A DNA stretch of 64,000 nucleotides, from contig DATLLJ010000002.1 of the NCBI GenBank assembly GCA_035537875.1, forward strand, positions 104,283 through 168,282. The letters are read 5' to 3'. The translations under genes were made by a program, and so were the position numbers. This document shows, one piece after another, positions 1 to 64,000 of the stretch (positions are counted from its first letter, which is position 1; each line of letters starts with the position of its first letter). Below the pieces are notes generated by a model. The model made no database searches, had not been told where the DNA came from, and saw nothing but the letters and a program-made list of their open reading frames with translations. This stretch comes from Vicinamibacterales bacterium. GTDB taxonomy: Bacteria > Acidobacteriota > Vicinamibacteria > Vicinamibacterales > CAVVIG01.

Positions 1-474
1 TTCCTCGTGGCGCGCGGCGGCGGTGAAGTACCAGACCATCGCGCTGAGGATCAGGAGTCTCGCCACATTCATCGACATGACGGCGACCGAGGCGATCGCG
101 AGCAGATAGCTCGAGTAAAAGGGGTTTCTGATGTACGCATACGGTCCGGCTGTCCACATCGTGGCCGGCACGTCATCGCTGAAAATGTACGAGAAGTATT
201 GGCCACGAATCGAGCGCCGCGCCCACTCGAAGAGGGCGAGCGCGCAGGTCAGCCCGACCAATCCCGTGACGACCAGAGGTGAGCGCAGCGGGCCAGAGCG
301 ACCCCCGAAAAGGACCGCCAGGAACGACAGCGAGATCCCCTGCGATCGGAACGAAGGCGGCTTCCGGTCGACGATCGCGAACGTTCGGCTGGCGCCGACC
401 ACCATCCAGACGAAGACGCCCAGGGCGAGGCCGACGACGAAGGTGCGTGGATCGATGAGGCCATCCTCCCGCAG
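1..474 (-). CDS. ICMT/PEMT-family membrane methyltransferase (isoprenylcysteine carboxyl methyltransferase-like); 3' end runs off the left edge
   Basis: Absent from the ORF track because it has no stop inside the window. My own minus-strand translation is open from 519 to 1 and reads ...FVVGLALGVFVWMVVGASRTFAIVDRKP...LVVTGLVGLTCALALFEWARRSIRGQYFSY...TAGPYAYIRNPFYSSYLLAIASVAVM.... It shows hydrophobic helices and a GPYxxxRNPxY motif typical of ICMT/PEMT enzymes. The start is uncertain (ATG at 405 or CTG at 474). Confidence 0.6.
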   Translation of the reverse strand, partial: MREDGLIDPRTFVVGLALGVFVWMVVGASRTFAIVDRKPPSFRSQGISLSFLAVLFGGRSGPLRSPLVVTGLVGLTCALALFEWARRSIRGQYFSYIFSDDVPATMWTAGPYAYIRNPFYSSYLLAIASVAVMSMNVARLLILSAMVWYFTAAARHEE

Positions 475-526
475 CCTGGTCGGGGCGTCAAGCGTGGGAT
501 AATTATCCCGGAGCCCGGTTCATCTG

Positions 527-1273
527 ATGAAACGCACGGCGCGGCTGCTGCTCGTCCTGGGACTCGCCACTGCGACAACGGTCTCGGCATTCCAGGGATT
601 TCGCGGCGAGCCCTATCCCACCGACGTCGACTACGACGGCCGCTTCACCTTTCTGCGCCTGCGCTGGAAAGTCGGGTCGTTGCGATCAGGGAGCATGACC
701 AGCGCCTGGAATCACGATTATCCGCGGGCCGAGCAGCATCTCGCGCAGATCCTCAAGGAAGTGACGCTGCTCGACGCGCGGACGGACGGCGCCCGCGTTC
801 TGCACCTTGACGATCCCGAGCTGTTCAGGTATCCGATCGCCTACATGTGGGAACCTGGGTTCTGGACCATGACCGACGTGGAAGCCGTGCGGTTCCGCGA
901 GTATTTGCAGAAGGGCGGCTTCGCCATCTTCGATGACTTCGACACGGTCCACTGGACCAATTACGAAACACAGATGCGGCGCATCCTTCCAGAAGCCCAG
1001 TTCGTCGAGCTGGACGAGTCGAGCCCGGTGTTCGATTCGTTCTTTCGGATGGAGACGATCTACTTTCCATCTCCGGGCATGAGCATCAGGCCGACCTATT
1101 ACGGCATCTACGAGGACAACGATCCCACCAAACGATTGATGGTGATCGCCAACTACAATGCCGACGTGGCCGAGTACTGGGAGTGGTCTGCCGAAGGGTT
1201 CTTACCGGTCGACACGTCGAACGAGGCGTACAAGCTGGGAGTGAACTACATGATGTACGGCATGACGCACTAG
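527..1273 (+). CDS. DUF4159 domain-containing secreted protein
   Basis: 248-aa ORF with signal peptide MKRTARLLLVLGLATATTVSA. The motifs WNHDYPRAEQHL and FDDFD...W are typical of DUF4159. Confidence 0.75.
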   Translation: MKRTARLLLVLGLATATTVSAFQGFRGEPYPTDVDYDGRFTFLRLRWKVGSLRSGSMTSAWNHDYPRAEQHLAQILKEVTLLDARTDGARVLHLDDPELFRYPIAYMWEPGFWTMTDVEAVRFREYLQKGGFAIFDDFDTVHWTNYETQMRRILPEAQFVELDESSPVFDSFFRMETIYFPSPGMSIRPTYYGIYEDNDPTKRLMVIANYNADVAEYWEWSAEGFLPVDTSNEAYKLGVNYMMYGMTH

Positions 1274-1281
1274 ATCGATCG

Positions 1282-1339
1282 GCCACGAAATCACGAGAAC
1301 GAAGAGCATTCGCTTGTTTCTCTTTCGTGATTCCGTGGC
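1282..1339. terminator. Long imperfect hairpin between convergent genes (probable bidirectional terminator)
   Basis: GCCACGaAATCACGAGAA...TTCTCTTTCGTGATTcCGTGGC. The arms are complementary apart from small mismatches, and the hairpin lies 9 nt after the DUF4159 stop codon. Confidence 0.5.
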
Positions 1340-1478
1340 TTCGTGGCGGCCCGGTATGAGAGCGCTGCAAACGCTGGGGCTCCGCGCCGCGCGGCTCGTC
1401 GGCCACGCCCTCGTACTGAACCGTCCTCTCGTCTGCCTCCAGCGTCCCGCATGAACTCCAGCAGCGCGGCGGGCGTCA

Positions 1479-2003
1479 TCACCGGCCGGGTGAAAGCTTC
1501 TTCAGCACCTGAATCTGACCGGCGTGGTACAGGTCGTGCGCCGCAACACCGGACAGCAGCGAGACGTTGCTGACCTTGCTGCCCGGTGGGGTCTGTCTCA
1601 GACCCTTGGGCGACAGCCCTTTCACGGCTTCGCGCAGCAGACCGTGCATCTGGTCGAGCAGAAGCCGATCCGACCGCCAGGCCGCTTCGTTCGTCCCGTG
1701 TGGCATCGGCCGCGGAAACCAGTTCGACCCTTTGATCGGAAAGGATCCGCGCGTGCGACCGGTGAGACGACGCCATGCCGCGTACTTCCAGTAGGCGGCG
1801 TGAACGGTGAGTTCCCAGATGTTGTGGCGACCCGGGGCCGGTCGCCACGCCGCCTGCTTCGCGCTCACGCGCCGGATCGAGCCGCGCAGGTTCGTGCCAT
1901 GCCACGACACGTGGTCGTAAGCCTGATCGAGAATCGCCAGGAGGAGGGCCGTCTCGCCGGACGGCGCGGACGCCGACCCAGCCGCCACGGTCGCGCCGCT
2001 CAC
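1479..2003 (-). CDS. DinB family protein
   Basis: ORF 1479..2054. Family features include WHGTNL..., HAAYWKY and a C-terminal HDLYHAGQI. The likely start is GTG at 2003, forming a GTGA overlap with the upstream stop at 2000-2002. Confidence 0.75.
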   Translation of the reverse strand: MSGATVAAGSASAPSGETALLLAILDQAYDHVSWHGTNLRGSIRRVSAKQAAWRPAPGRHNIWELTVHAAYWKYAAWRRLTGRTRGSFPIKGSNWFPRPMPHGTNEAAWRSDRLLLDQMHGLLREAVKGLSPKGLRQTPPGSKVSNVSLLSGVAAHDLYHAGQIQVLKKLSPGR

Positions 2004-2404
2004 GCGGGCAGCTCCTGAGGCTCTGACGTGAGCGTCCGCCACACGATTTTCCACCCGTCCCCGGTTCGGGCGAACACCAGGATGTCGAAGCCCTTCTCAC
2101 TGTAGGTCGTGCCCTCAATCTCGTACACGATACCGAACGGGCAGACCGCGACGGCTGTATCGTCGATCACATCGACGCGGGGCGTACCTGGCGAGAACTG
2201 CGTGGTGTTGGCGACCTCCGAGTACTGACGGAACGAGGCCACGTAAGCGGCGCGGCCCATTACCCGGGCATCCTGCCCCGGTGGCGCCATCACGACGTGG
2301 TCGGCGACGTACTGGCCGATCGCGTCGTAATTTCCCCCACGCCACGCGTCGTTGATCGCCGCCACGATCCGCCGGATTTCACGAACATCTTCCATACGCC
2401 GCAA
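2000..2404 (-). CDS. SnoaL-like / NTF2-fold (DUF4440-like) protein
   Basis: 134 aa. The segment IRRIVAAINDAWRGGNYDAIGQYVADHVVM...GWKIVW is typical of the NTF2-like SnoaL/DUF4440 fold. Confidence 0.7.
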   Translation of the reverse strand: MRRMEDVREIRRIVAAINDAWRGGNYDAIGQYVADHVVMAPPGQDARVMGRAAYVASFRQYSEVANTTQFSPGTPRVDVIDDTAVAVCPFGIVYEIEGTTYSEKGFDILVFARTGDGWKIVWRTLTSEPQELPA

Positions 2405-2426
2405 CCACGGTGGACAGCTCTGAATG

Positions 2427-2466
2427 CGACGAGGGCGGCCCGCACCGAAGAGAGCCGCCCTCGTTG
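2427..2466 (-). terminator. Stem-loop downstream of the 2487 gene
   Basis: ACGAGGGCGGC (2429-2439) pairs perfectly with GCCGCCCTCGT (2454-2464) around a 14-nt loop. It lies 20 nt downstream of the stop at 2487. Confidence 0.55.
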
Positions 2467-2486
2467 TCGATAGGGATGCCGTGAGA

Positions 2487-3113
2487 CTACTTGGCCAACG
2501 CGAGCCCGTCGACCATGACCTCGAGGCGGTGGTTCACGCGGAAACCATAGAGCCCATCGGTCTTGGCCGTCGCGCCGCTCTTCGGGGTGGAATGCACCAC
2601 GGTGCCGTTGACGACGTAGTCAACCTTGTCGGCCTGCACCCGCACTTCGAGCGCGTTGACGGAACTGCCATTGGCCCCGGGCTTCCGCACGGCGGCGTTG
2701 ACGTTCCGGGCGACGTCGTTCGTCGTGGCGTCACCCGCCCGCTGTTTGATGAGATAGCTCCCATCCTGTGCCACCAGGAAATAGATGTAGGTCTGCTGCG
2801 GCCCGTCCAGACTGCTGCCGCCGAACACGAGGCCGTAATAGTTCGTGTGGTCGCTCGGTTTGACGAGCGTGAAGTTCCCTTTCAGCGTGTAGTTTCCCGC
2901 TGCGTTGTTGGCCGGGTTCCAGTACACGGCGGCCTGCGGGTTGATGGCGTGGAACCCGGAGCCCATGGCCATGAACTGAACATTGCCCGCCGCATCAGGA
3001 TCTGACGCGGTGGTGCTCCGATCGATGCGCAGCTTCCAGCCTTTTGTGGTCTGCGCAGCCAGCGGAACCGTGATGAGCAGAGCGATTGCAGCGAAATATG
3101 CGAAACGTTTCAT
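2487..3113 (-). CDS. Secreted ConA/LamG-like jelly-roll protein (DUF1080-like)
   Basis: ORF 2487..3191. The plausible start is MKRFAYFAAIALLITVPLAAQ at 3113 (signal peptide). The body is beta-rich (YGLVFGG...YIYFLV..DGSY...VNGTVVH...GLYGFRVNH). The family assignment is tentative. Confidence 0.55.
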   Translation of the reverse strand: MKRFAYFAAIALLITVPLAAQTTKGWKLRIDRSTTASDPDAAGNVQFMAMGSGFHAINPQAAVYWNPANNAAGNYTLKGNFTLVKPSDHTNYYGLVFGGSSLDGPQQTYIYFLVAQDGSYLIKQRAGDATTNDVARNVNAAVRKPGANGSSVNALEVRVQADKVDYVVNGTVVHSTPKSGATAKTDGLYGFRVNHRLEVMVDGLALAK

Positions 3114-3187
3114 ATCCAAGCTCCTCGGTAACAGATCCATTCGATGATACCCCGTGCCACAAAAGGGGTCGTACCCCTTTTTTCGGT

Positions 3188-3763
3188 TCATGCGGGTGGT
3201 TCCGCGAGTGCCCGCCAGGCCTGTTCCGCCTGCCAGAGGTGGCGATGCTCATGGCGCGGCAGGATCGTCAGCGCGGCAAAGAGGTTGTACTTCAGCCGCG
3301 CGTTGAACGGCGACGGGATCTTGACCCGATCGATCGGCAGACCGTCCGCATTGTTGACGCGAGCGAGCAACTCACGCTGCAGCCGCTCGAATTGGGCAAC
3401 AAGCTCTGTCGGCGCCTCCTCACCTGAGGGCACGAATGCCGCCGTCGTTCTCGTCCGTATCCGCGCCGGCGGCCCCATCGTCTTCCACAGCAGCCACCCC
3501 GCGAGATCCCGATGGAAGCGGCCAGGTGCCGGGCCACCGCTCGTTCGGGCCCGGGCGAGACCGTCGTCCAGCAGCGGCAGGTAGGCGCGCGAGGTCAGGT
3601 TCAGGTGCGCAATGCATTCTGCGACCGACCACCGTGCCGGATCGGGGCGGCGCGACCAGGCCGGCTCGGGAACGTCAGCGATGAGCCAGCGGAGACGGTC
3701 GCTGGCCGCGTCGAACTCGTCACAGATGGCACGAAGCTGCGGATGGAGAGCGGTATCCCCCAC
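3188..3763 (-). CDS. DinB family protein
   Basis: This is the C-terminal 192 codons of ORF 3188..3994. Family features include WSVAECIAHLNLTSRAYL...LPRHEHRHLWQAEQA. The GTG at 3763 overlaps the upstream TAG by 1 nt (TAGTG). The upstream part of the long ORF overlaps the 3763..4578 gene and is not credible. Confidence 0.7.
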   Translation of the reverse strand: MGDTALHPQLRAICDEFDAASDRLRWLIADVPEPAWSRRPDPARWSVAECIAHLNLTSRAYLPLLDDGLARARTSGGPAPGRFHRDLAGWLLWKTMGPPARIRTRTTAAFVPSGEEAPTELVAQFERLQRELLARVNNADGLPIDRVKIPSPFNARLKYNLFAALTILPRHEHRHLWQAEQAWRALAEPPA

Positions 3764-4578
3764 TACTGAATCTTCACGCGCTTCCCGAACTGCTGGTTCT
3801 CGTTGCAGATGAACTCGATGAGATCCGAGCCGTCCGGCAGCAGCCGCTCGTCGATTCTCACCGTGAACGGACGTGTGTAGGCCTTCGCATCGTTGACCGT
3901 CAACTCGATGTCGATCTGCCCGTAGTTCACCCGCCGGATTCGCTCCGACACCGTGGCCGCATCGGTGATCGGGCTGCCCCTCGCGTCGAGCCACCCGCCG
4001 TCTCGGTAGTTGTTGGTTTCAACGAGCAGGGTGTCGCCATCCCATCGCCCTACTGAATACCCGAACCAGTTCGGCTGCGGATCTCCCATCGGCGGGAGCG
4101 AACGGCCGTCGGTGTAGATGGTGCGGATGCCGTAGTTCGTCTCATAGATGATGTAGACCGCTCGAGGGGTCTGGACGATCTTGAACGGCTGCGGATCCAG
4201 GTGAAGCTGCAGCGTGCTCTCCGGAAGACAGAGACCATCCGGGTTTTCCTTGCTGAACTCCCCGGATCGCTTTCTCTGGAGCTCTCTTGCCCACCCCTGG
4301 AACGGCAGGTCGTCCTTGAAGCCGATGCCCGTGTTGCCGAACCGCGCCAGCGGCGGCCGCCCCGGGTCGCCGGTGGGATCGCCGAGCGCCTCCGCCTGCC
4401 ACACGCCGGACAAATCCGGCCTGCCGTCGGCGGTTCGAGGCGCCGGCGCGGTCAGATTCAGCGTGCCGGCCGGCGTTCGGGGTGCGTTCGCGTAGGGATA
4501 CAGCGGCCACTGAGCGGACAGCGTTGTCGTCAGCGCGGCCGTCGCCGCGACCACCGAGACCGGGAACGAGCGCTTCAT
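3763..4578 (-). CDS. Secreted conserved hypothetical protein
   Basis: 271 aa with signal peptide MKRSFPVSVVAATAALTTTLSAQ. It has ordinary protein-like composition (YSVGRWDGDTLLVETNNY...). I do not recognise a named domain. Confidence 0.7.
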   Translation of the reverse strand: MKRSFPVSVVAATAALTTTLSAQWPLYPYANAPRTPAGTLNLTAPAPRTADGRPDLSGVWQAEALGDPTGDPGRPPLARFGNTGIGFKDDLPFQGWARELQRKRSGEFSKENPDGLCLPESTLQLHLDPQPFKIVQTPRAVYIIYETNYGIRTIYTDGRSLPPMGDPQPNWFGYSVGRWDGDTLLVETNNYRDGGWLDARGSPITDAATVSERIRRVNYGQIDIELTVNDAKAYTRPFTVRIDERLLPDGSDLIEFICNENQQFGKRVKIQ

Positions 4579-4701
4579 GCCGTCCTCCTTGCTCAGGCTG
4601 GCATCCTGTCTAGGCCGGGGCTCCGCCCCGGACCCCGGCTCGGTCGCTTGCGGGGCCCACGCCCCGCTCCCTCGCGTGCGCGCTCTGCGCGCCAGCGGCG
4701 G

Positions 4702-4840
4702 TCAGCCGGCCTTCAGTCGCTGCGCACCATCGATTCTGCCCAGGCCGCGGTCGAACGTCCCAAGCGGAAAGTGTCCCGCCGTCCGAGCGACCTCCACCAT
4801 GAGACAATCGGCGACGTTGGTGTCAACGGCCCGTATGACG
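4702..4840 (-). pseudogene. Internally deleted PIN-domain (VapC-like) toxin remnant
   Basis: My translation of the frame overlapping the antitoxin stop gives ..IRAVDTNVADCLMVEVARTAGHFPLGTFDRGLGRIDGAQRLKAG*. The PIN N-terminal signature (DTNV) is joined directly to a PIN C-terminal signature (A..aG..l.T.D..f.ri.g). About 90 codons of core are missing. Confidence 0.5.
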
Positions 4841-5083
4841 CTTCTTGATGTACCGACGGATGCCGTTTTTCATCTCTTCGGTGGTTCGCCGTCTTGGCGT
4901 CTTCGAGAACAGAACGTGATGAATGTCGTCGGACGAGTATCGACCGGCCTTCCGTACGATGACCCGGTCACCATCCTCATCCCACTCGAGCACCGAGCCC
5001 GGACCAACGCCCAACCGCTGGCGCATCTTCGCGGGAACCGAGACCTGGCCTTGAGCCGTGACCTTCGAATGCGCGAGCGCCAT
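4823..5083 (-). CDS. AbrB/MazE/SpoVT-family antitoxin (VapB-like)
   Basis: 86 aa. The N-terminal segment KVTAQGQVSVPAKMRQRLGVGPGSVLEW is the swapped-hairpin AbrB/SpoVT DNA-binding motif. Confidence 0.75.
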   Translation of the reverse strand: MALAHSKVTAQGQVSVPAKMRQRLGVGPGSVLEWDEDGDRVIVRKAGRYSSDDIHHVLFSKTPRRRTTEEMKNGIRRYIKKRHTGR

Positions 5084-5091
5084 GAATCCAA

Positions 5092-5105
5092 ATTACCACG
5101 GTAAT
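5092..5105. promoter_or_regulatory. Palindrome ATTACCacGGTAAT just upstream of the antitoxin start (possible operator)
   Basis: A perfect 6-2-6 inverted repeat lies 9 nt upstream of the ATG at 5083, inside a locally AT-richer stretch. Confidence 0.3.
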
Positions 5106-5254
5106 GAGCGCGATGGATTCGTGCCTGTCCGACGTCACCCGACCAATCTCACAAATCCCGCCACAAAGACAGGAAATCACGGAAGAAAACCAAACGAATG
5201 CTTCGTGTTTGTGAGATGCCCAGACAACGTGTCCGGCGGCGAGGCGCCCCTGCG

Positions 5255-6637
5255 TTAATTCGCCGATCCGCCCGTCGCCCACATCTGCCTCAGACGCTCA
5301 CGATCGACACGCCTCCCCCGCAGGTACACCTCCGAGATCCGTCGCGTGTTCCGGATGTCGTCGAGCGGGTTGGCGTCGAGGACGACGAAGTCGGCGCTCT
5401 TGCCCGGAGCAACCATCCCGAGATCGTCCTGTCCGAGAATCTCCGCCGACGTCCTGGTCGCCGCCACCAGCACCTTCGCCGGCGGGATGCCCGCCATCAC
5501 CATGTTCTCGAGCTCCGCATGCATCGTCCACCCGATGAACTGATCGCCCTGCTGGCCGCCGCCGTCGGTGCCGACGCCGATCTTCACGCCGGCCTCGCTC
5601 AGCCGCCTGATGCCGCGCGCGAGGCGATCCCAGGTCTCCTGCGCCCGCGCGAGCTGCTCGGGATTCCGGATGGGGAAGCGGCCCTGGAGGCGCTCGATCT
5701 GCTCGGGCCTCACGGTCTCGAGAATGAGCGGATGCACGGGATCGAGCCACGGCGCGTAGACCGCGCGACGGGGACCGCCGAGCGCCGACAGCACCCCCAC
5801 ATTCGGATGCTCTTTGAACAGCGCCACCAGCTCGTCGTCCACGTCGCTGATCATGTGCGCGAAGACGTCGATGCCGGCGCGCAGCAGGTCCTTCGCCACC
5901 TTCAGATCTGTCGCGTGGACGGCGACGCGAAGACCGTTCTTGTGCGCTTCGTCGAAGATCGCCGTGTAGAGATCGGGCGTGAGCGGTTTGATGGCGCCGC
6001 CGCGATCGTCCACCCACGTCTTGACCAGCTTGACCTTCCGCGGCACGAGCTCCTGCACCGAGGCGCGGGCGCCAGCCGCGGTCGTGATCGGAAACGCAGC
6101 CTGACGCATGTTGTCGGGACTGATTTCATCGAGCGGCGAGAGCCCGCGTCCTGCCGTGAGAAATCGCGCGGCGTCGGGGTGCGTGCCCGACATGATCTCG
6201 TCACGAATCTGGAACGGCAGCTCGCCGAAATCGCTCCCCATCGCCTGACTCGCGGCCACGCCGAAGTACGCGAAGCGGTACATGTGATCGAGGATGTTCT
6301 CGCGGGTGTAGTTCATCGCCCCGCTCGTGATGTTCTTCATGTAGCCGATGTGGGAGTGCCCGTCGACGAGCGCAGGAATCACGGTCTTGCCGGTCAGATC
6401 GACGCGCGTCGCGCCAGCCGGAGCCGGCACCTCTCCGCGGCGTCCGACCCGCGTGAAGCCACCGTTCTCCACGAGGAACGCCGAGCTCTCGATTGGCGCA
6501 GCGCCATCGCCGGTGATGAGACGGGCGCCCTCGTAGAGGACCGGTGGAGGAGCCGCCCCTCTCTGGGCTGATGCGGGCGCCAGCGCGGCCGCGGCGAGGA
6601 GCAGGCCACCGACGATCGGAAGTGTCAGCCGGCGCAT
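5255..6637 (-). CDS. Secreted amidohydrolase-family metallohydrolase
   Basis: 460 aa with signal peptide MRRLTLPIVGGLLLAAAALAPASAQ. It has the metal-binding motif ALVDGHSHIG and a C-terminal GVGTDGG...ADFVVLDANPL typical of the amidohydrolase superfamily. Confidence 0.85.
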   Translation of the reverse strand: MRRLTLPIVGGLLLAAAALAPASAQRGAAPPPVLYEGARLITGDGAAPIESSAFLVENGGFTRVGRRGEVPAPAGATRVDLTGKTVIPALVDGHSHIGYMKNITSGAMNYTRENILDHMYRFAYFGVAASQAMGSDFGELPFQIRDEIMSGTHPDAARFLTAGRGLSPLDEISPDNMRQAAFPITTAAGARASVQELVPRKVKLVKTWVDDRGGAIKPLTPDLYTAIFDEAHKNGLRVAVHATDLKVAKDLLRAGIDVFAHMISDVDDELVALFKEHPNVGVLSALGGPRRAVYAPWLDPVHPLILETVRPEQIERLQGRFPIRNPEQLARAQETWDRLARGIRRLSEAGVKIGVGTDGGGQQGDQFIGWTMHAELENMVMAGIPPAKVLVAATRTSAEILGQDDLGMVAPGKSADFVVLDANPLDDIRNTRRISEVYLRGRRVDRERLRQMWATGGSAN

Positions 6638-6793
6638 GAGCCCTCCTGGCGTGCAACACGGAGCGGGACAGGCAGCATCCTAGCACCGAGTCGGAGGTCA
6701 ATCGAGAGTCATCGTCACATTCGAGACGATAACAACGTCAGGGCCGTCTGGCGGTTGCATCAGCAGCTGTTCACAGGGCTGGTGTTTTTCCGA

Positions 6794-7216
6794 CTAGCGG
6801 CGGGTGATCGGCGACAACACCGTGAACCTGCCGCGGCGCGGCAGCCTGTAGATAGCGAAGTGGCGGTCGAAGGTGACGATGCGCGTGAGCCCCTCGCGCT
6901 CGGCGGCGCAGACGAGTGCGGCATCGGCGAAATCCATGGGCACGTCGTGGTACTTCTGCATCAGTTGTTTGATGCGCGCCACGTCGGGTGCATCCAGGGC
7001 GATCAATTTCAGAATGCCATCGGCCACCATGTCGCACAGCGCCTCCGGTCCACGCCAGCCGTCAGCCAGCAGGTGCATCGCTTCAGTCAGCGCGGGCCAC
7101 ACCGTCACGAGCGGCTCACGAATCCTTTTCAACGTCTCGACACAGCGCTCGTGCGCGGCATCGTCGCGGTCGAGGAGCGCGATGAGGGCGCTCGCGTCAA
7201 CGAGGACGTCGCGCAC
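6794..7216 (-). CDS. vapC: PIN-domain ribonuclease toxin VapC
   Basis: 140 aa. It begins MRDVLVDASALIALLDRDD and ends ...FADAALVCAAEREGLTRIVTFDRHF, the canonical PIN acidic residues and layout. It overlaps the upstream antitoxin by 20 nt. Confidence 0.85.
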   Translation of the reverse strand: MRDVLVDASALIALLDRDDAAHERCVETLKRIREPLVTVWPALTEAMHLLADGWRGPEALCDMVADGILKLIALDAPDVARIKQLMQKYHDVPMDFADAALVCAAEREGLTRIVTFDRHFAIYRLPRRGRFTVLSPITRR

Positions 7217-7472
7217 GATGCTTTCGTTGCAGCAGTGCCCGATATTTCGCGTGGGTCTGCTTCGAGTAATTCGCGCCGCCGGTGCTGATGGTGCCGATGA
7301 AGGGTTTCAGGCGGTCGAAGGCGGACTCGCCAGGTGCAGGGACCGCGTCACGGTCTGGCGCGTACTGCGCCACCGCCTCGCGCACGACTGCTGATTTCGA
7401 TCGGCCGGTGGCGGCGGTGAGCTTGCGGATCCTGGCTTCGGTGTCGGGATCCAGGCGCAGGCTGAAAGGCAT
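7197..7472 (-). CDS. vapB: Ribbon-helix-helix (CopG-type) antitoxin VapB
   Basis: 91 aa. The segment FSLRLDPDTEARIRKLTAATGRSKSAVVREAV is an RHH motif, and the gene lies directly upstream of vapC. Confidence 0.8.
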   Translation of the reverse strand: MPFSLRLDPDTEARIRKLTAATGRSKSAVVREAVAQYAPDRDAVPAPGESAFDRLKPFIGTISTGGANYSKQTHAKYRALLQRKHRARRPR

Positions 7473-7478
7473 CGAGAT

Positions 7479-7498
7479 GTCCTACATCATAGTAGGAC
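7479..7498. promoter_or_regulatory. Perfect inverted repeat GTCCTAC-atcata-GTAGGAC upstream of vapB (probable operator)
   Basis: A 7-6-7 palindrome lies 7-26 nt upstream of the vapB ATG (7472). Its proximal half overlaps the AGGA Shine-Dalgarno sequence. Confidence 0.45.
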
Positions 7499-7676
7499 AC
7501 TGACGATTACGCGGTCAAGGTGGCGGCCAATGAGGCCCGCAATCCGCCCCAGCCCCGCTGAACGTCATCACCCTCATGCCCGAGGGTCGCTCTGGATACA
7601 CGCGCCGACCTCTCCCAGCCGGGGCGCGGCCCACCTGTGAGCCGCGTCCGGGGCTGGCGGCCGACGGTGAGTCGAA

Positions 7677-10429
7677 ATGGCTTCTGATAAGATGCCAGCC
7701 GGCCGGAGGTCGTCCTCCACGACGATCGGCAGCCGATTCGCGCATTACGAGATCACGGCTCATCTCGGCTCTGGCGGCATGGGCGACGTCTGTCAGGCCC
7801 TCGACACGAAGCTGGGTCGTCTCGTGGCGATCAAGCTGCTGCCCGAGGCCTTTGCCCTCGATCCCGACCGTGTCGCGCGATTCGACCGCGAAGCGCGCGC
7901 GCTGGCGTCGCTCAATCATCCTCATATCGCGACGATCTACGGGCTGGAGGAATCAGCCGAGCAGCCGCGTGGCCGCAAGTTTCTCGTGATGGAGCTCGTC
8001 GTGGGGCCGACCCTTCACGACATGATCGCGGGCTCCGGGCAGGGCCTTCCCGCCCCAGAGGCGCTGCGCATCGCGCAGAAGATCGCCGAAGCGCTCGAGG
8101 CCGCGCACGAGAAAGGGATCGTGCACCGCGACCTGAAACCCGCGAACATCAGGGTCTCGGCCGATGGTCAGGTGAAGGTCCTCGACTTCGGCCTGGCGAA
8201 GGCGTTCTCCGGCGAGGCTGACGCGAACCTGTCGAACTCGCCGACGCTCAGCCTGGCGGCAACGCAGGCAGGCATCATCCTCGGCACCGCGGCCTACATG
8301 TCCCCCGAGCAGCCGAAGGGCGCGAAGGCGGACCACCGCAGCGACGTGTTCTCGTTCGGATGCGTGCTGTACGAGATGCTCACCGCACGACAGGCCTTCC
8401 AGGGCGAGACCACCTCGGACATCCTCGCGTCGGTGCTCGCCCGGGAGCCCGACTTAACCCGGCTCCCTCCGGATCTGAATTCGAGACTCCACGACCTCCT
8501 GCGTCGTTGTCTGGAGAAGCCACCCAGGCGCCGCTGGCAGGCCGTGGGCGACCTGCGGATGGAGCTCGAGGTCATCGCGCCGGAGCCGTACTGCAAGCCG
8601 GATGTCGCGCGGACCGCCGCGCCCCAGGCGCCCGGGCGGACGGCGCTTGCCTGGGTCTTGCGCGCGGCGACGGCACTGTTGGTCGTCGCCCTCGCGATAC
8701 CAGCGCTTCTCTACTTCCGGCGAGCCGACGCGGGCCGCGACGCCGTCCGGTTTCTCGTCGCCGTGCCGGACATGCCGAACCCGCTGCTGACAACGATCTC
8801 TCCCGACGGCCGGAAGGTGGCATTCGTCGCGGCCGGCGAGGGCGGCGCGCCGCAGTTATTCGTGCGACCGCTCGAGTCGGTCACGGCGGAGCGACTGGCC
8901 GGCACGGAGGGAGCCACGAACCCGTTCTGGTCGCCGGACAGCCGCTTCATTGCGTTTACCGCGGGTGACGTAGGCAGGGGTGGGACGCTCAAGTAAATCG
9001 AAGCGACGGGCGGTGCGCCTCAGACGATCGCGTCGTTGGAATCGTCCATCCCCTCACGCGTGACGAGTTTCGGCGCCGGCACCTGGAACGACGAGGGCGT
9101 GATCGTGTTCTCGAACAGAGGCCGCCTCCATCGGGTGTCGGCCGCCGGGGGCGCGCCCGTGGTGATCAGCGACTTGGACGAGTCGCTTGAAGAGACCGTG
9201 CACAACTGGCCCCATTTCCTGCCCGATGGGCGTCACTACCTGTACCTCGCCTGGAGCAACAGACCTGAACATCGAGCCATCTACGTCGGCGAGCTCGACG
9301 CTCCAGGACGGCAGCGCCTCGCCGCGTCTGAGTCGATGGCCGTCTTCTCGATGCCGGGCTATTTGCTCTTCCAGCGTCAGGGCGCGCTGTTCGCGCAAGC
9401 CTTCGATGCGACGGACTTGACTCTCCAGGGGGAGCCGATTCGCGTCGCGGAAGACGTGGCATTCGATCCGGGGAATGGTCAGGCAGCGTTCGCCGCCTCT
9501 CGGAACGGTGTGCTGACCCATCGCGGCGGCGGCGCATCGGGCACGTCAGTCAGTTCGTGTGGTTCGATCGAACCGGAAAGCGGCTGGGCGAGGCGGGGCG
9601 CCCTGACCTTTACGCCGCAGAGTTCGACTTGTCTCCGGATGGCCGGCAGATCGCTGCCCCCGTGCCCGACCCCACGGCATCGCGCCGCGATATCTGGGTC
9701 ATCGACTGGGTCCGCGACGTGAGGACCCGAGTCACGTCTGCCAGCTCCGCCGGGCGACCAGGCGGTCCGCTGTGGTCGCACGATGGGCTCCGGGTCGCTT
9801 TCAATCGTCAGACGGATCAGTCCGACGTAATGGAAAGAGCCGCGACCGGCGACGAGACGGTCGTTGTCGGTGGACCCGATAACGACATCGCCGAAGAGTG
9901 GTCCAAAGATAGCCGTTACATGGTGCTCTTCCATCGTCCGGTGTCGGAGAGCCAAGTCACGTGGCAGGCGCTTCCTCTCTTCGGCGACCGCAAACCGTTT
10001 TCGATTGACGTGACACCGAGGGTCTCAAACGATGAGCCGGAGTTCTCCTTCGATGGAAGGTGGCTGGCGTATAACTCCGAAGAGTCAGGCACGACGCAGG
10101 TCCACGTGATGTCCTTTCCAGCCGCCGACCAGAAACGTCAGCTCTCCATCGACGGCGGCGCCCAACCGCAGTGGAGGCGGGACGGACGGGAGCTTTACTA
10201 TGTGGACCTCGACGGGAACCTCATGGCCGTCGACATCGCGGCCGATTCCCGAATCGATTCCGGCAGGCCGCGCGCACTGTTCAGGACCGGGCTGAGTGTC
10301 CAAACATTCGCGAGACAGTACGCGGCGACCTCGGACGGCCAGCGGTTCCTCGTCCTGCTGCCCGTCGCCGAGGCGACGCCGACGCCGATTACCGTGGTCG
10401 TCAACTGGATGGCCGCAATCGGACGATAG
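7677..10429 (+). pseudogene. Ser/Thr protein kinase fused to a TolB-like beta-propeller, disrupted by an in-frame TAA and a frameshift
   Basis: Three consecutive ORFs (7677..8996, 9036..9722, 9557..10429) read as one protein. The kinase domain is present (GSGGMGDV...AIK...HRDLKPANI...DFGLAK...YMSPEQ), followed by a TM helix and WD40-like/TolB repeats (PFWSPDSRFIAF, FLPDGRHYLY, LSPDGRQIA, FSFDGRWLAYNSEESG). The TAA at 8994-8996 is in frame with 9036. The frame changes near 9545-9553 (..GVLTHRGGGASGT / SQFVWFDRTGK..). Confidence 0.75.
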
Positions 10430-10515
10430 GAAGATTGGGTCTCAGGCCTCTTGCGGTGAGCATAACGCGCGTCCCTACAGAGTGGACGGGAGCCGGCCCG
10501 TAGTACGATGGCGAG

Positions 10516-10974
10516 GTGAGCGAGATCGTTTATCTTGACATCTGCTGCTTCAAGCGGCCGTTCGATGACGCATCTGTCGAGCGGGTGCACAGAGAGGCCG
10601 AGGCGGTGGCTGCCATTCTGGATGCGGCGCAGGCGGGCGCCGTTCAGCTGGTGCATTCGCCCGCTCACGACTTCGAGAACGAGCGAAACCCCCGTGAAGA
10701 TCGCCGCCTGGCAACGCGTTTGTGGTTGAGCGCGGCGATGAAACGTGTCTCGTCGAGCGCCGCGGTGGCCGCACGGGCTCGCGAGCTTGTTGGCGTCGGT
10801 TTCGCGCCTCTCGCTGCACTGCACCTGGCCTTCGCCGAGCACGCGGCGGCACGCTGGTTCGTCACGACGGACGACCGGCTCCAGAAGCGAGCGGTGACCG
10901 AGCGCCAGAGGTTACGAGTCGAGGTGCTCAGGCCCGATCAGCTTCCACTCGAGACGGGAGGGGACGCCGCATGA
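10516..10974 (+). CDS. PIN-domain protein (toxin-like)
   Basis: 152 aa starting at GTG. The motifs YLDICCFKRPFDD...REAEA...FVTTDDRLQKRA give PIN-like acidic residues at the expected positions. Confidence 0.65.
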   Translation: MSEIVYLDICCFKRPFDDASVERVHREAEAVAAILDAAQAGAVQLVHSPAHDFENERNPREDRRLATRLWLSAAMKRVSSSAAVAARARELVGVGFAPLAALHLAFAEHAAARWFVTTDDRLQKRAVTERQRLRVEVLRPDQLPLETGGDAA

Positions 10975-11192
10975 GCACGCCAGCCCGGATGTCGCTGTAT
11001 CAGATCCGGATGGAAGGATGGAAAGCGCTCACCGAGCGGCTCGGACCAGCGGGCGCGATGCGCTTCATGATGCAGTACGATCCCGGTCATGGGGATTACG
11101 CCAAGGAGCGGTACGCCATCTTCGCTGACCTGACCATCGACGACCTCCTTGGTTTCATTGAGAGAACCAGCACCGGCACCCCCGATCGGTGA
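10971..11192 (+). CDS. Small partner protein of the PIN gene (putative antitoxin)
   Basis: The ATG at 10971 overlaps the PIN stop (ATGA). The 73-aa product is MSTPARMSLYQIRMEGWKALTERLGPAGAMRFMMQYDPGHGDYAKERYAIFADLTIDDLLGFIERTSTGTPDR. The track shows it only as the tail of a longer ORF (10722..11192). Confidence 0.55.
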   Translation: MSTPARMSLYQIRMEGWKALTERLGPAGAMRFMMQYDPGHGDYAKERYAIFADLTIDDLLGFIERTSTGTPDR

Positions 11193-11244
11193 ATCGTCCG
11201 CCATGACCGTTCGCGGCGTTCCCTGGTGACCCCGCTGAAGTCGT

Positions 11245-11536
11245 CTACGCTGGCATTTTCATCTGCTGCAATACCGTGCGACCAAGCAGGCCATACGAAT
11301 TTCCCAGGCGCTCCTGAACCTCGAAATGGTTGCAGCCTTCCAGCACGATGAAGGTCACGGGCGTGCCCGCGGCCTTGAGCACGGCAGCGAATTCCCGGTT
11401 CTGCAGGCATGTGCGTCTGCATCTACTGAGCGAACGCCGGCGCGCCGACAAGGACCGCCGCAGCCGCCGCCACCGGGCCACTGAGCAATGCGCGCCGTGT
11501 GATGCGCCCGTCGCGAATCCCTTCGAGTCGCTTCAA
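11245..11536 (-). pseudogene. Remnant of an exported alpha/beta hydrolase (Tat signal plus C-terminal ~50 aa only)
   Basis: A TTG-initiated frame gives MKRLEGIRDGRITRRALLSGPVAAAAAVLVGAPAFAQ followed by a stop. Immediately downstream, in another frame, is EFAAVLKAAGTPVTFIVLEGCNHFEVQERLGNSYGLLGRTVLQQMKM. This is the typical C-terminus (catalytic-His region) of an esterase/dienelactone-hydrolase-type protein. The catalytic core is absent. Confidence 0.5.
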
Positions 11537-11580
11537 GGCTGCCTCCCTCGATTGATTCGTGTCGCCCCAACGGGCGGCGC

Positions 11581-11964
11581 TCAGCCGCGGGCCGCGCGAG
11601 AGGCCTTCCGCGACTCGAGCTTGCGCCTCCGACGCCTCGTCGGCTGCAGCGCCCCGTGAGACCGCGCTCCGGAGGAACCCAATCCCCGCCATTCCCGGGC
11701 AACTCGATCGGCCAAGAAGACCTTCAGGAGCGATTGATATGGCACGTCCTGCCGGTTGGCGAGTGCCTTGAGATCGGCGAGGAGGCCAGCTGGCAGGCGG
11801 ACCGAGATCGTCTCCGTTGATGGCTTGAGATTCGGAAATCGCACAGGCCGGGCCGACGACCAATCGACGTAGTCCGCGGAATCGTGCGTCTCCCAGAAAC
11901 GGCGTTCTTCCGCCTCACTTCTGAATGTCGGAATTGGCCTGGGCCTGTGCTTCGACTTGGCCAT
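11581..11964 (-). CDS. brnA: BrnA-family antitoxin (CopG-like)
   Basis: 127 aa. The segment FRSEAEERRFWETHDSADYVDWSSARPVRFPNLKPSTETISVRLPAGLLADLKALANRQDVPYQSLLKVFLADRV matches the BrnA pattern. An Arg-rich tail of about 35 aa beyond the usual end is of doubtful significance. Confidence 0.7.
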   Translation of the reverse strand: MAKSKHRPRPIPTFRSEAEERRFWETHDSADYVDWSSARPVRFPNLKPSTETISVRLPAGLLADLKALANRQDVPYQSLLKVFLADRVAREWRGLGSSGARSHGALQPTRRRRRKLESRKASRAARG

Positions 11965-12003
11965 AGATCCTGCGCTCCGCCTTGCTCATCGTATCCCTGA
12001 AGT

Positions 12004-12507
12004 CTATGCGCCACGGGTTCGATAGAAGGCGATCATGTCGAGGCTCTTGGGTGGCGCCGCTCCCAGCTGCCTCAACATCGTCACGATCTGCCCTCGATGG
12101 TAGGACGCGTGGTTGACGACGTGCTGCGCCATCTGCCAGAACGGGGATGCGCCGGCCGTCCCGTTGAGCAGCGTGTACTGCAAGACGCGATCGACGCCGC
12201 TCTCGTCGAGACCAGCCACATACGCCCGCATCTTGCCCTCGTGCTCGACCCAGGCGCGTCGAAGGCTCGCCAGATCAGGAAACAGGTCCGCCGACAGCAA
12301 CGCTGTCGGCGAGTGACCCATCCACCGCGAATGCCACGCCCACTCGGCCGCGTAGATGTGCGCCAGCGTGTCGCGAACCGAACGGAAGCTGCTGCCGAGA
12401 TCGCGCGTGAACTGCTCGGGCGTCAGAGCCTCGACCGCCTCCAGCAACCGGTCTCTTGCCCAGTAGTGGTAGTCGAACAGCAGCTCGAGATCGCGATGGT
12501 CAGGCAT
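12004..12507 (-). CDS. DinB (damage-inducible) family protein
   Basis: 167 aa. Family features are YHYWARDRLLEAV...TLAHIYAAEWAWHSRW...HVVNHASYHRGQI. Confidence 0.85.
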   Translation of the reverse strand: MPDHRDLELLFDYHYWARDRLLEAVEALTPEQFTRDLGSSFRSVRDTLAHIYAAEWAWHSRWMGHSPTALLSADLFPDLASLRRAWVEHEGKMRAYVAGLDESGVDRVLQYTLLNGTAGASPFWQMAQHVVNHASYHRGQIVTMLRQLGAAPPKSLDMIAFYRTRGA

Positions 12508-12510
12508 GGT

Positions 12511-12942
12511 TCATGGCCAGCGCGCCAGCATCTGACGCAGCTCGTCGCGGTGATTGGTTTCGTCGGCAATCAGCGTATCGAACTCCGCGGCCAGGCCCGG
12601 CTCGCCGGCAGCCTCCGCCTGCTTCCGTCGCACCACGTAGCGGTCGATGGTTTCGAGCTCCGCCTTGAGCGCCGCCTGAAGCATCGCCTTGGCTTCTGCC
12701 ACCACTGGCACGGGCGCGGGATTCGACGCGGGGGTGCCGCCGAGGGCCGCAATCTTGTCGGCGAGGATCTGGGCGTGAGTCAGCTCCTCCGGAATCTCGT
12801 TGGCAAAGAACGTTCGGAGCTCTTGACGATAGGGGCCTTGCACCATGCTCGCATAGATGCGGTACATGATGACGGCTTGAAACTCTCCCTTCAGATCTTC
12901 GTTGAGCCCTTCGATCAGCTGTTGCTTCGGGTCGTCGGCCAC
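12511..12942 (-). CDS. Ferritin-like domain protein
   Basis: 143 aa. The motifs LKGEFQAVIMYRIYA...EELTHAQILADKI...ELETIDRY...ADETNHRDEL give the paired E..H di-iron pattern of the ferritin-like superfamily. It lies 4 nt upstream of the DinB gene. Confidence 0.75.
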   Translation of the reverse strand: MADDPKQQLIEGLNEDLKGEFQAVIMYRIYASMVQGPYRQELRTFFANEIPEELTHAQILADKIAALGGTPASNPAPVPVVAEAKAMLQAALKAELETIDRYVVRRKQAEAAGEPGLAAEFDTLIADETNHRDELRQMLARWP

Positions 12943-13258
12943 GGCATCTCCCTTCCCCTGGCTGATTCAAAGGTGGGATGTTAACAGATCAGCAATCGGG
13001 AGAGCGCCGGCGCGCGGAGCGTGAAAACGCGTGCAAGCAATTTCACGCTGACGCCTTCGTGCGCTTGTCGTGAAGCCACCACGGGAATCACGACGCTCGA
13101 ACAGTGTGCAAGCGGGTCAGCCGGGCGCCACATACTGCACAGTTCTTCCCGTTTACACACAGCCCGCGTCCCTTCGCCTCGTTCGAACCACATGCTACTA
13201 TTGAACTCCCCCTTCAATCCGGCACAGCCCGCGCGCGATTGCGCGAGACGCTCGTTCC

Positions 13259-14221
13259 ATGGATAGACCGGGATACGGTATGCGACGCAGGAGATCTGGT
13301 CGAGTTGCCTTTGTGTTGGCGATCGTGGGCATCGCCGGGCTGGCGCTGCGCGTTGAATCGGTGGCACTCGACGCGCAGGAAGTATTCCGCAGCGCGGTCG
13401 ACCTGGTGACGATTCAGGCGTCGGTGCGTGACGAGAAGGGCCGTGTCATCCGCGGGCTGACCTCGGCTGACTTCGAGGTACGCGACAACGGCCAGCTGCA
13501 GCCGGTTCTCGAGCTTCGCGCGGATCTCCAGTCCCCCGTCACGATTGCCATCCTCGTCGATATGAGCGGCAGCATGAAGGTGGGCACGAAGATCGCCATG
13601 GCGCGACAGGTCTTCCAGTCGATGCTCAGGCAGCTCCGGGACAACGTGGATGCCGTGGCGCTGTATGCGTTCGACTCGTCGCTGCACGAGCGCGTCGGGT
13701 TCACCACCGATATGAGCCGTCTGGACGGCGCACTCGCGGACTTCGACCCCTTCGGCTCGACGTCTCTGTACGATGCGGCCGCCGCAACCGCGCGGGAGCT
13801 CGCCGTACGCCCCGCCAGCCATCGGGCGATCGTCATCCTGACAGACGGCGTCGACACCAGCAGCCAGCTTTCAGCGACCGAAGTGTCGGGCCTGGCGAGC
13901 TCCATCGACGTCCCCGTCTATGTCGTCGCCACCGTGCCGGCCTTGGATCACCGGCAGATGCTCGAGACCGCCGAGCGGACGCCGCTCGCGTCCGACGGCG
14001 CCGATCTGCGCGATCTCGCGACCTGGACAGGCGGACAACTCGTTTTCGCTACGACACTTAGCGAGACTGTCTTCGCAGCCTCGAGCATCCTCGACGAGCT
14101 CCGGCAGCAATATGTGCTGGCCATCGAAGCGGCCAACGTCCGCGAATGGCGAAGGCTCGATGTCCGTGTGAAGAACTCCTCGGCAAAGGTCAAGGCCCGA
14201 AGCGGCTATTTTGGCGGGTAG
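13259..14221 (+). CDS. VWA-domain protein (acidobacterial VWFA-related type, TIGR03436-like)
   Basis: 320 aa with an N-terminal TM/signal region. The motifs FRSAVDLVTIQASVRDEKGRVIRGLTSADFEVRDNG, ILVDMSGSM and ILTDGVDTSS match the VWA MIDAS pattern and the TIGR03436 layout as I remember it. Confidence 0.75.
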   Translation: MDRPGYGMRRRRSGRVAFVLAIVGIAGLALRVESVALDAQEVFRSAVDLVTIQASVRDEKGRVIRGLTSADFEVRDNGQLQPVLELRADLQSPVTIAILVDMSGSMKVGTKIAMARQVFQSMLRQLRDNVDAVALYAFDSSLHERVGFTTDMSRLDGALADFDPFGSTSLYDAAAATARELAVRPASHRAIVILTDGVDTSSQLSATEVSGLASSIDVPVYVVATVPALDHRQMLETAERTPLASDGADLRDLATWTGGQLVFATTLSETVFAASSILDELRQQYVLAIEAANVREWRRLDVRVKNSSAKVKARSGYFGG

Positions 14222-14277
14222 GTAACTCCGCTGGATCCGCCTCGGCGCATCAGTTATAAGATCCCAAGAGGGTCATT

Positions 14278-14679
14278 ATGCGGGGGGTTCCCTTTGCCGT
14301 CGGCGCCGCCATCCTGGGTGCGGTTTGCCTCGCCTCGCTGACGCCGGGCACCGTCGTTTACGCGCACCATTCGATCGCCGGCATCTACGACGACAGTCAT
14401 CCGGTCACGGTCGAGGGCGTCGTGACCCGTTTCAGGTTCGTCGACCCGCACCCTTTCCTCGTGATGGAAGTCAAGGACGGCCACGGCAAACCACAGCGGT
14501 GGACGATGGAGATGGACAACCGCTGGGAACTTGCGGAGCTCGGATTCCGGACCGAGACGCTCAAGCCTGGCGATCGGCTCGTGGTGCTCGGAAGCCTCGC
14601 TCGCCGGCAGCCACACAGCCTCTATATCCGGAAGCTCGATCGTCCGGCCGACGGGTTCACTTACCAGCACCACCCGTAA
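14278..14679 (+). CDS. DUF6152-like secreted protein
   Basis: 133 aa. The signal peptide is followed by AHHSIAGIYD...VEGVVTRFRFVDPHPF.... Confidence 0.55.
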   Translation: MRGVPFAVGAAILGAVCLASLTPGTVVYAHHSIAGIYDDSHPVTVEGVVTRFRFVDPHPFLVMEVKDGHGKPQRWTMEMDNRWELAELGFRTETLKPGDRLVVLGSLARRQPHSLYIRKLDRPADGFTYQHHP

Positions 14680-14709
14680 GCACCGCACCCACCTCGCGCG
14701 TTCCGCCTC

Positions 14710-15483
14710 TCAACGCGGCAGCCTGGATTTCCAGTAGTCCCACGAGCGCTCGTAGTCCTGCGGTGAATTCTTCGCCTGATCGGCATCGAGGTACCGGACG
14801 TTCCCAGCGCCGAGCTGCATCGCCTGCCACTGGAGCCTGGCGTTCATGTTGAGATAGTACGACTTGCCCACGACAAGGTGCAGCGATGTGGCGGCAATTG
14901 CTGCCCCGTGTCCCTGCATGAGAACCGCGGAGGCACTCCCGAGGGTCTGCGCCAGAGCGCGACCCAGGTCGTTGCTCCGCACCAGCATGTCTGTTCCACC
15001 AGCCTTTTTGATATCCCATACCGGCACGCCCTCGCCGATGAAGTAACCCATGTGGTACATAGGGCGCATCGGCACTGACACGGCGCCAAACGGAATGACT
15101 TCCGGACAGTGGCAGTGCACGACCGCCATGACGTCGGGCCGCGCGCGATAGATCGCGCCGTGGATGAAGCGCTCAATGTACCCGGCGGCTGCACTCTTGG
15201 TGACCGGCTCACTGTCGAGGTCGTACTCCGTGATGTCAGCGGCCGTCACGAGGCCGGGGGCTCCGGCACGCGCCAGCAGGTAGCGGGTGGCATCAGCCGG
15301 ATTCCTGACGCTCACATGTCCGTACCCGTCCAGGACACCCTCGTTCGCGAGAATGCGGTTCGCCAACACGAGCTCGTCGATGAGAGTCTGGCGGCTCGGC
15401 GCGGGTGGCGCCTGAGCCAGAACTGGCGCGGCAAGGGCGAGCACGGCGGCCGAAAAGAGCCGGGCGGTGGGGAATTTCCTCAT
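14710..15483 (-). CDS. Class II aldolase/adducin-family protein with signal peptide
   Basis: ORF 14710..15492. The preferred start is ATG at 15483 (MRKFPTARLFSAAVLALAAPVLAQA). Family features are GVLDGYGHVSVR...IHGAIYRARPDVMAVVHCH. Confidence 0.8.
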   Translation of the reverse strand: MRKFPTARLFSAAVLALAAPVLAQAPPAPSRQTLIDELVLANRILANEGVLDGYGHVSVRNPADATRYLLARAGAPGLVTAADITEYDLDSEPVTKSAAAGYIERFIHGAIYRARPDVMAVVHCHCPEVIPFGAVSVPMRPMYHMGYFIGEGVPVWDIKKAGGTDMLVRSNDLGRALAQTLGSASAVLMQGHGAAIAATSLHLVVGKSYYLNMNARLQWQAMQLGAGNVRYLDADQAKNSPQDYERSWDYWKSRLPR

Positions 15484-15488
15484 GGCTG

Positions 15489-16082
15489 TCACCTCGATGT
15501 GGGTCGTTCATCGACAATCGAATATTCCATGTAGTTCGAACGCGGAGATTCTGGCTCATCTGCGGGCCTCTCGGCATCTCGAAATCCCAGATTCGAGTAA
15601 AGCGCGATGGCCGGCCTGTTTTCCTGATCCACGTTGAGGCTCACGCGCTCGTACCAATCGCGTCGCGCCCTGGCGATGAGGCCGTTGACCAGCGCCGCGC
15701 CGTACCCGCTGCGGCGACGATCGGGCGCCACGATGATGCGAGCCAGATGCACCCGGCTCGCCCCGCGGGTCACCAGCTGGCCAAACGCGACGAGCTCGTC
15801 GTGGTCGGCCAGTGAAAAGGCGTTCGACTCTGAGAACCCGATCGTGCCGGGCAATGTTGTGCGGTCAAGGGGGAACCGTACGCGCCAGCCCGCCCACAAC
15901 TCGCACTCTCTGGCTGAGGCGATCCAGGAAGCCACGATGTCGAGGTCCGACAGCGTCGCCGGGCGCAGCGTTCCTCGTGAGTCAACCAATGACCACCGCC
16001 TCGAGCCTACGGGATTGGCCCGATCATGCAGCGCCTTGTCACTGTCGCAGCCGTACGCCCGCGAGTCGCGCGACAGCCGCAA
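15489..16082 (-). CDS. GNAT-family N-acetyltransferase
   Basis: The motif ARIIVAPDRRRSGYGAALVNGLIARAR...ALYSNLGFR is the acetyl-CoA binding motif. The longest ORF overlaps the upstream M28 gene by 44 nt. An in-frame TTG at 15989 is an alternative start. Confidence 0.75.
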   Translation of the reverse strand: MRLSRDSRAYGCDSDKALHDRANPVGSRRWSLVDSRGTLRPATLSDLDIVASWIASARECELWAGWRVRFPLDRTTLPGTIGFSESNAFSLADHDELVAFGQLVTRGASRVHLARIIVAPDRRRSGYGAALVNGLIARARRDWYERVSLNVDQENRPAIALYSNLGFRDAERPADEPESPRSNYMEYSIVDERPTSR

Positions 16083-17304
16083 GCGTGGTCTGTGCCGCGT
16101 TCAGCCCGAGGCGAAAGTCGGCGTCCGAGAACGTCGCATACCGATCCGTGGGCTGGTGCCAGTGCGGATCCCATCCCGCGCCGATGTGCATCCCCCGCTC
16201 GTTCTCGCGAAGACTGATTGACGGGACCAGGTTCATGAACGGCGTCGAATCGGTATTCGTCATGTGGTGGCCTACCGCCGCGGGGTAATCGGTGGCAAAC
16301 TTTTCGTTGGCGTCCCGGAAGACGAACGCGAGCGCCCGCGCCTCGTCAGCGAACTTCGATGCCGATTGATACTCGATATTGACGTCGGCCTCGGGGCGCT
16401 GCTCGCGGCTGAACGATCCGTCGGCCCGCGGCATGCCGTGATCCCACAACATCATGTCGTGCTGAATCATGGCGAGCCATTTCGGCTCCGGGTAACGGCC
16501 CGATCCTGGCGGGTCCTCCTGCCCCTGCAGAGGCGCGCGCTGTTCAACGTACGCGATTGAACCCTGGTAGCCGGTTTCCTCGTTGTTCCAGAGGGCGAAT
16601 CGAATCGACCGGTCTACCTCGACGTCTGGACCGCCGAACACCCTGGCGAGCTCCATGACGAGCGCGGTGCCCGAACCGTTGTCGTTGGCCGCCTCTCCCC
16701 ACCCATGACCGTCCATGTGGGCGCCCACGATGAACATTTCGTCGGGTCGGGTCGTACCGAGTTTCGTGCAGTACACCTCCTCGCGCCGGCCTGGAGTACT
16801 CGGCTGCAAATTGAGCGTGCGAAGGGCCGCATCGGGCTGAGCGCCCGGGTCGGTGTTCACGCCGGCGGGACGGGTAATCCCGCGGTAACGCGACCCACCC
16901 TGGCCACGACGGACTTCCCCGCTGGCGATCACCGGCTTCGGTTGAGCCGGGCGAGCCGCTGCCGTTGTCGGCGGTGCCGGCTTGTACATGTAGACGATGC
17001 GCTCGGTCGCGCAGCCGAAGCTCCGAAGCTGACTTTCGATCCAATCGACGGCCGCCGCGTTACGGTCGGTGCCCTCACGCCGATCGCCAAACCTCGTCAG
17101 GCCTTTGATAGCGGCCTTGTACCTGTCCAGATCGAGCCGGGCGACAAGGGTCGCAATCGTGTCGTCGGTCGGCGCAATGATCGGCGAAGGAACCTGCGGT
17201 GGCGATGGAGACTGCGGAGACGGTGCCGGTTCCGGGCGGCCGCAGGCAACGGCCGCCAGCACGACGAGCAGGCCGCATGCCGGCGCGAGCAGCTGCGACC
17301 GCAT
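16039..17304 (-). CDS. M28-family metallopeptidase (lipoprotein)
   Basis: 421 aa with lipobox LVVLAAVACG. The motifs VGAHMDGHGWGEAANDNGSGTALVMELARV...ALWNNEETGYQGS are M28 zinc ligand motifs. Confidence 0.85.
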   Translation of the reverse strand: MRSQLLAPACGLLVVLAAVACGRPEPAPSPQSPSPPQVPSPIIAPTDDTIATLVARLDLDRYKAAIKGLTRFGDRREGTDRNAAAVDWIESQLRSFGCATERIVYMYKPAPPTTAAARPAQPKPVIASGEVRRGQGGSRYRGITRPAGVNTDPGAQPDAALRTLNLQPSTPGRREEVYCTKLGTTRPDEMFIVGAHMDGHGWGEAANDNGSGTALVMELARVFGGPDVEVDRSIRFALWNNEETGYQGSIAYVEQRAPLQGQEDPPGSGRYPEPKWLAMIQHDMMLWDHGMPRADGSFSREQRPEADVNIEYQSASKFADEARALAFVFRDANEKFATDYPAAVGHHMTNTDSTPFMNLVPSISLRENERGMHIGAGWDPHWHQPTDRYATFSDADFRLGLNAAQTTLAAVARLAGVRLRQ

Positions 17305-17305
17305 C

Positions 17306-18202
17306 TCACATCACGCGCGCCTGGCGCATGACACGTTCGCACTTCTGACGGATTTCCGTGGCGACCTCGAAGGGATCGCCGTCGCGGAACTTCGGCAGGA
17401 ACAGCTCGACCGACAGCGGACCGGAGTATTCCTTCTCCGAGAGCTTTCGCAGTATCTGGTTCACGGGTGCGACGCCATCGCCGGGAATCACCCGGGTGGT
17501 CTGATCCAGCACCTCACGCGGCATGTCCGGCACATCCTGGAAGTGGACGTGCCCGATTTCGCCGTCGCGAATCAGATCGAGATCCTCCAGCTTACTTGGG
17601 CCCGACCAGAAGTGATAGAAGTCCAGCAGCGGCCTGACATTCCCCGACGCGCGCGTCAGCGTAAGCATCGTCGGCAGCGCGGCGACGTACGTCGAGGCCC
17701 GCGTCGCTTCGATCAGGGCCGTCATGCCGAACTGCTTGGCGATGTCTCCGACCTCGCGCATCCGATCGGGACCGGACTTGTAGTCTTCCGCCGAGTATCT
17801 CTGTGTCGCGGCCGAAGGCGTGTAGATGCGCGTCAGACCGAGTGTCGCAAACTGCTCGCAGCGACGTTTGAAGCTGTCGAGCAACATGGCGCGATTGTCC
17901 CCAGGTTCCCAGATGCCGAACACGCCGCTGGCACACATGACCGGAGTCAACCCGAGATCGGTCAGAACCTGGCGGGCGGCCTGGAGCGAGTCGGTCTTCA
18001 GGAACCCGTCGAGCAGCGTGTTGGTCAACTCGACGTTCTTGATCCCGGCGCGCGCCCAGCCTTCGAGTGATCCGCGAAAGCCCGCGCCACCCGAGGTGTT
18101 CTGGTGCAGCGCGAGGGTCATCTTTCCGGCGGCAGACACCGAAACGGCGCGCGCTGCGGCGAGCGCCATCGGCGCGAGGAGCATCGCTCTTCTGGACACC
18201 AT
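17306..18202 (-). CDS. Sugar-phosphate isomerase/epimerase (xylose isomerase-like TIM barrel) with RR-type signal
   Basis: This is the C-terminal 299 codons of the 616-codon ORF 17306..19156. The ATG at 18202 gives MVSRRAMLLAPMALAAARAVSVSA. The body has ...GIKNVEL...FGMTALIEA...VHFQDV...GPLSVELF. The upstream 317 codons are Arg/Gly-rich and antisense to the 18263 gene. Confidence 0.7.
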   Translation of the reverse strand: MVSRRAMLLAPMALAAARAVSVSAAGKMTLALHQNTSGGAGFRGSLEGWARAGIKNVELTNTLLDGFLKTDSLQAARQVLTDLGLTPVMCASGVFGIWEPGDNRAMLLDSFKRRCEQFATLGLTRIYTPSAATQRYSAEDYKSGPDRMREVGDIAKQFGMTALIEATRASTYVAALPTMLTLTRASGNVRPLLDFYHFWSGPSKLEDLDLIRDGEIGHVHFQDVPDMPREVLDQTTRVIPGDGVAPVNQILRKLSEKEYSGPLSVELFLPKFRDGDPFEVATEIRQKCERVMRQARVM

Positions 18203-18262
18203 AGCCACCTGCTTTCTTGAAGGCGCTGGTATTCTATAACCCTTTACCAAGGAGGTTTGCCG

Positions 18263-19207
18263 GTGAATCGACTCTCTCTGGTCACTTCGTGCGCGGCCTT
18301 CGTGCTCATCCTGTCGGCCTGCGGTTCTGCGCCGGAGAACACTCCCGCCCCCGAGGCGCCCGCCGCCAGCACGACGCCAACGGCCGCGTCGGGTCGCGTC
18401 ACCGCCGGCTGGACGGTGACCGACGGCGTCGACACGCCCGAAAGCGTGTACGTGGATACCGCCTCCGGGTCGATTTTCGTCTCGATGATTGCCGGCCAGC
18501 CCGGCGACCGCGACGGCAACGGGCGCATCATGAGAATCGGGCCCGACGGCACAGTCGTATCCGCCTCGTGGGTCACCGGTCTCAATGCGCCCAAGGGCCT
18601 GCGAAGCCACAACGGCACACTGTGGACGGCGGATATCGACGAAGTGATCGGCATCGACATCACGAAGGCGACGGTGTCTTCGCGCCTCAAGATCGAGGGC
18701 GCCCAGTTCCTGAACGACGTGGCCGTCGGCGACGATGGGACCGTGTACGTGTCGGACATGCTGGCGAGCAAGATCTACGCGGTGAAGGACGGCAAAGCCA
18801 CCGTGTTCGGCGAGGGTGACGCGATGGAGTACCCGAACGGTCTCCTTGTCGAGGGCAACCGGCTGATTGTGGGCGGCTGGGGGAAGCCCGAGCCCGATTT
18901 CAGTACCAAGGTGCCGGGGCACCTCTTCGCGCTCGACCTGCAGACCAAGGCCAAAACGCTGATTACGCCAAAGCCGCTCGGTAACATCGACGGGGTCGAA
19001 AGCGACGGGCGCGGCGGCTACATCGTCACCGACTTTCCGGCTGGAAAGCTGATGCACGTCACCAGCACGGGCGAAAGCCGGACGCTGAGGGAGTTCATGG
19101 CGGGGACAGCCGATCACGCGTTCGTCCCCGTGGGCAACATCGCGATCATCCCGCACATGATGGAGAACCGCATCGCGGCCTACGACTTGACGGACGCATT
19201 GAAATAG
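18263..19207 (+). CDS. Lipoprotein, six-bladed beta-propeller (SMP-30/gluconolactonase/NHL-like)
   Basis: ORF 18257..19207. The GTG at 18263 lies 7 nt after GGAGG. It has lipobox LILSACGS and repeated ...GTVYVSD / GGYIVTD blade motifs. Confidence 0.6.
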   Translation: MNRLSLVTSCAAFVLILSACGSAPENTPAPEAPAASTTPTAASGRVTAGWTVTDGVDTPESVYVDTASGSIFVSMIAGQPGDRDGNGRIMRIGPDGTVVSASWVTGLNAPKGLRSHNGTLWTADIDEVIGIDITKATVSSRLKIEGAQFLNDVAVGDDGTVYVSDMLASKIYAVKDGKATVFGEGDAMEYPNGLLVEGNRLIVGGWGKPEPDFSTKVPGHLFALDLQTKAKTLITPKPLGNIDGVESDGRGGYIVTDFPAGKLMHVTSTGESRTLREFMAGTADHAFVPVGNIAIIPHMMENRIAAYDLTDALK

Positions 19208-19213
19208 CGGCTG

Positions 19214-19234
19214 GAGGTTAGGGGCCTCTAACCT
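19214..19234. terminator. Hairpin between convergent genes
   Basis: GAGGTTAG-gggcct-CTAACCTC is an 8-bp perfect stem. It lies 7 nt after the stop at 19207 and overlaps the stop of the OsmC gene. Confidence 0.5.
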
Positions 19235-19743
19235 CTAGCCTCCACACTCGCCCTCACAGAAATCGTCGGCGCCTGACGCAGCGTCTGAAGCACGACACAG
19301 TACCGCTCCGTCAGGCGCGTGAGCGTCGCGATCTGTTCTGCCGACGCGTCGGTGTCGAGCTCGAACGTGAGCCGGATCTCGCGAAAACCGACCGGGGCGT
19401 CCTTGGTGACGCCCAGAGTTCCGCGAAAATCGACATCGCCTTCGGCGCGGACGATGCCGCTGCGTACGTCGATGCCTGTAGCGGTCGCGACCGCGCTGAG
19501 CGTCACTCCCGCACAGGCGGCGAGCGCTTCGAGCAGCATATCGCCCGAACAGACGAACGCCCCCGTGCCCCCTGTGGCCGGGTGCAGTCCCGCTTCGACG
19601 AGCGCCTTGCCTGTCTCCACCCGGCACGTGACGCCTTCGCCGATGCGGCCGGCGGCACGAAGCGTCACGACGGCAGACTCGGGGCGGGCCCGGTATTGCT
19701 CCTTGAGGGGCGCCTGGAGAGCGCGAAGATCGTCAGTGTTCAT
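19228..19743 (-). CDS. OsmC/Ohr-family peroxiredoxin-like protein (Cys form)
   Basis: 171 aa. The motifs GDMLLEALAACAGVTL and LTERYCVVLQTL give the two conserved Cys contexts of OsmC. Confidence 0.8.
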   Translation of the reverse strand: MNTDDLRALQAPLKEQYRARPESAVVTLRAAGRIGEGVTCRVETGKALVEAGLHPATGGTGAFVCSGDMLLEALAACAGVTLSAVATATGIDVRSGIVRAEGDVDFRGTLGVTKDAPVGFREIRLTFELDTDASAEQIATLTRLTERYCVVLQTLRQAPTISVRASVEARG

Positions 19744-19773
19744 CAGCCATCACCTGCGGGGCGCAATGGATGC

Positions 19774-20463
19774 TCAGGACACGGCGCCAAAGAACCGGCC
19801 GACCAGGGCCGTGCTGATCATGGCGACCACCCCCCAGAAGGCCACTCGCGTTGCGCCCTTCAGCATCGGGGCGCCTCCGAGGCGCGCGGCGGCGCCACCG
19901 AGCACCGTCAGCAACAGCAGCGAGCTGCCCGCGACGGCGGCGCTGAGCACCCCGAGGGGAACCAGGACAACGAGGAGCAGAGGCAGAGCCGCGCCGAGGG
20001 CGAACGCACCCGCGGACGCCAAGGCCGCCTGCAAAGGACGCGCGCGCGTGATTTCCGACATGCCAAGCTCGTCGCGGGCATGGGCGCCGAGCGCGTCATG
20101 GGCCATGAGCTGATCGGCGACCTGCCCAGCGAGATCGCGGGTCAACCCACGCCCCACGTAGATGTCAGCGAGCTCTTCGCGTTCGAGATCGGGCGTGCTC
20201 GCCAGCTCGCGTCGCTCCCGATCGAGATCGGCTCGCTCCGTATCCGCCTGCGAGCTCACCGAAACATATTCACCCGCCGCCATCGAGAGCGCGCCGGCAA
20301 CCAGGCCAGCCAGCGTCGCCAGCAACACCGGCTCGCGGGCGGCCTGCGCAGCGGCGACGCCGACCACGATGCTGCTCGTGGAGATCAGCCCGTCGTTGGC
20401 GCCGAGTACGGCGGCGCGGAGCCAGCCAACCCGGGTGGCCCGATGAAGTTCTCGATGCCTCAC
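19774..20463 (-). CDS. VIT1/CCC1-family iron/manganese transporter
   Basis: 229 aa. The segment WLRAAVLGANDGLISTSSIVVGVAAA is followed by C-terminal TM helices. Confidence 0.85.
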   Translation of the reverse strand: MRHRELHRATRVGWLRAAVLGANDGLISTSSIVVGVAAAQAAREPVLLATLAGLVAGALSMAAGEYVSVSSQADTERADLDRERRELASTPDLEREELADIYVGRGLTRDLAGQVADQLMAHDALGAHARDELGMSEITRARPLQAALASAGAFALGAALPLLLVVLVPLGVLSAAVAGSSLLLLTVLGGAAARLGGAPMLKGATRVAFWGVVAMISTALVGRFFGAVS

Positions 20464-20466
20464 GAT

Positions 20467-20979
20467 TCAGCGAGCTGCAGGGGCGCTCGGCGGAGCGATC
20501 GTCGCCGGATCCCAATGTTCGTCCGCCTTGCCGTCCTTGATTCGCCACATGTCGAACCAGGTCGTCGTGTACATCTTTTTGCTGTCGCGCGGATCCTGAT
20601 ATTCGCGTACGAACGCGACCACGACGAGATCTCCCTCGGCAGTCACCGAGACGACCTTCGTCTTCCAACTCTTTCTGTCGGGAATCGGCGTCGGTTTGCG
20701 GCTCCCGAAGAACTTCATGACCGGCGCGAGCCCTGAGGCCACGTTCGGATTGTGCTGGATGTACTCGTTGGTGAGGTACTTCGGGGCGTCCTCCCAATGG
20801 TTGGCTTCGAGCAAGTCGCGGACGATGTGGAGCACGACCTGCTTGTTCGCGTGAAGCTTCGGATCCGGGCTCGTAAACAAGGCTTCGGGATCGGCCGAGC
20901 CGGTGACCGGCGCCTGCGCGAACGCGGGGACGCTGGCAAACGCAGTCAGGAGCACGCCGATGAGCCGTAGTGTCTTCAT
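20467..20979 (-). CDS. Secreted SnoaL-like/NTF2-fold protein
   Basis: The ATG at 20979 follows GAGGAGAA and gives MKTLRLIGVLLTAFASVPAFAQ. The body has YLTNEYIQHNP...FDMWRIKDGKADEHWD. The longer ORF (to 21282) is not credible. Confidence 0.7.
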   Translation of the reverse strand: MKTLRLIGVLLTAFASVPAFAQAPVTGSADPEALFTSPDPKLHANKQVVLHIVRDLLEANHWEDAPKYLTNEYIQHNPNVASGLAPVMKFFGSRKPTPIPDRKSWKTKVVSVTAEGDLVVVAFVREYQDPRDSKKMYTTTWFDMWRIKDGKADEHWDPATIAPPSAPAAR

Positions 20980-21509
20980 TGCATTCTCCTCGGTTCCAGT
21001 CTGGCACAACCCGACGCGTCCAGGGCCGCACTCCGTCGTTTGCCTGCCACGGTCCGGAAGCTTCGCAGAACCAGGTTCGAGACAAGACTCCAGTCCACGG
21101 GCTCGTCCGCCCAGAGGCTGACCCACAGTCCGCGGCCGTACGGGGTCTCGAAGAACTGTTTGCGGCGGACGAGACGGAGGACCTCGGTGCGATCGAGCCG
21201 AAAGGCCATTGAGGGCCGGCCGCCCACGCGTTCGAATGCGGCAAATGTCCGCTTGCCCGCTCGGAAGTTGGGATGACCCCACGACGCCTTCTCACTCGTC
21301 TCGGGCAACGCCAGGCACAATGCCCGCAGCCGCTCGAGGACGTGGCCCTTCAGGCTGACGACTCCGCTCGGCTCGGTCGGCAGCCGCCGGCTTTTACCTC
21401 GCGAGCGACGGGTCGCGGTTTGGCCCACTGGTTCCTCTGTGCCTCGCCGGATTCTAGCAGCCCGCGGGATACGCCGGACATTCGGAGATGCAATAGACTC
21501 ACCGGACAC
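20976..21509 (-). CDS. MmcQ/YjbR-family protein
   Basis: The motifs LERLRALCLALPETSEKASWGHPNFRAGKRTFAAF... and ETPYGRGLWVSL match the family. Its stop overlaps the downstream ATG (ATGA). The true start is probably internal and is unresolved. Confidence 0.6.
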   Translation of the reverse strand: MSGESIASPNVRRIPRAARIRRGTEEPVGQTATRRSRGKSRRLPTEPSGVVSLKGHVLERLRALCLALPETSEKASWGHPNFRAGKRTFAAFERVGGRPSMAFRLDRTEVLRLVRRKQFFETPYGRGLWVSLWADEPVDWSLVSNLVLRSFRTVAGKRRSAALDASGCARLEPRRMQ

Positions 21510-21547
21510 GGCTCGACGCGCCTGGGTGCCGCAAGAAGGAGACCTCG

Positions 21548-23245
21548 ATGCGTGTAGGCAACAAGCTCACTCGTCGTCAGCTGGTTCGTGGCAGCGCGGC
21601 GGCTGGCCTGGCGGCCGCGCTGGGGTGCGCCGGACGCTCGACAGGAGGAACGGCGCCGGCGGCCGCGCAGCGCGGCCCGAATGCAGGAGAACAGGCGAGC
21701 GATGACCTCGTGTTGATCAACGGACGCATCCACACGATGGATCGCACCAACACGATCGCTACGCAGGTGGCGATCAGGAACGGCCGCTTCTCGCTGGTGG
21801 GTGGACAGCTCCCCGCCTCCGGCGCGCGGGTCATCGACCTGCAGGGCCGGACGGTGGTGCCGGGCCTCATCGACAACCACAACCACATCGTGCTGATGGG
21901 GAATCGGCCTGGCTACCACACGCCGCTCGAGAACGCTTCATCGATTCGCGACGTCCAGGAAACCGTGGCGGCGCGAGCCACCGGTATTCCACGCGGCAGC
22001 TGGATCACCACGATTGGCGGGTTTCACCGGAACCAGCTGGTTCGCCCGGGAGAGTCGCCTCGGTTTCCCACGCTGTCGGAGCTCGATTCAGCCTCACCCG
22101 ACAATCCCGTGTACATCTCCGAGTCGTTCATGGGACCGTCGACGACCAACAGCGCGGGCAAACGGTTCTTCGACAGCCAGTCGCCGCCGATACCGGTCGG
22201 CGCAGACGGCTCGATTGCCGCGGGAGCGCAGGCCACGGGCCGGGCCACGCTTGCGCTGCGCCAGACGCTGCAGACGTTCGAGCAGCGGAAGCGCGGCGCC
22301 ACGGACGCCCTCGCCTACGGCCTCAGCGTCGGCGTCACGACGCACCTCGACCAGGGTGCCTTCCAGGCGACCAACACGCCGAACGACGGCGCGGCCCACG
22401 AAGACAACTACGCGATGCACCTGCCCTTTCTCGCCCTGCGCGCCGAGGGCAAGCTGCCCGCGCGGCTTCGAATCAATTTCCTTCACCAGGACGCCACGCC
22501 CGACCTGACGACTCTGAGCGAACGGATCGAGAACAGCTTCCCGTTTTTCGGCGACGACATGGTTCGCACGGGAGGCATCGGAGAGTTCATCGCCGGCGGC
22601 GGGGCCAACAGCCCGTTCGTCGAGGCTGCGAGGCGATTGGCTCGTGCCGGCTGGCGCGCCGAGGTGCACTCGCTGAGCAGGACCGACTTCGAACAGGAGA
22701 TTCAGGGTTACGAAGCCGCTCACGCCGACTCGCCGATCACGGATCTGCGCTGGGTGATCGCTCACGTGCCCTTCATCACCGAACCGTGGGTGAACAGGCT
22801 GAAGGCACTGGGCGGCGGGCTCTCGCTGACCAGCTGGCGCTATCTGGCAGGGACTCCGGAACAGAATGGACCGCCCTTCCGGATGATCGTGGACAACGGC
22901 ATTCCTGTCGGCATGAGCTCGGACGGGATGCAGATCGCTCCGATGAACCCGTGGCTGCACATGTACTATGCGACGACCGGATTGAACGCGCAGCAGGTCC
23001 TCATCAACGGCGGTCAGCAGATCTCCAGGCAGGAAGTCCTGAAGTTGTACACGTCGAACAACGGCTGGTTCCTTCGCGAGGAGAACCAGCTCGGGTCCAT
23101 CGAGGCGGGAAAGCTGGCCGACCTCGTGGTCCTGAGCCACGACTACTTCACGGTCCCCGACCAGGATCTCAAACGGATCCGTTCGGTCCTCACCATCGTC
23201 GGCGGACAGATCACCCACGATGCGACTGCGTCATCAATCGGGTAA
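21548..23245 (+). CDS. Exported amidohydrolase (amidohydrolase_3/YtcJ-like)
   Basis: 565 aa with Tat-like signal TRRQLVRGSAAAGLAAALGCAG. Family features are LINGRIHTMD...PGLIDNHNH...GSIEAGKLADLVVL. Confidence 0.85.
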   Translation: MRVGNKLTRRQLVRGSAAAGLAAALGCAGRSTGGTAPAAAQRGPNAGEQASDDLVLINGRIHTMDRTNTIATQVAIRNGRFSLVGGQLPASGARVIDLQGRTVVPGLIDNHNHIVLMGNRPGYHTPLENASSIRDVQETVAARATGIPRGSWITTIGGFHRNQLVRPGESPRFPTLSELDSASPDNPVYISESFMGPSTTNSAGKRFFDSQSPPIPVGADGSIAAGAQATGRATLALRQTLQTFEQRKRGATDALAYGLSVGVTTHLDQGAFQATNTPNDGAAHEDNYAMHLPFLALRAEGKLPARLRINFLHQDATPDLTTLSERIENSFPFFGDDMVRTGGIGEFIAGGGANSPFVEAARRLARAGWRAEVHSLSRTDFEQEIQGYEAAHADSPITDLRWVIAHVPFITEPWVNRLKALGGGLSLTSWRYLAGTPEQNGPPFRMIVDNGIPVGMSSDGMQIAPMNPWLHMYYATTGLNAQQVLINGGQQISRQEVLKLYTSNNGWFLREENQLGSIEAGKLADLVVLSHDYFTVPDQDLKRIRSVLTIVGGQITHDATASSIG

Positions 23246-23347
23246 TTGGATAATCGGGTAATCGGGTAATTGATGGGGGCATTGAGGGTTTCGGCCAATC
23301 ACCCAATCAATTACCCGATTACCCAATTACCCGATTACTCAATTCAT
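23233..23347. repeat. AT-rich inverted repeat built from 8-bp periodic units (long hairpin, probable bidirectional terminator or REP-like element)
   Basis: The left arm is AATCGGGT AATTGGAT AATCGGGT AATCGGGT AATTGATG. The right arm is TTACCCGA TTACCCAA TTACCCGA TTACTCAA. Positions 23256-23274 pair perfectly (19 bp) with 23306-23324, and imperfect pairing continues out to 23233/23347. Both convergent stop codons lie inside the arms. Confidence 0.7.
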
Positions 23348-25050
23348 TGTGCGATGGTCTTCCAATTCCTCGCCAGATAGTCGGCCGTCCGCCATGCGAG
23401 CGCCTGGGCGGTGAGCGTCGGATTGCGGGCGCCGCTCGTGCCCATCACCGACGCACCGAGCACGCCCAGATTGGGCGCCTCATGCGAAAAGCCCCAACGG
23501 TCGACCACGTTGGTGTCGGGGTTGGTGCCCATGCGCGTCCCGCCGTAGGCATGCGTCGTCGGGCCCATCGTGCCGATGCCAGCCTTGATCGTCGCGATGG
23601 CGCCGGACTCCATGAACCACGCCTCCATCTTGTCCTGGATGAAGGCGGCCAGCTTTCTCTCGTTGTCTTTGTGATCCGCCGTGATCCGGCACACCGGGAA
23701 TCCGAGAGGGTCGGTGACGGTCGGATCGAGATCGAGGTAGTTGTCTTCGTACGGCAGCGTGGTCTTCTGGAGGTAGGCGGAATTCGTCCGATCCGCATTC
23801 TCCTTGACGAACGCCTTCCACGCCGAGCCCCACTGGGGCGCTCTTCCGAACGTCGCCATCGTGGCGGCGCCGATGGGGCGTCGATCAGAGTAGACCCACA
23901 GGTTCCCACCACCGATGAAATCGAGTCCGGAGTGATCGAAGTTGTCGTCGGCCCAGTCGTCCACGGCGGTCCCTTGCGCAGGGAGACCGTACCAGTTGTT
24001 CAAATTGCGCGGAAAGAGGGCCGTAACGGCTGCGCCCTGATTGTGACTGAAGTAATGCCGGCCCACCTGCCCGTGGGTGTTCGACAGCCCGTTCGGGTAC
24101 GCCTTGGACTTCGAGAGCAGGAGAAGACGGACGTTCTCGTAGACGTAGCTCGCCAGCAGCACGACCGCAGCAGGTTGAAAGAACTCCTCGCCGTTCTTGA
24201 GATAGTTCACACCACGTACGCGACGGTTGGCGTCCACTTCGATCGTCGTCACCGTGGCCTGATCGACGACCTCGAGGCGTTTGGTTGCTTGCGCTCTGGG
24301 GATTGTCGTGACGGCGGTGGAATTCTTGGCATTGATATGGCACCCGCCGCGGCTGCAGAAGCCGTGATAGGCGCAGGCCGCTCGGTTCTGATACGTGCGC
24401 GAGTTGATCGCCGCCGGCCCTGGAAACGGATGCCATCCAAGCTTGCGTGCCGCCGACGCCATCATTTCGGTGAAACCGGTTCCCCGAAGAGGCGGCATTG
24501 GATACTCGCGACGGCGCGCGCCTTCGAAAATGTTGCCGCGTGGATCGGTCCTACCGCCGAGATTCCCGGCCTTGCCGGACACGCCAAGCTCGATCTCGAC
24601 CTTCTCGTAAAACGGCTCCAGCTCGTCGAGTCCGAACGGCCAGTCCTCAACCGTCGAACCCTTGGGGATGCGTGAAGCGCCGTACCGTTTGGTCGTCTCG
24701 CTGACCACCTTGAAGTCCCAGGGACTAAGGCGCCAACTCTGCGCCCAGTAGTGAAGGCTCGTCCCGCCAACGGCGTTCATCATGGGATGAATCGCCGGTC
24801 TGGGCGAGTACGGCGCCGATGCGTTGGGCCTGTGGGTGGGGACCTCGCGATTGGCCTTCTGCACCGCCTGCGGCCAGCCACGGAAGTTGTTTCGAAGTTC
24901 GTCAGGCGCAAAATCCGATGGGCTCAGCCAGCCGCCGGCCTCGAGGCCGACCACTTCGAGACCAGCCTGCGCGAGCGGAAGCGCCGCGACGCCGCCAACC
25001 GCTCCGAGACCGATGATCACGACGTCCTTGGGCGGCAGATTAGTCGCCAT
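23344..25050 (-). CDS. GMC-family FAD oxidoreductase (large subunit, gluconate 2-dehydrogenase-like)
   Basis: 568 aa. The N-terminal DVVIIGLGAVGGVAALPLAQAGLEVVGLEAGG is an FAD Rossmann motif, and the C-terminal part is GMC-like. Confidence 0.85.
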   Translation of the reverse strand: MATNLPPKDVVIIGLGAVGGVAALPLAQAGLEVVGLEAGGWLSPSDFAPDELRNNFRGWPQAVQKANREVPTHRPNASAPYSPRPAIHPMMNAVGGTSLHYWAQSWRLSPWDFKVVSETTKRYGASRIPKGSTVEDWPFGLDELEPFYEKVEIELGVSGKAGNLGGRTDPRGNIFEGARRREYPMPPLRGTGFTEMMASAARKLGWHPFPGPAAINSRTYQNRAACAYHGFCSRGGCHINAKNSTAVTTIPRAQATKRLEVVDQATVTTIEVDANRRVRGVNYLKNGEEFFQPAAVVLLASYVYENVRLLLLSKSKAYPNGLSNTHGQVGRHYFSHNQGAAVTALFPRNLNNWYGLPAQGTAVDDWADDNFDHSGLDFIGGGNLWVYSDRRPIGAATMATFGRAPQWGSAWKAFVKENADRTNSAYLQKTTLPYEDNYLDLDPTVTDPLGFPVCRITADHKDNERKLAAFIQDKMEAWFMESGAIATIKAGIGTMGPTTHAYGGTRMGTNPDTNVVDRWGFSHEAPNLGVLGASVMGTSGARNPTLTAQALAWRTADYLARNWKTIAQ

Positions 25051-25777
25051 GATGCGGCTCCCCTTTCGCAGCGTTCCCGTCCGAGCGGCTCGCCCTGGCG
25101 GGTCGTCTGTTCGAAAACATCGGCTCGTCGTAAGCCGACTTGCGAGTCGGCGTCAGCCGGGGATCCAGACGCTGATCGCTTTCAGACACCGCGAGACGAA
25201 GACCGGGGTATCCGAGCAGGTCCCATCCGACGAAGTTGGCGTTCCCACCGTAGTAGGGATCGCAGAACGTACCCTGGATCGTATGAGTGCGGACGAGGTT
25301 GAAGAAGGAGGCGGCATTCGGCGTGAAGCCGGTGGCAACGTTGTCCTCCATATCTTTCAAGACGGCGTCCTGATCGCGAGCCGTGAGATCGACAAAGCGC
25401 GACCCCTTCGACGTCCGCGCGTACGCATCGACGGCGCTCAGCCCGTTCCGATACGCCTCACGGGAAGAGGCCAGCGCACCGCCGAGAGCCCGATCGATGT
25501 AACGGGCGGCCCGTGCCTCCGTGGCGCCCGGCCCGTTGTCGTCGGTGGGAATCAGACGCGCCCCGATCGCCTCCACGATCTCCGCCTCTGCGGCCGTGAG
25601 TGTCTCCAGGGCCTCGCGTGGTGCCTGTCCCGCCTGGGGTGAAGCGGCCTGCGCCGGCAGCGCGGGCGAGGGCAGCAGCATGGCCGGCACGGTGGCGGCC
25701 GCGCCGGCGATGCCGACTCGTTTGAGGAGTTCGCGACGGGAAAGCGCTGGCCTCTCGTCTTCCGAGTGATTCGCCAT
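25040..25777 (-). CDS. Gluconate 2-dehydrogenase subunit 3-family protein (Tat-exported small subunit)
   Basis: The ATG at 25777 follows AGGAGG and gives MANHSEDERPALSRRELLKRVGIAGAAATVPAML. The gene overlaps the GMC start by 11 nt. Confidence 0.75.
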   Translation of the reverse strand: MANHSEDERPALSRRELLKRVGIAGAAATVPAMLLPSPALPAQAASPQAGQAPREALETLTAAEAEIVEAIGARLIPTDDNGPGATEARAARYIDRALGGALASSREAYRNGLSAVDAYARTSKGSRFVDLTARDQDAVLKDMEDNVATGFTPNAASFFNLVRTHTIQGTFCDPYYGGNANFVGWDLLGYPGLRLAVSESDQRLDPRLTPTRKSAYDEPMFSNRRPARASRSDGNAAKGEPHHGD

Positions 25778-25898
25778 CAGTGACCTCCTGGTGCTGTTTC
25801 CCGATGCCGACAAGAGGATACTTCGTGTCTTCACGGCCGAACTCGGCTATCCTCGGGCGTCCCGAATGAGGCCACCCTCGGTTCAGGAGGACCAGTCC

Positions 25899-26369
25899 AT
25901 GAAGAGACTCCTCGCCACTATCGTGTTCGTGTGCATGGGAGTATCCGCCCATACGTACGCGCAGACGCCGACAACGGCTCTGGCGGCCGATCCCGGCCTC
26001 AAGCAGAAGATCCTCGCGCTCGAGGCCAGGCGCATTGCGGCCATGGTGAACAAGGACATGGCCACCCTCGACTCGATTCTTGCCGAAGATCTCACGTACA
26101 CCCATTCCGGTGGACGGACCGATACGAAGGCGGCTTTCATGGCGCTGATCGGCGGCCCGGACAACCGGTATCTGGGTGTGGACTACACGAGCACCGAGGT
26201 CATTCCGACGGGGAACGCGGTGATCGTACGTGGGGTGGCCCAGATCCGCCTCGGCGAAGGCCCGCGAGGGCCAGCCACCAGCTACCCGGTTCTGTTTCTC
26301 GACGTCTATGCGCTGCGAAATGGCGTCTGGCAGATGGTGGCGTGGCAGGCCACTCGTCCCGGCGACTAG
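25899..26369 (+). CDS. Secreted DUF4440/NTF2-like protein
   Basis: The ATG at 25899 follows AGGAGG and gives MKRLLATIVFVCMGVSAHTYAQ. The body has LEARRIAAMVNKDMATLDSILAEDLTYTH...NGVWQMVAWQAT. Confidence 0.7.
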   Translation: MKRLLATIVFVCMGVSAHTYAQTPTTALAADPGLKQKILALEARRIAAMVNKDMATLDSILAEDLTYTHSGGRTDTKAAFMALIGGPDNRYLGVDYTSTEVIPTGNAVIVRGVAQIRLGEGPRGPATSYPVLFLDVYALRNGVWQMVAWQATRPGD

Positions 26370-26413
26370 ATTCGAGCGAGAGGGAGACGTTCGCCCCCAC
26401 GCGACGTTCTGAA

Positions 26414-29400
26414 TCAGTTCTGAAGCAGACGGGTCGCGAGACGACCGGAACTGCCCCGCAAGAGCGACTCCCGCACCCGTCGTGAAGCGTCCGATGCGTG
26501 TAATGGCAGGTGAATCTTCGCGGTCATATCGCCGCCCGGTTCGACCGTCATCCACAGGTGGCCGTGACAATCGCTGATGAGCGCCTGAAGCGCGCCGAGG
26601 TCGACTCCGGCTTTGGCCGCTGATTTATCGGGGCTCGGCGTGGTCGGGTTGCCGCGAAGCCCCAGCGGCCCGTCCTGCATCGCCCGCCTGATCTCCTTGA
26701 CCGTGATCAGCGCGTGAGGACCGAGACGGACGTTGGGATGCTTTGCGATGAATTGGCCATCGACGACGATGGTTGCCAGTTCGATCCTCAGTCGGCCACC
26801 GTAGGGCAGGCGCTCCCGGCAGTAACTGGCCAGATTGACGAGGAGTCTTTCGACCCGCTTCGGCTTGACATCCACCTTGAGCAGAGAAGCGGCCCTGGGC
26901 ATTTCGAGCTCGACATCGTCTCCGGCGACGCGCTTCAGAACCGGCTCGAGATCGCGTAAGACCCTGTTCAAATCGACCGGCGGAAGACTGCTGATCTCTT
27001 CGTCCCCGTACACGGCGAGCTGTCGAAGGAAGCTGGCGGCGCGCTTCACCTCATCAAGCACCTGTTGACCTTGCTGCCGCATGGCCGCGTCGGTGTCGAC
27101 AGTCGCCAGCCACTGCTCGACGTCCTGATGGATCTCGTTGAGCAGATTGCCACAGGTGACAGCGACTTCCGACGCCAGCCGTCCGACGGCTTCCATCCGG
27201 TGGGCGTCGCCGAGCCTGTCCTGGAGGGCACGAAGATTCGTCAGATCTTCGGCGACGATCTGGATGAGGTCAGGAGAAGATACGGCTGCCGACAGGCGAA
27301 CGAAGAGGCGGCTTCCATTTCTGTGCTTCCACGTGGTCTCCAGTGATTCCTTCGCGTTCGTGCTCAGGCAGCGCTCGAGCAGATACGACAGGTCCCCCGG
27401 TGATTCGAAGACCGAAGCGGCGAAGCCCGCGCCCCGCAGTTCGTCCGCCTTCCGACAGCCGACCAGGACCTCAAAGGCGCGGTTCGCCTCGATGAGCCCG
27501 CCGTCGCGGGTGCATCGGCAGAGCGGCAGGGGAGAAGTCTCGAACTGCCGACGATTCTCTGTCCGACTGTCATCGAGCCGCTTCTGCAGTTGGGGCACGC
27601 GGTTGGCTTCAGCCTGCAGAACCTCGTGACGGCTTCGAAAGCCATCGAGCTCCTGAATCGTCGCTGTGAGCTTCCCTTTGAGCTGCTCGATTTCCCGGTT
27701 TCGCGTCGCCAGCGTCGTCCGCAAACCGGTCTGAAGCTGGGTCCGCTCGTTCTCTGACGCCTGCAAGGCCGCCGCGTGCCGCGCTGCCTGCTCTTTGAAG
27801 CGAGCGTCACGCTCGCTGACGGAAGCGACCAGCGTCGCCACCGCGACGGCATGCTCGTTCGAGGCCCGATCGAATGCCTGTTGAAGGTCCCTCTGAGCCT
27901 CCAGGTACTGCTGAGCCTCGGCCTTCATGCGTTCTCGAATGGTTTCGACTTCCCCGGTCAACGAATCGCGTTCCAGCGTGAGGCGCTGGAGACGATCGTG
28001 CAGCTCAGCCAGCCGACTCTCCTGGTCACGTCGCTCTCGAGCGATCTCTTCTTCGAGTCGCGACACATGCTCGCGCGCACGCGCGGCGGCGGCTGCGGCC
28101 TCCTCGTGGAGACGCCGTTCGGTCTCAGCTGCGGTGGATCGCGTCTCCGCAACGTTGCGCTCCAACGCTTCGCGCTGTTCGGTTTCCCGAGTAAGCCGCG
28201 CTTCAAGCGCCGAGTACTGCTCTGACGCCGCCGCATGCTCCCGGATGGCGAGCTCGGCGGCTTCCTGGAGTGCGGTCGTCGCCTCGGCCAGCTGCAACTG
28301 GAGCGAATCACGGGTTGCGGCCGTCTCGGCAAGCTGCGATGCAAGCTGCATCTCGCGCTCGCCGGCCGCTTTCAGTTCACCGGTGGCGCGTTCATCCGCT
28401 TCCCTGAGTGCGATCGCCGCCTCGGTCAAGCGCTGCTCGAGGGCCCGGTGAGTTGCGGCCCCATCGGCGAGCTGGGCCGTGAGCTCCGCCTCGCGCATCG
28501 TCAAGCGCTCGACGTCGGCGGTGATCGATTCATGCTTGCGCAGGGTCACCGAGAGAGCCGACGCCAATTCTCGCGCCTGCTCGTCCAGGGCATTTCGTGC
28601 GGTCGCCACCTCGGTCAGCTGCTGATCGAGCGCCTCTCGGGCCGCGGTCGCGTCGGCAAGTCGGGATACGAGGTCCGCTTCACGCGCCTCGGCTGCCTGT
28701 CGCTCGCTGCTGGCGCGTTCGTCTGCTTCTTGGAGCGCGGTCGTCGCCTCCGTGAGCCGCAGATCGAGCGTCTGGCCAGTCGAGGCCGCGTCGGCAAGGT
28801 GGGATGCGAGCTCCGCTTCACGCGCGTCGGCCGCACGCCGTTCGCCCGCGGCGCGCTCGTTCGCTTCTTGGAGCGCGGCCGTCGCCTCCGTCAGCCGCAG
28901 CTCGAGCGTCTGGCGAGTCGAGGCCGACTCGGCAAGGTGGGACGAGAGCTCCGCCTCCCGAAGGGTCAAACGTTCGACGTCGGCCGTGACCGACTCATGG
29001 TTACGGAGAGTTGCCGAGAGAGCCGCCGCCAATTCGCGCGCCTGTTCATCCAGGGAATTTCGTGCGGCCGCTACCTCGGTCAGCTGCTGCTCGAGCGTCT
29101 GCCGGATCTCGGCAGCCTCGGCAAGTTCGGACGAGAGGTCCGCCTGACGCGCAAGAGCTGCCTGTCGTTCCCGCCCGGTGCGCTCGTCCGCTTCCTGGAG
29201 CGCGGCCGTCGCCTCCGTGAGCCGCAGCTCGAACGACTGGCGGGCGTGTATCGCCTCCGACAGCTGCGAGGCGAGTTCCGCCTCCCGCGCCCCGGCGGCC
29301 TGCCGTTCGCGGGTGGCGCGTTCGTTCGCCTCGTGGAGGGCCGTCGTCAACTCCGTCAGTCGCAGCTCGAGCGCCTGCCGGCTCGAGGCCGCGTCGGCAA

Positions 29401-31375
29401 GTTGGGACGAAAGCTCCGCCTCACGCTGCGTCAGGCGCTCGACGTCAGCAGCGGCCGACTCGTGGCTGCTCTGGACCGAGGAGAGGGCCGCCGACAGTTC
29501 GCGCGCCTGCTGCTCAAACGTATCTCGAGCCGCTGCTGCCTCGGTCACACGCTGCTCAAGGACCTGACGGGTGTGAACGGCGTCGGCAAGCTGGGATGCA
29601 AGCTCCGCTTCACGCGCGGCGGCCGCCTCCCGTTCGCTTGTGGCGCGTGCGTGCGCTTCTTCGAGCGCGCTCGTCACATCCATCAGTCGCAGCTCGAGCG
29701 CTTGACGGGCAGCGCCCGCGTCCGCAAGCTGCGAGGCGACGTCCGCCTGTCGCCGCGTTAAACGCTCGACGTCGGCGGTGGCCGACTCGTGGTTGCGCCG
29801 GGCCACGGTGAGGGCCGCCGACAGTTCGCGCGCCTGCTGGTCCAGCGCATGGCGTGCGGTGACCGCCTCGGTCAACTCGGCGTCGAACTGTGCCTGGCGC
29901 TCGGAAAGGGCGGCCGCGGCGCTTGTCATCGCCGACGCATGTCGCTCCTCAAGCTCCCGCAGGGCGATTTCCGTCTGGGCGAGGGTCTGTTCGAGGGCGG
30001 CGCGCGATGCACGCTCCTCACGAACCACCTGGTCGAGCTCCGCCTGTCGCGCGGCGGCCGCCTGCCGTTCGCGGGTTACCCGCTCGTCCGCCTCTGTGAG
30101 CGCCGTCGCCGCTTCCGCCAGCCCCAGTTCGAGCGTCTCGCGAGTGTGGACCGCGTCGGCAAGCTGCGAGGCGAGCTCCGCTTGTCGCGCGGCGGCCGCC
30201 TGCTGTTCGCGGGTTACGCGCTCGTCGGCCTCTGTGAGCGCCGCCGCCGCTTCCGCCAGCCCCAGTTCGAGCGTCTCGCGAGTGTGGACCGCGTCGGCAA
30301 GCTGCGAGGCGAGCTCCGCTTCGCGATGCCTCAGACGCTCGACGTCGGCAATGGCCGTCGCATGGTTCTGCCTGGCCCGGTGCACCTCGATGGCCGCCAC
30401 GCGCAGCTGCTCGTCGATCATGTCCCGCATGGCCGCGGCGCGCGCAATCGCGATGTCGTGCTTCGCCTGACGTTCGGCCAGCTGACTGGCGGCGGCGGTC
30501 AGCGCCGACTGGTGGCGCTGCTCCGCATCCTGAAGTGCGGCCTTGACATCGACGAGCTCCTCCTCGAGGCTGCCGCGCGCCTCGCGCTCCAATTGAACAA
30601 CGCGTTCGAGCTTCGTTTCGCGATCGGCCGCCGCCGACTGTTCGGCTGCCCGGCTCTGTTCACGCTGCCGCAGCAAGGCCTCCACGTCGGCCAGGCGATC
30701 CTGGAGCGCCGACTTACTGCGAACCGCATCGGCCAGCCTCGCGTCCAGTGCCTGCCACTGCGCGAGCCGATCCGCCGCCGGTGAATCCGAGGCTGTCGCC
30801 CGTCTGGCGCGATCGAGCAACGCTTGCACGTCAGCCGGTATAGGTGCGGCGCCGACGCGCGTCGCGCTGGTTCCCGTCGGCCGGAGAGGCTGCGAGGGTT
30901 GCTTTACGTCCAAAGTCTCAACCTTGTGAGTGCGCGCTGGCGCGATCGGCTCCCTGGATGAACGCTCGCGGTCGCCATCGACAGGCGTATGCGCAATCGC
31001 TCGAGTGATGGCCCCCGCAAGAGCGCCGACGTTCTTGGCGGTGTGAACGCCAGCGCCCACGTGGGCCGATTCGAGCTCGAGGCTTGCGCCGTCTGGCGAG
31101 ATGACCACGACCGGGGCAGTGAGCCCAAGGCGCCGAACCTGGGCCAGAAACGCGTTGAAGTTTTCACTGCTGAGCTGGGTTTCCGCGACGACAGCCGCCA
31201 CGTCAGGGTTTTGTTCAATCCGGTGCGTGGCATGGTCGAAGTGAGTGGCCCACAAGACCTTAACCGTTGGCGTTACGCTGTAGAGCGCAGCGGCAACAGC
31301 CTGGGCATCGGTGCGCGCGGTGGCGACATAGAGAATCTTCATGCACTCGGGCGAACTTGTGAGAATTCGCCGCAC
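26414..31375 (-). CDS. Giant coiled-coil signalling-like protein: receiver-like domain, ~1100-aa coiled coil, PAS domain, degenerate histidine-kinase core
   Basis: This is a single 1653-codon ORF; the likely start is MKILYVAT at 31342. Residues 12-130 are CheY-like. Residues ~190-1281 are rich in A/E/R/L/Q, contain almost no Pro or Gly, and include tandem repeats. Residues 1282-1390 are PAS-like. Residues 1391-1415 (HRMEAVGRLASEVAVTCGNLLNEI) are HisKA-like. Residues 1467-1640 are HATPase_c-like (VDLNRVLRDLEPVLKRVAGDDVELE...RLLVNLASYCRERLPYGGRLRIE...). Confidence 0.85.
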   Translation of the reverse strand: MRRILTSSPECMKILYVATARTDAQAVAAALYSVTPTVKVLWATHFDHATHRIEQNPDVAAVVAETQLSSENFNAFLAQVRRLGLTAPVVVISPDGASLELESAHVGAGVHTAKNVGALAGAITRAIAHTPVDGDRERSSREPIAPARTHKVETLDVKQPSQPLRPTGTSATRVGAAPIPADVQALLDRARRATASDSPAADRLAQWQALDARLADAVRSKSALQDRLADVEALLRQREQSRAAEQSAAADRETKLERVVQLEREARGSLEEELVDVKAALQDAEQRHQSALTAAASQLAERQAKHDIAIARAAAMRDMIDEQLRVAAIEVHRARQNHATAIADVERLRHREAELASQLADAVHTRETLELGLAEAAAALTEADERVTREQQAAAARQAELASQLADAVHTRETLELGLAEAATALTEADERVTRERQAAAARQAELDQVVREERASRAALEQTLAQTEIALRELEERHASAMTSAAAALSERQAQFDAELTEAVTARHALDQQARELSAALTVARRNHESATADVERLTRRQADVASQLADAGAARQALELRLMDVTSALEEAHARATSEREAAAAREAELASQLADAVHTRQVLEQRVTEAAAARDTFEQQARELSAALSSVQSSHESAAADVERLTQREAELSSQLADAASSRQALELRLTELTTALHEANERATRERQAAGAREAELASQLSEAIHARQSFELRLTEATAALQEADERTGRERQAALARQADLSSELAEAAEIRQTLEQQLTEVAAARNSLDEQARELAAALSATLRNHESVTADVERLTLREAELSSHLAESASTRQTLELRLTEATAALQEANERAAGERRAADAREAELASHLADAASTGQTLDLRLTEATTALQEADERASSERQAAEAREADLVSRLADATAAREALDQQLTEVATARNALDEQARELASALSVTLRKHESITADVERLTMREAELTAQLADGAATHRALEQRLTEAAIALREADERATGELKAAGEREMQLASQLAETAATRDSLQLQLAEATTALQEAAELAIREHAAASEQYSALEARLTRETEQREALERNVAETRSTAAETERRLHEEAAAAAARAREHVSRLEEEIARERRDQESRLAELHDRLQRLTLERDSLTGEVETIRERMKAEAQQYLEAQRDLQQAFDRASNEHAVAVATLVASVSERDARFKEQAARHAAALQASENERTQLQTGLRTTLATRNREIEQLKGKLTATIQELDGFRSRHEVLQAEANRVPQLQKRLDDSRTENRRQFETSPLPLCRCTRDGGLIEANRAFEVLVGCRKADELRGAGFAASVFESPGDLSYLLERCLSTNAKESLETTWKHRNGSRLFVRLSAAVSSPDLIQIVAEDLTNLRALQDRLGDAHRMEAVGRLASEVAVTCGNLLNEIHQDVEQWLATVDTDAAMRQQGQQVLDEVKRAASFLRQLAVYGDEEISSLPPVDLNRVLRDLEPVLKRVAGDDVELEMPRAASLLKVDVKPKRVERLLVNLASYCRERLPYGGRLRIELATIVVDGQFIAKHPNVRLGPHALITVKEIRRAMQDGPLGLRGNPTTPSPDKSAAKAGVDLGALQALISDCHGHLWMTVEPGGDMTAKIHLPLHASDASRRVRESLLRGSSGRLATRLLQN
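28220..30325 (-). repeat. In-frame tandem repeat array inside the giant gene (138-bp A units, 189-bp B units, 465-bp A-A-B super-repeat)
   Basis: Nine 46-aa A units have the consensus REAELASQLADAxxxRQxLELRLTEATxALQEADERxxRERQAAxA. Three clear 63-aa B units have the consensus RxAxLxSxLAxAxxxRxxLxQQLTEVAxARNxLDEQARELxxALSxTLRxHESxTADVERLTx. The two N-terminal A units (30188-30325 and 30050-30187) differ at only about 4 of 138 nt. Confidence 0.9.
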
Positions 31376-31459
31376 AATGTATCGGCCAGACGCCCGAGTA
31401 GCTGCAATCTTGATCTCGCGGTCACTCCGGCACGAGATGCCGGAGGGGACCTGCGTCCG

Positions 31460-32176
31460 CTAGTTGATGGCCTTGTACAAGCGTTCGTCGAGCGGGCTTC
31501 CGGAAATCGGCTGCAGCTCGTCTCGGTACTGTTTGGTGTGCGCCGCGGCGGCGTGCGCGTCGAGCGCGCTCTGATTCTGCCACGTTTCGATGACCGTGAA
31601 GTGATTGCCGCGCATCGCGTGTTGCAGGACATCGAAGCGCAGGTTCCCGGGCTCCTTGCGGCTTGCCTCGGCCAGGCGGCGAAGCAGCGTCGGGGCGTCA
31701 GCCTTCCCACCCTGAGCGCTCGGGGCAGCGTCGACATGAGCCACGATGTGAACGGCCTGGCCGTCTCCCTGACCGGTCGTCGAACCGACGGTCAGCGTCT
31801 TGTACGGGCGCAGATCGTAGCCGCTCACTCGACCGGGCTGAAGCGCCTCCTGAAACTGCTTTACGTGTGCGGCATCGCGCCGGGCCTCGTACGCGACCTG
31901 ATCCCGCCACGTTTCGACAATCGCGAAATGTCCGGGCCAGCCCACCTGCTCGAACGCGTCCAGTCGCCCGAATCCGGCATCCTTGCTGCTCGCCGTCCGG
32001 TACTGTTTCAGGGCGGCGACCATCGTCGCCCTCGCCGAAGGCGCGATTTCGACATACGCCACGGCGTAGAAAGCACTGTCGCCAGCGACCTGGGCGCGGG
32101 CTGGAACGCCTTGCCCGGCTGCAAGCAGGCTCGCTCCAATGAGGAGGCACATGCGGTGAGGCATCGGAAACTCCAT
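31460..32176 (-). CDS. Tandem ABM (antibiotic biosynthesis monooxygenase-like) domain protein with signal peptide
   Basis: 238 aa with two repeats of the ferredoxin-like ABM pattern (FAIVETWRDQVAYEARRDAAHVKQF and FTVIETWQNQSALDAHAAAAHTKQY). Confidence 0.75.
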   Translation of the reverse strand: MEFPMPHRMCLLIGASLLAAGQGVPARAQVAGDSAFYAVAYVEIAPSARATMVAALKQYRTASSKDAGFGRLDAFEQVGWPGHFAIVETWRDQVAYEARRDAAHVKQFQEALQPGRVSGYDLRPYKTLTVGSTTGQGDGQAVHIVAHVDAAPSAQGGKADAPTLLRRLAEASRKEPGNLRFDVLQHAMRGNHFTVIETWQNQSALDAHAAAAHTKQYRDELQPISGSPLDERLYKAIN

Positions 32177-32195
32177 TCTGAAAGCGTTTCAGTCC

Positions 32196-32681
32196 TTACT
32201 TCCAGGAGGCGATGGCTTTCCCCTGCAGCGAATCGGGTCCGAACTCGAAGAGTTCGATTCTGATGCCACCCGGAGCTGTCGCGTTCGCGACCGCTGAATC
32301 CTGCCGGCCGGCGCGCGGATCCTCCACGGTCACGCCGCGCTGCTTCAGGGTTGCGACCGCATCGTGCAGGTTCTCGACGTGGAGCCCGAAGTGCGTCAGC
32401 CCGGGCGGCCGCGTGGCATTGGACGGCTGCAACTCGACGAACGTATCGCGGCTCACCTGCACGTAGGCCAGCGTGGGCTGTCCTTTCTCGTCGCGTACGG
32501 TGAACGCTTCGCGAAATCCCATCTTCTGAGTGTAGAAGGTGAAAGCCTCGTCGAAATTCTCGACGCTGACGCCGACGTGGTTCAGGTAGTTCATGCCGGC
32601 AAGCCGGCCGCCCTGCGCGAAGCCCGGCGCGACAAGCGCTCCAACGACCATTCCAAGGAGAAACCCGGCTGACGCACGCAT
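32196..32681 (-). CDS. VOC (glyoxalase/bleomycin-resistance/dioxygenase) family protein with signal peptide
   Basis: The ATG at 32681 follows AAGGAGG and gives MRASAGFLLGMVVGALVAPGFAQG. Family features are LNHVGVSVENFDEAFTFYTQKMGF...HFGLHVENL. Confidence 0.75.
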   Translation of the reverse strand: MRASAGFLLGMVVGALVAPGFAQGGRLAGMNYLNHVGVSVENFDEAFTFYTQKMGFREAFTVRDEKGQPTLAYVQVSRDTFVELQPSNATRPPGLTHFGLHVENLHDAVATLKQRGVTVEDPRAGRQDSAVANATAPGGIRIELFEFGPDSLQGKAIASWK

Positions 32682-32691
32682 TGCCGCCTCC

Positions 32692-33144
32692 TTACGCTGC
32701 CACCCGCGTACTTTGACTCGCGACACATTGCCATCGGCCGTCACGGAACACGAACACGTCGACGTACCGGAACGTCACCGCCAGCGGCTTCCCCTTGCTG
32801 GGTCCCAGGAGATGCTGCGACATCCAGACGACCGCCGTGTCTCCGTAGATCTTGACGATGAATTCGTCGAGCGTGGACGAATCGATCTGCTGATCGAAGG
32901 TGGCGGCGCGGGACAGCTCTTCGTCGCGGTCGCCGCGGGTCCCGTCGCCGTAGGTCGCGACGAACTCCTCGGCCAGGATTCCCGCGATGAAAGCCACGTC
33001 CCTGCGGCGAAACGCGGCGTCCCAGTCGTGCTCGAGCTGAATGAGAATCTGCTGATCCGACTTCACTGCCGCGGTCTGGCCGCCGGAAACCGTTGCGACG
33101 CATACGGCGGCGAGCAGAGCGACGAGGACCGAGCACCGGATCAT
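32692..33144 (-). CDS. Secreted DUF4440/NTF2-like protein
   Basis: 150 aa with a signal peptide, then ILIQLEHDWDAAFRRRDVAFIAGILAEEF...FRDGRWQCVASQST. Confidence 0.7.
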   Translation of the reverse strand: MIRCSVLVALLAAVCVATVSGGQTAAVKSDQQILIQLEHDWDAAFRRRDVAFIAGILAEEFVATYGDGTRGDRDEELSRAATFDQQIDSSTLDEFIVKIYGDTAVVWMSQHLLGPSKGKPLAVTFRYVDVFVFRDGRWQCVASQSTRVAA

Positions 33145-33233
33145 CTGTGCCTCTCAATCCGTTTGCGGTTCGAGCGGGATCGCAGCCTTCAATTCCGGCT
33201 CCCGACTACCTGGCGTGGCCATTGTCGCACGCT

Positions 33234-33974
33234 TCATCTGGGCTTCCGGCAGGCGAACACCTCGTACTGCCCCGACGCGGGGGCCAGATGATCCGCCGGA
33301 ACGACTGTGGCCTCGAAACCGGCATCCGACAGCAAGCCGAGCCATTCCATGCGACCGAACAACCCCTCGATGTGACGGTCCCAGACCACGCGGGTCGATC
33401 CGTCCTCGTCACGGAGCAGATACGCGTAATCGACCACGTAAGACGTGTCGTCCGGCTCGGGATCCCACGTCCACTCGAGGTAGCGGAGCGCCCGCTTCCC
33501 GCCGTCCTCCCCGCCATGATCGGTGGAAGCTTGAAAGGACTCTCGCACGTGGTCCGGCGCGAACAAGGCGGCGCCGCCGGGCCTGCAGTGTGCAAACGCC
33601 GTCGCGATGACCCTCCGCAGGTCTACCTCGGTCGTCATATAGCAGATGGCGTCGTGAACGAACACGCCGTCGAACTCACGTCCAAGGCGGACGTCCCGCA
33701 TATCGGCCTGGATATGCTCGCACTCGGGGTTCAGCCGTCGGCTCACGTCGAGCATGCCGACGGACCGATCGACCAGCACCAGATCGAACCGTGCTTTCAA
33801 ATGGAAGGCGTTGTTGCCCCCGCCGCTGCCAAGCTCGAGCACCGAACGGCACTCCCCCCGGCAGGTTTCCAACAAGATCCGCTGATAGAAGGCCGCTTCT
33901 TCGGCGTAATCGGCTGGAGGAGAAAGCAACGGCCACCAATCCGCGAGCTCGTGATAGAGCTTTGGTGCCCCCAC
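33234..33974 (-). CDS. Class I SAM-dependent methyltransferase (TylM1/DesVI-like family)
   Basis: The motifs VLELGSGGGNNAFHL (motif I), NPECEHIQADMRDVRLGREFDGVFVHDAICYM and RPGGAALF match the family. The likely start is GTG at 33974, 4 nt after the deaminase stop. The upstream part of ORF 33234..34304 is antisense junk. Confidence 0.75.
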   Translation of the reverse strand: MGAPKLYHELADWWPLLSPPADYAEEAAFYQRILLETCRGECRSVLELGSGGGNNAFHLKARFDLVLVDRSVGMLDVSRRLNPECEHIQADMRDVRLGREFDGVFVHDAICYMTTEVDLRRVIATAFAHCRPGGAALFAPDHVRESFQASTDHGGEDGGKRALRYLEWTWDPEPDDTSYVVDYAYLLRDEDGSTRVVWDRHIEGLFGRMEWLGLLSDAGFEATVVPADHLAPASGQYEVFACRKPR

Positions 33975-33978
33975 CGCA

Positions 33979-34428
33979 TCATCCGCCGTCTGCGCCGATG
34001 TCCTCGTGCCACAGCTCGGGATGCGAGTTGATGAAACGGGACATGAGATGCATGCAGGCCGGATCCTGAAGCACGCGAATCGTGACGCCGCGCGACTCCA
34101 GTAGCGCCTCTTCACCACGAAAGGTCTGGTTTTCTCCGATGACGATCTTGGGAATGCCGTAAAGGAGAACGGCGCCGCTGCACATCGAACAGGGCGAAAG
34201 CGTGGTGTAGAGAACGGATTCGCGGTACACGGCAGCCGGCTGCCGGCCGGCGCGCTCCAGCGCGTCCATCTCGCCGTGCAGTACGACGCTTCCCTGCTGA
34301 ACACGCCGGTTATGTCCGCGGCCGATGATGTGGCCGCGGTGCACCAGGACCGATCCGATCGGGATGCCGCCCTCGCGTTCGCCGGCTTCGGCTTCCTCGA
34401 TGGCGGCGCGCATGAACTCGTCGATCAT
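33979..34428 (-). CDS. CDA-fold nucleobase deaminase (Fcy1-like cytosine/guanine deaminase)
   Basis: 149 aa. HGEMDALE...PCSMCSGAVLLYGIPKIVIGEN is the zinc-binding H(C)xE...PCxxC signature. Confidence 0.85.
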   Translation of the reverse strand: MIDEFMRAAIEEAEAGEREGGIPIGSVLVHRGHIIGRGHNRRVQQGSVVLHGEMDALERAGRQPAAVYRESVLYTTLSPCSMCSGAVLLYGIPKIVIGENQTFRGEEALLESRGVTIRVLQDPACMHLMSRFINSHPELWHEDIGADGG

Positions 34429-34448
34429 GTCCCGATCACCTCACGCGC

Positions 34449-35138
34449 TCAGGCCGCCAGATACGCCTGGCGCACTTTCTCCGGAAAGCGCTCAATGGCA
34501 TAGCGCAGCATCGTCCTCGGCATGCGCCGCGCGTGCCTCCGAAGAAACGCCTCCTCCGTCGGACGATCGCGCTTCCCCACCTCACGAAGCATCCAGCCGA
34601 CCGCCTTGTGAACGAGGTCGTGGTGATCGTCGAGGAGCATTCGGGCGATTGTCAAGGTGTCGCGGAACTCGCCGCGCCTGATGTAATGGCCCGTCGCAAT
34701 CACGGCAATCCGGCGGCGCCAGACGAGCTTGGACCGTGCAAGCTCCCGCAGCACCCTGCGGTCGCCTTCTTGAAGGTGCGCGCCGACAATCTGCGCCGCA
34801 GAGCAGTCCACGAGATCCCAGTTGTTGATGCGCGCGGTATGTCGGAGATACAGACGGAAGATGGCATTCCGCGTGCGGGTGTCCCCACGGGCGTACTGCC
34901 GCACGAGAATCAGGAGCGCCAGCAGCCGCTCTTCGTGCCATGGCGATCCCAGCAGCGCTGATACCTCTCGTCGGGGCAGCTGCTGATAGTCATGCGCGAG
35001 ACGATGAAGCACCGGGAGCCGGATACCGAGAAAGCGATCTCCGGCGCCGTACTCGCCGGGCGCCGTTTTAAAGAATCGCTGGAGAGCGGCGGCGTGCCGC
35101 ACATCACCCATCGATTTCATCCTGCGGTGGAGGTTCAA
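34449..35138 (-). CDS. DNA alkylation repair protein (AlkD/AlkC-like HEAT-repeat glycosylase family)
   Basis: 229 aa. The motifs LQRFFKTAPGEYGAGDRFLGIRLPVLHRLA...WHEERLLALLILV...INNWDLVD match the family. Confidence 0.8.
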   Translation of the reverse strand: MNLHRRMKSMGDVRHAAALQRFFKTAPGEYGAGDRFLGIRLPVLHRLAHDYQQLPRREVSALLGSPWHEERLLALLILVRQYARGDTRTRNAIFRLYLRHTARINNWDLVDCSAAQIVGAHLQEGDRRVLRELARSKLVWRRRIAVIATGHYIRRGEFRDTLTIARMLLDDHHDLVHKAVGWMLREVGKRDRPTEEAFLRRHARRMPRTMLRYAIERFPEKVRQAYLAA

Positions 35139-35163
35139 CGGCCGCGCCCCGAGTCCTGCGCCC

Positions 35164-36216
35164 TTACCGTGCCTCTTGCGCGCGCTGCTTTTCGAGTCCC
35201 AGCTGCGCGGCCCGCGCGCATCCCTGCATGACCTGGAAGTAGCGCTGGACCCATTCGGCGCCCAGCATGTAGGGATGCGGCCCTTTCCCGCGTCCGGCCA
35301 GCATCCGGTTCTTGTTGACCGCGTTGTCGAACTCCGAATGATTCGAGAGCAGCACGGTCGCGCCCGTGGCCATCGCCTGCGCCGCGATGTGCTTCTGCGA
35401 ATCGATGTACGTCTGGAAGTTCCGGATGCCGGGCTCCGGTGTGTTGTTCACGAAATTGAAGGCCGTGCCGCCCGAGTACACAACGTTCACCGGAACGCCG
35501 TTGTCGCGCACGGTGAACGTGTAGGACAGCGTGCCTGGCGTGTGACCCGGTGTCTCCCAGATGGTCACGCTGGTGTCGCCGAGCGTGATCTTCATGCCAT
35601 CGGTCGCGACGATATCGCGCTTCGGGGCCATCGTCTTGTACCGGTTGGGATACATCTCGACGAGCCGCCAGTCGGGGCCACCCATGACGATTCGCGCACC
35701 GTAGTCTTTCTGCAGCATCTCGGCGCCGCCGATGTGATCGGCATGGGCATGGGAAATGAGGACGTACTTGATATCTCGCGGGTTGAGCCCGAGTCGTTTC
35801 AACCCGCCGACGATGAGCTCCTGGGAGTTGTAGGGGAAAATCGTGTCGAAGACGATGATGCCGTCGCTCGTGGTCAGGGCCCATGACGAGTGCACCTGCC
35901 CGCCGATAAAGTAGAGGTTGTCGAAGACCTTCGCTGAATCCGCGTACCAGGTGTCGCGCGCCGGTGCGGTCGCCGGCTTGACGATGTACTCCGGCGCGTT
36001 GTCGGCCGTGTTCTCGCCGCCGCTCTGGGGCAGCAGGCAGGTCCGGACCAACGTGCCGAGGAACTCGAATCCCGCCGCGTTCTTGGCCGCCTGCACCGAC
36101 TCGCGGATCTGCGCATCGAAATCGGCGCCGGCCGACTTCTGTTGAGCGCCGCCGGTCGCGGCGACGGCAACCGCCACGGCCAGTGCTGTACCGATCGTTA
36201 CAAGAGGCGATGTCAT
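35164..36216 (-). CDS. Secreted MBL-fold metallo-hydrolase (subclass B3 beta-lactamase-like)
   Basis: The ATG at 36216 follows GGAGG, and the product has a signal peptide. It carries ISHAHADHIGG (the HxHxDH motif). Confidence 0.8.
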   Translation of the reverse strand: MTSPLVTIGTALAVAVAVAATGGAQQKSAGADFDAQIRESVQAAKNAAGFEFLGTLVRTCLLPQSGGENTADNAPEYIVKPATAPARDTWYADSAKVFDNLYFIGGQVHSSWALTTSDGIIVFDTIFPYNSQELIVGGLKRLGLNPRDIKYVLISHAHADHIGGAEMLQKDYGARIVMGGPDWRLVEMYPNRYKTMAPKRDIVATDGMKITLGDTSVTIWETPGHTPGTLSYTFTVRDNGVPVNVVYSGGTAFNFVNNTPEPGIRNFQTYIDSQKHIAAQAMATGATVLLSNHSEFDNAVNKNRMLAGRGKGPHPYMLGAEWVQRYFQVMQGCARAAQLGLEKQRAQEAR

Positions 36217-36344
36217 GGAACCTCCAGCGAGGCCACAGCGTAACATCACCGGCTTCGACCTCCGACAGCCAAACGCGGAAAAATGGCGCGCGTCTCAGCC
36301 AGAGGCATGTAGACTTGACGTCGTTCACGCCCAAGGAGGGCCGG

Positions 36345-37148
36345 ATGGCACTGAGAGATGGCTCGGTCGGCGTGGTTTCCCTGGCGTTCGCCGCCACCGC
36401 GATGGTCCTGCTCTCGCAGAACCCGGCGGCGCAGACGCCAGTCGAGCACAGCTCCGAGGCTCGGTTCCAGCTGGACGTTCGTGCTCCCGATGCGGCTATC
36501 GCGAGCTACCTGCCGGCGGGCTTCACGCTCAATGTCGCGACGCAGGGAGCCGCCAAGGACTGCAATCTGCGCGTGGTGTTCATCGACCGCGTGACGATCA
36601 ACGCGCCGGACGGCAAGCCCGCGGGCAGAACCGGCTCGAATCGGCTCGTCTATTTGATTGTCCCTGTCAGAGATCCAAGCGGAACCAACGCGCAACTCGT
36701 CATCGGCGGCCTGACCGAAGACCCGGCCGATGCGCCCGGCCCGTTTGGCGTGTACCTGCCGGCCACGATCCACACAATGCAGCGCTCGACATCGAGTACC
36801 GCCAAGGGCGGCAGCAGCACCATCCTCGATTCACAGGACTGGGTCTTTGCGGCCGCGACGGGGGAGCATCTCGAACTGCACATCAGGTACGAGCGCGGCG
36901 TCGCCAACAAAGCCAACCCGACGGAGACCAAGTTCTATTCCGCCAAGACGCCGGGGTTCTTTCAAATCTCCCGAGACGAACGCGTGCTCGACATCCTGCG
37001 AAACGTCACCACGAATCCTCCCGATCGCGTGAAGGAGTTTTCGTTCAAAGCCTCGGGCGGCAGCTACGCCAAGTTGTTCGACGGGACCGAGAAGCTGTTG
37101 AGCTGGGACAACATCCTCTGGATCAACCGCAACGTTTCCATACCCTAG
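36345..37148 (+). CDS. Secreted hypothetical protein
   Basis: The ATG at 36345 follows AAGGAGGG and gives MALRDGSVGVVSLAFAATAMVLLSQNPAAQ. The 267-aa product has normal composition and no domain I recognise. Confidence 0.65.
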   Translation: MALRDGSVGVVSLAFAATAMVLLSQNPAAQTPVEHSSEARFQLDVRAPDAAIASYLPAGFTLNVATQGAAKDCNLRVVFIDRVTINAPDGKPAGRTGSNRLVYLIVPVRDPSGTNAQLVIGGLTEDPADAPGPFGVYLPATIHTMQRSTSSTAKGGSSTILDSQDWVFAAATGEHLELHIRYERGVANKANPTETKFYSAKTPGFFQISRDERVLDILRNVTTNPPDRVKEFSFKASGGSYAKLFDGTEKLLSWDNILWINRNVSIP

Positions 37149-37159
37149 GCGGAATCTGG

Positions 37160-38296
37160 TCATCGCTCCAGTCCGTACGTCTTGCTGAAGCCGTTCCGGG
37201 CGTTGGTCACCGTGAACGACCCATCCGCCCGTGCCGAAACCTTGATCCAGTAGGCCGGCCCGTTGTGAGCCGGAGGAGGCGGCGTCGCCGGTCCTGCCTG
37301 GGGCGGTGTCATCGCCGCGATCGGCATCGCCGGCTGCGGCTCGTCGATGGGGTTCGCGATGAAAAGTCCGGGGACGGTGAATTCCTGGCCGCTCAGCAGC
37401 GAGAAGTGGAGCTGCCAGAGATCCTCGAGCCCGGGAGCCGAATGGATGATCTTCATCGCATCGGGCTGCCCTCCTTTCCGCGTCCCGTTGTTCATGATGG
37501 CCACGCGCGCACCGAGCGCGTGCACCAGCACCTCCGAATTCGAAACCGGCTGCCCGTGATGTGACACGACGAACAGGTCCACGGTGCCCACGCGATTGTT
37601 CGGGCACATCAGGTCGAATTCCTTGTTCCATGTCAGATCGCCGAGGTGCGCGACCCGGAAGTCGCCGAAGGTGACGATGCTGCCCACGGACTGGGCATTC
37701 TCGGTGCGATCGACGTCCTGAGGCTTGAATCCGGCGCAGTGCGGGTTCGGTCGGCCGGATCCCGAAAGCGGCGTCTTGATCGTTTCGCCAGCCGACGTGA
37801 CGATGCGCCAGTCGAGATCGGCGACATCGACGCGATCGCCCGGTTTCACGATCGTATGTTTCGACTTCCCGTACAGCGCGGGATACGTCTTCTGGAGAAA
37901 CTCGTCGACGGCAGCCCCCGCCTGCACGTTCTGGCCGTGGTCGATGTAATGGCGAATCGGAATGCGCCCCGCCAGTTCGGCCATCGCGCCAAAATGATCG
38001 CCGTGGTAATGGGTCGTGATGAGGTGATCGATCTGTGTGAGACCGGCGTCCTTGACGGCGGCCATGATGCGATCGGCATCCCGGGCCGCGGCGGCGCCAC
38101 CGTTCCCCGTGTCGATGAGCACCGATCCACCTGAGGGTGAGACGAACAGCGTGGCATTGCCACCTTCCACGTCCACGAGGTAGATGCTCATCGTCCGCGG
38201 GTTCTGGGCTCGCGCCGCACCTTGAGCCTGCGCAGGATTCTGAGCGTAGGCCGCGCACACCCCGGCGACCGCCGCCAACGCCTTCGCTACGCGCAT
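37160..38296 (-). CDS. Secreted MBL-fold metallo-hydrolase
   Basis: 378 aa with a signal peptide. It carries LITTHYHGDHFG (HxHxDH variant) and ...VVSHHG. Confidence 0.8.
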   Translation of the reverse strand: MRVAKALAAVAGVCAAYAQNPAQAQGAARAQNPRTMSIYLVDVEGGNATLFVSPSGGSVLIDTGNGGAAAARDADRIMAAVKDAGLTQIDHLITTHYHGDHFGAMAELAGRIPIRHYIDHGQNVQAGAAVDEFLQKTYPALYGKSKHTIVKPGDRVDVADLDWRIVTSAGETIKTPLSGSGRPNPHCAGFKPQDVDRTENAQSVGSIVTFGDFRVAHLGDLTWNKEFDLMCPNNRVGTVDLFVVSHHGQPVSNSEVLVHALGARVAIMNNGTRKGGQPDAMKIIHSAPGLEDLWQLHFSLLSGQEFTVPGLFIANPIDEPQPAMPIAAMTPPQAGPATPPPPAHNGPAYWIKVSARADGSFTVTNARNGFSKTYGLER

Positions 38297-38310
38297 GACA
38301 CGCTCCTTGT

Positions 38311-39834
38311 CTAGAGTGTGAGCAACGATCTCAGATCGCGCAGGTTCGCGACCCCTTCGAGCGCGTTCACCCGCTGGATGATCGCCTCCGTGCGCCGGGC
38401 GCCCAGAACCGGCTCGATGAGCCCCCTGGCCTTCTCGTTGACGGCGTCGGTATTCAACGGGTTCTCTTTGGTTCCGGGAGGGTGGCGCGTGAAGTGGCTC
38501 ACCGTGCGCCCGTCACGGAGCGTCACCTCGACGAGGCCGCTCCGCGGCGCTTCGGGAACCATCAGTGCCCGATCGGCAACGAGCTGCACACGGTCCTTCG
38601 CAGCGCGGATCTGCGGGTCCTCCATCCGCTCGTGCGAATGGCTGTCCGCGAACGACAACGTACCATCCACCAGGGCCACGGCGATGACGTACTGAAGATT
38701 GACGTCGGGCATCGCCCGATTGTCGACGATCGCGGCCCCGTCGGCGGGGAGCTTGACGACAATCCGTTCGACGTTGCCCGGGTTGAGGCCGTGCTCCCGG
38801 CGCAGCGTCAGGAACGCATCGAGAGGAGCCTGAATCGGGTAGCCCACCGAGAAGGTCTTGATGGCCGTCTCGGTGACGAAGAACCGCTCGCCGAGGTCGG
38901 CCACCATCTGTTCGGGATTCGGCTCCGTGGAGAGCGCTTCAATCATGTTGTGCTCGCCGTCGAGCACCTCCTCGACTCCGGTGAAACCCATCTGGACCAT
39001 CATTGCCGCGGTGACGCCGTTTCGGGCGCCCATGCCGGCGAAGTCGAACGCCTTTTCGATGTGCTCGGGATCCCGGGCCCAGCTCCAGATCCCCGACACC
39101 TGCTGCGCGGCATAAGACAGCGCGTATCGCATGCCCGCCTCATCGAGCCGGGCCATCGACGCCGCGGCACCGGCCGCGCCAAATGTCGCGCTCGTTCCTT
39201 CCGCGCTGCGATGCGTAGCCCGGACGTGATCGGGCCCGAGAGCGAGAAGAAAACGGCAGCACAAGTCGTAGCCGAGCGCGACCGCTTTGAGCAGATCCAC
39301 GCCGGATCTCCCCTCTTTCTCGCCGACCGCCAGGGCCGCTGGCACGACGGCACATCCTGGATGGGCCTTCGTGATCGGCTCGAAGTCGTCGGTCTCATCG
39401 GCGTGACCGAACATCGCGTTGGTCAGCGCGGCGTTGACCGCGGACGTCCGGATATCAGTCGTGAACACCGATGCCTCGGGCACGCCCCCCTGGGCGCGCA
39501 CGTAGCGAATTGCCATCTCGCCGGGCTTGAGACGCGCGCCCGACACCATCGCGCCGATGGTATCGAGGACTCGGTGCTTGGTCTCACGTGCGACGTCGGG
39601 CGGGAGTTGACGATCCCGGGCGCTGACCATGTAGCGGGCAACACGGCTGGTAATGTCGGCGGGCACACGTGGCGCCGACCCCGCACCCTCTTGTCGGGAT
39701 CTCAATGCCGAAGCACCGCTGGCGCTCGAGGCCGGCATCGCTGCGGCGGCGATGAGACCGCCTGCTCCCCGGAGCAGCCGCCTCCGCGTCACGACCCGGT
39801 CGTCGTCTTTCGGTGGCGCGGGATTCTGTTTCAT
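38311..39834 (-). CDS. MmgE/PrpD-family protein with Tat signal
   Basis: The ATG at 39834 gives MKQNPAPPKDDDRVVTRRRLLRGAGGLIAAAAMPASSASGA. The body is PrpD-like (HRVLDTIGAMVSGARL...FGHADETDD...). Confidence 0.8.
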   Translation of the reverse strand: MKQNPAPPKDDDRVVTRRRLLRGAGGLIAAAAMPASSASGASALRSRQEGAGSAPRVPADITSRVARYMVSARDRQLPPDVARETKHRVLDTIGAMVSGARLKPGEMAIRYVRAQGGVPEASVFTTDIRTSAVNAALTNAMFGHADETDDFEPITKAHPGCAVVPAALAVGEKEGRSGVDLLKAVALGYDLCCRFLLALGPDHVRATHRSAEGTSATFGAAGAAASMARLDEAGMRYALSYAAQQVSGIWSWARDPEHIEKAFDFAGMGARNGVTAAMMVQMGFTGVEEVLDGEHNMIEALSTEPNPEQMVADLGERFFVTETAIKTFSVGYPIQAPLDAFLTLRREHGLNPGNVERIVVKLPADGAAIVDNRAMPDVNLQYVIAVALVDGTLSFADSHSHERMEDPQIRAAKDRVQLVADRALMVPEAPRSGLVEVTLRDGRTVSHFTRHPPGTKENPLNTDAVNEKARGLIEPVLGARRTEAIIQRVNALEGVANLRDLRSLLTL

Positions 39835-39865
39835 GACTGCGCTCCCGTTCGTGTCCGAAGCTCGG

Positions 39866-40699
39866 TTAAGAGGCGACGAGCTGCTCGGTCCGCTCCCACA
39901 GCTCCCGCCCGAGTGCCTCGTCATCCGCAAGGGGGTTGCACCGGCTCTCCCGGCACTTGTCATAGTAACGCCCGCTGACACCGCGCAGTTCGGGTGCCGT
40001 CGCACAATAGAGCGGCGTGCGCGCTCCCTGCTCGTTGGACAGCATGAAGAGCTTCAGCACCACCTGCAAGGGCTTCGGCAGGGCGCGCCAGACGTTCGAC
40101 GCCACTGCCCCAGGGTGAAGAGCATAGGTCGTAACGGTCGTGCCGGCGAGACGGCGCGCGAGCTCCTTCGCGTGGAGCACGTTCATCAGCTTCGTCATCG
40201 CGTAGTCGGCAAAGCCGCTCCGCTTTGCGACCGTTCGACGGGACAACACGGACCAGTCGACGGCTTTGGGCCGGAGGTGCGCCATGCTGGAGATGTTCAC
40301 GATTCGACCCTCAGCCGACGCTCGCAGCCGCGAAAGCAGCAATTCCGTGAGCAGGAACGGGCCGATGTGATTCGTCGCGTAGGTCAGATCGAATCCATCC
40401 CTGCTGAGGCCATTCGTCCCCGCCACCCCGGCGTTGTTGACGAGCACGTCCAGCGGACGCCCAGTCGCCAGGAACGACTCCGCGGCCCGACGCACGGAGC
40501 TCAGGTCGGAGACGTCAGCGTGAAGAAACATCGCGTCCAGATCAGGGAATCGCGCACGCATGCCCTCCAGCACCGGCATCATGCGCGCTTCCGAACGCGC
40601 CAGCAGGACCAGCCGTGCCCGCCGGGCCGCGAGCGCCTCGGCGAGCGCGCGGCCGATGCCTGAATTCGCGCCGGTTACCAGGAAGGTGCGCCCTTCCAT
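39866..40699 (-). CDS. SDR-family oxidoreductase
   Basis: 277 aa. It has VTGANSGIGRA (TGxxxGxG), NNAG and Y...K catalytic motifs. Confidence 0.85.
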   Translation of the reverse strand: MEGRTFLVTGANSGIGRALAEALAARRARLVLLARSEARMMPVLEGMRARFPDLDAMFLHADVSDLSSVRRAAESFLATGRPLDVLVNNAGVAGTNGLSRDGFDLTYATNHIGPFLLTELLLSRLRASAEGRIVNISSMAHLRPKAVDWSVLSRRTVAKRSGFADYAMTKLMNVLHAKELARRLAGTTVTTYALHPGAVASNVWRALPKPLQVVLKLFMLSNEQGARTPLYCATAPELRGVSGRYYDKCRESRCNPLADDEALGRELWERTEQLVAS

Positions 40700-40709
40700 G
40701 TCGGTCGCA

Positions 40710-41816
40710 TCACGGTTTTGGCGGTGGTGCAGCGAAGGGTCCCACTTCCGGTTTGCCTTGTGTGTTCATCAGCGGCCCGAGCTCCTCGGCCACCCCGCGC
40801 GTGATCGCGGCCGTTTCGCTGCCCGCCTGAAAGCAGGTGAAGTCGGGCCGGTCTCGCCAGGCCAGGGGACCGCACAGCCTCACGCCCGCCTTCACTGCCG
40901 CATCGTGGACGATGTTGATGGCCCGCTCGTAGTCCGGTGTGCCTTGTCTGAAACCTGTGAAGTTGCCGAGGTCCCCGCTCGCGGCGAACAGCGCGCTGAC
41001 GCCGGGGACCTTGGCAATGTCATCGGCGTTCTTCAATCCCTCGAGCGTCTCGATCATCAGGATCAGCACGATGTTGTCGTTGATGGTGTTCCGATATCCC
41101 CCGGGGACGCCGCCCCACATCGTGGCGTCGAAGGCCTGACCGCCGCCGTTGCTGCGGCGTCCGAGCGGCGGGAAGTAAGTCCAGTTACGCGCCTCGATCG
41201 CCTCGGCCACCGTGTCGACCGTGGGCACGACGATGACGAGAGCGCCGGCGTCCACGGCGTGCTGGATCTCGCGTTCCTCGGCAAACGCGACGCGGACGCC
41301 TGGCACCGCCTTCGCGGACGGACAGGTCCGCCACATTCGCGCGGCCGCCTGCCAGTCGCGCTGGTCGTGCTGCATCTCGGTCCAGATGAAGTCGTAGCCG
41401 GCATTCGCCATGGCGCAGTAGGTGGCCGGGTCGGTGGCGCTGAAGAGCGTGCCCCCCGTCACCTTGCCGCCCTGCATCAGCTTGAGCTTGACCGGGTTCC
41501 AGATCTTCGAACCCGGAGGCGGATTGAACGCCGGGCCGTACTTCCACGTGGCCGGGTCGAACGGCCCCTGGTTGACGGCTGCAGGCGGCGCGACTGCCTT
41601 GGAGTTGCTGTCGGTGCCCGCCGGCGCAGCCAGGGGGAACTTCGTCGCTCCGGCATCCGGGTTGCTGGCGTACGGATCGGCGGTCGCCGGCTTCTGCGTC
41701 TCCGGGCCCGGCGCCTGGGCCGCGAGCGTCGCGAACGCAAGAGCCGTGGAGACGACGACTGCGGTGAAAAGATGCCTCACGACCATCCTCCTTGAATCGA
41801 GCGCGGCGCGCATCAC
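40710..41816 (-). CDS. HpcH/HpaI aldolase-family protein with signal peptide and low-complexity N-terminal extension
   Basis: 368 aa with signal MVVRHLFTAVVVSTALAFATLAAQA. A Pro/Ala-rich linker of about 90 aa is followed by AGYDFIWTEMQH...LILMIETLEGL...FAASGDL. Confidence 0.75.
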   Translation of the reverse strand: MMRAALDSRRMVVRHLFTAVVVSTALAFATLAAQAPGPETQKPATADPYASNPDAGATKFPLAAPAGTDSNSKAVAPPAAVNQGPFDPATWKYGPAFNPPPGSKIWNPVKLKLMQGGKVTGGTLFSATDPATYCAMANAGYDFIWTEMQHDQRDWQAAARMWRTCPSAKAVPGVRVAFAEEREIQHAVDAGALVIVVPTVDTVAEAIEARNWTYFPPLGRRSNGGGQAFDATMWGGVPGGYRNTINDNIVLILMIETLEGLKNADDIAKVPGVSALFAASGDLGNFTGFRQGTPDYERAINIVHDAAVKAGVRLCGPLAWRDRPDFTCFQAGSETAAITRGVAEELGPLMNTQGKPEVGPFAAPPPKP

Positions 41817-41866
41817 AGGCGGCGCATCACGATCTCACGGGCCGTCGTCGCGCGCAAGCCGAAGCG

Positions 41867-42409
41867 TCAGGCGCCCCCGAGCCGCTTTTCGAAGCATCGG
41901 AAGACGCCTTTTCTGAACGTCACGCTGCCGGCGTCGTGATAGCCCAGACCCTGATAGAGCCGAAGCGCCCTCGGATTGGCGGTGAACGCATCGAGCCGGA
42001 GGACGTCGCACCCGCCTTCGGTCGCCAGCCGCTCGGCGAACCCCATGAGCTCGCGGGCGAGGCCCCGTCCCTGAAACCAGGGATCGACCATGAGCCGGTG
42101 GACGACCGCGATCCTCGCTCCAGCGATCGTCCAGGGGACATCCGCGTATTCCGGGTTCTGATAGTCGTTGAGGACCAGGCAGCCTACGAGCCGGTCTTCG
42201 TGGAGCCAGGCGAGATGCAAAGTGCGCTCGCGCGCGTCGGCGAGCAGCGTCGCCCGGTCCGGGTAGATGTCGTCCCACTGCTCGATGCCCGCCTGACGCA
42301 TCGCCCGAATGCAATCGGCAACGAGCTGCATGACCGCATTGAGGTCATCCGGTTCCGCCCGCCGGATCGACAGGGTATCAGCGGCCGAAAACCGGCGATC
42401 GCTCTCCAC
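41867..42409 (-). CDS. GNAT-family N-acetyltransferase
   Basis: The segment HRLMVDPWFQGRGLARELMGFAERLA...LRLYQGLGY matches the family. The likely start is GTG at 42409, overlapping the upstream TAG by 1 nt. Confidence 0.75.
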   Translation of the reverse strand: MESDRRFSAADTLSIRRAEPDDLNAVMQLVADCIRAMRQAGIEQWDDIYPDRATLLADARERTLHLAWLHEDRLVGCLVLNDYQNPEYADVPWTIAGARIAVVHRLMVDPWFQGRGLARELMGFAERLATEGGCDVLRLDAFTANPRALRLYQGLGYHDAGSVTFRKGVFRCFEKRLGGA

Positions 42410-43047
42410 TATCGAAGAAGCTTGAAGGCGTGCGCCCACTCCTGGCGCAGAAACCCGGGGATGCACCAGAGGATGCACAGCGGCTCGATCGCACGAGCCG
42501 CTTCGACGCCCCCCATGTCCGCCGTTTCCCAGCCGAATTGATCGAGGATCGTCTTCACGGCCCTCTTGGCGCCGTCGTCGTTACCGCAGATGAACATCGT
42601 CGGCTTGCCGCCCTTGAACTGCGGGTTCACCATCAGCGCGTTGCCGATCGAGTTGAATGCCTTGACGAACCGGGCGCCGGCGAACTCGCGTTGCAGCCGT
42701 TCCATCAGCGATTCGTCAAGGGTGGTGAAGAACTTCAACACGCCGTTCTGCGGAGCAGCGTCGGCGATGGGATTGGTGGTGTCGATGACCGTCTTGCCTT
42801 GCAGCTGACTGGTGCCAGCCGCCCGCAGGGCATCGGCCGCTGCGGTGCCCTTGACGGCCAGCACCACGAGTTCACCGAACCCCGCGGCGTCCGCAACGCC
42901 GCCGACCACACCCGTCGGATTCTTCGCGAGCCAATCCGCGAGCTTGGCGGGCTGCCGCGTACCGAGCATGACCTGATGGCCGTGCGACAGAAAGCCTGCC
43001 GCGAGAGCCTTCGCGACAGCGCCCGAACCAAGAATGCCTATCTTCAT
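42409..43047 (-). CDS. NADPH-dependent F420 reductase-like dinucleotide-binding oxidoreductase
   Basis: The ATG at 43047 gives MKIGILGSGAVAKALAAGFLSHGHQVMLGTR (Rossmann motif). The product has 212 aa. Confidence 0.7.
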   Translation of the reverse strand: MKIGILGSGAVAKALAAGFLSHGHQVMLGTRQPAKLADWLAKNPTGVVGGVADAAGFGELVVLAVKGTAAADALRAAGTSQLQGKTVIDTTNPIADAAPQNGVLKFFTTLDESLMERLQREFAGARFVKAFNSIGNALMVNPQFKGGKPTMFICGNDDGAKRAVKTILDQFGWETADMGGVEAARAIEPLCILWCIPGFLRQEWAHAFKLLR

Positions 43048-43194
43048 GGACAGATCCTGCGTACGCTCGGTCGGAAACGACCGAATGTCGGTTAGGCCAC
43101 GCCCTGCGACTGCTGCTTCATGAATTCCTGGAAGCGCTTCTGCACCTGAGATCGAAGCCCCACACGATGGCACTTGGCGAAACGGAGCGCAAGC

Positions 43195-43818
<624 letters not shown>

Positions 43819-43831
43819 CTGGTCACGTCGA

Positions 43832-44305
43832 TCAACCCGTGATGGTGCAGAGCTCGGTCGTGATGGCAATCGCGGACCGAAGCGAGCGATAGACCGGGCA
43901 TTTTTCCTTGAACACGTCGTGCGCCCGTTCGGCGACGCTGATCTGATCGGGAAATACGCCCGTCAACGTCAGCACGACGTGAACGCGTCGAAGCACCAGA
44001 ACCCCCTCTTCGACCTCGACCTCGCCGTGCGCCACGGCCGTGAGACGTTCGCCCGAAGCGTCGATGTTGCGCGCCTCCAGCGCGCCCCCCAGGGTACCGA
44101 TGAGTCAACCACCGACGGCTGCGATCACGTAATCGATGGTCGTGGCATGTGGCTCCGGCACATCGCCCTTGAAGCCGTAGTGACGGGCAATCGCGCCGTG
44201 GGTGCCGAAGCGCACGGGCTCGGGTTCGGTCGGGAGCTTCGCCAGACGCAGCGGCCCCTTGATGCGGGTCAATGGGATTTCAGCTCTGTAGACCACGTCA
44301 CCCAT
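43832..44305 (-). CDS. OsmC-like protein with an in-frame TGA at the conserved peroxidatic-Cys position (candidate selenoprotein; alternatively a nonsense pseudogene)
   Basis: ORFs 44105..44404 and 43832..44035 share one frame, and no other stop lies between them. The joined product is ...HATTIDYVIAAVGG[TGA]LIGTLGGALEARNIDASGERLTAVAHGEVEVEEGVLVLRRVHVVLTLTG...AERAHDVFKEKCPVYRSLRSAI.... This is the OsmC layout with the second conserved Cys present. The TGA is at 44107-44105. The start is taken as ATG at 44305, 12 nt after the DJ-1 stop. Confidence 0.6.
44069..44085 (-). promoter_or_regulatory. SECIS-like stem-loop downstream of the in-frame TGA
   Basis: The mRNA sense is GCGCGC-UGGAG-GCGCGC, a 6-bp GC stem with a 5-nt G-rich loop. 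The stem starts 19 nt after the UGA, and the loop G residues are 27-30 nt after it. Confidence 0.4.
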
Positions 44306-44319
44306 GTCGATCCAACGCG

Positions 44320-44916
44320 CTAGACGGCGCTCAACGATGCGTGCTCGATGCGCGTCCCGAGCACCGCCAGAAACTGAGCAATCCAGTTCGGGTGCGCCGG
44401 CCACGCGGGTGCAGTTACGAAATTACCGTCCGTCACGGCACCATCGACGTCGATGGCCGCGTACGTGGCTCCGGCCAGTTCCACTTCCGGCGAGCAGGCC
44501 GGATAGGCGCTGATCCGACGGCCCGCGATCACGTTCGCAGCCGCCAGCAGCTGCGCGCCGTGACAAATCGCAGCGATCGGCTTGTTGCTGCGGGCGAACT
44601 GTCTGACGAGATCCAGAACCCTGGCGTTCAGACGGAGATACTCGGGCGCACGACCGCCGGGAATCACGAGGGCGTCGTAGTCCCGCTCGCGGACTTCGTC
44701 GAAGGTGGCATTGAGGGTGAAGTTATGGCCGGGCTTCTCTGAGTACGTCTGATCACCCTCGAAATCGTGCACAGCGGTCCGGACCGTCTGCCCGGCCGAC
44801 TTGCCTGGACAGACAGCCTCAACGGTGTGCCCGACGGCGCGGAGCGCCTGAAAAGGCACCATCACCTCGTAGTCTTCGACGAAATCGCCGACCAGCATCA
44901 GTATCTTCTTCGCCAT
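44320..44916 (-). CDS. DJ-1/PfpI-family protein
   Basis: The ATG at 44916 follows GGAGG and gives [17 protein letters not shown]. It has ...[12 protein letters not shown]...[11 protein letters not shown] (nucleophile-elbow Cys-His). Confidence 0.85.
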
Positions 44917-44971
44917 CCCGACCTCCCCTGGATCATCGTATCGCTGCCTCGTCGCCGTCAACGCCACGGAG

Positions 44972-46201
44972 TCACTTCAGGTGTTCGTAGACTGCCTTCT
45001 CGAATCGCCTCATCACGTCCATGCTGACGGCGTTGTAGAACGGCAGGACCTGCGTGAGAAACACGACGCCGATGCCGTTCTCCGGATCCACCCAGAAATG
45101 GGTGTTGTTGATGCCGGCCCACGTATAGCTTCCCACGCCTCGCTCGTGCATCGGCCGCCCTTCGGTCATCGTAATCTGGAAGCCCAGGCCAAACTTGTCC
45201 TTCCCCGCTCCGAACGGAAAAACGGCTGACGTCCTGGGTATGACGGCGGGCATCTCGTCGACGACGACCGAGCCGATCTGATTGGTGGTCATGAGACGGA
45301 TGGAATCGGGCTTGAGAAGCGTCTGGCCGCGCCAGCTCCCCTCGTTCAGGAACAGCTGCAGAAAGGCCGCGTAGTCCGAGGCGGTCGAGACCAGCCCGCC
45401 ATCGCCCCGCACGGTTGCCGTGTAGGTGGCCGGGTTGGGCGCCTCGACCAGTCCTGTCTCCTCCCGCCGATGCACCGTCACCAGACGAGCCGTTTTCTCC
45501 GCCGGAACGTAGTAAGAGGTATCGACCATGCCGAGCGGCCGGAAGATTCTCTCCTGGTCGAACGCTTCGATGCCCTGACCGCTCAGCTTCTCCACAATCT
45601 CCCCGAGCACCGAAGTGCTGGCCGAGTAAACCCACCGGGTACCGGGATCGGACAGCAGCGGCATCTCGCGGGGATCCTGCTTGGTCTTCTGCTGGATGGC
45701 GAAAACTTCGGGGCTGGTGAACGGATAGCTCAGGCCCGAAGTGTGGGTCAGCAGGTGTCGAATCGTCATCTCACTCTTCGCCGGTCGAGTCGTGTAGGTG
45801 GCGTCGTGCTCGTTGAAGGTCTCGATGACGGGGCGATCCTTGTATGCCGGCAGGTGGGTCGATACCGGATCGTCGAGCTGCAGCTTCCCCTGCTCGTAAA
45901 GCATCATGATTCCCAGTGAGGTCACGGGCTTGGTCATCGAAGCAATACGAAACAGCGTGTCGGTGGACATCGAAACGCCCTGCGCGGCATTCTGCTTGCC
46001 GAAGGCCTTGACGTAGAGCACCTGGTCCTTGTTCGTGACGGCGGCCACGACACCCGGGATTTCCCCCTTGTCCACGGCAGCCTGGAGCGTGCCGTCCATC
46101 GCCGCTACCCCCGCAGCGTCCAGAGCCGGCAACGAGGTCGACGGCGCGGCGCTGCAACCGGTGACGAACAGGATCGCAAGCAGGGCGGACATGAGTCGCA
46201 T
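44972..46201 (-). CDS. Serine hydrolase, beta-lactamase/transpeptidase-like (class C family), lipoprotein
   Basis: Lipobox LFVTGCS is present. [12 protein letters not shown] carries the SxxK motif, and LLTHTSGL is also present. Confidence 0.8.
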
Positions 46202-46233
46202 TTCTATCTCCTTTGTGAGACGACGAGGCACGC

Positions 46234-46701
46234 CTACGGGCCAGGAATCCGGTTGAAGGTGTTGAAGAAGATTTGCTTGTCTTCAGGATCGGCAATGGCC
46301 TGGCCGAGCGCTCTGGCCACGGCGTAATGTTCGCGCTGCAGATCCCGCGCCGCGGCGGCAAAGGCCGCATGAGCGAGGACCGCGTGCGCGAGCGCCAGCT
46401 CCCAGTCCGGCGTCTGCTGGGCGGCAAGGGAATCGTAGCTCTCCGTGGCGTATCGCAGCGCCAACTCGCCGTGACCGAGCGAAGCGTGCACGTGCCCGAG
46501 GAGCATCTTGGCCCGGATCACCTGCAGCTCGGATCCGACCTTCGACCAATGAAACGCGGCCGCGTGGGCGGCATCCAGCATCTCGGCGTCCTGATGCGCG
46601 GTCCTGGCCGCGAGCTCGCTGAGACTCCACGCGGCGTTGTTGCACTGCACCGCGTGCCAGCGGTGTGATCGCGCGACTTCCTCAGCCGACGTCTCAATCA
46701 A
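46234..46701 (-). CDS. Hypothetical all-helical protein
   Basis: 155 aa, Ala/His-rich and helical in appearance. It ends 3 nt before the next gene. I recognise no domain. Confidence 0.55.
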   Translation of the reverse strand: MIETSAEEVARSHRWHAVQCNNAAWSLSELAARTAHQDAEMLDAAHAAAFHWSKVGSELQVIRAKMLLGHVHASLGHGELALRYATESYDSLAAQQTPDWELALAHAVLAHAAFAAAARDLQREHYAVARALGQAIADPEDKQIFFNTFNRIPGP

Positions 46702-46771
46702 CGGTCAGCCCCACGAAACTCCCTTGCGAGCCGTACGATGTTCCCGAGCGTCACGCCCCGATCAGCCGTCC

Positions 46772-47854
46772 TCAGACGTTCAGGTGAAGCAGCTTCATCA
46801 GGTTCAGGCCCAGAATCGCTTCCTTGTCGGCCTCGCTCAGAAACGACGCGTTGAGGACCAGATCGACGGTCACCGGCCAGTTGAACGGCACGTCGGTCCC
46901 GTAGACGACCTGGCCGATACCGACTTCTGCGACCAGATGCCGCAATCCTTCATCGGAAAAAACCATCGTGTCGATCGAAATCTGTGAGCGCAGGTACTCG
47001 CTCGGCTTCTTCCTGTTGGCGCACTTGGCATTGGCCCTGACCGCGCAGGCTGCTTCGGTCCGTCCGAGATAGGACGGCAAGTAGCCGCCGGCGTGCGCCC
47101 CGCAGACGCGCAGTCCGGGAAACTTGTCGAGTGTGCCATCGAAGATCAGACGCGACAGAAAATAGGTCGTCTCCAGCGGGTTGCCTATGATGTTGCCGAG
47201 ATCTCCCCGCCCGCCGAGCGCTCCCGGCTTGACGATGTTTTCGGCGCCGCCTGGATGCATGAACACCAGCGCGCCGAGCTCCGCGGCCTTGGCCCAGAAC
47301 GGGTCGTACTTCGGCAGCGAGAGATCCTCGCCGTTCACGTGCCCGCCGATTGAGACACCGCGCAGACCCAGCCGTTTGACGCCGTCCTCGAGCTGCTCGG
47401 CGGCGAGATCGGGATGCTGCAGCGCGACCGACGCCATCCCGACAAAGCGATCGGGGTGAGCGGCGACCCACGTGGCCAGCCCCTCGTTCTGCGCCCGGAC
47501 TATTTGAGGAGCAAGACCGCGATCGGCGGCGTACCACCAATATCCGTTGATGCTGAGCGCCTGAACATCGACACCCTGCTCATCCATCAGGCGCAAACGC
47601 GCCGGGCCCAGGATGTTGTTGCCCGCGCCGCCTCCCATGCCGGCAAGCGGTGTCCCCTTGACGATCTCCTCCACCGAGATCACGCAGTGCGCGTGCACGT
47701 CGATCACGCGGACCCGCCGGTTCCCGATGGTGACCTGCCGTCGTGCTCCCGGGTCCTGGGCCGCGGCCGCCCTTGCACCCACGCCGCGTCCCGTAACGCA
47801 TGCTGCCGCCGCTCCAACGGCTGCGGTCTTCAGAAAGTCTCTACGACTCGGCAC
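46772..47854 (-). CDS. Tat-exported amidohydrolase (amidohydrolase_2/ACMSD-like)
   Basis: The signal is MPSRRDFLKTAAVGAAAACVTG. Family features are VIDVHAHCV...FMHPG...GTDVPFNWP. Confidence 0.8.
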   Translation of the reverse strand: MPSRRDFLKTAAVGAAAACVTGRGVGARAAAAQDPGARRQVTIGNRRVRVIDVHAHCVISVEEIVKGTPLAGMGGGAGNNILGPARLRLMDEQGVDVQALSINGYWWYAADRGLAPQIVRAQNEGLATWVAAHPDRFVGMASVALQHPDLAAEQLEDGVKRLGLRGVSIGGHVNGEDLSLPKYDPFWAKAAELGALVFMHPGGAENIVKPGALGGRGDLGNIIGNPLETTYFLSRLIFDGTLDKFPGLRVCGAHAGGYLPSYLGRTEAACAVRANAKCANRKKPSEYLRSQISIDTMVFSDEGLRHLVAEVGIGQVVYGTDVPFNWPVTVDLVLNASFLSEADKEAILGLNLMKLLHLNV

Positions 47855-47865
47855 GTCTGTTCTCC

Positions 47866-48999
47866 TTACCTGGCCAGGAGGTTGAACTTCTGGATCCGCC
47901 TGTTTTCAGGCCTGAGCGGCGTGACCTCGGTGACGTACAGGTTCCCTTTGGAGTCCGACGCCATGTGATGAAGCGTGCCGAACTCTCCGGGTGCAGAGCC
48001 CCATCTTCCGAACGCATCGAGCAGTTCCAGCGTGCGGCGGTTGAACACCATGACTTTCGCCTGACTTCGATTGCCGACGTAGAGAAAGCGCTGATCCGGA
48101 TCGGCCGAGAACGCCGTGCTCGCCGCCGTCGTGCCGTTGCCACACTCAGGCGCCCGGCACTCGCGGCCGATGAAGACCTGTGTCACGTACTTGCCATCGA
48201 CCGTGAACACCTGCACTCGCTTGCCGCCGCGGTCGGAAACATAGACCAGCCCGTCGTTCGATACGCGGGCCGCATGCACCGGTTGAACGAACTGCGAAGC
48301 CCCCTGCGCATCCGCGTCGGGCAGAGCGGGGTTGGGAGGCGCGTCGGTGGGGACATTGCCGAATGCCCCCCACATCCGTTTGAACGTGCCGCTGGTCGCG
48401 TCGAACACGATCACGCGGCGGTTGCCGTAGCCGTCGGCCACGAAGAGCTCGTTGGTCTTCGCGTAGACGAAGGCATCCGCGGGTTGATTGAGATTCTGCG
48501 TGTCCGCGTTGCCTTTACTTTGCCCGGCGCGGCCGATTTGCATGACGAACTGCCCGGTCTTGGTGAACTTGAGCACCTGATGGTCGTTGTCGCCATTGCC
48601 GCCGATCCAGACAAATCCCGCGGGATCGACGTACACGCCGTGCTCCGAATTCGGCCACTCGTAACCCCGGCCGGGGCCGCCCCACGCTTGAACGAAATTT
48701 CCGGCCGCGTCGAACTCGAGGAGGGGCGGCGCGGCCCGCGCCTTTTCCTCGGGGCCGAGTGTGCCGGGACGTTGCAGCACCCAGACATGATCCTGGCCGT
48801 CCACGGCGACGCTGGCGACCTGTCCCAGCTGCCAGTTGTTCGGAATCTTCGGCCACCCTGGAACGACTTCGAACGTCGGCGCATCGCTCGTGGCGGGCCG
48901 CCGCGTCTGAGCGCCAATCCTGCCGTTGAACCCGCTGGCGGCTGAAATCACAAGAGTCAACCCCAGCGCTGCGACGACCGATCCTGTCGGTTGATTCAT
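47866..48999 (-). CDS. Secreted NHL-repeat beta-propeller protein (peptidyl-hydroxyglycine lyase-like)
   Basis: 377 aa with repeated blade motifs (VAVDGQDHVWV, GVYVDPAGFVWIG, ELFVADGYGNRRV, GLVYVSDRGGKRVQVF, GNLYVTEV). Confidence 0.65.
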   Translation of the reverse strand: MNQPTGSVVAALGLTLVISAASGFNGRIGAQTRRPATSDAPTFEVVPGWPKIPNNWQLGQVASVAVDGQDHVWVLQRPGTLGPEEKARAAPPLLEFDAAGNFVQAWGGPGRGYEWPNSEHGVYVDPAGFVWIGGNGDNDHQVLKFTKTGQFVMQIGRAGQSKGNADTQNLNQPADAFVYAKTNELFVADGYGNRRVIVFDATSGTFKRMWGAFGNVPTDAPPNPALPDADAQGASQFVQPVHAARVSNDGLVYVSDRGGKRVQVFTVDGKYVTQVFIGRECRAPECGNGTTAASTAFSADPDQRFLYVGNRSQAKVMVFNRRTLELLDAFGRWGSAPGEFGTLHHMASDSKGNLYVTEVTPLRPENRRIQKFNLLAR

Positions 49000-49032
49000 G
49001 ACCCGTTCCTCGTCTGGCTTCCAGTCGCGGCG

Positions 49033-50370
49033 TCACTTCGCCGCGGCTTCGGCATCGACATCCTTCTCCCAGTCGCTGATAAGGCGGCGGAGCTGCGACA
49101 CCAGGTCTGGCCGCGTCGTCGCGAGGTCGTTTCGCTCGCCGATGTCCGCCCGCAGGTTGAAGAGCAGCAGATCGTCGCCATCGAGCAGCAGCTTCCAGTC
49201 GCCCTTTCTGACGGCCCTCTGTTGCCGAATCGGTACGTTGATGCGCCAGAACAGCGTCCGCTCGATCGGTGATGACCGGCCCTCCAGAATCGGAAGCAGG
49301 TTGATTCCTTCGAGTCGCGCATCGGCCGGCACTGGTGTTCCCGTGGCCGCCAGAATCGACATCGTCAAATCCATCGTGATACCGGTCTGCCCGCTGATCT
49401 TCCCAGTCGGCAGCCGCCCGGGCCACTTGAAGATTGCCGGCACGCGAATACCGCCTTCCCAGAGCGTGTCCTTCCGATGAAAGAGCGGCGCATTGCGGGA
49501 CAGCCACTCGCCTCCGTTGTCGTTGGTGAAGATCACCAGCGTGTTCCTGGTCAGACCGAGCGCATCCAGTTTCTGCAGGATCTGCCCGACGCCGGCGTCG
49601 GCCCGCTCGAGCATCGCGACATAATCCTTTCGCGTGGCTGGCACGAGGGCATCCGGTCCCTGGAACGCGGCGTTGTCGGGCGCCCGGGAATAATGGTCGG
49701 GCGGCTGAAAGGGCCAGTGGGCCGCGTTGTAAGCCACTTCCAGGAAGAAGGGGCCGGCCTTCTGCTGGTCGATGAAACCGAGCGCGCGGGCGGTGATGAG
49801 GTCCGTCATGTACCCGTCTTCCTGAACGGGTCTGGTGTTTTCGAACAGGTCCGGCTGGCCGTCTCCTCGCGTGTGGGTGTAGAAGTCGATGAACCCGCTC
49901 AGGAACCCGAAGAAGTAATCGAACCCGTGGGCGTTCGGCCCGAACTCCGGCCTGTAACCCAGATGCCATTTCCCCACGAGTCCGGTCGAATATCCGTTGT
50001 TCTTCAGCAGCTGCGGTAGCGACCGCCCGGTCGTGGCCAGTCCCTGCTCGAGCGCTGGTCCCGCCGACCCCAGCGCACGTTCGAGACGAACGCGCTGCTG
50101 GTAGCGGCCGGTCATCAGCGCCGCTCGCGTCGGCGTGCACAGAGGTGCCGCGTAGAAATCCGTCAGCTTGACGCCATCCTTTGCCAGGCGATCGATGTTC
50201 GGCGTCTTGATGTCGGGCGCACCGTAGCTGCCGATGTCGCCGTAGCCGACATCGTCTGTGACGATCAGCACGACGTTGGGGCGTGAGGGAGTCGGTGGCT
50301 GGGACTGGGCGGCCGAACTGACCACGCCGAAAAGCACGGCAACGATGAAACACGCGGCTGGACGGCGCAC
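49033..50370 (-). CDS. Arylsulfatase-family sulfatase (secreted)
   Basis: The motifs PNVVLIVTDDVGYGD and APLCTPTRAALMTGR (the CxPxR formylglycine motif) are present. Confidence 0.9.
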   Translation of the reverse strand: MRRPAACFIVAVLFGVVSSAAQSQPPTPSRPNVVLIVTDDVGYGDIGSYGAPDIKTPNIDRLAKDGVKLTDFYAAPLCTPTRAALMTGRYQQRVRLERALGSAGPALEQGLATTGRSLPQLLKNNGYSTGLVGKWHLGYRPEFGPNAHGFDYFFGFLSGFIDFYTHTRGDGQPDLFENTRPVQEDGYMTDLITARALGFIDQQKAGPFFLEVAYNAAHWPFQPPDHYSRAPDNAAFQGPDALVPATRKDYVAMLERADAGVGQILQKLDALGLTRNTLVIFTNDNGGEWLSRNAPLFHRKDTLWEGGIRVPAIFKWPGRLPTGKISGQTGITMDLTMSILAATGTPVPADARLEGINLLPILEGRSSPIERTLFWRINVPIRQQRAVRKGDWKLLLDGDDLLLFNLRADIGERNDLATTRPDLVSQLRRLISDWEKDVDAEAAAK

Positions 50371-50452
50371 GAGACCTCCTTGCTGGATCGCCGAAACTTC
50401 GTCGCTGCGGGACTACCCGTGAACGAGGTGGCCCCTTTCCATCAGTCCGGGC

Positions 50453-52012
50453 TCAGCGGCCGGCGTCGGGCGGGGCTTCGGCCGCACACGTGAAGCTGGA
50501 CGCGGCGTCAGTGCTGCCGACCCCGTCGTACTTCGCGACCTGGCCAATCGGGCACAGCGGGCGAGTCCGGTCGATTTTGCCAGCGGTGACACGAGACGCC
50601 ACGATCCGGGCCGGCTTCTGCCCGTTCTCGACCCAGTTCGAGATGGCGGCCATCCCGTCGAACGTATCGGGGCCGGGACCGCCGCCGCAGTGCAAGACCC
50701 CCGGCAGCATGAACAGCGCGATCGATTGATCCGCCCCGCTTCCAACGGCCTTCAACACGTTACGGAAATAGATGACGCTGTTCTCGGCGGGCACCTGCGG
50801 GTCGGACCATCCGTGCCACATGAGCAGCTTGCCGCCGCGATCGAAAAACGGCGTGAGGTTGAACTCGTCCGACGCGAGCAGTCCACCGTCTTTCGTGACC
50901 GCCCGCTCGACATCGGCTGCGATGTTGGACAGCCGGAAGTCCCAACGCGGATCTTTCAGATGGAAGTTCCGCACGCGTGAGAGAGAGTTGACGAGAGGCT
51001 CCGGACCGCCCAGTGTTCCCCACTGCAGTTCCGAACCCGGCCAGAGGTGCGCGTCGAGGAGCACCTTTCCAGATGTCGGATCGGTGAACGGCGATGTGAG
51101 CACCACGGCCGATTCAACCTGCGGCGCCGTCAAACACGAAGGACCGTCGGGGCCCTTGCAGAGAAGCGTCGCGTAATCGAATCTGCACTTCGTCGGGTTC
51201 TCGAGAACGCCGTCCTTGACGCCGTCGTCGAGGTCGCAGACCTTCATCACCGCATCGTGAATCATCGGATACTTGCTGGCGGGAATCCGGCTGGCTGGCG
51301 TGCGGTTGACCGTCAGGTTGATGCCGATGCGCGCTGCGTCGAGGCGAGCCTGATTCCACGATGCCGCGCCCGCGACGATACCCTGGAAGTCGTCGGGATA
51401 TCGCTGAGCGCTCGTCAACCCATGTCTGCCGCCGCCAGAGCAGGCGTTGTAGTACGACCACCGCGGCGGGCTCCCGTAAAAGGCGCGGATCACCGCCTTG
51501 CCCGCCAGCGCGAGCTCGTGCGTCGAGCGATACGCGAAGTCGATCAGCTTCTCGGGATGCCCCGGCATGAAATCCGCGTTGTTGCCGGCGTGACCGGTGT
51601 CGGTACCAGCCGTCGCGTACCCCTCTGCCAACGCGGACGCCATGAGTGCATGAGGAATGGCGCCTGCGAGCCCGCCCTCGCCGACTGCCTGAAACCTTCC
51701 GTTCCAGCGCGACTCCGGAAGCCAGACTTCGATATCGATCTCGGAGTCGTTCGACGGCCTCGCGGTGAGCTGGACCAGGCAGAAGGCGGGCAGTTTCAGG
51801 AACGGCTGACGCTGCGCGACGCGATCGGTCGCCGCCCGGTCGGTCGCAGGGTCGAATGACCCCGTCGGCACCATTCGAGCAGCGGTTACGGACGTCGCTG
51901 GAAGCGAAAGCTGCGTCAGGTTCTCGCAGCGCGTGACGCTTTGCGCCAGTGCGGCGCGAGCGACAATCAGCGCGAGAAGCAGCGTCGCGAACGTCACAGA
52001 GCGCGCATGCAT
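50453..52012 (-). CDS. Tannase/feruloyl esterase-family hydrolase (secreted)
   Basis: The ATG at 52012 gives MHARSVTFATLLLALIVARAALAQS. The motifs YYNACSGGGRHGLTSAQRYPDDFQGIVAGAASWN match the family. Confidence 0.8.
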   Translation of the reverse strand: MHARSVTFATLLLALIVARAALAQSVTRCENLTQLSLPATSVTAARMVPTGSFDPATDRAATDRVAQRQPFLKLPAFCLVQLTARPSNDSEIDIEVWLPESRWNGRFQAVGEGGLAGAIPHALMASALAEGYATAGTDTGHAGNNADFMPGHPEKLIDFAYRSTHELALAGKAVIRAFYGSPPRWSYYNACSGGGRHGLTSAQRYPDDFQGIVAGAASWNQARLDAARIGINLTVNRTPASRIPASKYPMIHDAVMKVCDLDDGVKDGVLENPTKCRFDYATLLCKGPDGPSCLTAPQVESAVVLTSPFTDPTSGKVLLDAHLWPGSELQWGTLGGPEPLVNSLSRVRNFHLKDPRWDFRLSNIAADVERAVTKDGGLLASDEFNLTPFFDRGGKLLMWHGWSDPQVPAENSVIYFRNVLKAVGSGADQSIALFMLPGVLHCGGGPGPDTFDGMAAISNWVENGQKPARIVASRVTAGKIDRTRPLCPIGQVAKYDGVGSTDAASSFTCAAEAPPDAGR

Positions 52013-52047
52013 CGCTCCCCCGGAACCGGTTGGAGTAACTCGACCGA

Positions 52048-52554
52048 CTAGACTGCCGCTGCCGGCGCATCCACGCCAGCCCAGAGGTTCATCGTGGTCA
52101 GCTCTTCGCGTCCGCACGCCTTGAGATAGAGGAAGAGCTGTGTACGATACGCGGCGTAGCCGCAGAGCACGACGTTCACGAGAAACGCACCGCGCGAGCT
52201 GGCATTGCCGAACATCGTGATCTCGTCCCGAAAATCGGCGTCGGCGACGTCGTTCAGGAGCCTCGGAAAGGCGTCGGACTGGGCGGCGATCGCGGCCAGC
52301 GTCTGATCGAAATCCATCTTGTCCACCGCCTGCTTGGCTGTGGTCCAGGCAGCGGGATCGAACGTGCCGATCTTGGCCGCCTCTACGAGCGACGGTCCCA
52401 TGATGGTCAGATACTTGAGGAGCTCAATCGTGCTGCGCTGCTTCGATGTCGGGCGATAGTCCAGCTTCGTGCGGTCGATCTTCCCCGCCAGGTGCAGCAG
52501 GATGCGAACTTCCTTTTGGAACGCGCCAATCAGTTCGGCCTTGGTCAGGACCAT
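52048..52554 (-). CDS. Conserved hypothetical helical protein (possibly DinB-like bundle)
   Basis: The ATG at 52554 follows GAGGAA and gives MVLTKAELIGAFQKEVRILLHLAGKIDRTKLDYRP.... The product has 168 aa. The upstream part of ORF 52048..52968 overlaps the VOC gene in another frame. The family call is weak. Confidence 0.5.
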   Translation of the reverse strand: MVLTKAELIGAFQKEVRILLHLAGKIDRTKLDYRPTSKQRSTIELLKYLTIMGPSLVEAAKIGTFDPAAWTTAKQAVDKMDFDQTLAAIAAQSDAFPRLLNDVADADFRDEITMFGNASSRGAFLVNVVLCGYAAYRTQLFLYLKACGREELTTMNLWAGVDAPAAAV

Positions 52555-52613
52555 GGTTTCCTCGAGAGAAAGAAGGAATTGGGAGCGCAGAATATCATGG
52601 GAGAGATGCCTTC

Positions 52614-53027
52614 CTACTCCCCGTTTGCGATCCCACGGCTGATTCTGAAGACGTGGCCGTCGGGGTGCCGAACGTGCATCTCCCGAACGTTCCACGGCAT
52701 GTCGGTCGGCGGCCAGGTAATCTCGAGACCCTGCTCGAGACAGCGCGTGTGAACGGCGTCCACGTCGTCCACCCAGATCGACATCCAGACGCCCTTCTCC
52801 GCGGCATCGCTCCCTCCGGGTCCAAACGTGCGGGTGAGCGTGCTCTTGCCGCGACCGCCCTGAGCGTTCTCGCACAGGAAGATCTCGCACTCGCCGGAAC
52901 AGACGCCGCCAAAGTCCGGCGGCGTGCCCCACTCCCAGGCCTTTTCCCATCCAAGTCTCTCGAACCACGCGAAGCTTTCCTGAATGTTCGAGACGTTCAG
53001 AATCGGCGTGAGTCGTTTGGCGAGCAT
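52614..53027 (-). CDS. VOC family protein (bleomycin-resistance/glyoxalase-like)
   Basis: 137 aa. The motifs LTPILNVSNIQESFAWFERLGW...IWVDDVDAVHTRCLEQGLEI...PWNVREMHVRHPDGHVFR match the family. Confidence 0.75.
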   Translation of the reverse strand: MLAKRLTPILNVSNIQESFAWFERLGWEKAWEWGTPPDFGGVCSGECEIFLCENAQGGRGKSTLTRTFGPGGSDAAEKGVWMSIWVDDVDAVHTRCLEQGLEITWPPTDMPWNVREMHVRHPDGHVFRISRGIANGE

Positions 53028-53057
53028 GTCCGGCCTCCTATGAAGGATGGGTCGACC

Positions 53058-54029
53058 TCAATGCCGCAGTGCTGCAAGCTCGTTCGCGACGCGAACGAGA
53101 TCGAGGTGGTTGATTCGCTCGACGATTTCGTACCACTGCTGGTTGACGGTGTTCGGATAGATAGCCCCCAGGATGGCGCCGGCAATCGACCCGACGGAGT
53201 CGCTGTCTCCACCGATGTTCGCGGCCAGCAGAATCGCGTCCTCCGCAGAGCGCATCCTGGTCGCGAGTCCCAGCGCCAGCGGCACGATTGTCAGAGGCTG
53301 ATTCGGAAAGAAGCGGGCTGCGACCTCCGCCGGGCGCAGCCGCGCGCGGCCGAGCGCGTCGTACACGGAGCGCATCGCCGGTGCGAACGTCGGGGCCATC
53401 GGTCCAGGCCATCGGCGCTCGGCCTCTTTGGCGGCATGTTCGGCAAATCCGAAGACGTCCGCCGGGGAGGCGCCATCGATGGCTGCCGAGACAGCCGCAG
53501 CCGTAGACGCCGCGCCGGCGATCGCCAGGGATCCTCCGTGAGTCGAGATGGAAGCTTCGCGCGCACCGCTGACGAGCTCGTCGAGACGGTCCGAGCGATA
53601 CAAGATACCAACCGGTGCCACGCGTATGGCGGCGCCGCACCCCTCGTGCTCGGTAGTCGTCCGGGTCGAATCGGCGGCCTGGTGGAAATCCCACAGCGAT
53701 TTGACGCCCGGATGGACGCTCTTTGTACAGCGGAGCATTTCGCTTCCGATGCTCACGTGCGAGACAGTGCCGGTGGTAAGGATGGCTCTCGCAACGGCGA
53801 GCGTTCGTTCGGTATCGTCGGTCGTCTCGCCGATGCGCCACTCGTGCCGCGCGTTCCCTTTGTATCTCGGGACGACCGCGCCAGGCCGGCCTTCGAATCC
53901 TCCGATGCCGTGCGGGTAGTGACGTCGTACCGCTTCGTGAGCGAGCATCTCGGACTGTTTGCCGACGGCATCGCCGACGGCGACGCCCTCGAGGCAGCCG
54001 ATCACGCGACCGACCCGCGCGAGGCTCAT
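53058..54029 (-). CDS. ADP-ribosylglycohydrolase-family protein
   Basis: The ATG at 54029 gives MSLARVGRVIGCLEGVAVGDAVG. It has ...ETTDDTE... and ...ANIGGDSDSVGSIAGAILGA (di-metal ARH motifs). Confidence 0.8.
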   Translation of the reverse strand: MSLARVGRVIGCLEGVAVGDAVGKQSEMLAHEAVRRHYPHGIGGFEGRPGAVVPRYKGNARHEWRIGETTDDTERTLAVARAILTTGTVSHVSIGSEMLRCTKSVHPGVKSLWDFHQAADSTRTTTEHEGCGAAIRVAPVGILYRSDRLDELVSGAREASISTHGGSLAIAGAASTAAAVSAAIDGASPADVFGFAEHAAKEAERRWPGPMAPTFAPAMRSVYDALGRARLRPAEVAARFFPNQPLTIVPLALGLATRMRSAEDAILLAANIGGDSDSVGSIAGAILGAIYPNTVNQQWYEIVERINHLDLVRVANELAALRH

Positions 54030-54225
54030 GGGCGAACGGCGAGGGTTCGAAGCCTTGATGAGCGCGTGCAGGCGCGAGACAGGCCAGACGACATCGGGCA
54101 ACGACTATACGCGACTGCCAGGCCGTTAGGATGGAAATCGAATCGTGGAGCGCGTACGGGCTCTCCGAAGCAGGGAATCGGCGGCCGGCACCAGTGACCG
54201 GCCGCCGAATCTGATCAACTCGGGT

Positions 54226-55074
54226 CTAGTTGAGCGGGCAGCCGGCCCTGTTCCACTTGTCCAACTGCTGCGCATCGGTGAAGGTCAGGATCGCCTCGTA
54301 GCTGATCGGATAGCCGACCTGAGAGTGCAGCGCGTTCAGGATGGCCGCGGCTCGGGCCCGCGAGAGCGCGTCACCGTCATCTTCCGCCGACAACGCCACC
54401 AGCATCGTCTGGCTCCCGTCGCCGCTCCACGGCGTCAGGTCATCTGGAGCAAACCCCACCCATGAGTCGAAGTGTTGCGGCTGCTTCCAGTAACCTGGTG
54501 TGCAGCCACCATCGCCAGGGTAGGACGGTGGCGGCGGAGGCGTCGGAGGCGCCAACGACTCACAGCTCACATCCTGGTTCTGGTGCGCCATCAGCGGGAC
54601 AACGAACCCGGGCTGCCCTTCCTCGCGCGGGTGGATCTTGATGGCGCCGCTTTCAATGCCCTCGACCGTGATCCCGCCGTAGAAGTCTGTCTGGAAACAA
54701 CCTGTGGCGTTGGGAAACGCGAGCGAACCGTACTCGCCAGACCGCAGGGAAACCGTTTGGAGCCCGAGGAGAGTCTGGTCGATCACAGCCGGCGAATCAC
54801 GCCGAAACAGCGCGAAGACATAGCTCACGATGCGGTCGGTGCAGGGTGAGCCGTTGTAGAAGCGCACCGACCGACCGTCCTCGGCCATCCAGATCGACGT
54901 GTTCGCGCTCTCGCTGCAGTTCAGTGCATCTGGCTCGGTCGAGACCGGTTGAGTGCCCACCGGCGCCGGCGCGTCGCCGCCCAGTTCGCGGGCATTCATG
55001 CTCACCGGCTGCGGTGCCGTCAGCTGTGCGTTGCTGCAAGCGGCGCTGGCGAGCAGCGCGAGAACGACGGCCAT
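54226..55074 (-). CDS. Hypothetical lipoprotein with Pro-rich linker and Cys-containing C-terminal domain
   Basis: The ATG at 55074 gives MAVVLALLASAACSN (lipobox); an alternative ATG lies at 55161. The C-terminal part reads ...SLAPPTPPPPPSYPGDGGCTPGYWKQPQHFDSW...AGCPLN. I recognise no family. Confidence 0.6.
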   Translation of the reverse strand: MAVVLALLASAACSNAQLTAPQPVSMNARELGGDAPAPVGTQPVSTEPDALNCSESANTSIWMAEDGRSVRFYNGSPCTDRIVSYVFALFRRDSPAVIDQTLLGLQTVSLRSGEYGSLAFPNATGCFQTDFYGGITVEGIESGAIKIHPREEGQPGFVVPLMAHQNQDVSCESLAPPTPPPPPSYPGDGGCTPGYWKQPQHFDSWVGFAPDDLTPWSGDGSQTMLVALSAEDDGDALSRARAAAILNALHSQVGYPISYEAILTFTDAQQLDKWNRAGCPLN

Positions 55075-55643
55075 TCGACGTGGGACAAGCGTTGTGTCCC
55101 GGCGTTTCAGCGGCCGGTGCCTGTTCGATACGTTGTGAATGCCGGACACAAAATGCGACATGGTGACTTCGCGCTCTTTCGTGCTGCCCGAGTCGATCAT
55201 CCGCAGGTGAATTCGGCAAGTGTTGCGCCACTGATCGCGCTCGCGTCCAACACGTTCATCGTCAACGCTGTAGACGCCGGATCGCGGCGCCGTATTTGAC
55301 AGGGGAGTCCCTCGAGCGCGAAACAAAAGCCCGCTCACGGTCAGAACAATCCAACCAGGGCGCACCACGTTGTTCTTCCCATTGGGCGACTGGACGTGCC
55401 GTTTGTGTCGACGGATGGAACAGAGGTCCGGACGGTCACGAGCCGACGTCGGTCGGACCCCAGAAGCCGCGGATCGAACCAGATCTCTTCAGAGGAACCG
55501 GGCGGAGGCGCGCCGAATGTGCGTCGACGGGCCGATGGCACCGGGCAGCGAATAGGCGAGGGCCACGATGCCGCTGCCAGGCAATGTCTGTTGATCGGCC
55601 AGCGTCAACTTCGCCGCGGCGCCTGGCGGAAGAAGGGTTCGAG

Positions 55644-55661
55644 CAAGAATGTGCATTCTTG
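55644..55661 (-). terminator. Hairpin immediately after the tannase stop
   Basis: CAAGAAT-gtgc-ATTCTTG is a 7-bp stem adjacent to the stop codon at 55662-55664. Confidence 0.45.
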
Positions 55662-57332
55662 TCACGGCGCCGCGGGCGTGACGCATCTGAAACTTGCCGC
55701 GATGTTCACGTCGCCGGAGCCGTTGTACTTGGGCCAGGCGGGATAGACGCACAGCGGCCGGCTGCGATTACTGCCCTTGTTCGCGTCCACGGCGCTCAAG
55801 GTGCCTGGAGCGTTGCCTCTGTCGACCCACACGTCGAGCGCGCCGAGCGCATCGAACTTGGCGTTGAACACGCCGTTGCCGTGGCCGAATCCCGGAATGT
55901 GGTAGAAGCGCACGAACGAATCGAGCGTCGTCTGGCCGAAGCGGGTGACCAGCCGGTTGTAGTAGTCGAGCGTGTTGTACGGTGTGATCGAATCGTCAAT
56001 CGCGCCGACCATCAGGATCAGCTTGCCGCCCTTGCTCATGAATTGAGTCAGGTCGACGCTGTTCGCGTCGAGGATTGTCGAGACCTCGACGATGCGTGCG
56101 GCCCACTGGTTGGGGTCGAACGTCAGCGTGTTCAGCGTCAGGTTTCTGGTGATGATGTATCGAATCGTCGCATCCGAGGGCCTGTACTGGAACGCGTCCC
56201 CCTGGGCAGGAGGAAACGACGGCGTCGGCGAGTTGCCGAGCGTGTTGGCGAGAAACGTCGCGCCGTCCAGAACGGGCCACTTCGGGAACGTCGTCAGCCC
56301 GCCGGCTACGGGAAACGGGAGCGAGAACGGTGAGTTGATCGCATCGACGGCGGCGAGCTGCGCGTCTGACAGGCACGAATCGCCCGAGTCGCTGCCATCG
56401 GCGCAGCGAAGCCTCGCCCTCACGGCGTCGATCGTGAACACCCTGTTGCACCCCGCCACGTCGCCGATGATGCCGTCCTCGAGCGCGTCCAGCCCGTCAC
56501 AGGCCGAATAGACGGCAGCAACCAGCGTGTTGACCTTGTTGGGGTTGATCCACGATTCTTTCGTCCTGTAGAGCGCTTTCGCAAAGTGGTTCGCGGCAAG
56601 ATGCAGCAATGTCACGTTGTATGCCGGATACAACGAGACGACGCCGTCGAAATCGGCGGGGTACTTCTGCGCGGCGATCAGGGCTTCGTGACCTCCTTGA
56701 GAGCCGCCGATGAAGTACGAGTGTCGGGACGCCATACCGTAGCGCAGGCGAGTCAGGTGGACGCCGACGTCGTGCGTCTTCTTCACCTGGAGGTGGCCGA
56801 AATTGGCCAGCGACTCGGCGTTCAGCGCAAACGTGCCGTCAAACCCCGTGCCCTCGTGTCCCGAGTCGCTGCCGAGGGTGACGTAACCCTGCGCCAGCGG
56901 CGTCGGGGCGGTCGGCACCTGGTTGCTCGCGCCGCCGAGGCCGGTCACGACGGATCCGTCGAACCCGCCGCCGCCCATCTGCAGTGAGCGGTTGTTCCAG
57001 GTGGTCGGAAGATTGATCTGAAACCTGATCGGCGGCGCGAGCGGATCGACAGGGTGAATCGACCCGAGCACCTTGCAGAATTCGCCGTTTGCGTTTCCAG
57101 CCTCGGTCGCGGAGACGAGCGACGCCGCCACGACCACCGCGCCGCCCGTCGGGAGCCCGATGGCTTCACGCGGAATCACCGTGTTCTGAAGGGCAGAACA
57201 CAACTCCCGGGGCGACCGTCCGATCCGTCGATCAGCTGTTTGCGCGAGAGCGACATCCGGGGCGCCGGCTCTCCAGAAGAACAGCGTCGCGCCTGCCAAT
57301 GTCGCCATCGCCAGCCGGGTCGCGGATCTCAT
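55662..57332 (-). CDS. Tannase/feruloyl esterase-family hydrolase (secreted), second paralog
   Basis: 556 aa with a signal peptide. The motif YFIGGSQGGHEALIAAQKYPADFDGVVSLYPAYN matches the family. Confidence 0.8.
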   Translation of the reverse strand: MRSATRLAMATLAGATLFFWRAGAPDVALAQTADRRIGRSPRELCSALQNTVIPREAIGLPTGGAVVVAASLVSATEAGNANGEFCKVLGSIHPVDPLAPPIRFQINLPTTWNNRSLQMGGGGFDGSVVTGLGGASNQVPTAPTPLAQGYVTLGSDSGHEGTGFDGTFALNAESLANFGHLQVKKTHDVGVHLTRLRYGMASRHSYFIGGSQGGHEALIAAQKYPADFDGVVSLYPAYNVTLLHLAANHFAKALYRTKESWINPNKVNTLVAAVYSACDGLDALEDGIIGDVAGCNRVFTIDAVRARLRCADGSDSGDSCLSDAQLAAVDAINSPFSLPFPVAGGLTTFPKWPVLDGATFLANTLGNSPTPSFPPAQGDAFQYRPSDATIRYIITRNLTLNTLTFDPNQWAARIVEVSTILDANSVDLTQFMSKGGKLILMVGAIDDSITPYNTLDYYNRLVTRFGQTTLDSFVRFYHIPGFGHGNGVFNAKFDALGALDVWVDRGNAPGTLSAVDANKGSNRSRPLCVYPAWPKYNGSGDVNIAASFRCVTPAAP

Positions 57333-57654
57333 GGAACCACCTCCTCCGGCTCAGCCCAGTCACTGGAGCTTCGGGACGCCTGCAGTGTAAACGATTCGAC
57401 ATGCCGGCCGAAGTGGCGCCCCACTCCTCCGGGGCAACGTCGGCGACATGTTGCGTGAACGTCCACCAGTGACCGGCATGGTCTCGAACCGTGTACTGCC
57501 GCTCGCCAAATGGCATGTCTGCGGGCGGTTGAACGATGTGTGCGCCGCACCGGACCGCCTGCTCAAAGTGCCGATCGACGTTCACGACAGGCGAGCGGAA
57601 GCAGCAGGACGGTTTGTGTGAGCGGTACCAACCCCGCGGCGACGGCGACGACAA
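57232..57654 (-). pseudogene. C-terminal fragment of a VOC/glyoxalase-family gene
   Basis: Only 57415-57588 look homologous: VVNVDRHFEQAVRCGAHIVQPPADMPFGERQYTVRDHAGHWWTFTQHVADVAPEEWGA, which is the second beta-alpha-beta-beta-beta module. There is no room for the N-terminal module before the ltaE stop at 57679. The ORF tail overlaps the tannase start by 100 nt. Confidence 0.5.
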
Positions 57655-57678
57655 CGGCGATGAAAGCGAAGATCTCGA

Positions 57679-58722
57679 TCAGGCGGCGCATCGATCCACG
57701 ATATCCAGCACGACATCGGCTGCGCGCTCGCACTGCTCCCGCGACACATCCAGATGGGTCACCGCTCTGATGGTGCGTGGACCAAATGCAAACACCAGGA
57801 GGCCGCGCTCCCGTGCCCGCGCGACGACGGTTTGCGCGTCTGGACCCTCGGCCGCGATAGAGAAGATAACGATGTTGGTTTGGACAGTCGAGAGGTCGAT
57901 CACGATTCGGCGGCTGGTGGCGATCTTCTCGGCGAACAACCGCGCGTTCGCGTGATCGTCGGCCAGCTTGTTGATGTTGTGTTCCAGAGCATAGAGGCCC
58001 GCGGCCGCGAATAGCCCGACCTGGCGCATGGCGCCGCCGAGCATCCGGCGATATCGAAGACAGCGGCGGATGGTGTCCGCCGCCCCAGCCAGCACCGAGC
58101 CCCCCGGAGCGCCAAGTCCCTTGGAAAGAGCCACTGAAACCAGGTCGAACGGGGCCGCACACTCCGAGGGAGAGCGACCGGACGCCACAGCCGCATTCCA
58201 CAGCCGCGCTCCATCGAGATAGCTGGCGACGCCGTGGTCGGCGGCTGCCTCACAGATTCTGATGGCTTCGGCCTGCGTGAAGACGACTCCACCCGCCCGG
58301 TTATGGGTGTTCTCGATCTCGACCAGCGTCGTAGGCGGATAGACGATGTGCCCGGCCGGCTTGAGGGCGTCGAGAAATTCCTCGCGCGTAAAGATCCCAC
58401 CGGCGCCGATGGCCGTGAACTGAACCCCCGCGTTCGCTCCCGACGCCCCGGTTTCGTGCCACACAGCGTGGCATTCCCGACTGACGATTACGTCGTCTCC
58501 TGGACGAGTCAGCGCGCGCAGAGCGACCTGATTCGCCATCGTGCCGGTCGGGAGCCACAGCGCCGCCTCCTTGCCCAGCATCGAGGCGATTCGCTCTTGC
58601 AGGCGAACGACGGTGGGATCCTCGCCGAACTGGTCGTCGCCGACCGGGGCGGCGGCGATTGCCGCTCGCATCTCCGCCGATGGGCGCGTGACGGTGTCCG
58701 AACGCAGATCAATCACGTCCAT
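57679..58722 (-). CDS. ltaE: Low-specificity L-threonine aldolase (PLP-dependent)
   Basis: The ATG at 58722 gives [38 protein letters not shown]. It has ...PTGTMANQ... and ...ENTHNRAGG.... Confidence 0.85.
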
Positions 58723-58741
58723 GCCCTCTGGCGCCGGCTGC

Positions 58742-59071
58742 TCAGAACATTCGAACCTCTTCCTCCGCGACGAGAAAGACAGGTTTGCCACCGCTCGAGA
58801 TGGAGATCGCGTGAGCGATGGCCTTCTGTGCCGGCGCAGACGCGGCAGCCGCCTGAAGCGCCGCCATGGTCGGAAAATGGAATTCCGCGATCCGGTAGAA
58901 CGGCGCCGGGGCGCCGTCGGCTGTTCCGACGATCTTTGACGCGACGAACTTCCTGATGCCTTTGAAGGTGTCGGCGGTCACCATCGGGACGTGGTCCTGC
59001 GTGTATGCCCGCTCGAACGCGTTCACGTCCGCGGGTGACGGGTATAGAACGATGACTTTAGCTCCGGCCAC
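58742..59071 (-). CDS. EthD-family protein
   Basis: The GTG at 59071 lies 6 nt after GGGAGG. The 109-aa product reads (M)[30 protein letters not shown].... Confidence 0.65.
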
Positions 59072-59092
59072 GATGAACCTCCCTCTACTGGA

Positions 59093-59124
59093 ATTGCAGG
59101 ATTGCAGAATTGCAGGATTGCAGA
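59093..59124. repeat. Four tandem octamers ATTGCAG(G/A), equivalent to two copies of a 16-mer
   Basis: The sequence is ATTGCAGG ATTGCAGA ATTGCAGG ATTGCAGA, followed by TTGAC. It lies 22-53 nt upstream of the EthD start on the coding strand, in an AT-richer spacer. Confidence 0.85.
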
Positions 59125-59195
59125 TTGACTCGTTCAACCTCCTTGTCACCCACCGCCTCGAAGGGGGCACACGCCGATCCTTTGTGCCTCGGCTG

Positions 59196-59735
59196 TCAGG
59201 CGCCATCGTCGAGGTACGGGCGAAGAAACTGTTTGAGCTCGGCAACGCTCTCCACGCGTCGAACCGACTGGGGAAAGTGCCGTATCGCGGACACTGATGC
59301 GTACGCCACGACAGGCTTGCCGTACTGCTGCGCCAACGATACCTCGGTCGCCGTCCCCTCCTCGCCGGGCAGCGCGACGATCGCGGCGCACGAGAGGACG
59401 TTGATGTGGTTGCGCGACAGGTCGTGCATACCGAGCCTGCCGCTATAGGGCAAGTGCGTGTAGATCGCGAGCTCGATGAACTGGTTGGGATAGCCGGCTC
59501 TTGGCGTCATACGATCCGTTTCGCTGGCGCAGGGGATGATACCGATACAGATTCCCCGACGGTCCCGCCGCGCGGTGAATGCGCGGCTGACCGCCGTCAT
59601 CACCCCGCCGCCTCCGCCCGTGAGCAGATTGACGCCGAGCTCTGCCAGGGCTTCACCGACCGGCCCTGCGTAATCCTCGTGCTCTGCGCTGCCGGAGCCC
59701 ATCACGCCCACCGTCCGAGCCGAGAGCGTCGCCAT
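59196..59735 (-). CDS. LOG/TIGR00725-like Rossmann-fold nucleotide-binding protein
   Basis: The ATG at 59735 gives MATLSARTVGVMGSGS. It has ...LLTGGGGGVMTAVS... and ...ALPGEEGTATE, the GGGxGxM and PGGxGTxxE-like LOG motifs. Confidence 0.65.
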   Translation of the reverse strand: MATLSARTVGVMGSGSAEHEDYAGPVGEALAELGVNLLTGGGGGVMTAVSRAFTARRDRRGICIGIIPCASETDRMTPRAGYPNQFIELAIYTHLPYSGRLGMHDLSRNHINVLSCAAIVALPGEEGTATEVSLAQQYGKPVVAYASVSAIRHFPQSVRRVESVAELKQFLRPYLDDGA

Positions 59736-59755
59736 GTCAACCAGTCTCTTCTGGT

Positions 59756-60109
59756 TCAGGCGGCTCGCTCGGGTTCGACGACGACCGCGGTACCGTATGC
59801 GAGGACTTCGGTCACCCCTGCGGTCACTTCGTTCGCGTCGTAGCGTACCCCGATCAGCGCGTTCGCGCCGCGCGCGGCGGCATGATCGAGCATCAAGCCA
59901 AACGCGTCCGACCGCGCTCTCTCGCACAGTTCCGTGTAGATCGTGATGTTGCCGCCGACGAGCGTCTGCAACACCGCACCGATGTTGCCCACGATGCTGC
60001 GCGAGCGGACCACGATGCCCCGCACCACACCCAGAGTCTTCACGGTCCGATAACCGGGCAGATCGAAGGCTGTCGTCACAAGAGACGAATCAACAGTAGA
60101 CACGCACAC
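59756..60109 (-). CDS. YbjQ/UPF0145-family protein
   Basis: 117 aa. The motifs [27 protein letters not shown]...[11 protein letters not shown]...AYGTAVVV match the family. Confidence 0.8.
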
Positions 60110-60188
60110 TCCTTTTCGTGAGAAATGCCTAGCGCCGACGGCGAGGACGCCAGGCCACAGCCTGAGCGGCTTCCGCCGAGTCGATCTT

Positions 60189-60767
60189 TCACTCTAACCC
60201 TCGCGAGGTTTGCCGCCGGCCACCAACCCATCGCGTGGCCAGGTCCTTTGCAGACCGCAGACGATCGGCCAGCTGCGCGGTGTGATGCTGGATGTGTCGA
60301 ATGTTCACGATCTGGTGTTCGAGCTTCGGCATCGTGTACCAGCTGAAACCGCTGGTTGGGCTGGTGAGGTCCAGCGTCTCCACGGCGCGATCGACCATCT
60401 CGTCGCAGATGCTCCAGTACTCGAGCGCTTCGCCTTTCGTATACGGTTTCGGGATGAGGGGAAGGCTGCTGCCCGGGTCCACCGGTCCCGCGATGCCGTC
60501 GGGATGCTGAACGTCGGCCTGGTGTCCCGTCCATGGCTGGAAGGCGGCTTCGTCGGGCATCAGGTAGAGGTGGGCAAAGAAAAGCGTGTGGTAGGCCACC
60601 TGCCAATACGCGTTGCGATGCTCGCCGCTGAACCATACGTCATCTGGGCACTGCTCAATCGCCTCGCGGAGCATCGCGAGGGCCGCATGATACTGGCTCT
60701 TCATCAGGACATGGATGGATGTCAGATCGATATGGTCCGCTGTCCGACCCTCCATGCGAACCTCCAT
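60189..60767 (-). CDS. DinB-superfamily protein
   Basis: 192 aa. Family features are ...[16 protein letters not shown]...HIQHHTAQL. Confidence 0.7.
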
Positions 60768-60791
60768 GACTTCCGGGATCGTCTGAAAATG

Positions 60792-61535
60792 TCAGCAGCC
60801 GCGAGTGTACTTCTTGCGGACCACAAGATGCCCTGTCGGGGTGTACAGGTCACGAAGCGGAATCCGCAGCTCCCGCCACGGCGCGAGCGGAGGCGGATTG
60901 CCGCTTTCACACCACATGTCACCTGCCTGCTCTGGTCGCGCACGGAGCACATCCCGCTCAATACCCAGAATGAACAGATCGCCGAAGGGGCTGGAAACAA
61001 TCTGTTCGGGCTCGAGCAGGTGCAACTGGGGTTCGTCTCCGAGTTCCCTCGAGTCAACCCAGGTTTCTCTGAGTAACGGGACTTCCGGGAGGTGAAACCA
61101 CGTTGCGCGTCGCTCGAGAAATGTCTGGTGGAAGTACGGCCCGTATCCCCAATCTCGGTCGAAGAGATCTGGTTGAAACTCGGCCGCGGCACCACCTGTG
61201 GCAGGGACGAAAAACGATCGTAATCCCCGACCAGGAATCGCCATCAGCAGGAGCGAGCCGGCGGCAGCGGCCTTCTCGGACGGGCCCGACCAGAGCCGGA
61301 CGACGTGGACTTTCGGAGCCAGCTTCTGATCGCGGCACAGGTCCGACTCCACGCTGGTGCCGCTCGGACAGAGGCGTTGAAGCTGGTTTTCGTTTTCCAG
61401 CCACTCCACCAATTCTCGAGTGAACAACCCGAGCCATCCGACCTCGGTTGGCTCCGTGGTCTGCGCGACGGCGACGGGAACGCCGAAGGTCAATGCACCA
61501 GAAATCGTCAGCGCAATCGCTCGGATCATTCGCAT
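60792..61535 (-). CDS. Secreted hypothetical protein
   Basis: 247 aa with signal MRMIRAIALTISGALTFGVPVAVAQ. I recognise no domain. The gene looks somewhat less GC-rich than its neighbours (by eye). Confidence 0.6.
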   Translation of the reverse strand: MRMIRAIALTISGALTFGVPVAVAQTTEPTEVGWLGLFTRELVEWLENENQLQRLCPSGTSVESDLCRDQKLAPKVHVVRLWSGPSEKAAAAGSLLLMAIPGRGLRSFFVPATGGAAAEFQPDLFDRDWGYGPYFHQTFLERRATWFHLPEVPLLRETWVDSRELGDEPQLHLLEPEQIVSSPFGDLFILGIERDVLRARPEQAGDMWCESGNPPPLAPWRELRIPLRDLYTPTGHLVVRKKYTRGC

Positions 61536-61637
61536 TGAACACTATCTGAGGCTTCTTCGCTCTGCCGTCAGCAGCCTCTCCCCATCGTTTCGGACGGACA
61601 GTCTTGCGGCTGTGATCCAGGGCGCCGGTTCGACTTT

Positions 61638-61889
61638 TCAGAACCGGCGCATGATCAGCCACGCCACGATCAACACAAGTGGGGGCACGAGAGGAATCGC
61701 GAGCACACTCAAATCGACCGCCACCGCACCGATGCCGCCACTGCCTGAAGAGAACATCCCGCGCAGCTGGAACAGAACCCACCCGACAGCCAGGAGACAG
61801 CTGACAAGTATCCAGGTCGTGGAAACGAGGAGCACGCTTGCGAACGACCAACTGCGAAGTGCCTGCATCTTGGACCGCTCATCAACCAA
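61638..61889 (-). CDS. Small two-TM membrane protein
   Basis: 83 aa with two hydrophobic helices (FASVLLVSTTWILVSCLLAVGWVLF and LSVLAIPLVPPLVLIVAWLIM). It abuts the SDR stop. Confidence 0.5.
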   Translation of the reverse strand: MVDERSKMQALRSWSFASVLLVSTTWILVSCLLAVGWVLFQLRGMFSSGSGGIGAVAVDLSVLAIPLVPPLVLIVAWLIMRRF

Positions 61890-62753
61890 CTATTGACTCG
61901 TTGGCATCCGGAAGGGCGGCGGCTGCGTCCCATCGGCGTCAGTAAACCCGTACTCGCGCGCAAGCGTGCCGACCTCCACGAGCTGACCCGATCTGTTCAA
62001 CACCTCATTATCCGAGACCAGCGCCACAATCGCCCGTCCAAGGTACGCGGTGGTCTCTTTCGGTCCGCCTGGCCCGTTGATGGCGTCCGCCGCCCCGGCC
62101 CGCCGGAACGCCTCGACGACACGCTCGGTCCGCATGAAGCCAGGCGCCACGGCGAGGGCGGCAACGCCGTGGTCGCGCAGCTCCTGCGCCATCGCCCAGA
62201 CCAGACGCCCGACCGAGTGCTTGGCAAGGTCGTAGAAGAGATTGCGGATGTACGGCAGCGCGTCGAGGTTCGCCGTCGTGCTCACGATCAGACCGCGTCG
62301 CTGGGGCAGCATCAGCGGCACCGCCAGACGACTGGCCGTGATATGCGCTCGGACACCGGCGGTGAACATGCGGTCCCACTGACCGACAGATTGCTCCCAG
62401 AATGGCGCCAAAGGAAGAGGGCGGCAGTCGCTGCTCTCGTAGCCGCCCCACACGTTGTTGACGAGCAGATCGAGGCGCCCGTGATCGGCGCGAACACGCG
62501 CGAAAAGCGATTCGACGTCCGCGTCAACCGTATGGTCGCATCGGACTGCGACGCCGTGACCGCCGCGGTTCGTCACTTCCCTGGCGGACTCGTCGATGGT
62601 CCCCGGCACGTTGTCGGTTGTGGAACCGCCGTCGACGCTTCTACCGGTCACGTACACGGTCGCCCCGGCGGCGCCAAGCTCGAGGGCAATGCCGCGCCCC
62701 GCTCCGCGGCTGGCGCCAGTAACAATAGCAACGACGTCGTTCAAATGGGCCAT
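61890..62753 (-). CDS. SDR-family oxidoreductase
   Basis: 287 aa with VTGASRGAGRGIA and NNVWGG. Confidence 0.8.
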   Translation of the reverse strand: MAHLNDVVAIVTGASRGAGRGIALELGAAGATVYVTGRSVDGGSTTDNVPGTIDESAREVTNRGGHGVAVRCDHTVDADVESLFARVRADHGRLDLLVNNVWGGYESSDCRPLPLAPFWEQSVGQWDRMFTAGVRAHITASRLAVPLMLPQRRGLIVSTTANLDALPYIRNLFYDLAKHSVGRLVWAMAQELRDHGVAALAVAPGFMRTERVVEAFRRAGAADAINGPGGPKETTAYLGRAIVALVSDNEVLNRSGQLVEVGTLAREYGFTDADGTQPPPFRMPTSQ

Positions 62754-63206
62754 CTATCGATTCCCCGCATTCTGGATCGCTCGGATCGTGCGTTCGATAC
62801 GCCGAGCGCGCGTCTCGACCTTTTTCGCCTCGTCTATGGCCTCCATGTGCTCGCGCTGATGCGTGTAACTGAGTGCTCGCCACCGATCCAATGCGCCAGG
62901 CGCTGTCTTGAGGGCCCGAAGAAAATCAGCTGGCAGCGCCACCTCGCGCTTGGCCGTATCGAGCTCGAGACGTACTTCGACGGTTTCGCCGCCTTCCAAC
63001 CCGGCCGCCTCGCGGTTGGTCTTTCTGAGCGGGATGCACGGCGGACCACCCATCGCGGCAATCGTGCTGCGGTACGTGTACCCGTTGAGCGTCACCTTTA
63101 CGGCTGCCCGCACTTTACCGAACACGATCTTCGGATCGAACGTCAGCGGGATGAAGCACATCGACCCGTTTCGAACAACGCTCGTTCTGAAGGTTTTCGA
63201 AATCAT
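62754..63206 (-). CDS. DUF1905 plus YdeI/OmpD-associated family protein
   Basis: 150 aa. It has ...VKVTLNGYTYRSTIAAMGG... and ...LSYTHQREHMEAIDEAKKVETRARRIERTI. Confidence 0.7.
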   Translation of the reverse strand: MISKTFRTSVVRNGSMCFIPLTFDPKIVFGKVRAAVKVTLNGYTYRSTIAAMGGPPCIPLRKTNREAAGLEGGETVEVRLELDTAKREVALPADFLRALKTAPGALDRWRALSYTHQREHMEAIDEAKKVETRARRIERTIRAIQNAGNR

Positions 63207-63252
63207 GAGCCGCTCTCCTCAGCCCGAAGACTCGGTGGATCGTCACCGTTGA

Positions 63253-63327
63253 TCACCCATAGGTCAGCGTGGTATCCCCCGAGCCCTGAGCGAGCAGCGG
63301 GAGCAGACTTCTCAGGCAGGCTTTCAT
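63253..63327 (-). CDS. 24-codon micro-ORF with a strong Shine-Dalgarno sequence
   Basis: AAGGAGG is followed by a 6-nt spacer and then ATG at 63327. The product is MKACLRSLLPLLAQGSGDTTLTYG*. The ORF is too short for the track, and its coding status is unproven. Confidence 0.3.
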   Translation of the reverse strand: MKACLRSLLPLLAQGSGDTTLTYG

Positions 63328-63411
63328 TTGGGCCTCCTTACGGTGGGATCAACCCAGTCCTCGTGCGATGCGGCTCACGATAACCGCTGCCGACATCAGC
63401 CGCAAGCCGTG

Positions 63412-64000
63412 TCACACAGCGCCGGACCAGGCGCCGTGCCGCAGCAGAAAATCGAGGATGAGCGATTGGAACGTCGCGACCTTCTCGGCAAAGAAGGCGC
63501 CGTGATCCGCGTCAGGGACCACGGCCAGTTCGGCTTTGCCGAGCTGACGATACATCTCCGTCGCTTCCTCGACGGGAACGAGCTCGTCGCGGTCCCCGAT
63601 CAGCACCAGGGTTGGAACGACGACCTTGGCAAAGTCTGTCGGCGCGTAGTTGAGCGGCGTTGTCCACATTGGTTTCAGCTGAACCAAGAGCGGCTTCCAG
63701 CCGTCCGGTCCGTAGATCTGCTGGAGCCACGCAGCCCAGTCGGGATGGTTGCGAGCCAGGAGCGCCGTCTCCACTTCCGGCGAGTCTTCGTCGCCGAGCG
63801 CGCTCCGCACGAAGGCGCGGTATGAGTCGCCGAACTTGAAACAGACTCCACCCATGACGATCGATTGAGGGAGCGTCGGGTGACGCATGCCGATCTCCAG
63901 GGCCACCTGTCCGCCGTCGCTGAACCCGACGATGACCGGTTTGCGCAGGTCAAGGGCGAGCAGGAAGGCGACGATGTCATCGGCGAGCTGTCGGTAACTC
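63412..64000 (-). CDS. Alpha/beta hydrolase; 5' end off the right edge
   Basis: My translation upstream of the track ORF (63412..63906) continues in frame to the window edge as ..SYRQLADDIVAFLLALDLRKPVIVGFSDGGQVALEIGMRHP.. (GxSxG nucleophile elbow). The C-terminal part has ...LIGDRDELV and ...PDADHGAFF. Confidence 0.8.
   Translation of the reverse strand, partial: SYRQLADDIVAFLLALDLRKPVIVGFSDGGQVALEIGMRHPTLPQSIVMGGVCFKFGDSYRAFVRSALGDEDSPEVETALLARNHPDWAAWLQQIYGPDGWKPLLVQLKPMWTTPLNYAPTDFAKVVVPTLVLIGDRDELVPVEEATEMYRQLGKAELAVVPDADHGAFFAEKVATFQSLILDFLLRHGAWSGAV

Follow-up and report, generated by a model that had tools for sequence, protein, structure and literature searches.

The locus and its coiled-coil stalk

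The stretch of DNA that we analyzed (the window, 64,000 nt in all) carries on its minus strand a single giant gene, which is read toward a convergent neighbor and preceded by a gene on its own strand:

25791..26369, plus strand: convergent DUF4440 gene, 44 nt downstream of the giant gene
26414..31375, minus strand: mechanical open reading frame, 1653 codons without interruption, with GTG at 31375 (ORF listing and translation)
26414..31342, minus strand: coding sequence from the homolog-supported ATG, 1642 aa plus stop, supported by MKILY starts and by the ortholog P0001
31425..31445, minus strand: perfect 8-bp hairpin, CTCCGGCA-TCTCG-TGCCGGAG, read directly from the sequence
ending at 31460, minus strand (the same strand): upstream ABM gene, 84 nt from the GTG and 117 nt from the ATG

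The frame is a real gene: from base composition at ~66% GC, we estimate the chance of 1653 stop-free codons at ~1e-17. The GTG start is probably wrong. Of 65 homologs in which the N-terminal domain was detected, ~58 start with 'MKILY' at query residue 12, and because most homologs begin there we prefer the ATG at 31342 as the true start, giving a protein of 1642 aa. Residue numbers throughout count from the GTG, with the ATG as residue 12.

An earlier, sequence-only reading of this DNA described the gene as monocistronic, with a convergent neighbor and a short 5' spacer. The neighbor and the spacer are as described, while the monocistronic arrangement is no more than plausible: the ABM gene lies upstream on the same strand, with only a hairpin lacking a T-run in between. 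This hairpin sits directly past the ABM stop codon and may separate the two transcripts; a terminator scan did not call it. Scans of both gene ends turned up neither a sigma-70-type promoter nor a canonical terminator, a result that is uninformative for Acidobacteriota. No tRNA genes or Rfam matches were found in the whole window.

Most of the protein is a stalk, joined to the N-terminal domain by a short linker and encoded by repetitive DNA:

27611..30805, minus strand: coiled-coil stalk, residues 191-1255, ~1065 aa (composition, autocorrelation, heptad register)
28247..29748, minus strand: DNA tandem array with a 465-nt period and a nested 138-nt period, copies 75-82% identical (Tandem Repeats Finder)
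30034..30321, minus strand: pair of 138-nt copies, 96% identical, coding for units 352-397 and 398-443 (Tandem Repeats Finder)
30806..30985, minus strand: Pro-rich linker between the receiver-like head and the stalk, residues 131-190

The earlier description of ~1100 aa of coiled coil virtually free of Pro and Gly is well supported. The stalk is dominated by Ala (23%), Glu (14%), Leu (12%) and Arg (12%), and the 1070 residues from 186 to 1255 include 1 Pro and 15 Gly. Its heptad (mean register) score is 0.50 versus 0.32 ± 0.11 in shuffled sequence, with registers that hold over 40-120 residues and shift exclusively by +3, and we assign it from these patterns as a true heptad coiled coil. The core of the stalk (residues ~306-1054) is a run of ~15 tandem units, each 46 or 63 aa long and opening with 'EAELASQLADA', and these are arranged in a 155-aa super-repeat (63+46+46) that is encoded by the array at 28247..29748; autocorrelation accordingly peaks at 155 and 46 aa. 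The +3 register shift per 46-aa unit corresponds to a 4-residue stutter. Nine prolines fall between residues 141 and 1275, seven of them within the linker and one just beyond it, at 199. This last is the only proline of the stalk, whose glycines occupy positions that are alanine in sister repeats, and we saw no hinge or break in mid-stalk. The linker itself has a heptad score near zero and aligns poorly among homologs; it is probably disordered.

Repetitive stalk DNA with a nearly identical 138-nt pair, together with the absence of the exact protein from the public collection in an exact-sequence look-up, would fit a mis-assembled repeat array or a neutrally drifting pseudogene of a dead kinase. 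We hold this highly improbable, and the evidence largely refutes it. The ortholog P0001, from an independent assembly, is a protein of 1617 aa with the same architecture in the same gene order, and most repeat copies are only 68-82% identical in DNA (Tandem Repeats Finder); both findings counter the assembly artefact against which the earlier reading had cautioned. Moreover, the frame stays open for 4.9 kb with homologous domains in frame at both ends, the family numbers 129 complete members, and the 'dead' domains described below are the best conserved, with replacement residues that are nearly invariant. Collapse or expansion of repeats during assembly is a realistic worry only at 30034..30321, where the 138-nt pair looks like a recent duplication.

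The receiver-like and kinase-like ends

The N-terminal end of the protein comprises one domain:

30986..31342, minus strand: pseudo-receiver domain with a CheY fold, residues 12-130
31181..31183, minus strand: Glu65 at the phospho-Asp position, within 'VVAETQ' (31175..31192), by alignment to CheY

An AlphaFold2 model of this domain shows a (beta-alpha)5 fold (pLDDT 84.6, pTM 0.78). Foldseek matches the model to receiver domains with TM scores of 0.63-0.74 (~0.7), including those of FrzS and the CikA pseudo-receiver, and a profile of the family's N-terminal domains finds PDB receivers at E 1e-8. PF00072 is matched by 9 of 34 family N-terminal domains; the sole match of the query domain is the CheY-like OKR_DC_1_N model, not PF00072. 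A profile search for the domain in other architectures returned short fragments only.

The residues that serve phosphorylation in CheY have largely been replaced. By alignment to CheY, the equivalent of Asp57 is Glu in 63 of 78 sequences and Asp in 13, and that of Asp12, the first acidic pocket residue, is Gly, Ala, Ser or Val and never Asp (0/78; Ala or Gly in the query). Val, Ala or Leu takes the place of Thr87 in 67 of 78 (Thr in two), with a replacement in the query too, while the Lys109 position keeps Lys or Arg in 64 of 78 and Lys in the query. The CheY-like head of the sequence-only reading thus holds as a fold and fails as a working receiver, given Glu for Asp and the loss of the pocket and the Thr. 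On these alignments we classify the domain as a pseudo-receiver that has lost its phosphorylation residues; some members may retain residual phosphorylation, since 13 of 78 keep the phospho-site Asp.

The C-terminal end comprises a PAS domain, a kinase-like module and a short tail:

27245..27535, minus strand: PAS domain, residues 1281-1377, preceded by a helix, with a core ending in a conserved 'EDLT'
26990..27241, minus strand: DHp-like helical hairpin, residues 1379-1462 (model helices 124-170 and 175-207)
27140..27169, minus strand: H-box remnant 'EVAVTCGNLL', with Val replacing the phospho-accepting His
26501..26971, minus strand: CA-like (HATPase_c fold) pseudo-catalytic domain, residues 1469-1625
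26810..26836, minus strand: N-box 'NLASYCRER', Tyr for Asn (alignment with the canonical kinases P0089 and P0090)
26720..26740, minus strand: new conserved motif 'HPNVRxGxH' (alignment)
26678..26707, minus strand: G1 site, 'EIRRA' for 'DxGxG' (alignment with P0089 and P0090)
26588..26611, minus strand: G2 site, 'AGVDLG' (or 'PGVDLG') for 'GTGLGL' (alignment with P0089 and P0090)
26549..26569, minus strand: new conserved motif 'C(G/H)GHLWM' (alignment)
26417..26500, minus strand: basic C-terminal tail, residues 1626-1653, low pLDDT

The PAS domain proposed earlier is borne out. It matches TIGR00229 with 23.4 bits against a cut-off of 22.9, the AlphaFold2 model of its core has a pLDDT of ~90, and Foldseek aligns the model with the Haloarcula PAS domain 3bwl (TM 0.73-0.77, rmsd 2.7-3.3); the Pfam PAS match, at 19.5 bits, lies below the gathering threshold of 22.6. 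The 'EDLT' junction leads from the PAS core into the DHp helix, and Asp122 and Thr124 of alignment A1 are invariant.

Profile and fold comparisons identify the DHp-CA module as a homolog of the histidine kinase core, closest to CckA. A profile alignment to CckA (5idj) places 'vAHDFNNLL' opposite 'vAvtCekLL' and scores E 5.5e-16 over DHp-CA, and the NCBIfam CckA model matches the C-terminal module at E 1e-18. The modeled CA domain has an alpha/beta fold that aligns with the CckA CA domain 5idm (TM 0.63-0.65), and the combined PAS-DHp-CA model matches the dimeric LOV kinase YF1 (4gcz, 8a52) at E 1e-15 to 1e-16 in Foldseek; further matches are to CckA, LvrB and ZraS. The Pfam HisKA and HATPase_c models do not match the query.

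As at the other end, the catalytic residues are missing. The H-box 'AHDFNNLL' has become 'AVTCGNLL', replacing His-Asp-Phe with Val-Thr-Cys. No family member has His at the phospho-accepting position (0/207; Val 125, Ala 22, Leu 16, Ile 12, others), and the two positions that follow are Thr in 197 of 207 (His+1) and Cys in 204 of 207 (His+2). The N-box Asn is likewise absent (0/206), its position being Tyr or Phe (Tyr in 187 of 206), the G1 Asp (0/206) is replaced by Glu with loss of the G1 glycines, and the F and G2 boxes are replaced as well, all family-wide. The module is therefore predicted, from the lost His and ATP- and Mg-binding residues, to be catalytically dead across the family. Of the HisKA/HATPase_c-like tail in the sequence-only reading, homology and fold survive while a working module does not.

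A working sensor with unconventional chemistry could still be imagined, in which the PAS domain senses and either the near-invariant Cys acts as a redox or metal switch or another residue is phosphorylated. The conserved Thr-Cys pair fits this idea, as do a second conserved Cys-Gly-Gly-His in the CA domain and the invariance or near-invariance of the PAS core and of the 'EDLT' segment that joins it to DHp. The PAS-DHp junction matters for PAS signaling in PAS kinases, and its conservation together with that of the core suggests that PAS-DHp coupling may be retained. Against a sensor of this kind, all of the ATP-binding motifs (N, G1, F and G2) are replaced, disorder is predicted for the segment that corresponds to the ATP lid (model residues 312-335), and we recognized no cofactor-binding signature. 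We consider it a long shot.

The C-terminal tail ends in the motif R-x(3-4)-R-[WL]-[FL]-x-x, and its last 20 residues have a median net charge of +4 in 89 family tails. A role as membrane anchor is only a guess: the helical hydrophobic moment of the tail, 0.62, compares with a control median of 0.54 and a 95th percentile of 0.77, and we rejected the assignment. The protein has no transmembrane segment (maximum Kyte-Doolittle 19-residue average 1.35), and for that reason we call it cytoplasmic.

A family with a variable spacer

The protein belongs to a conserved family, so far undescribed in the literature, of at least 129 complete proteins in 73 species-level genomes, nearly all from uncultured Vicinamibacterales (Acidobacteriota); we found no cultured organism with the gene. 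The sequence-only reading had the domain order right (receiver-like, giant coiled coil, PAS, kinase-like) in an architecture that it did not recognize, and our literature search likewise found no paper describing the family or its architecture. In an exhaustive search, family members score 290-621 bits, and the first canonical kinases, with HDFNN, NARDAM and DxGxG intact, score at most 276 bits. A few fragmentary members (~246-284 bits) interleave with these kinases, and there are no intermediates. Under standard Pfam annotation, most members go unlabeled or are named 'chromosome segregation ATPase'.

Spacer length among the 129 complete proteins ranges from 1 to 1332 aa, that is, from near zero, and repeat periods are lineage-specific. 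At the short extreme, P0178 joins the pseudo-receiver directly to the PAS-pseudo-kinase module without a stalk. Since the spacer varies so widely, down to almost nothing, long reach is not essential to the core function of the family, and the same variation makes the ruler role suggested in the earlier reading, taken as one of fixed length, unlikely; we rejected it. Its broader preference for a structural or scaffold role over signaling gains support from the family-wide loss of catalytic residues in both signaling domains.

Conservation is highest at the pseudo-kinase end (53-86% identity), followed by the N-terminal domain (41-72%) and the stalk (37-61%). The best conservation at a dead kinase end points to purifying selection for some non-catalytic function. 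Gene context offers no functional clue, as the neighborhood is not conserved over 64 loci; all-against-all clustering of open reading frames within 10 kb on either side, in 73 loci, yielded no conserved neighbor gene. Recurring neighbors, at variable positions, come from families that are numerous throughout the phylum (Ser/Thr kinase with TPR, FtsX/MacB permeases, histidine kinases), and the largest 'neighbor' cluster consists of antisense shadow frames within the stalk.

The stalk-less arrangement of P0178 also bears on how the long proteins might fold. An antiparallel, intramolecular coiled coil that folds back as in SMC or Rad50 would bring the ends together as a composite pseudo-receiver/pseudo-kinase head on a rod of ~75 nm, preserving an ancestral contact between the receiver and the adjoining PAS-DHp, and the stalk does give weak NCBIfam matches to SMC and an archaeal SMC-related protein. 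These matches reach only 26-29 bits, however, against cut-offs of 300-729, and reflect coiled coil alone, with no ATPase head. The stalk has no hinge at which to fold, and its tandem duplication runs in one direction, whereas antiparallel arms could stay matched only if changes in one were compensated in the other. Finally, the pre-PAS helix and DHp form parallel dimers in homologous kinases (4gcz). A fold-back rod of this type is quite improbable. Membership in the SMC/Rad50/MukB proteins proper we rejected: the SMC models have cut-offs of 567-729, and the two ends of the giant protein have receiver and kinase folds.

Known relatives and a proposed role

The closest true homology is to CckA-type PAS kinases: DHp alpha-1 opens with 'RMEAVGRLA' in both, and they agree in the PAS-DHp junction and in overall fold. 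The kinases differ in lacking the giant coiled-coil insertion and in retaining the phospho-accepting His together with the ATP-binding motifs (N-box Asn, G1, F and G2). Canonical neighbor kinases in the same Acidobacteriota, REC-GAF-PAS-HK-REC hybrids, carry a 21-residue stretch (letters not shown). Because such kinases lie near homologs of the giant gene in related genomes, an N-terminal receiver is not the oddity for which the sequence-only reading took it. With Scy, FilP, crescentin and SMC arms, the protein has in common hundreds of heptad residues, periodic discontinuities, tandem units and few Pro or Gly; unlike them it has ends derived from two-component proteins, and the sequence likeness is limited to coiled-coil composition.

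FrzS and AglZ, motility scaffolds of Myxococcus xanthus, also have an N-terminal, non-phosphorylatable receiver fold followed by a long dimerizing coiled coil. Both come from a different phylum and end in the coiled coil; neither is known to have a PAS or pseudo-kinase module. The giant-protein family, unlike them, has a conserved Glu at the phospho-site. We rejected membership in the FrzS/AglZ group, as FrzS scores no better than generic receivers (2gkg and 2nt4: TM 0.65-0.70, 19-21% identity, ranks 42 and 49 among the fold matches; absent from the top 60 N-terminal sequence-profile matches) and has no counterpart of the PAS-pseudo-kinase. FrzS nonetheless sets a precedent for non-catalytic scaffolding by a pseudo-receiver that precedes a coiled coil (PMC1974792), and the pseudo-receivers of FrzS and AglZ serve as a protein-binding surface (PMC1974792, PMC12632262).

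At the other end, neither DivL of Caulobacter nor PsmA of the Streptomyces polarisome has a 400-1300-aa stalk or an N-terminal pseudo-receiver, and the receiver of PsmA is C-terminal, whereas that of the family is N-terminal. Both are independent inactivations, with homology to the family no closer than that of the kinase superfamily. DivL is reported to retain an ATP-binding CA domain. What they share with the family is a kinase-fold DHp-CA without phospho-accepting His or phosphotransfer (PMC4211667, PMC12963549). DivL, a histidine pseudokinase, provides precedent for a non-catalytic role (PMC4211667), and PsmA for a pseudokinase scaffold (PMC12963549); PsmA, whose ATP-binding motifs are degenerate as well, works at the cell pole together with coiled-coil proteins (PMC4211667, PMC12963549).

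One rival reading is a head-to-tail polymer: with Glu at its phospho-site, the pseudo-receiver would imitate the phosphorylated state and bind the His-less DHp of a second dimer, as DivK~P does with DivL. Rods linked in this way would build filaments or a lattice, a cytoskeleton-like structure derived from a fossil kinase-regulator handshake. In its favor, a cognate two-component pair survives whole, though dead, within one protein throughout the family, and pseudo-receivers commonly carry Glu for Asp as a phosphomimetic (PMC12632262). Moreover, DHp alpha-1 around the former H-box, the usual receiver-docking site, is highly conserved, and DivL uses the same surface to read a receiver (PMC4211667). 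Covariation, measured with low power by APC-corrected mutual information over 140 non-redundant sequences (effective number 122), gave no convincing inter-domain signal: the best pair between domains ranks 22nd, and the top pairs lie dispersed, with no focus on receiver alpha-1 and DHp alpha-1. In P0178, furthermore, the head sits beside its own DHp, and a contact within one protein fits at least equally well. We regard such a polymer as unlikely. A related proposal, that the family is a novel cytoskeletal or tethering element whose fossil docking interface serves for self-assembly or as a latch on another rod or its own, gated by PAS and with the fast-evolving stalk setting the mesh or tether length lineage by lineage, strikes us as similarly unlikely.

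The reading that we favor, at a probability of roughly 55%, is that of a cytoplasmic, non-enzymatic, parallel-dimeric coiled-coil spacer, tether or scaffold whose ends bind partners. Its ancestor would have been a REC-PAS-histidine-kinase protein, in which PAS-DHp-CA kept the CckA-type fold and the dimer-forming DHp helices while losing the phospho-accepting His and the ATP- and Mg-binding residues, and in which the connecting helix grew to ~1065 residues as heptad units of 46 and 63 aa were duplicated in tandem. By analogy with homologous kinases, we infer a parallel dimer: the DHp bundle and the PAS dimer would nucleate a parallel, two-stranded coiled coil, which at 0.148 nm per residue would be ~150-160 nm long, with two pseudo-receiver heads hung at its far tip on the flexible Pro-rich linkers. 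The pseudo-kinase end would bind a response regulator or kinase partner, possibly under the control of PAS, and the pseudo-receiver end another partner. In this manner, partners would be held at a lineage-specific distance with no relay of phosphate.

Overall, the family keeps both partners of a two-component pair in one polypeptide, each conservedly inactivated, with an expandable coiled coil of up to ~200 nm between them. It offers a clean natural case of signaling domains re-used as structural or binding modules, and it bridges the literatures on pseudo-receivers (FrzS, AglZ) and pseudo-kinases (DivL, PsmA). A definition of the family would correct the blank and 'chromosome segregation ATPase' annotations that its members now carry. 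The Vicinamibacterales, an abundant group of soil Acidobacteriota with few members in culture, have a cell biology that is essentially unexplored, and a conserved rod protein of 1000-1800 aa provides a handle on their cell organization.

Domain architecture of the giant protein

The largest gene in the window (26414..31375, minus strand) is a single unbroken frame of 1653 codons in the ORF listing and translation, set in a chromosomal stretch of 63-70% GC that is rich in hydrolases and other metabolic enzymes. The mechanically called GTG probably lies 11 codons upstream of the true start. The majority of homologs open with MKILY, which matches the query at residue 12, and for this reason we take the ATG at 31342 as the probable start, giving a protein of 1642 aa. 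Residue numbers throughout follow the GTG start. The protein is divided as follows:

Residues 12-130: N-terminal domain, (beta-alpha)5 fold; AlphaFold2 model from a 34-sequence alignment, pLDDT 84.6, pTM 0.78
Residues 131-190: linker, Pro-rich and poorly conserved
Residues 191-1255: stalk; composition A 23%, E 14%, L 12%, R 12%
Residues 1256-1653: C-terminal module; AlphaFold2 model, pLDDT 76

A fold search with the N-terminal model returned response-regulator receivers at TM 0.63-0.74, including the FrzS receiver and the CikA pseudo-receiver, and the family's N-terminal profile matched solved receivers at E 1e-8. Pfam Response_reg was matched by 9 of 34 family N-terminal domains, and the query itself gave no match to it.

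The stalk is a genuine heptad coiled coil whose length is specific to the lineage. There are 15 Gly and a single Pro in residues 186-1255, and the heptad register score is 0.50, compared with 0.32 +/- 0.11 for shuffled sequence. The register is stable over 40-120 residues, each shift being +3, equivalent to a four-residue stutter. The stalk core comprises about 15 tandem units, either 46 aa long with six heptads and four extra residues or 63 aa long with nine heptads. All start with EAELASQLADA, and together they form 155-aa super-repeats. At the DNA level, the arrays repeat every 138 and 465 nt, and most copies are 68-82% identical. Two 138-nt copies at 30034..30321 are 96% identical, suggesting either that a unit was duplicated very recently or that the assembly may have miscounted copies here. 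Two plus-strand ORFs with high GC3 lie within the stalk-coding region:

28235..29761, plus strand: antisense ORF, 508 aa
29789..30784, plus strand: antisense ORF, 331 aa

Fifty-four related loci have equivalent antisense ORFs. These ORFs seem to be shadows of the codon usage of the Ala/Glu/Leu/Arg-rich frame rather than genes, and gene-calling software might annotate them by mistake.

The AlphaFold2 model of the C-terminal module shows a lead-in helix, a PAS core (pLDDT about 90), an unbroken helix that connects this core to a DHp hairpin of two helices, a CA-like domain of alpha/beta fold whose ATP-lid equivalent is disordered, and a disordered basic tail. Structure comparisons with Foldseek matched the PAS-kinase YF1 (E 1e-15 to 1e-16), as well as CckA, LvrB, and ZraS; CckA was also matched by sequence profile (DHp-CA, 5idj; E 5.5e-16) and in NCBIfam (E 1e-18). 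No transmembrane segment was found in the query, and the protein is cytoplasmic. Overall, the unbroken frame, receiver fold, heptad stalk, and PAS-DHp-CA homology bear out the giant ORF and the head-stalk-tail architecture described in the sequence-only reading.

Catalytic residues of the two signalling domains

We aligned 78 family sequences to CheY. At the phosphorylation site (CheY Asp57), 63 of the 78 carry Glu, including the query (Glu65), and 13 carry Asp. None has Asp at the acidic-pocket position Asp12, two retain Thr at Thr87, and 64 have Lys or Arg at Lys109. The receiver of most family members is predicted not to be phosphorylatable. We compared the kinase motifs with those of two genuine hybrid kinases from the same search.

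Kinase motifs in canonical kinases and in the family
H-box: canonical IAHDFNNML; family VAVTCxxLL
N-box: canonical NLAINARDAMP; family NLASYGRERMP
G1: canonical DxGxG; family ExRRA
F box: canonical, present; family, lost
G2: canonical GTGLGL; family PGVDLG

Across 207 family sequences, not one has His at the phospho-acceptor position, with Thr at His+1 in 197 and Cys at His+2 in 204. The N-box Asn is absent throughout this set (Tyr in 187, Phe in 9), as is the G1 Asp (Glu in 172). Two new motifs, HPNVRxGxHALITV and CGGHLWM, are conserved in the family. Three elements of note, the first of them the Cys at His+2, map to the minus strand:

27140..27169, minus strand: nearly invariant Cys, two residues past the former phospho-His
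26549..26569, minus strand: second conserved cysteine motif, Cys-Gly-Gly-His, in the CA-like domain
26417..26500, minus strand: family-wide basic tail ending R-x(3-4)-R-[WL]-[FL]-x-x, net charge about +4

The first two might together form a redox or metal site, as in a sensor with unconventional Cys-based chemistry, a reading that we consider very unlikely for the protein as a whole. The tail motif recalls short C-terminal targeting peptides; the amphipathic moment of the tail is not above control. An invariant Asp-x-Thr junction closes the PAS core and leads into the DHp helix. In PAS kinases, it is through this junction that helix and PAS domain are coupled, so that here, too, the conformation of the DHp may still be modulated by the PAS domain.

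Both signalling domains thus appear catalytically dead family-wide, leaving a kinase-type dimerisation module that would be unable to accept phosphate or, judged by its motifs, to bind ATP. The replacement residues are nearly invariant, the new motifs are conserved, and no part of the query is better conserved than the PAS-DHp-CA module (53-86% identity to homologs, versus 41-72% for the N-terminal domain and 37-61% for the stalk), all of which shows that the replacements are under selection and not products of decay. The query is homologous to the histidine-kinase and receiver superfamilies, yet lacks the defining catalytic features of either, and so should be classed as a pseudo-kinase and pseudo-receiver protein.

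Family distribution, gene context, and spacer length

A whole-protein word-indexed search returned 88 clusters of 930-1840 aa, all metagenomic, most of them without Pfam annotation or named “chromosome segregation ATPase”. When the C-terminal profile was searched exhaustively with HMMER, the family scored 290-621 bits, with a small number of truncated fragments reaching about 246-284 bits. The best matches outside the family, at 276 bits or below, were canonical multi-PAS kinases with HDFNN, NARDAM, and DxGxG intact, and a clean score break separates the family from them. A scan of one genome per species identified 73 loci carrying the family gene, none from a cultured strain. Nearly all are MAGs of Vicinamibacterales or “uncultured Acidobacteriota”, with four contigs of 1.9-15 kb binned elsewhere; at least two MAGs carry two copies.

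The closest homolog, the 1617-aa P0001, shares 72% identity with the query over the N-terminal domain and 79-86% over PAS, DHp, and CA. Its gene lies in exactly the same order as the query's (DUF4440, glyoxalase, ABM, the gene, convergent DUF4440, gluconate dehydrogenase subunit 3, GMC oxidoreductase, amidohydrolase) in an independent JGI assembly, which rules out a chimeric ORF. We regard an artefact or pseudogene as extremely improbable. The flanking DUF4440/SnoaL-like paralogs are:

25791..26369, plus strand: convergent paralog
32692..33144, minus strand: upstream paralog

This pair also flanks the ortholog at locus L074, and the DUF4440, glyoxalase, and ABM monooxygenase block is therefore syntenic between the two genomes. 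No neighbourhood conservation was found past close relatives, and context yields no partner. Other features of the window include:

31425..31445, minus strand: perfect 8-bp GC-rich hairpin immediately 3' of the upstream ABM gene's stop codon, with no T-run after it and not called by the terminator scan
50453..52117 and 55662..57332, both minus strand: tannase/feruloyl-esterase paralogs, 3.5 kb apart, among sulfatase, beta-lactamase-fold, and amidohydrolase genes, a setting that suggests degradation of soil polymers or aromatics

A canonical REC-GAF-PAS-HisKA-HATPase-REC kinase is encoded at one family locus (L020, 724..3648, plus strand), with similar ORFs at L042, L045, L049, L051, L067, and L072. 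In six of these seven loci (all but L072) it lies 0.15-4 kb upstream of the family gene. Its H-box is an intact version of the pseudo-kinase motif, and the kinase may be either related to the ancestor or a partner; no such kinase is present in the 64,000-nt window.

Among 129 proteins with complete architecture, the spacer from the N-terminal domain to the helix leading into PAS is anywhere between 1 and 1332 aa long (median 695; query 1124 aa), a variation that weakens the earlier suggestion of a molecular ruler. In the family member P0178, the pseudo-receiver is joined directly to the PAS-pseudo-kinase module. Repeat periods are lineage-specific (46, 50, 85, 99/100, 103, 134, 146, 149/150, 155, and 173 aa), which means that the stalks lengthened through independent tandem duplications of a linker helix. 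The family PAS profile also matched P0181, a 4799-aa metagenomic protein with about 30 tandem PAS-like domains; it is an extreme case of a PAS array and has no relation to the stalk proteins.

Proposed role as a spacer, tether, or scaffold

The PAS-DHp kinases homologous to it form parallel dimers with paired N-terminal helices (4gcz), and the simplest reading is that the stalk would likewise be a coiled coil of two parallel strands. A rise of 0.148 nm per residue would make the rod about 158 nm long in the query protein, with pseudo-receiver heads carried on a flexible linker at its distal tip. An SMC-like fold-back of the stalk is distinctly unlikely: the stalk has no hinge, its repeats grew one-directionally, and SMC model scores are weak.

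Both ends are most likely binding modules, with precedents in the FrzS pseudo-receiver (PMC1974792, PMC12632262) and in the His-less kinases DivL and PsmA (PMC4211667, PMC12963549). If so, the protein would act as a spacer, tether, or scaffold, to which we assign a probability of roughly 55%. A fossil receiver-DHp handshake could instead join the proteins head to tail into a polymer, which we consider unlikely; a low-power covariation analysis of 140 sequences picked out no convincing pair between the two domains. The absence of catalytic residues from both signalling domains family-wide strengthens the scaffold role put forward in the sequence-only reading, with function inferred.

In architecture, one end of the query resembles FrzS and AglZ and the other end DivL and PsmA, with no specific relationship to any of them. 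We found no description of the family in the literature searched, whose coverage is incomplete, so that this absence is not proof. The component domains and the principle of pseudo two-component scaffolds are already known; what is new is the way the domains are combined, the size of the stalk, the inactivation of both signalling domains across the family, and the narrow taxonomic range. For specialists in two-component signalling or bacterial cell biology, the giant protein is both notable and testable.

Follow-up and report, generated by a model that had tools for sequence, protein, structure and literature searches.

The repetitive coiled coil encoded on the minus strand of a 64,000-nucleotide window (the whole stretch of DNA analysed here) from a Vicinamibacterales bacterium raises three questions: to what kind of protein it belongs, how its repeats arose, and whether its length is still changing. 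The minus-strand open reading frame 26414..31375 holds 1653 residues when counted from its GTG start. The true start is likely the ATG at 31342, giving 1642 residues, since the homologs, ortholog included, begin at MKILY. Residue numbers throughout are those of the 1653-residue version (GTG at 31375). The gene and its domains are as follows, with the basis of each assignment in brackets:

26414..31342, minus strand: the whole gene, for a 1642-residue protein (homolog and ortholog starts at MKILY)
30971..31342, minus strand: N-terminal pseudo-receiver, aspartate-less, residues 12-135 (profile search, Pfam, AF2, Foldseek)
30779..30970, minus strand: Pro-rich linker, probably flexible, residues 136-199 (proline count)
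27611..30778, minus strand: alpha-helical rod without Pro, residues 200-1255, 1056 residues (composition, periodicity, AF2)
27218..27559, minus strand: probable PAS domain, residues 1273-1386 (TIGR00229 and Pfam PAS scores)
26498..27211, minus strand: CckA-like DHp-CA pseudokinase module, residues 1389-1626 (PDB 5idj alignment)

The host protein is, as its sequence predicts, a cytoplasmic and catalytically dead two-component-like protein. No transmembrane segment or signal sequence was seen in its hydropathy profile (maximum KD19 = 1.35), and the word "stalk" in the earlier note, which suggests a surface protein, does not suit it. A PDB search with the single N-terminal sequence gave no match; a family profile was needed and found PDB receivers at E=8.7e-6. 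Pfam Response_reg (PF00072) matched 15 of 36 family members. The AF2 model (pLDDT 82) had a (beta-alpha)5 topology, E-H-E-H-E-H-E-H-E-H, for which Foldseek returned many REC structures at a TM of about 0.7 and E=1e-5. The catalytic set of this receiver is incomplete: Ala-Thr replaces DD after beta1 and Glu54 stands at the end of beta3, with Ser82 and Lys104 kept. An Asp at the acceptor position is found in a minority of family members. By the definition in PMC12632262 the domain is an aspartate-less pseudo-receiver.

The probable PAS domain scored 23.4 bits with TIGR00229 (cut-off 22.9) and 19.5 bits with Pfam PAS, below the 22.6 of that model; precomputed PAS matches are present in several homologs. 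Homology of the C-terminal module to CckA (PDB 5idj) was detected at E=2.5e-8 over 238 residues. The NCBIfam CckA model gave 66 bits, far under its equivalog cut-off, and neither Pfam HisKA nor HATPase_c matched the protein even at E=0.1. In the H-box, AHDFNN of CckA has become AVTCGN, with Val in place of the phospho-acceptor His. In the alignment to 5idj, the N-box NLAVNARDA reads NLASYCRER, with Tyr for Asn, and both the G1 box (DDGPG to KEIRR) and the G2 box (GTGLGL to AGVDLG) are lost. These substitutions, including the Val and the Thr-Cys that follows it, are conserved across 89 family sequences. On sequence grounds the module is a pseudokinase, with neither phospho-acceptor His nor ATP-binding motifs.

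The rod between these end domains has 0 Pro and 15 Gly in 1056 residues and is rich in A/E/L/R/Q. Its hydrophobic periodicity of 3.53 residues had a power of 5.3, where shuffled sequences reached at most 1.45, and the heptad-type periodicity of a two-stranded coiled coil is found along a rod poor in helix breakers. In a single-sequence AF2 model of the monomer, residues 542-805 (A-B-A-A-B, 264 residues) formed one unbroken helix (pLDDT 87). The rod most likely adopts a parallel dimeric coiled coil, ~157 nm long if continuous. In histidine kinases, the four-helix-bundle DHp implies a parallel homodimer; we infer the parallel dimer here because the C-terminal end carries a homolog of the dimeric DHp. 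A separate observation concerned the linker, which parts the receiver from the rod. Residues 136-199 hold eight of the protein's prolines and residues 125-200 hold nine. With this linker in between, helix continuity is therefore no argument for a signalling role of the rod.

The repeats were confirmed as real and far beyond chance. The earlier note had parsed residues 351-1052 as A-A-C-A-B-A-A-B-A-A-B-A-A with no residue left over, and we reproduced this parse exactly (28220-30325), with nine A units of 46 residues, three B units of 63 and one C unit of 99. TRF independently reported periods of 138 nt (30034-30321, 2.1 copies, 96% matches) and 465 nt (28247-29465 and 28464-29748, 2.6-2.8 copies, 75-76% matches). 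A unit HMM recovered every A unit at iE 1e-21 to 1e-25 and every B unit at 1e-36 to 1e-38. The rod is composed of the following parts:

30326..30622, minus strand: C0, an extra C-type unit upstream of the array as first described, residues 252-350 (blastp against C3, 43% identity, E=3e-24)
30188..30325, minus strand: A1, residues 351-396 (parse and unit comparison)
30050..30187, minus strand: A2, residues 397-442 (6/138 nt different from A1)
29753..30049, minus strand: C3, residues 443-541, homologous to A+B with a 10-residue deletion (parse, blastp)
29426..29752, minus strand: A4-B5, residues 542-650 (parse, unit similarity)
28961..29425, minus strand: A6-A7-B8, super-repeat copy 1, residues 651-805 (TRF, parse, unit comparison)
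28496..28960, minus strand: A9-A10-B11, super-repeat copy 2, residues 806-960 (TRF, unit comparison)
28220..28495, minus strand: A12-A13, the most diverged A units, residues 961-1052 (parse, unit comparison)
27611..28219, minus strand: distal rod, non-repetitive or degenerate, collinear with the ortholog, residues 1053-1255 (ortholog alignment)

Although the parse held, the array does not begin at residue 351 as first described, since C0 occupies residues 252-350; fainter unit-like similarity reaches about residue 210 on one side and about residue 1146 on the other. C aligned with A+B at 41-43% identity (E=1e-19 to 1e-21), and there are therefore really two module types. The A unit corresponds to six heptads plus a 4-residue stutter, with 13 core positions and a periodicity of 3.54, and the B unit to nine heptads that close with the conserved motif ADVERLTxRE. 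The A-A-B super-repeat stood as an arrangement but not as a hierarchy of similarity. Its copies 1 and 2 differ at 100 of 465 nt (dS 0.50), and A pairs in register (26, 36, 37, 44 and 42 differences) are no closer than those out of register (27, 34, 45, 42 and 34). The second-closest A pair after A1/A2 is the adjacent A9/A10, with 23 differences.

The protein belongs to an uncharacterised Vicinamibacterales family with rods of 294 to 1628 residues. Its syntenic ortholog (L001/P0001) is collinear through C0-A-A-C-A and differs by whole-unit indels thereafter; it has a super-repeat of its own, of 173 residues (B-A*-A). In-frame arrays were present in 32 of 81 family genes, with many different periods, all multiples of 3, and 12 of the 81 carried arrays at least 90% identical; in L003, for example, adjacent 435-nt units differ by 8 nt. 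Units have thus turned over between species, and the gain and loss of units over evolution proposed earlier was borne out by the ortholog and by these arrays.

Among close relatives in the family, length is stable. Within each of seven family clusters (90% identity or above; ~51 near-full-length sequences in all, taken from independent samples), lengths were identical and internal indels absent. These clusters serve as a proxy for the window gene, for which no close relative was found in the collections searched. One of them (P0005) carries a repeat as young as A1/A2, found by scanning the cluster representatives for internal repeats at ungapped offsets. For the window protein itself, an exact-sequence look-up gave no match, no relative was confirmed in metagenomes with the N-terminal 339 residues as anchor, a second metagenome scan by C-terminal profile produced 51 loci, of which none exceeded 65% identity, and the best hit of a genome scan for close relatives had 62% identity. 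A contingency or phase-variation locus was also considered and rejected, given the periods in multiples of 3, the cytoplasmic protein and the length-invariant close relatives.

The near-identity of A1 and A2 noticed earlier is evident, but the count of about 4 of 138 has to be raised to 6 of 138 nt, four internal and two at the unit junction, of which three are synonymous and three nonsynonymous. The remaining A pairs have 23-53 differences per 138 nt. The duplication had been called very recent: the pair is indeed much younger than the other units, but its dS of 0.083, ~1/10 of the ortholog dS (0.6-1.0), makes it young and not new. The ortholog P0001 has two diverged A units (hA0 and hA1) in exactly the A1/A2 slots, which differ from each other at 53/138 nt and from the window copies at 38-47/138 nt; P0002 and P0003 have a single A there. 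Because the ortholog already holds two diverged A units at this place, homogenisation of A1/A2 by gene conversion appears at least as likely as a net gain of a unit, where the choice between conversion and independent duplication turns on distance gaps of only 1-2 SD over 138 sites.

We consider it probable that the array makes up the repetitive core of a long rod in a dead two-component-like protein and evolves by module turnover. The in-frame DNA repeats (138, 189 and 465 nt) would let misaligned homologous recombination or replication slippage add or remove whole modules, and gene conversion would homogenise neighbouring ones; the C units are A'+B fusions. A1/A2 would be the latest event, most likely the homogenisation of two slots that the ancestor shared with the closest ortholog already had; a second, independent duplication is the alternative. 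Rod length would then change in steps of ~6.8 nm per A unit and ~23 nm per A-A-B, with the terminal domains undisturbed. Along with this recombination mechanism, we infer a role of the rod as an evolvable spacer or scaffold.

Instead, as the earlier note proposed, a unit could have been gained at A1/A2 by simple and very recent tandem duplication, in an array that is actively expanding and contracting and makes rod length strain-variable. This is possible, though in our opinion rather doubtful. The 96% identity of the two copies, when other units differ by 17-38%, and the young arrays in 12 of 81 family genes speak for it, and with the single A in the P0002/P0003 slot, independent duplications in the window and in P0001 cost as many events as duplication plus conversion. 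However, the A units in the same two slots of P0001 are more unlike each other (53/138) than they are unlike the window copies (38-47/138), the dS of 0.083 means that six substitutions have already accumulated between A1 and A2, and none of the seven close-relative clusters (~51 near-full-length sequences), including P0005 with its equally young repeat, has changed its internal length. It is very improbable that either the pair of near-identical 138-bp units or the number of units in general is a product of short-read mis-assembly. The unit is near the typical short-read length, and repeats at 74-96% identity are a classic cause of collapse or expansion; yet there are 6 differences between A1 and A2 and both remain in frame, the ortholog, on an independent contig, shares the two-slot layout and comes to almost the same length in total, and analogous arrays occur in independent assemblies, contigs of 0.4-4 Mb included.

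Two further alternatives concern what the repeats do and how they fold. As multivalent binding modules, each A or B unit would have a partner, and copy number would be selected for avidity and not for rod length. Purifying selection on the units (mean pN 0.22 vs pS 0.46) and the motif ADVERLTxREAEL at the B end, conserved among units and in the family consensus, are consistent with this reading. We nevertheless regard it as unlikely: family members differ widely in unit type, period and count, with rods from 294 to 1628 residues, and conservation lies largely at heptad core positions. No conserved neighbouring gene that would point to a partner or a cellular role was found across 77 family loci. 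The neighbours of the window gene are metabolic genes that are not conserved across the family, and the best neighbour cluster, present at 16 of the 77 loci but on varying sides and strands, is made up of Ser/Thr kinases, hybrid histidine kinases and transporters. The repeats might also fold back as spectrin-like three-helix bundles of ~100-109 residues (C, or A+B) in place of a continuous rod. Spectrin repeats are ~106 residues long, and C (99 residues) and A+B (109 residues) come near to this length, but the absence of Pro with only 15 Gly in 1056 residues, the continuous 3.53-residue periodicity and the unbroken AF2 helix over A-B-A-A-B (pLDDT 87, monomer, single-sequence model) led us to reject such bundles as highly improbable.

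The plus strand opposite the repeats has two long open reading frames:

28235..29761, plus strand: antisense "shadow" ORF, not a gene (codon-aligned antisense frame)
29789..30784, plus strand: antisense "shadow" ORF, not a gene (codon-aligned antisense frame)

In the codon-aligned antisense frame, stops come only from sense TTA, CTA and TCA codons, and the length of the shadow ORFs follows from the rarity of these codons, a GC3 codon-usage effect. They had been attributed to the repeats, but non-repetitive neighbouring genes give equally long runs (312-554 codons). We rejected them both as real genes and as a by-product of the repeats.

Repeat turnover of the kind seen here is commonplace in the evolution of coiled-coil proteins: the pattern is the textbook growth and shrinkage of long coiled coils, and its presence in this gene changes nothing. 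The syntenic ortholog and ~200 family members do make it a clean case in which whole modules turn over, probably with gene conversion, and length is plastic between species and stable within. The host family is widespread and unannotated in abundant soil Acidobacteria, with a rod of up to ~240 nm that joins a pseudo-receiver and a pseudo-histidine-kinase, and its members would be candidates for a scaffold or ruler protein; very little is understood of the cell biology of this phylum. A bolder reading, which we put forward only as a speculation with the odds against it, is an undescribed, Vicinamibacterales-specific class of cytoskeletal or scaffold "ruler" proteins, with a decommissioned two-component system as end-pieces of a rod whose length is tuned in ~7-nm steps by repeat gain, loss and conversion and fixed within species. 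In this reading the architecture runs from a receiver lacking its aspartate through a rod of 45-240 nm and a PAS domain to a kinase module without His or ATP site.

Several known systems share parts of this architecture. LvrB, prototype of the Rec-controlled histidine kinases, is a Rec-alphaS-DHp-CA homodimer (PMC13269768) and, like the window protein, which has a weak NCBIfam match to it, places a coiled-coil helix between receiver and DHp-CA. The signalling helix of LvrB, however, is a 21-residue extension of receiver alpha5, and its Asp and His are functional, whereas the window protein has a Pro-rich linker, a rod of ~1056 residues and a PAS domain in between, and lacks Asp, His and ATP-binding residues. 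The histidine pseudokinases DivL of Caulobacter and PsmA of Streptomyces contain PAS domains, lack the H-box His and work in cell polarity through protein-protein interaction or as scaffolds (PMC4211667; PMC12963549). In sequence, the relationship seen between them and the window protein is that of the general histidine-kinase fold. Neither has a giant repetitive coiled coil, and in PsmA the spacer is intrinsically disordered and the receiver C-terminal. The Streptomyces cytoskeletal proteins Scy and FilP resemble the window protein as bacterial coiled coils of great length that carry a higher-order sequence repeat other than the heptad, said by Walshaw, Gillespie and Kelemen in 2010 to be of 51 residues in Scy; they have no signalling-type end domains, and their repeat length differs.

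The streptococcal M protein resembles the window protein: in each, an alpha-helical coiled-coil rod contains blocks of in-frame tandem repeats of several classes. The M protein rod is a dimeric coiled coil with A, B and C repeats, and in both proteins the outer repeats are diverged and some neighbours near-identical. The M protein, however, is secreted, wall-anchored and under immune selection with size variants among strains, whereas the window protein is cytoplasmic with signalling-type end domains. It has no hydrophobic segment for surface anchoring and a receiver at its N-terminus, and strain polymorphism in repeat number was absent in the proxy of seven window-family clusters at 90% identity or more. 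FrzS of Myxococcus xanthus begins with a receiver that has no phosphorylatable Asp; the extensive coiled coil behind it is thought to dimerise the protein, which functions as a localisation scaffold (PMC1974792, PMC9811614; summary PMC12632262). FrzS and AglZ thus share with the window protein the order of an N-terminal pseudo-receiver and a long coiled coil, a resemblance that is architectural only. They have no C-terminal PAS-DHp-CA, whereas the window protein, from an acidobacterium, combines these domains with a modularly repetitive rod of ~1056 residues.

The repeat region lies within a single open reading frame on the minus strand. Because homologs, the closest ortholog included, start at an internal MKILY, the ATG at 31342 is the probable true start; no clear Shine-Dalgarno sequence was found upstream of this ATG. 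The GTG start of the mechanical listing would then be 11 codons too far upstream (window 31343-31375). Residue numbers nevertheless follow the 1653-aa GTG version, as in the earlier note.

Host gene and repeat features
26414..31375, minus strand: open reading frame, 1653 aa counted from GTG at 31375
31342, minus strand: ATG, probable start (1642 aa)
28220-30325, minus strand: repeat array, residues 351-1052
30188-30325, minus strand: first A unit, A1
30050-30187, minus strand: second A unit, A2

What the earlier note had observed was confirmed with minor corrections; its interpretation was partly supported. The parse A-A-C-A-B-A-A-B-A-A-B-A-A, with units A, B and C of 46, 63 and 99 aa, consumed residues 351-1052 exactly (702 residues) and reproduced the proposed coordinates. 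Tandem Repeats Finder independently returned periods of 138 nt (30034-30321, 2.1 copies, 96% matches) and 465 nt (2.6-2.8 copies, 75-76% matches), and unit HMMs recovered all A units (iE 1e-21 to 1e-25) and all B units (iE 1e-36 to 1e-38). The array does not, however, start at residue 351: a further C-type unit, C0, occupies residues 252-350 (43% identity to C3, the C unit of the parse, E=3e-24), and weaker unit-like similarity extends out to about residues 210 and 1146. C can itself be aligned to A+B, at 41-43% identity (E=1e-19 to 1e-21). The A-A-B super-repeat stands as an arrangement but not as a hierarchy, in-register A pairs being no closer than out-of-register ones. After A1/A2, the closest A pair is the adjacent A9/A10, with 23 differences.

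The family protein P0001 is the positional ortholog, since its contig, L001, shows synteny with the window through DUF4440, glyoxalase, ABM, the large gene itself, DUF4440, GMC oxidoreductase and amidohydrolase. In the window, the block flanks the gene at 21548-26369 and 31460-33144, in the order amidohydrolase, GMC oxidoreductase, DUF4440/SnoaL, the gene, ABM monooxygenase, glyoxalase, DUF4440. These neighbours are probably not functionally linked to the gene because the synteny is absent in the wider family, where no neighbouring gene is conserved family-wide. The two proteins are collinear across C0-A-A-C-A and over their final 600 residues, and the stretch between is set apart by indels of whole units. 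Relative to the window protein, P0001 carries one extra A unit, 18-aa insertions in two A units and its own 173-aa super-repeat, B-A*-A, and is without one A-A-B-sized block. Furthermore, 32 of 81 family genes contain tandem arrays whose periods, 84-519 nt, are all multiples of 3, and in 12 of the 81 the arrays are at least 90% identical. Modules were thus gained and lost over evolutionary time. The family member at L003:1443-7265 (CAWFEX010000001.1, a 410-kb contig) has an array far more striking than that of the window, and younger: some six A-C super-units, each about 435 nt long, of which two adjacent ones differ at only 8 of 435 nt.

A1 and A2 are indeed nearly identical, although they differ at 6 of 138 nt and not at about 4 (four differences internal, two at the unit junction; three synonymous, three nonsynonymous). 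Other A pairs are more diverged, as had been noted (23-53 of 138 nt).

Divergence within the array and between species
A1 vs A2: dS 0.083, dN 0.031
A-A-B super-repeat copies: dS 0.50, dN 0.178
Window vs ortholog blocks: dS 0.6-1.0, dN 0.10-0.32

From these dS values, the event that produced A1/A2 is young, though not brand new, at roughly a tenth of the age of the species split. In the same slots P0001 carries two A units that differ from each other at 53 of 138 nt and from the window copies at 38-47; the next relatives, P0002 and P0003, have one A unit there. Either the duplication occurred in the common ancestor and was followed by homogenisation through gene conversion in the window lineage, or the two lineages duplicated the unit independently. 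Both scenarios need two events, and it is the distances (53 vs 38-47) that mildly favour ancestral duplication with conversion over independent duplications, by about 1-2 SD.

The proposal that stalk length varies between strains found no support. No close relative of the window gene was present in the collections searched, and seven family clusters at at least 90% identity served as a proxy, restricted to near-full-length members.

Lengths within family clusters
Cluster 1: 1408 aa, 11 members at that length
Cluster 2: 1840 aa, 10 members
Cluster 3: 1422 aa, 10 members
Cluster 4: 991 aa, 6 members
Cluster 5: 951 aa, 10 members
Cluster 7: 1287 aa, 4 members

No internal indels occurred in the clusters; the few deviants, including all of cluster 6, were alternative starts or truncations. 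The 1840-aa cluster carries a repeat as young as A1/A2 (38 of 40 identical, offset 92 aa), yet its length is constant. Gain and loss of units therefore does not extend to a hypervariable repeat number, as far as clusters of limited power, with many members more than 99% identical, can tell.

The long plus-strand ORFs, previously attributed to the repeats, proved to be an effect of codon usage. Both lie in the codon-aligned antisense frame, where stops arise solely from sense TTA, CTA and TCA (11 of 1653 codons; GC3 0.76), and non-repetitive neighbour genes give equal stop-free runs (312, 378, 442 and 554 codons). Antisense ORFs of 300-550 codons in this frame lie opposite most genes of the 64.6% GC window, so that other claims of overlapping ORFs in it call for the same caution.

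More interesting than the repeats is the host family, in which a rod links a pseudo-receiver to a pseudokinase. A protein search gave 88 clear members (930-1840 aa), all with the N- and C-terminal modules in common and a variable part between them. Scanning GTDB species genomes with a profile gave 170 relatives; rods in the family measure 294-1628 aa. Of the 170, the best 76 come almost all from Vicinamibacterales or Acidobacteriota soil MAGs. Source annotations are confined to "hypothetical", "PAS domain" and "chromosome segregation ATPase", and no description of the family was found in the literature searched. Several MAGs carry two paralogs with different rod lengths (L003+L045, L035+L073, L002+L004, L064+L072). 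At many MAG loci on long contigs (e.g. L045:4481-7585, L008, L026, L073) the gene is broken up into at least two ORFs, with the N-terminal receiver part in an upstream ORF of its own; sequencing errors that cause frameshifts, or pseudogenes, could account for this.

With a family profile built from the N-terminal 135 aa, full-length matches to receiver domains were obtained (E=8.7e-6), and 15 of 36 family members match Pfam Response_reg. The AF2 model (pLDDT 82) has a clean (beta-alpha)5 topology and a Foldseek TM of about 0.7 to receiver structures. In this model Glu54 occupies the acceptor position at the end of strand beta3, the DD pair is replaced by Ala-Thr, and Ser82 and Lys104 are kept, which identifies the predicted domain as an aspartate-less pseudo-receiver, outside the catalytic receivers. 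A linker with nine prolines (residues 125-200) leads to the rod (200-1255), whose 1056 residues include no proline and 15 glycines (23% A, 14% E, 12% L, 12% R). Its hydrophobic periodicity of 3.53 residues (power 5.3 vs a shuffle maximum of 1.45) equals 46/13, so that an A unit corresponds to six heptads and a stutter of 4 residues; the B unit comprises nine heptads. A-B-A-A-B (264 aa) was modelled by AF2 as a single unbroken helix (pLDDT 87). As a continuous coiled coil, the rod would measure about 157 nm, with about 6.8 nm per A unit and 23 nm per A-A-B. The host protein has no TM segment or signal sequence.

Across the protein, the sole Pfam match was a sub-threshold PAS domain; the NCBIfam matches were weak for a CckA-like kinase region and barely at threshold for a PAS domain. 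A match to the crystal structure of CckA DHp-CA, 5idj, was obtained with the C-terminal 398 aa (E=2.5e-8). In this alignment the phospho-acceptor His is Val (AHDFNN vs AVTCGN), the N-box Asn is Tyr, and the G1 and G2 boxes are gone, substitutions kept across 89 family sequences. Judged from its sequence, the module is a histidine pseudokinase by current definition (PMC12632262) and falls outside the catalytic histidine kinases. The family alignment also contains an invariant Cys two residues past the lost His (AVTC; window 26498-27211, minus strand); in the CA-like domain the motif C(G/H)GHLW is nearly invariant, and the PAS domain retains RC(T). A dead kinase that conserves cysteines in this way might be a redox or metal sensor.

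All in all, the phenomenon is one of in-frame modular repeats of a coiled-coil rod, probably remodelled by recombination. Streptococcal M protein is a long-known example (Hollingshead et al. 1987, as listed in PMC2189173), and the window array is a further member of this kind. In architecture, the host family is similar to FrzS (PMC1974792), to Rec-controlled kinases such as LvrB (PMC13269768) and to the scaffold pseudokinases DivL (PMC4211667) and PsmA (PMC12963549).

What the first reader, a model, noticed from the sequence alone, without database searches (positions are those of the whole stretch)
26414..27205. Histidine-kinase core appears to lack the phospho-acceptor His and the ATP-binding boxes
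Hybrid and PAS kinases usually read ..MEAIGRLAGGVAHDFNNLL.. at the dimerisation helix. Here the equivalent helix reads HRMEAVGRLASEVAVTCGNLLNEI, so by my alignment the H-box His is replaced (V/T). In the HATPase_c-like part three boxes look degenerate:
- The N-box (..NLxxNAxDA..) reads LLVNLASYCRERL.
- The G1 box (DxGxG) region reads VKEIRRAM.
- The G2 box (GxGxGL) region reads KAGVDLGAL.

Taken together this looks like a pseudokinase that keeps the fold but not the catalysis. The alignment was made by eye only.
Basis: inference. Interest (0 to 1): 0.55.

Follow-up and report, generated by a model that had tools for sequence, protein, structure and literature searches.

The report
Giant coiled-coil protein with dead histidine-kinase core
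The flagged segment is the C-terminal end of a 1,642–1,653-residue soil-bacterium protein that keeps the histidine-kinase fold but has lost every catalytic motif, and it belongs to a conserved, undescribed Vicinamibacterales family in which this dead domain is the best-conserved part.

Summary
Window 26414-27205 (minus strand) encodes the DHp-CA core of one intact ORF (26414-31375; the likely start is the ATG at 31342).

- **Motif losses.** A profile of 33 canonical relatives plus CckA aligns end to end (142 bits, posterior >=0.95). It places Val1406 at the phospho-His, Tyr1518 at the Mg-binding Asn, EIRRA for DxGxG, GNPTT for the F box and KAGVDL for GxGxGL. Pfam HisKA and HATPase_c do not fire even at E<=10. 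The AlphaFold model is still a PAS-DHp-CA kinase fold.
- **Not decay.**
  - More than 250 homologs share the same replacement motifs: 46 loci in about 45 Vicinamibacterales/Acidobacteriota genomes plus over 200 metagenome proteins.
  - They form one clade (200/200 bootstrap).
  - dN/dS is about 0.25 in DHp and CA, but about 0.9 in the former ATP lid.
  - The dead CA is the most conserved domain.
- **Architecture.** The order is pseudo-receiver (Glu at the phospho-Asp site), a coiled coil of about 1,080 residues built from tandem repeats, PAS, then the pseudo-kinase. There is no conserved neighbour gene.
- **Interpretation.** It is most likely a dimeric, non-catalytic scaffold or sensor, working like DivL or PsmA joined to a FrzS-like part.
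- **Verdict.** It is a new family of a known kind, and its function is untested.

The parts
26414..31375 (-). Whole ORF, 1,653 aa counted from the GTG at 31375. The likely true start is the ATG at 31342 (MKILYV..., as in the orthologs), which gives 1,642 aa. The stop codon is at 26414-26416.
   Evidence: ORF list. The orthologs' N-termini start with MKILYV. Coordinates were checked by translation.
30971..31342 (-). N-terminal pseudo-receiver, aa 12-135, with a CheY-like (beta-alpha)5 fold. The phospho-Asp position is Glu (VVAETQ), the D12/D13 acidic pair is lost, and the Lys109-equivalent is kept.
   Evidence: Pfam OKR_DC_1_N (described by Pfam as the Orn/Lys/Arg decarboxylase N-terminal domain; that it is CheY-like rests on my own knowledge and) hits at 6e-7, above its cutoff. 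The alignment to CheY/REC is in register. The AF2 model has pLDDT 75 and pTM 0.71. Foldseek gives TM 0.65-0.75 to receivers, including the pseudo-receivers CikA, KaiA-N and FrzS. A REC HMM built from the outgroups does not hit it.
30821..30970 (-). Pro/Ser/Thr-rich linker, aa 136-185. It is not conserved.
   Evidence: No ortholog gives a BLAST hit to this segment. Sequence shown.
27590..30820 (-). Coiled-coil stalk, aa 186-1262 (1,077 aa), built from tandem 46-aa and 155-aa repeats (138- and 465-nt DNA periods).
   Evidence: Composition is A 23%, E 14%, L 12% and R 12%, with only 2 Pro. Hydrophobic periodicity is 3.5 in nearly all 100-aa windows, and there are ten copies of the R-E-A-E-L-A-S-Q-L-A-D unit. 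TRF finds periods 138 and 465, with one pair 96% identical. There are weak NCBIfam hits to SMC and helix-rich coiled coils.
27236..27580 (-). PAS domain, aa 1266-1380, joined to DHp helix 1 by one continuous helix.
   Evidence: Pfam PAS_4 hits at 3.7e-5 (above cutoff), and NCBIfam sensory_box at 2e-5. AF2 pLDDT is about 90-96, and helix 114-160 of the model runs from PAS into the DHp.
26996..27214 (-). Pseudo-DHp helical hairpin, aa 1388-1460.
   Evidence: AF2 helices 114-160 and 165-197. Median identity to orthologs is 59%. dN/dS is 0.27.
27158..27160 (-). Codon for Val1406, which occupies the phospho-acceptor His position. It is followed by the family-invariant Thr-Cys.
   Evidence: Alignments. 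Among the 120 homologs the position reads V89/A11/I7 for the three commonest residues, and no homolog carries His there. T is present in 112/120 and C in 119/120.
26498..26980 (-). Pseudo-CA (GHKL-like) domain, aa 1466-1626.
   Evidence: AF2 shows an alpha/beta domain. Foldseek matches CckA CA (5idm) and the DHp-CA cores of CckA (5idj) and ZraS (9jfj). Identity to orthologs is 64-66%, the highest of all domains. dN/dS is 0.24 without the lid.
26792..26848 (-). Former N box, RLLVNLASYCRERLPYGGR. The Mg-binding Asn is replaced by Tyr1518.
   Evidence: Y is present in 106/120 homologs.
26678..26710 (-). Former G1 box region, LITVKEIRRAM. DxGxG is absent, and the adenine-binding Asp position is Glu1561.
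   Evidence: E is present in 105/120 homologs.
26612..26692 (-). Former ATP lid and F box, aa 1562-1588. It is variable, gappy and predicted to be disordered.
   Evidence: pLDDT is below 50 for model residues 306-325. dN/dS is about 0.94. No BLAST conservation.
26549..26614 (-). Former G2 box and following helix/strand, KAGVDLGALQALISDCHGHLWM. GxGxGL is replaced by (P)GVDLG, and there is a family-specific Cys1603.
26417..26497 (-). Basic C-terminal tail, aa 1627-1653. The family consensus ends R..R.R...RWF, while this copy ends RLLQN.
   Evidence: Column counts and the A1 consensus.

Best explanation
The segment is the C-terminal PAS-DHp-CA module of a giant cytoplasmic protein. It descends from a PAS-containing hybrid histidine kinase of the AHDFNNLL/CckA-like type, and it has become a histidine pseudokinase.

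**What it cannot do.** It cannot autophosphorylate on the canonical site, because Val replaces His. It lacks the HisKA phosphatase motif. It has lost all GHKL ATP/Mg-binding motifs, and the former ATP lid now drifts almost neutrally.

**What is still under selection.** The rest of the DHp and CA domains are under purifying selection and carry new, family-invariant motifs. The fold therefore appears to have been repurposed as a binding or conformational module rather than as an enzyme.

**Architecture.** The whole protein reads pseudo-receiver (Glu at the phospho-Asp site), flexible linker, a heptad coiled coil of about 1,080 aa, PAS, then pseudo-DHp-CA.

**Inferred mechanism.**
- It forms a parallel homodimer held by the DHp four-helix bundle and the long coiled coil. 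At 0.15 nm per residue the coiled coil would be roughly 160 nm long.
- The two 'phospho-dead' two-component modules at its ends act as protein-protein interaction sites. DivL uses its DHp-CA to bind DivK~P in this way, PsmA binds DivIVA, and the FrzS pseudo-receiver binds SgmX.
- The PAS domain, still linked to DHp helix 1 by a continuous helix, couples a signal or a partner to that interaction.
- It is therefore a non-catalytic scaffold or sensor, not a phosphotransfer enzyme.

**Shown versus inferred.** Shown here are homology, fold, loss of all catalytic residues, family-wide conservation, a single origin, selection and architecture. Inferred are dimerisation, partner binding and the scaffold role.
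For: **Loss of catalytic residues.** (profile alignment 142 bits, posterior >=0.95). Pfam gives no HisKA or HATPase_c while the control kinases score strongly.

**Fold retained.** AF2 pLDDT is 80 with PAS+DHp+CA topology. Foldseek gives 4e-16 to LOV-HK chimeras, and also hits YF1, CckA 5idj and ZraS. It also hits non-kinase HK-like proteins: NifL and the plant phytochrome HK-related domain.

**Descent from active kinases.** NCBIfam CckA, AtoS and VirA hit at 1e-17 to 1e-22. The nearest relatives, at <=34% identity, all have AHDFNNLL, NLAVNARDAM, DTGxGM and GTGLGL plus a C-terminal REC.

**One origin, then conservation.**
- The family forms one split in NJ trees, 200/200 bootstraps.
- Identity is 40-99% within the family and 17-34% to canonical kinases.
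- At least 46 loci occur in about 45 species-representative Vicinamibacterales/Acidobacteriota genomes, mostly one per genome.
- No homolog in which the H-box could be located carries His at that position: 115 of the 120 proteins at 90% clustering, and 117 of the further 50%-cluster representatives apart from the 4 canonical kinases.

**Selection.** dN/dS is 0.27 for DHp, 0.24 for CA without the lid and 0.94 for the lid. Pseudo-CA is the most conserved domain at 64-66%, above DHp 59%, PAS 50%, pseudo-REC 37% and coiled coil 31%.

**Pseudo-receiver.**

**Coiled coil.**. The architecture is shared by orthologs of up to 2,147 aa.

**Orphan status.** There is no conserved neighbour, and no RR, HPt or HK gene nearby.

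**Precedents.** DivL binds DivK~P through its DHp-CA without kinase activity (PMC4211667). PsmA lacks the His and the ATP motifs, shows no autokinase activity and binds DivIVA (PMC12963549). FrzS combines a pseudo-receiver with a coiled coil (PMC1974792, PMC12632262).
Against: - Nothing here shows a binding partner, dimerisation or localisation. The scaffold or sensor role rests on analogy.
- No coordinates were available, so I could not test whether the family-specific residues (Tyr1518, Arg1520, Glu1521, Arg1522, Thr1558, Glu1561, Cys1408, Cys1603) line the former nucleotide pocket. If they do, that would favour a new ligand site instead.
- The adenine-contacting Asp is conservatively replaced by Glu, and 'MPxGG' after the N box is kept. 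Residual nucleotide binding is therefore not formally excluded.
- dS values are near saturation (median about 1.1), and the lid alignment is gappy. The dN/dS figures are approximate.
- The pseudo-receiver was detected by sequence in only 22 of 46 orthologous ORFs. Some genes are split by frameshifts in the repeats.
Confidence: 0.65

Rival explanations
1. The CA domain has been remodelled into a new small-ligand, metal or redox sensor. On this view the family-specific invariant residues replace the ATP site with a different binding site, and the protein is a receptor rather than a passive scaffold. The residues are Tyr and Arg-Glu-Arg on the N-box helix, Thr-x-Thr-Glu on the G1 strand, Pro-Gly-Val-Asp at G2, and the Cys at H+2 together with the Cys before GGHLW.
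For: - The substitutions are not random. They are fixed across more than 200 homologs.
- The pseudo-CA is the most conserved domain.
- Two family-specific, near-invariant Cys residues appear exactly where the canonical relatives have Phe (HDF) and Ser (KQSGG).
- CckA's CA domain is known to bind a second ligand, c-di-GMP (PDB 5idm title).
Against: - No ligand-binding family or motif was recognised by Pfam or NCBIfam.
- The lid that would cover such a pocket evolves neutrally and is predicted to be disordered.
- The spatial clustering of these residues could not be tested.
- Strong conservation is explained equally well by a protein-protein interface.
Confidence: 0.17
2. It is an 'anti-kinase'. 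The pseudo-DHp would form heteromers with a paralogous active histidine kinase and silence or modulate it. RetS acts on GacS in this way (established knowledge, not tested here).
For: - DHp helix 1 keeps the RMEAVGRLA motif shared with the nearest active kinases.
- The DHp is under purifying selection.
- The gene is an orphan with no cognate regulator gene nearby.
Against: - Identity to any active kinase core is at most 34%.
- No candidate partner kinase is linked in any of 46 loci.
- The very long homodimer-type coiled coil argues for stable homodimers.
- This mechanism does not explain the strong conservation of the CA domain.
Confidence: 0.1
3. It is still a phosphotransfer protein that uses a non-canonical acceptor or ATP site. 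Candidate acceptors are another His, or Thr1407/Cys1408 next to the old site. Alternatively it is phosphorylated in trans by another kinase.
For: - Thr (112/120) and Cys (119/120) immediately after the old His position are nearly invariant.
- The Asp-to-Glu change at the adenine-contact position is conservative.
- DivL Y550H can regain autokinase activity when DivK~P is present (PMC4211667).
Against: - The Mg-Asn, both glycine-rich loops and the F box are all gone, and the lid is unconstrained. No GHKL protein is known to bind ATP without them (established knowledge).
- The nearby His residues are not conserved: His1392 is Q56/H51 and His1416 is H53/S29/R10.
- PsmA, which has comparable losses, shows no autokinase activity (PMC12963549).
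Confidence: 0.05
4. It is a decaying relic, a gene on its way to becoming a pseudogene, and the degenerate boxes are simply erosion.
For: All catalytic motifs are lost at once. Some MAG orthologs are split into 2-3 ORFs.
Against: - The 1,653-codon ORF is intact.
- The replacement motifs are identical across an entire order.
- dN/dS is about 0.25.
- Within-family divergence equals that of the active outgroup kinases, 53% against 52% median identity.
- The split ORFs lie in repeat regions of draft metagenome-assembled genomes, so assembly or sequencing indels are a plausible cause (my inference, not tested).
Confidence: 0.03

Closest known systems
DivL of Caulobacter crescentus and other alphaproteobacteria (pseudo-histidine kinase)
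   Same: - It is a multi-PAS/PAS plus DHp-CA protein.
- The phospho-acceptor His is replaced, and kinase and phosphatase activities are absent.
- The kinase core is repurposed as a binding and sensing module, and signal flow runs 'backwards' through PAS (PMC4211667).
   Different: - DivL keeps the N, G1, F and G2 boxes and has Tyr at the His site. Here all boxes are replaced, and the residue is Val/Ala/Ile.
- The lineages differ: Alphaproteobacteria against Acidobacteriota.
- DivL has no pseudo-receiver and no giant coiled coil.
- DivL did not appear among the top 50 Foldseek hits.
- The partner DivK and the CckA pathway have no counterpart shown here.
PsmA of Streptomyces (histidine pseudokinase of the polarisome)
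   Same: - It is a PAS-DHp-CA protein lacking the His.
- The ATP-binding motifs are not conserved, and the ATP lid is incompatible with ATP binding.
- The HisKA phosphatase motif is lost, and there is no autokinase activity.
- It is part of a very long protein and associates with coiled-coil polarity proteins (PMC12963549).
   Different: - PsmA's order is PAS-PAS-DHp-CA, then a ~700-aa proline-rich disordered linker, then a C-terminal REC. Here the order is pseudo-REC, structured coiled coil, PAS, DHp-CA.
- In PsmA the residue at the His position varies between species. Here the surrounding motif V-T-C is almost invariant.
- PsmA orthologs were found only in Streptomycetaceae.
- No homology beyond the general HK fold was shown.
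FrzS (and, from my own knowledge, AglZ) of Myxococcus xanthus: pseudo-receiver plus long coiled coil
   Same: - An N-terminal receiver-fold domain lacks the phosphorylation chemistry and is followed by an extended dimerising coiled coil.
- It is used as a polar landmark or adaptor (PMC1974792, PMC12632262).
- The FrzS receiver domain 2i6f is a Foldseek hit of the N-terminal model (TM 0.67-0.71).
   Different: - FrzS and AglZ have no PAS or kinase-like module at the other end.
- Sequence identity is only about 20%.
- Here the phospho-Asp position is Glu or Asp, and the Lys is retained.
Canonical PAS-containing hybrid histidine kinases of the CckA-like 'AHDFNNLL' type (Pfam HisKA + HATPase_c + Response_reg)
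   Same: - They are the evolutionary source.
- They share the same PAS-DHp-CA order, the flanking motif RMEAVGRLA...NLL, the LxNLA...MPxGG scaffold and the ...GGHLW strand.
- NCBIfam CckA hits at 1.5e-22.
   Different: All catalytic residues are lost, the C-terminal REC is absent, and Pfam models no longer recognise either domain. Core identity is at most 34%.
Other non-kinase HK-fold proteins: NifL, the plant phytochrome HK-related domain, the RcsD HK-like domain and ChpT
   Same: - They use the HK fold without His autophosphorylation.
- NifL (9qq6) and plant phytochromes are among the Foldseek hits.
- The Pfam ChpT C-terminal domain gives a sub-threshold hit on the N-box helix.
   Different: - These are resemblances of fold and principle only.
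- The ChpT hit is also given by active kinases, so it is uninformative.
- NifL still binds nucleotide (my own knowledge).
- None of them has the coiled-coil and pseudo-receiver architecture.

Membership tests
Catalytically active HisKA-type histidine kinase | Phospho-acceptor His in the H box of DHp helix 1 | tested here: not met
   Val1406 aligns to the His in the phmmer, MAFFT and profile alignments. No family member has His there.
Catalytically active HisKA-type histidine kinase | N box with the Mg-coordinating Asn (NLxxNAxxA) | tested here: not met
   The region reads NLASYCRER, with Asn -> Tyr1518. Y is present in 106/120 homologs.
Catalytically active HisKA-type histidine kinase | G1 (DxGxG), F and G2 (GxGxGL) boxes forming the ATP site and lid | tested here: not met
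   The three regions read EIRRA, GNPTT and KAGVDL. The lid has pLDDT below 50 and dN/dS of about 0.94.
Catalytically active HisKA-type histidine kinase | Pfam HisKA (PF00512) and HATPase_c (PF02518) above the gathering score | tested here: not met
   No hit at E<=10 for three different query lengths. Control outgroup kinases score 1e-10 and 1e-20 to 1e-24.
Catalytically active HisKA-type histidine kinase | DHp helical hairpin plus alpha/beta CA fold, with homologous descent from HKs | tested here: met
   AF2 model. Foldseek 4e-16 to PAS-HKs and 6e-9 to CckA. NCBIfam CckA 1.5e-22. Outgroup HMM 142 bits.
Catalytically active HisKA-type histidine kinase | ATP-dependent autophosphorylation | not testable with these tools
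   This needs a biochemical assay.
Histidine pseudokinase (functional class: DivL, PsmA) | HK fold retained, phospho-acceptor His absent, gene maintained by selection | tested here: met
   Fold. His absent. dN/dS about 0.25 and order-wide conservation.
Histidine pseudokinase (functional class: DivL, PsmA) | Non-catalytic binding of a partner (a phosphorylated RR for DivL, DivIVA for PsmA) | not testable with these tools
   No conserved neighbour suggests a partner.
DivL orthologs | Tyr at the His site with intact N, G1, F and G2 boxes; alphaproteobacterial CckA/DivK pathway | tested here: not met
   The site is Val, not Tyr, and all boxes are lost. DivL's features are taken from PMC4211667. 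The family is confined to Acidobacteriota MAGs.
PsmA orthologs | PAS-PAS-DHp-CA, proline-rich IDR and C-terminal REC; Streptomycetaceae only | tested here: not met
   The domain order is different (pseudo-REC, coiled coil, PAS, DHp-CA). PsmA's features are taken from PMC12963549.
Pseudo-receiver domain | Receiver (CheY-like) fold | tested here: met
   AF2 gives the beta-alpha topology, with alpha4 not resolved. Foldseek TM is 0.65-0.75 to receivers and to the known pseudo-receivers CikA, KaiA and FrzS. Pfam OKR_DC_1_N hits at 6e-7.
Pseudo-receiver domain | One or more of the five catalytic residues (DD, D, T/S, K) missing | tested here: met
   The in-register alignment to CheY/REC shows the acidic pair lost, Asp57 -> Glu in this copy (E or D across the family) and Lys kept. 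Caveat: the hhalign probability is low (7.5%) and the model MSA is shallow (4 sequences).
FrzS/AglZ-type pseudo-receiver plus coiled-coil proteins | Sequence-level orthology to FrzS or AglZ | not tested
   There is only a fold-level hit to FrzS 2i6f at 20% identity. The resemblance is architectural.

The most novel reading that the evidence does not exclude
The family may be a new class of HK-fold receptor. On this reading the former ATP pocket and H-box region have been rebuilt into a new ligand-, metal- or redox-sensing or partner-recognition site, using the invariant Tyr, Arg-Glu-Arg, Thr-x-Thr-Glu and Pro-Gly-Val-Asp motifs and the two family-specific Cys residues. That site would sit at one tip of a coiled-coil rod of about 160 nm, with a constitutively 'on-like' Glu-bearing pseudo-receiver at the other tip. 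The protein would then be a cytoskeleton-like signalling tether, specific to Vicinamibacterales, that positions or measures something across the cell. It would not be merely a passive dead kinase.
Probability: 0.2. Interest if true: 0.7.

Novelty: new member of a known kind. Interest (0 to 1): 0.42.

Why it matters
Bacterial histidine pseudokinases are known from very few studied cases. The phrase search returned about ten papers, which centre on DivL and PsmA and include one on the RcsCDB system.

This family adds an independent example in a different phylum, and it is order-wide. The loss of catalysis is complete, yet the 'dead' catalytic domain is the most strongly conserved part of the protein. 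That makes it a clean natural case for asking what an HK fold does when it no longer handles phosphate.

It also joins two separately known ideas in one polypeptide: a pseudo-receiver with a coiled coil, and a PAS domain with a pseudo-kinase.

Vicinamibacterales are, to my knowledge, abundant and mostly uncultured soil bacteria. A conserved, usually single-copy giant protein of this kind is a candidate organiser of their cell biology.

There is also a practical point. Automated annotation calls these proteins 'PAS domain S-box protein' or 'signal transduction histidine kinase'. Censuses of two-component systems will therefore either miss them or miscount them as kinases.

Tried and rejected
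**Searches that gave nothing or were unavailable**
- Homolog search with the N-terminal domain alone found no hits at E<=1e-3. The domain was therefore modelled with only four sequences.
- The literature search for this family in Vicinamibacter returned only two unrelated metagenomics papers.

**Gene context**
- I clustered all ORFs of at least 100 aa in 46 orthologous loci plus the window. No family other than the gene itself, and its antisense shadow ORFs, occurs in more than 5 loci.
- The contexts of P0068 and P0077 are also unrelated.
- A glyoxalase gene lies near the gene both in the window and next to P0068. It is not general, so I treat it as chance.
- I searched the window for paralogs, canonical kinases and receivers and found none.

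**Weak or uninformative results**
- The profile-profile alignment of the N-terminal domain to REC is in register, but its probability is only 7.5%. I therefore relied on Pfam OKR_DC_1_N, AF2 and Foldseek.
- The sub-threshold Pfam HPTransfase (ChpT) hit was rejected as evidence for a phosphotransferase, because active kinases give the same hit.

**Hypotheses rejected**
- Alternative phospho-acceptor His residues were rejected. His1392 and His1416 are not conserved.
- The 'eroding pseudogene' idea was rejected on dN/dS and motif conservation.

**Technical**

Full report
**1. What is at the coordinates**

Window 26414-27205 lies at the 3' end of a single uninterrupted ORF on the minus strand, 26414-31375, of 1,653 codons. 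Orthologs begin MKILYV..., so the real start is probably the ATG at 31342, which gives 1,642 aa. The N-, G1- and G2-box strings are at aa 1511-1523, 1559-1566 and 1588-1596.

**2. Check of the observation**

Pfam recognises only a PAS domain in this protein. HisKA and HATPase_c do not appear at E<=10 for the whole protein, the last 428 aa or the 274-aa core. In the same call two of the nearest canonical relatives score HisKA at about 1e-10, HATPase_c at 1e-20 to 1e-24, and Response_reg.

The region is nevertheless clearly homologous to kinase cores:
- NCBIfam full-length models hit at CckA 1.5e-22, AtoS 3.4e-18 and VirA 3.1e-17.
- phmmer finds the solved CckA DHp-CA (5idj) at 2.8e-8.

It aligns the query end to end at 142 bits, with posterior probability '*' through every box. 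The result is:

| Box | Canonical consensus | Query |
|---|---|---|
| H | AHDfnnll | AVTCGNLL |
| N | nLavnarDAmp | NLASYCRERLP |
| G1 | sDtGvGm | KEIRRAM |
| F | FePff | GNPTT |
| G2 | GtGlGL | KAGVDL |

The HisKA phosphatase motif (H-[DE]-x-x-[NT]) is lost as well.

**3. Fold**

The AlphaFold2 model was built on a 90-sequence alignment (pLDDT 80). It shows a PAS domain, one continuous helix running from PAS into DHp helix 1, a second DHp helix, and an alpha/beta CA domain. Only the former ATP lid and the C-terminal tail are disordered.

Foldseek against the PDB returns the following:
- PAS/LOV histidine kinases first (8a52 at 4e-16, YF1 4gcz).
- CckA 5idj, ZraS, HK853 and LvrB.
- HK-like non-kinases: NifL and the plant phytochrome C-terminal modules.

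**4. It is a family, not an accident**

- A search with the C-terminal 428 aa returns at least 393 proteins. The best 120 (E<1e-108, 46-83% identity) are annotated 'PAS domain S-box protein' or 'histidine kinase'. Where taxonomy is given they come from Vicinamibacterales, and none carries a precomputed HisKA or HATPase_c hit.
- A profile search of 1.84 billion cluster representatives puts roughly 130 clusters at 50% identity ahead of the first canonical kinases.
- A scan of species-representative genomes finds 46 loci at 44-62% identity in about 45 genomes. They are all Vicinamibacterales/Acidobacteriota MAGs, apart from two ~2-kb contigs binned as Gemmatimonadaceae, and there is mostly one locus per genome. 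Identity then drops sharply to <=33%.
- Every member on the near side of that gap lacks H, N, G1 and G2.
- Every one of the 33 proteins on the far side has AHDFNNLL, NLAVNARDAM, DTGxGM and GTGLGL plus a C-terminal receiver.
- The family is a single split in neighbour-joining trees in 200/200 bootstraps. Core identity is 40-99% within the family and 17-34% to canonical kinases. The canonical sample is as diverse internally (median 52%) as the family (53%).

This pattern fits one loss event on a long stem branch, followed by normal constraint.

**5. The boxes were replaced, not eroded**

Counts below are from the 120 metagenome homologs.

| Region | Family residues |
|---|---|
| H position | V89, A11, I7 (the three commonest residues) |
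| H+1 | Thr 112 |
| H+2 | Cys 119 (canonical relatives have Asp-Phe at H+1/H+2) |
| N-box helix | N-L-A-S-Y-[GA]-R-E-R-M-P-x-G-G (Y106, R118, R119, M116) |
| G1 strand | H-A-L-I-T-V-T-E (E105 at the adenine-Asp position) |
| G2 | P-G-V-D-L-G (D115) |
| After G2 | C-G-G-H-L-W (C116; canonical Ser) |

The same motifs appear.

Nei-Gojobori dN/dS over about 1,000 ortholog pairs is 0.27 for DHp and 0.24 for CA without the lid. For the former lid it is 0.94. dS is near saturation and the lid alignment is gappy, so these are rough figures.

By identity to the query, the pseudo-CA is the best conserved domain (64-66%). DHp follows at 59%, PAS at 50%, the N-terminal domain at 37% and the coiled coil at 31%. 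The lid, the linker and the tail are not alignable.

The gene is therefore functional. The part that used to bind ATP is free to drift, and the rest of the 'catalytic' domain is what selection cares about most.

**6. The rest of the protein**

*N-terminal domain (aa 12-135).* It matches Pfam OKR_DC_1_N above threshold. Pfam describes this family as the Orn/Lys/Arg decarboxylase N-terminal domain; that it has a CheY-like fold is my own knowledge, supported by the decarboxylase hits. The AF2 model shows receiver topology, with alpha4 not resolved (pLDDT 75, pTM 0.71). It matches receiver domains at TM 0.65-0.75, including the known pseudo-receivers CikA, KaiA-N and FrzS. When aligned in register with CheY, the acidic pair is gone, the phospho-Asp is Glu here (Glu or Asp across orthologs) and the conserved Lys is kept. 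A REC HMM built from the outgroup receivers does not detect it. It is a pseudo-receiver. Glu at that site can act as a phosphomimetic in many canonical receivers (PMC12632262).

*Coiled coil (aa 186-1262).* This stretch is 72% Ala, Glu, Leu, Arg, Gln and Asp, with two prolines in 1,077 residues and a 3.5-residue hydrophobic period. It is built from tandem 46-aa and 155-aa units, seen as 138- and 465-nt DNA repeats with one pair 96% identical. At 0.15 nm per residue this is a rod of roughly 160 nm (inference).

*Orthologs.* They share the repeat motif and the architecture. They range from about 370 to 2,147 aa, and many are 1,300-1,900 aa. The stalk length is therefore evolutionarily labile.

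**7. Context**

The neighbouring genes fall into three groups:
- Upstream: ABM monooxygenase, glyoxalase, a methyltransferase and a DNA-alkylation repair enzyme.
- Further upstream: PrpD.
- Downstream: DUF4440, gluconate 2-dehydrogenase subunit 3 and a 568-aa ORF that I take to be a GMC-type oxidoreductase. That last name is my own reading of its sequence; it was not scanned.

No neighbour is conserved across 46 loci. The 64-kb window holds no canonical kinase or receiver. The gene is a stand-alone orphan.

**8. Mechanism**

*Shown.* The protein cannot carry out the canonical His autophosphorylation, phosphotransfer or phosphatase chemistry, and it lacks every residue a GHKL domain uses for ATP-Mg.

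*Inferred.* It is a parallel homodimer held by the DHp bundle and the coiled coil, and its two phospho-dead two-component modules serve as interaction surfaces. The PAS domain, still lever-coupled to DHp helix 1, modulates that interaction. The closest working models are:
- DivL, whose DHp-CA senses DivK~P and whose PAS domains act as output (PMC4211667).
- PsmA, a pseudokinase lacking the His and the ATP motifs that binds DivIVA at the Streptomyces polarisome (PMC12963549).
- FrzS, a pseudo-receiver plus coiled coil that acts as a polar beacon (PMC1974792, PMC9811614, PMC12632262).

*Rivals.* A remodelled ligand or redox site in the CA (0.17), a RetS-like anti-kinase (0.10), non-canonical phosphorylation (0.05) and a decaying relic (0.03).

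**9. Comparison and novelty**

It works like a histidine pseudokinase, but it is not a DivL or PsmA ortholog. DivL keeps the N, G1, F and G2 boxes and has Tyr at the His site. PsmA has a different domain order and lineage.

Neither Pfam nor NCBIfam has a model for this family. No paper in the searchable library describes it.

I file it as a new member of a known kind, the histidine pseudokinases. It has an undescribed architecture and unusually strong conservation of the dead domain.

Interest is moderate. The finding is real, clean and order-wide, but the principle is already established and the function is untested.

Noticed in passing
window 28247-30322 (minus-strand gene; repeats reported on the + strand): There are intragenic tandem DNA repeats with periods of 138 nt (46 aa) and 465 nt (155 aa). 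One 138-nt pair at 30034-30321 is 96% identical, which implies a very recent duplication. Ortholog lengths vary from about 370 to 2,147 aa, so the coiled-coil stalk length appears to expand and contract quickly.
   Followed up: partly
window 30971-31342 (-): The N-terminal receiver-fold domain has Glu at the phospho-Asp position (Glu or Asp across orthologs), has lost the acidic pair and has kept the Lys. To my knowledge plant pseudo-response regulators show the same Glu substitution. Pfam Response_reg does not hit it.
   Followed up: yes
L009 724-7164 (+), ortholog of 2,147 aa: This ortholog carries an additional Pfam Response_reg hit at aa 145-233 (1.1e-8, two stretches). That is after the family's N-terminal pseudo-receiver, so some members may have two receiver-like domains. 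The catalytic residues of the second one were not inspected.
   Followed up: no
window 26417-26497 (-) and family alignment A1: Most family members end in a basic tail with a conserved R..R.R...R-W-F motif (W80 and F78 of about 108). This could be a short docking motif. The window's copy deviates, ending ...RLATRLLQN.
   Followed up: no
window 27152-27154 (Cys1408) and 26567-26569 (Cys1603), both on the minus strand: Two near-invariant, family-specific cysteines replace Phe (H+2 in the H box) and Ser (before GG-x-I/L-W) of the canonical relatives. Whether they lie close together in 3D (a disulfide or metal site) could not be tested, because no coordinates were available.
   Followed up: partly
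window 28235-29761 (+), 29789-30784 (+), 29778-30470 (+), 27927-28451 (+): Long antisense 'ORFs' of up to 508 aa lie opposite the coiled-coil repeats. They recur opposite the gene in the orthologous loci and are best read as shadow ORFs of a GC-rich repetitive gene, not as genes. The same stretch has a strong AT skew, -0.21 on the + strand.
   Followed up: partly
L006, L007 and L041 (orthologous loci): In several MAGs the gene is split into 2-3 overlapping ORFs or is frameshifted inside or near the repeats. The likely cause is indel errors in draft assemblies, but real pseudogenisation in single lineages is not excluded.
   Followed up: no
window 32196-32744 (-) and L001 6975-7931 (-): A glyoxalase/VOC-family gene lies within about 1 kb upstream of the gene, both in the window and at the P0068 locus. 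It is not conserved across the 46 genome loci, so this is probably coincidence.
   Followed up: partly
window 35135-36397 (-) and 36831-38258 (-): Two sizeable ORFs (420 and 475 aa) upstream of the gene have no Pfam match at E<=0.1.
   Followed up: no
window 23344-25834 (-): A 568-aa ORF that I read as a GMC-type oxidoreductase is followed by a gluconate 2-dehydrogenase subunit-3 protein. The second protein has what looks like a twin-arginine-like N-terminus (RRELLKRVG). Together they look like a periplasmic sugar or alcohol dehydrogenase pair unrelated to the finding. The GMC assignment is my own reading of the sequence and was not scanned. Subunit 3 is Pfam PF13618 at 1.9e-32.
   Followed up: no
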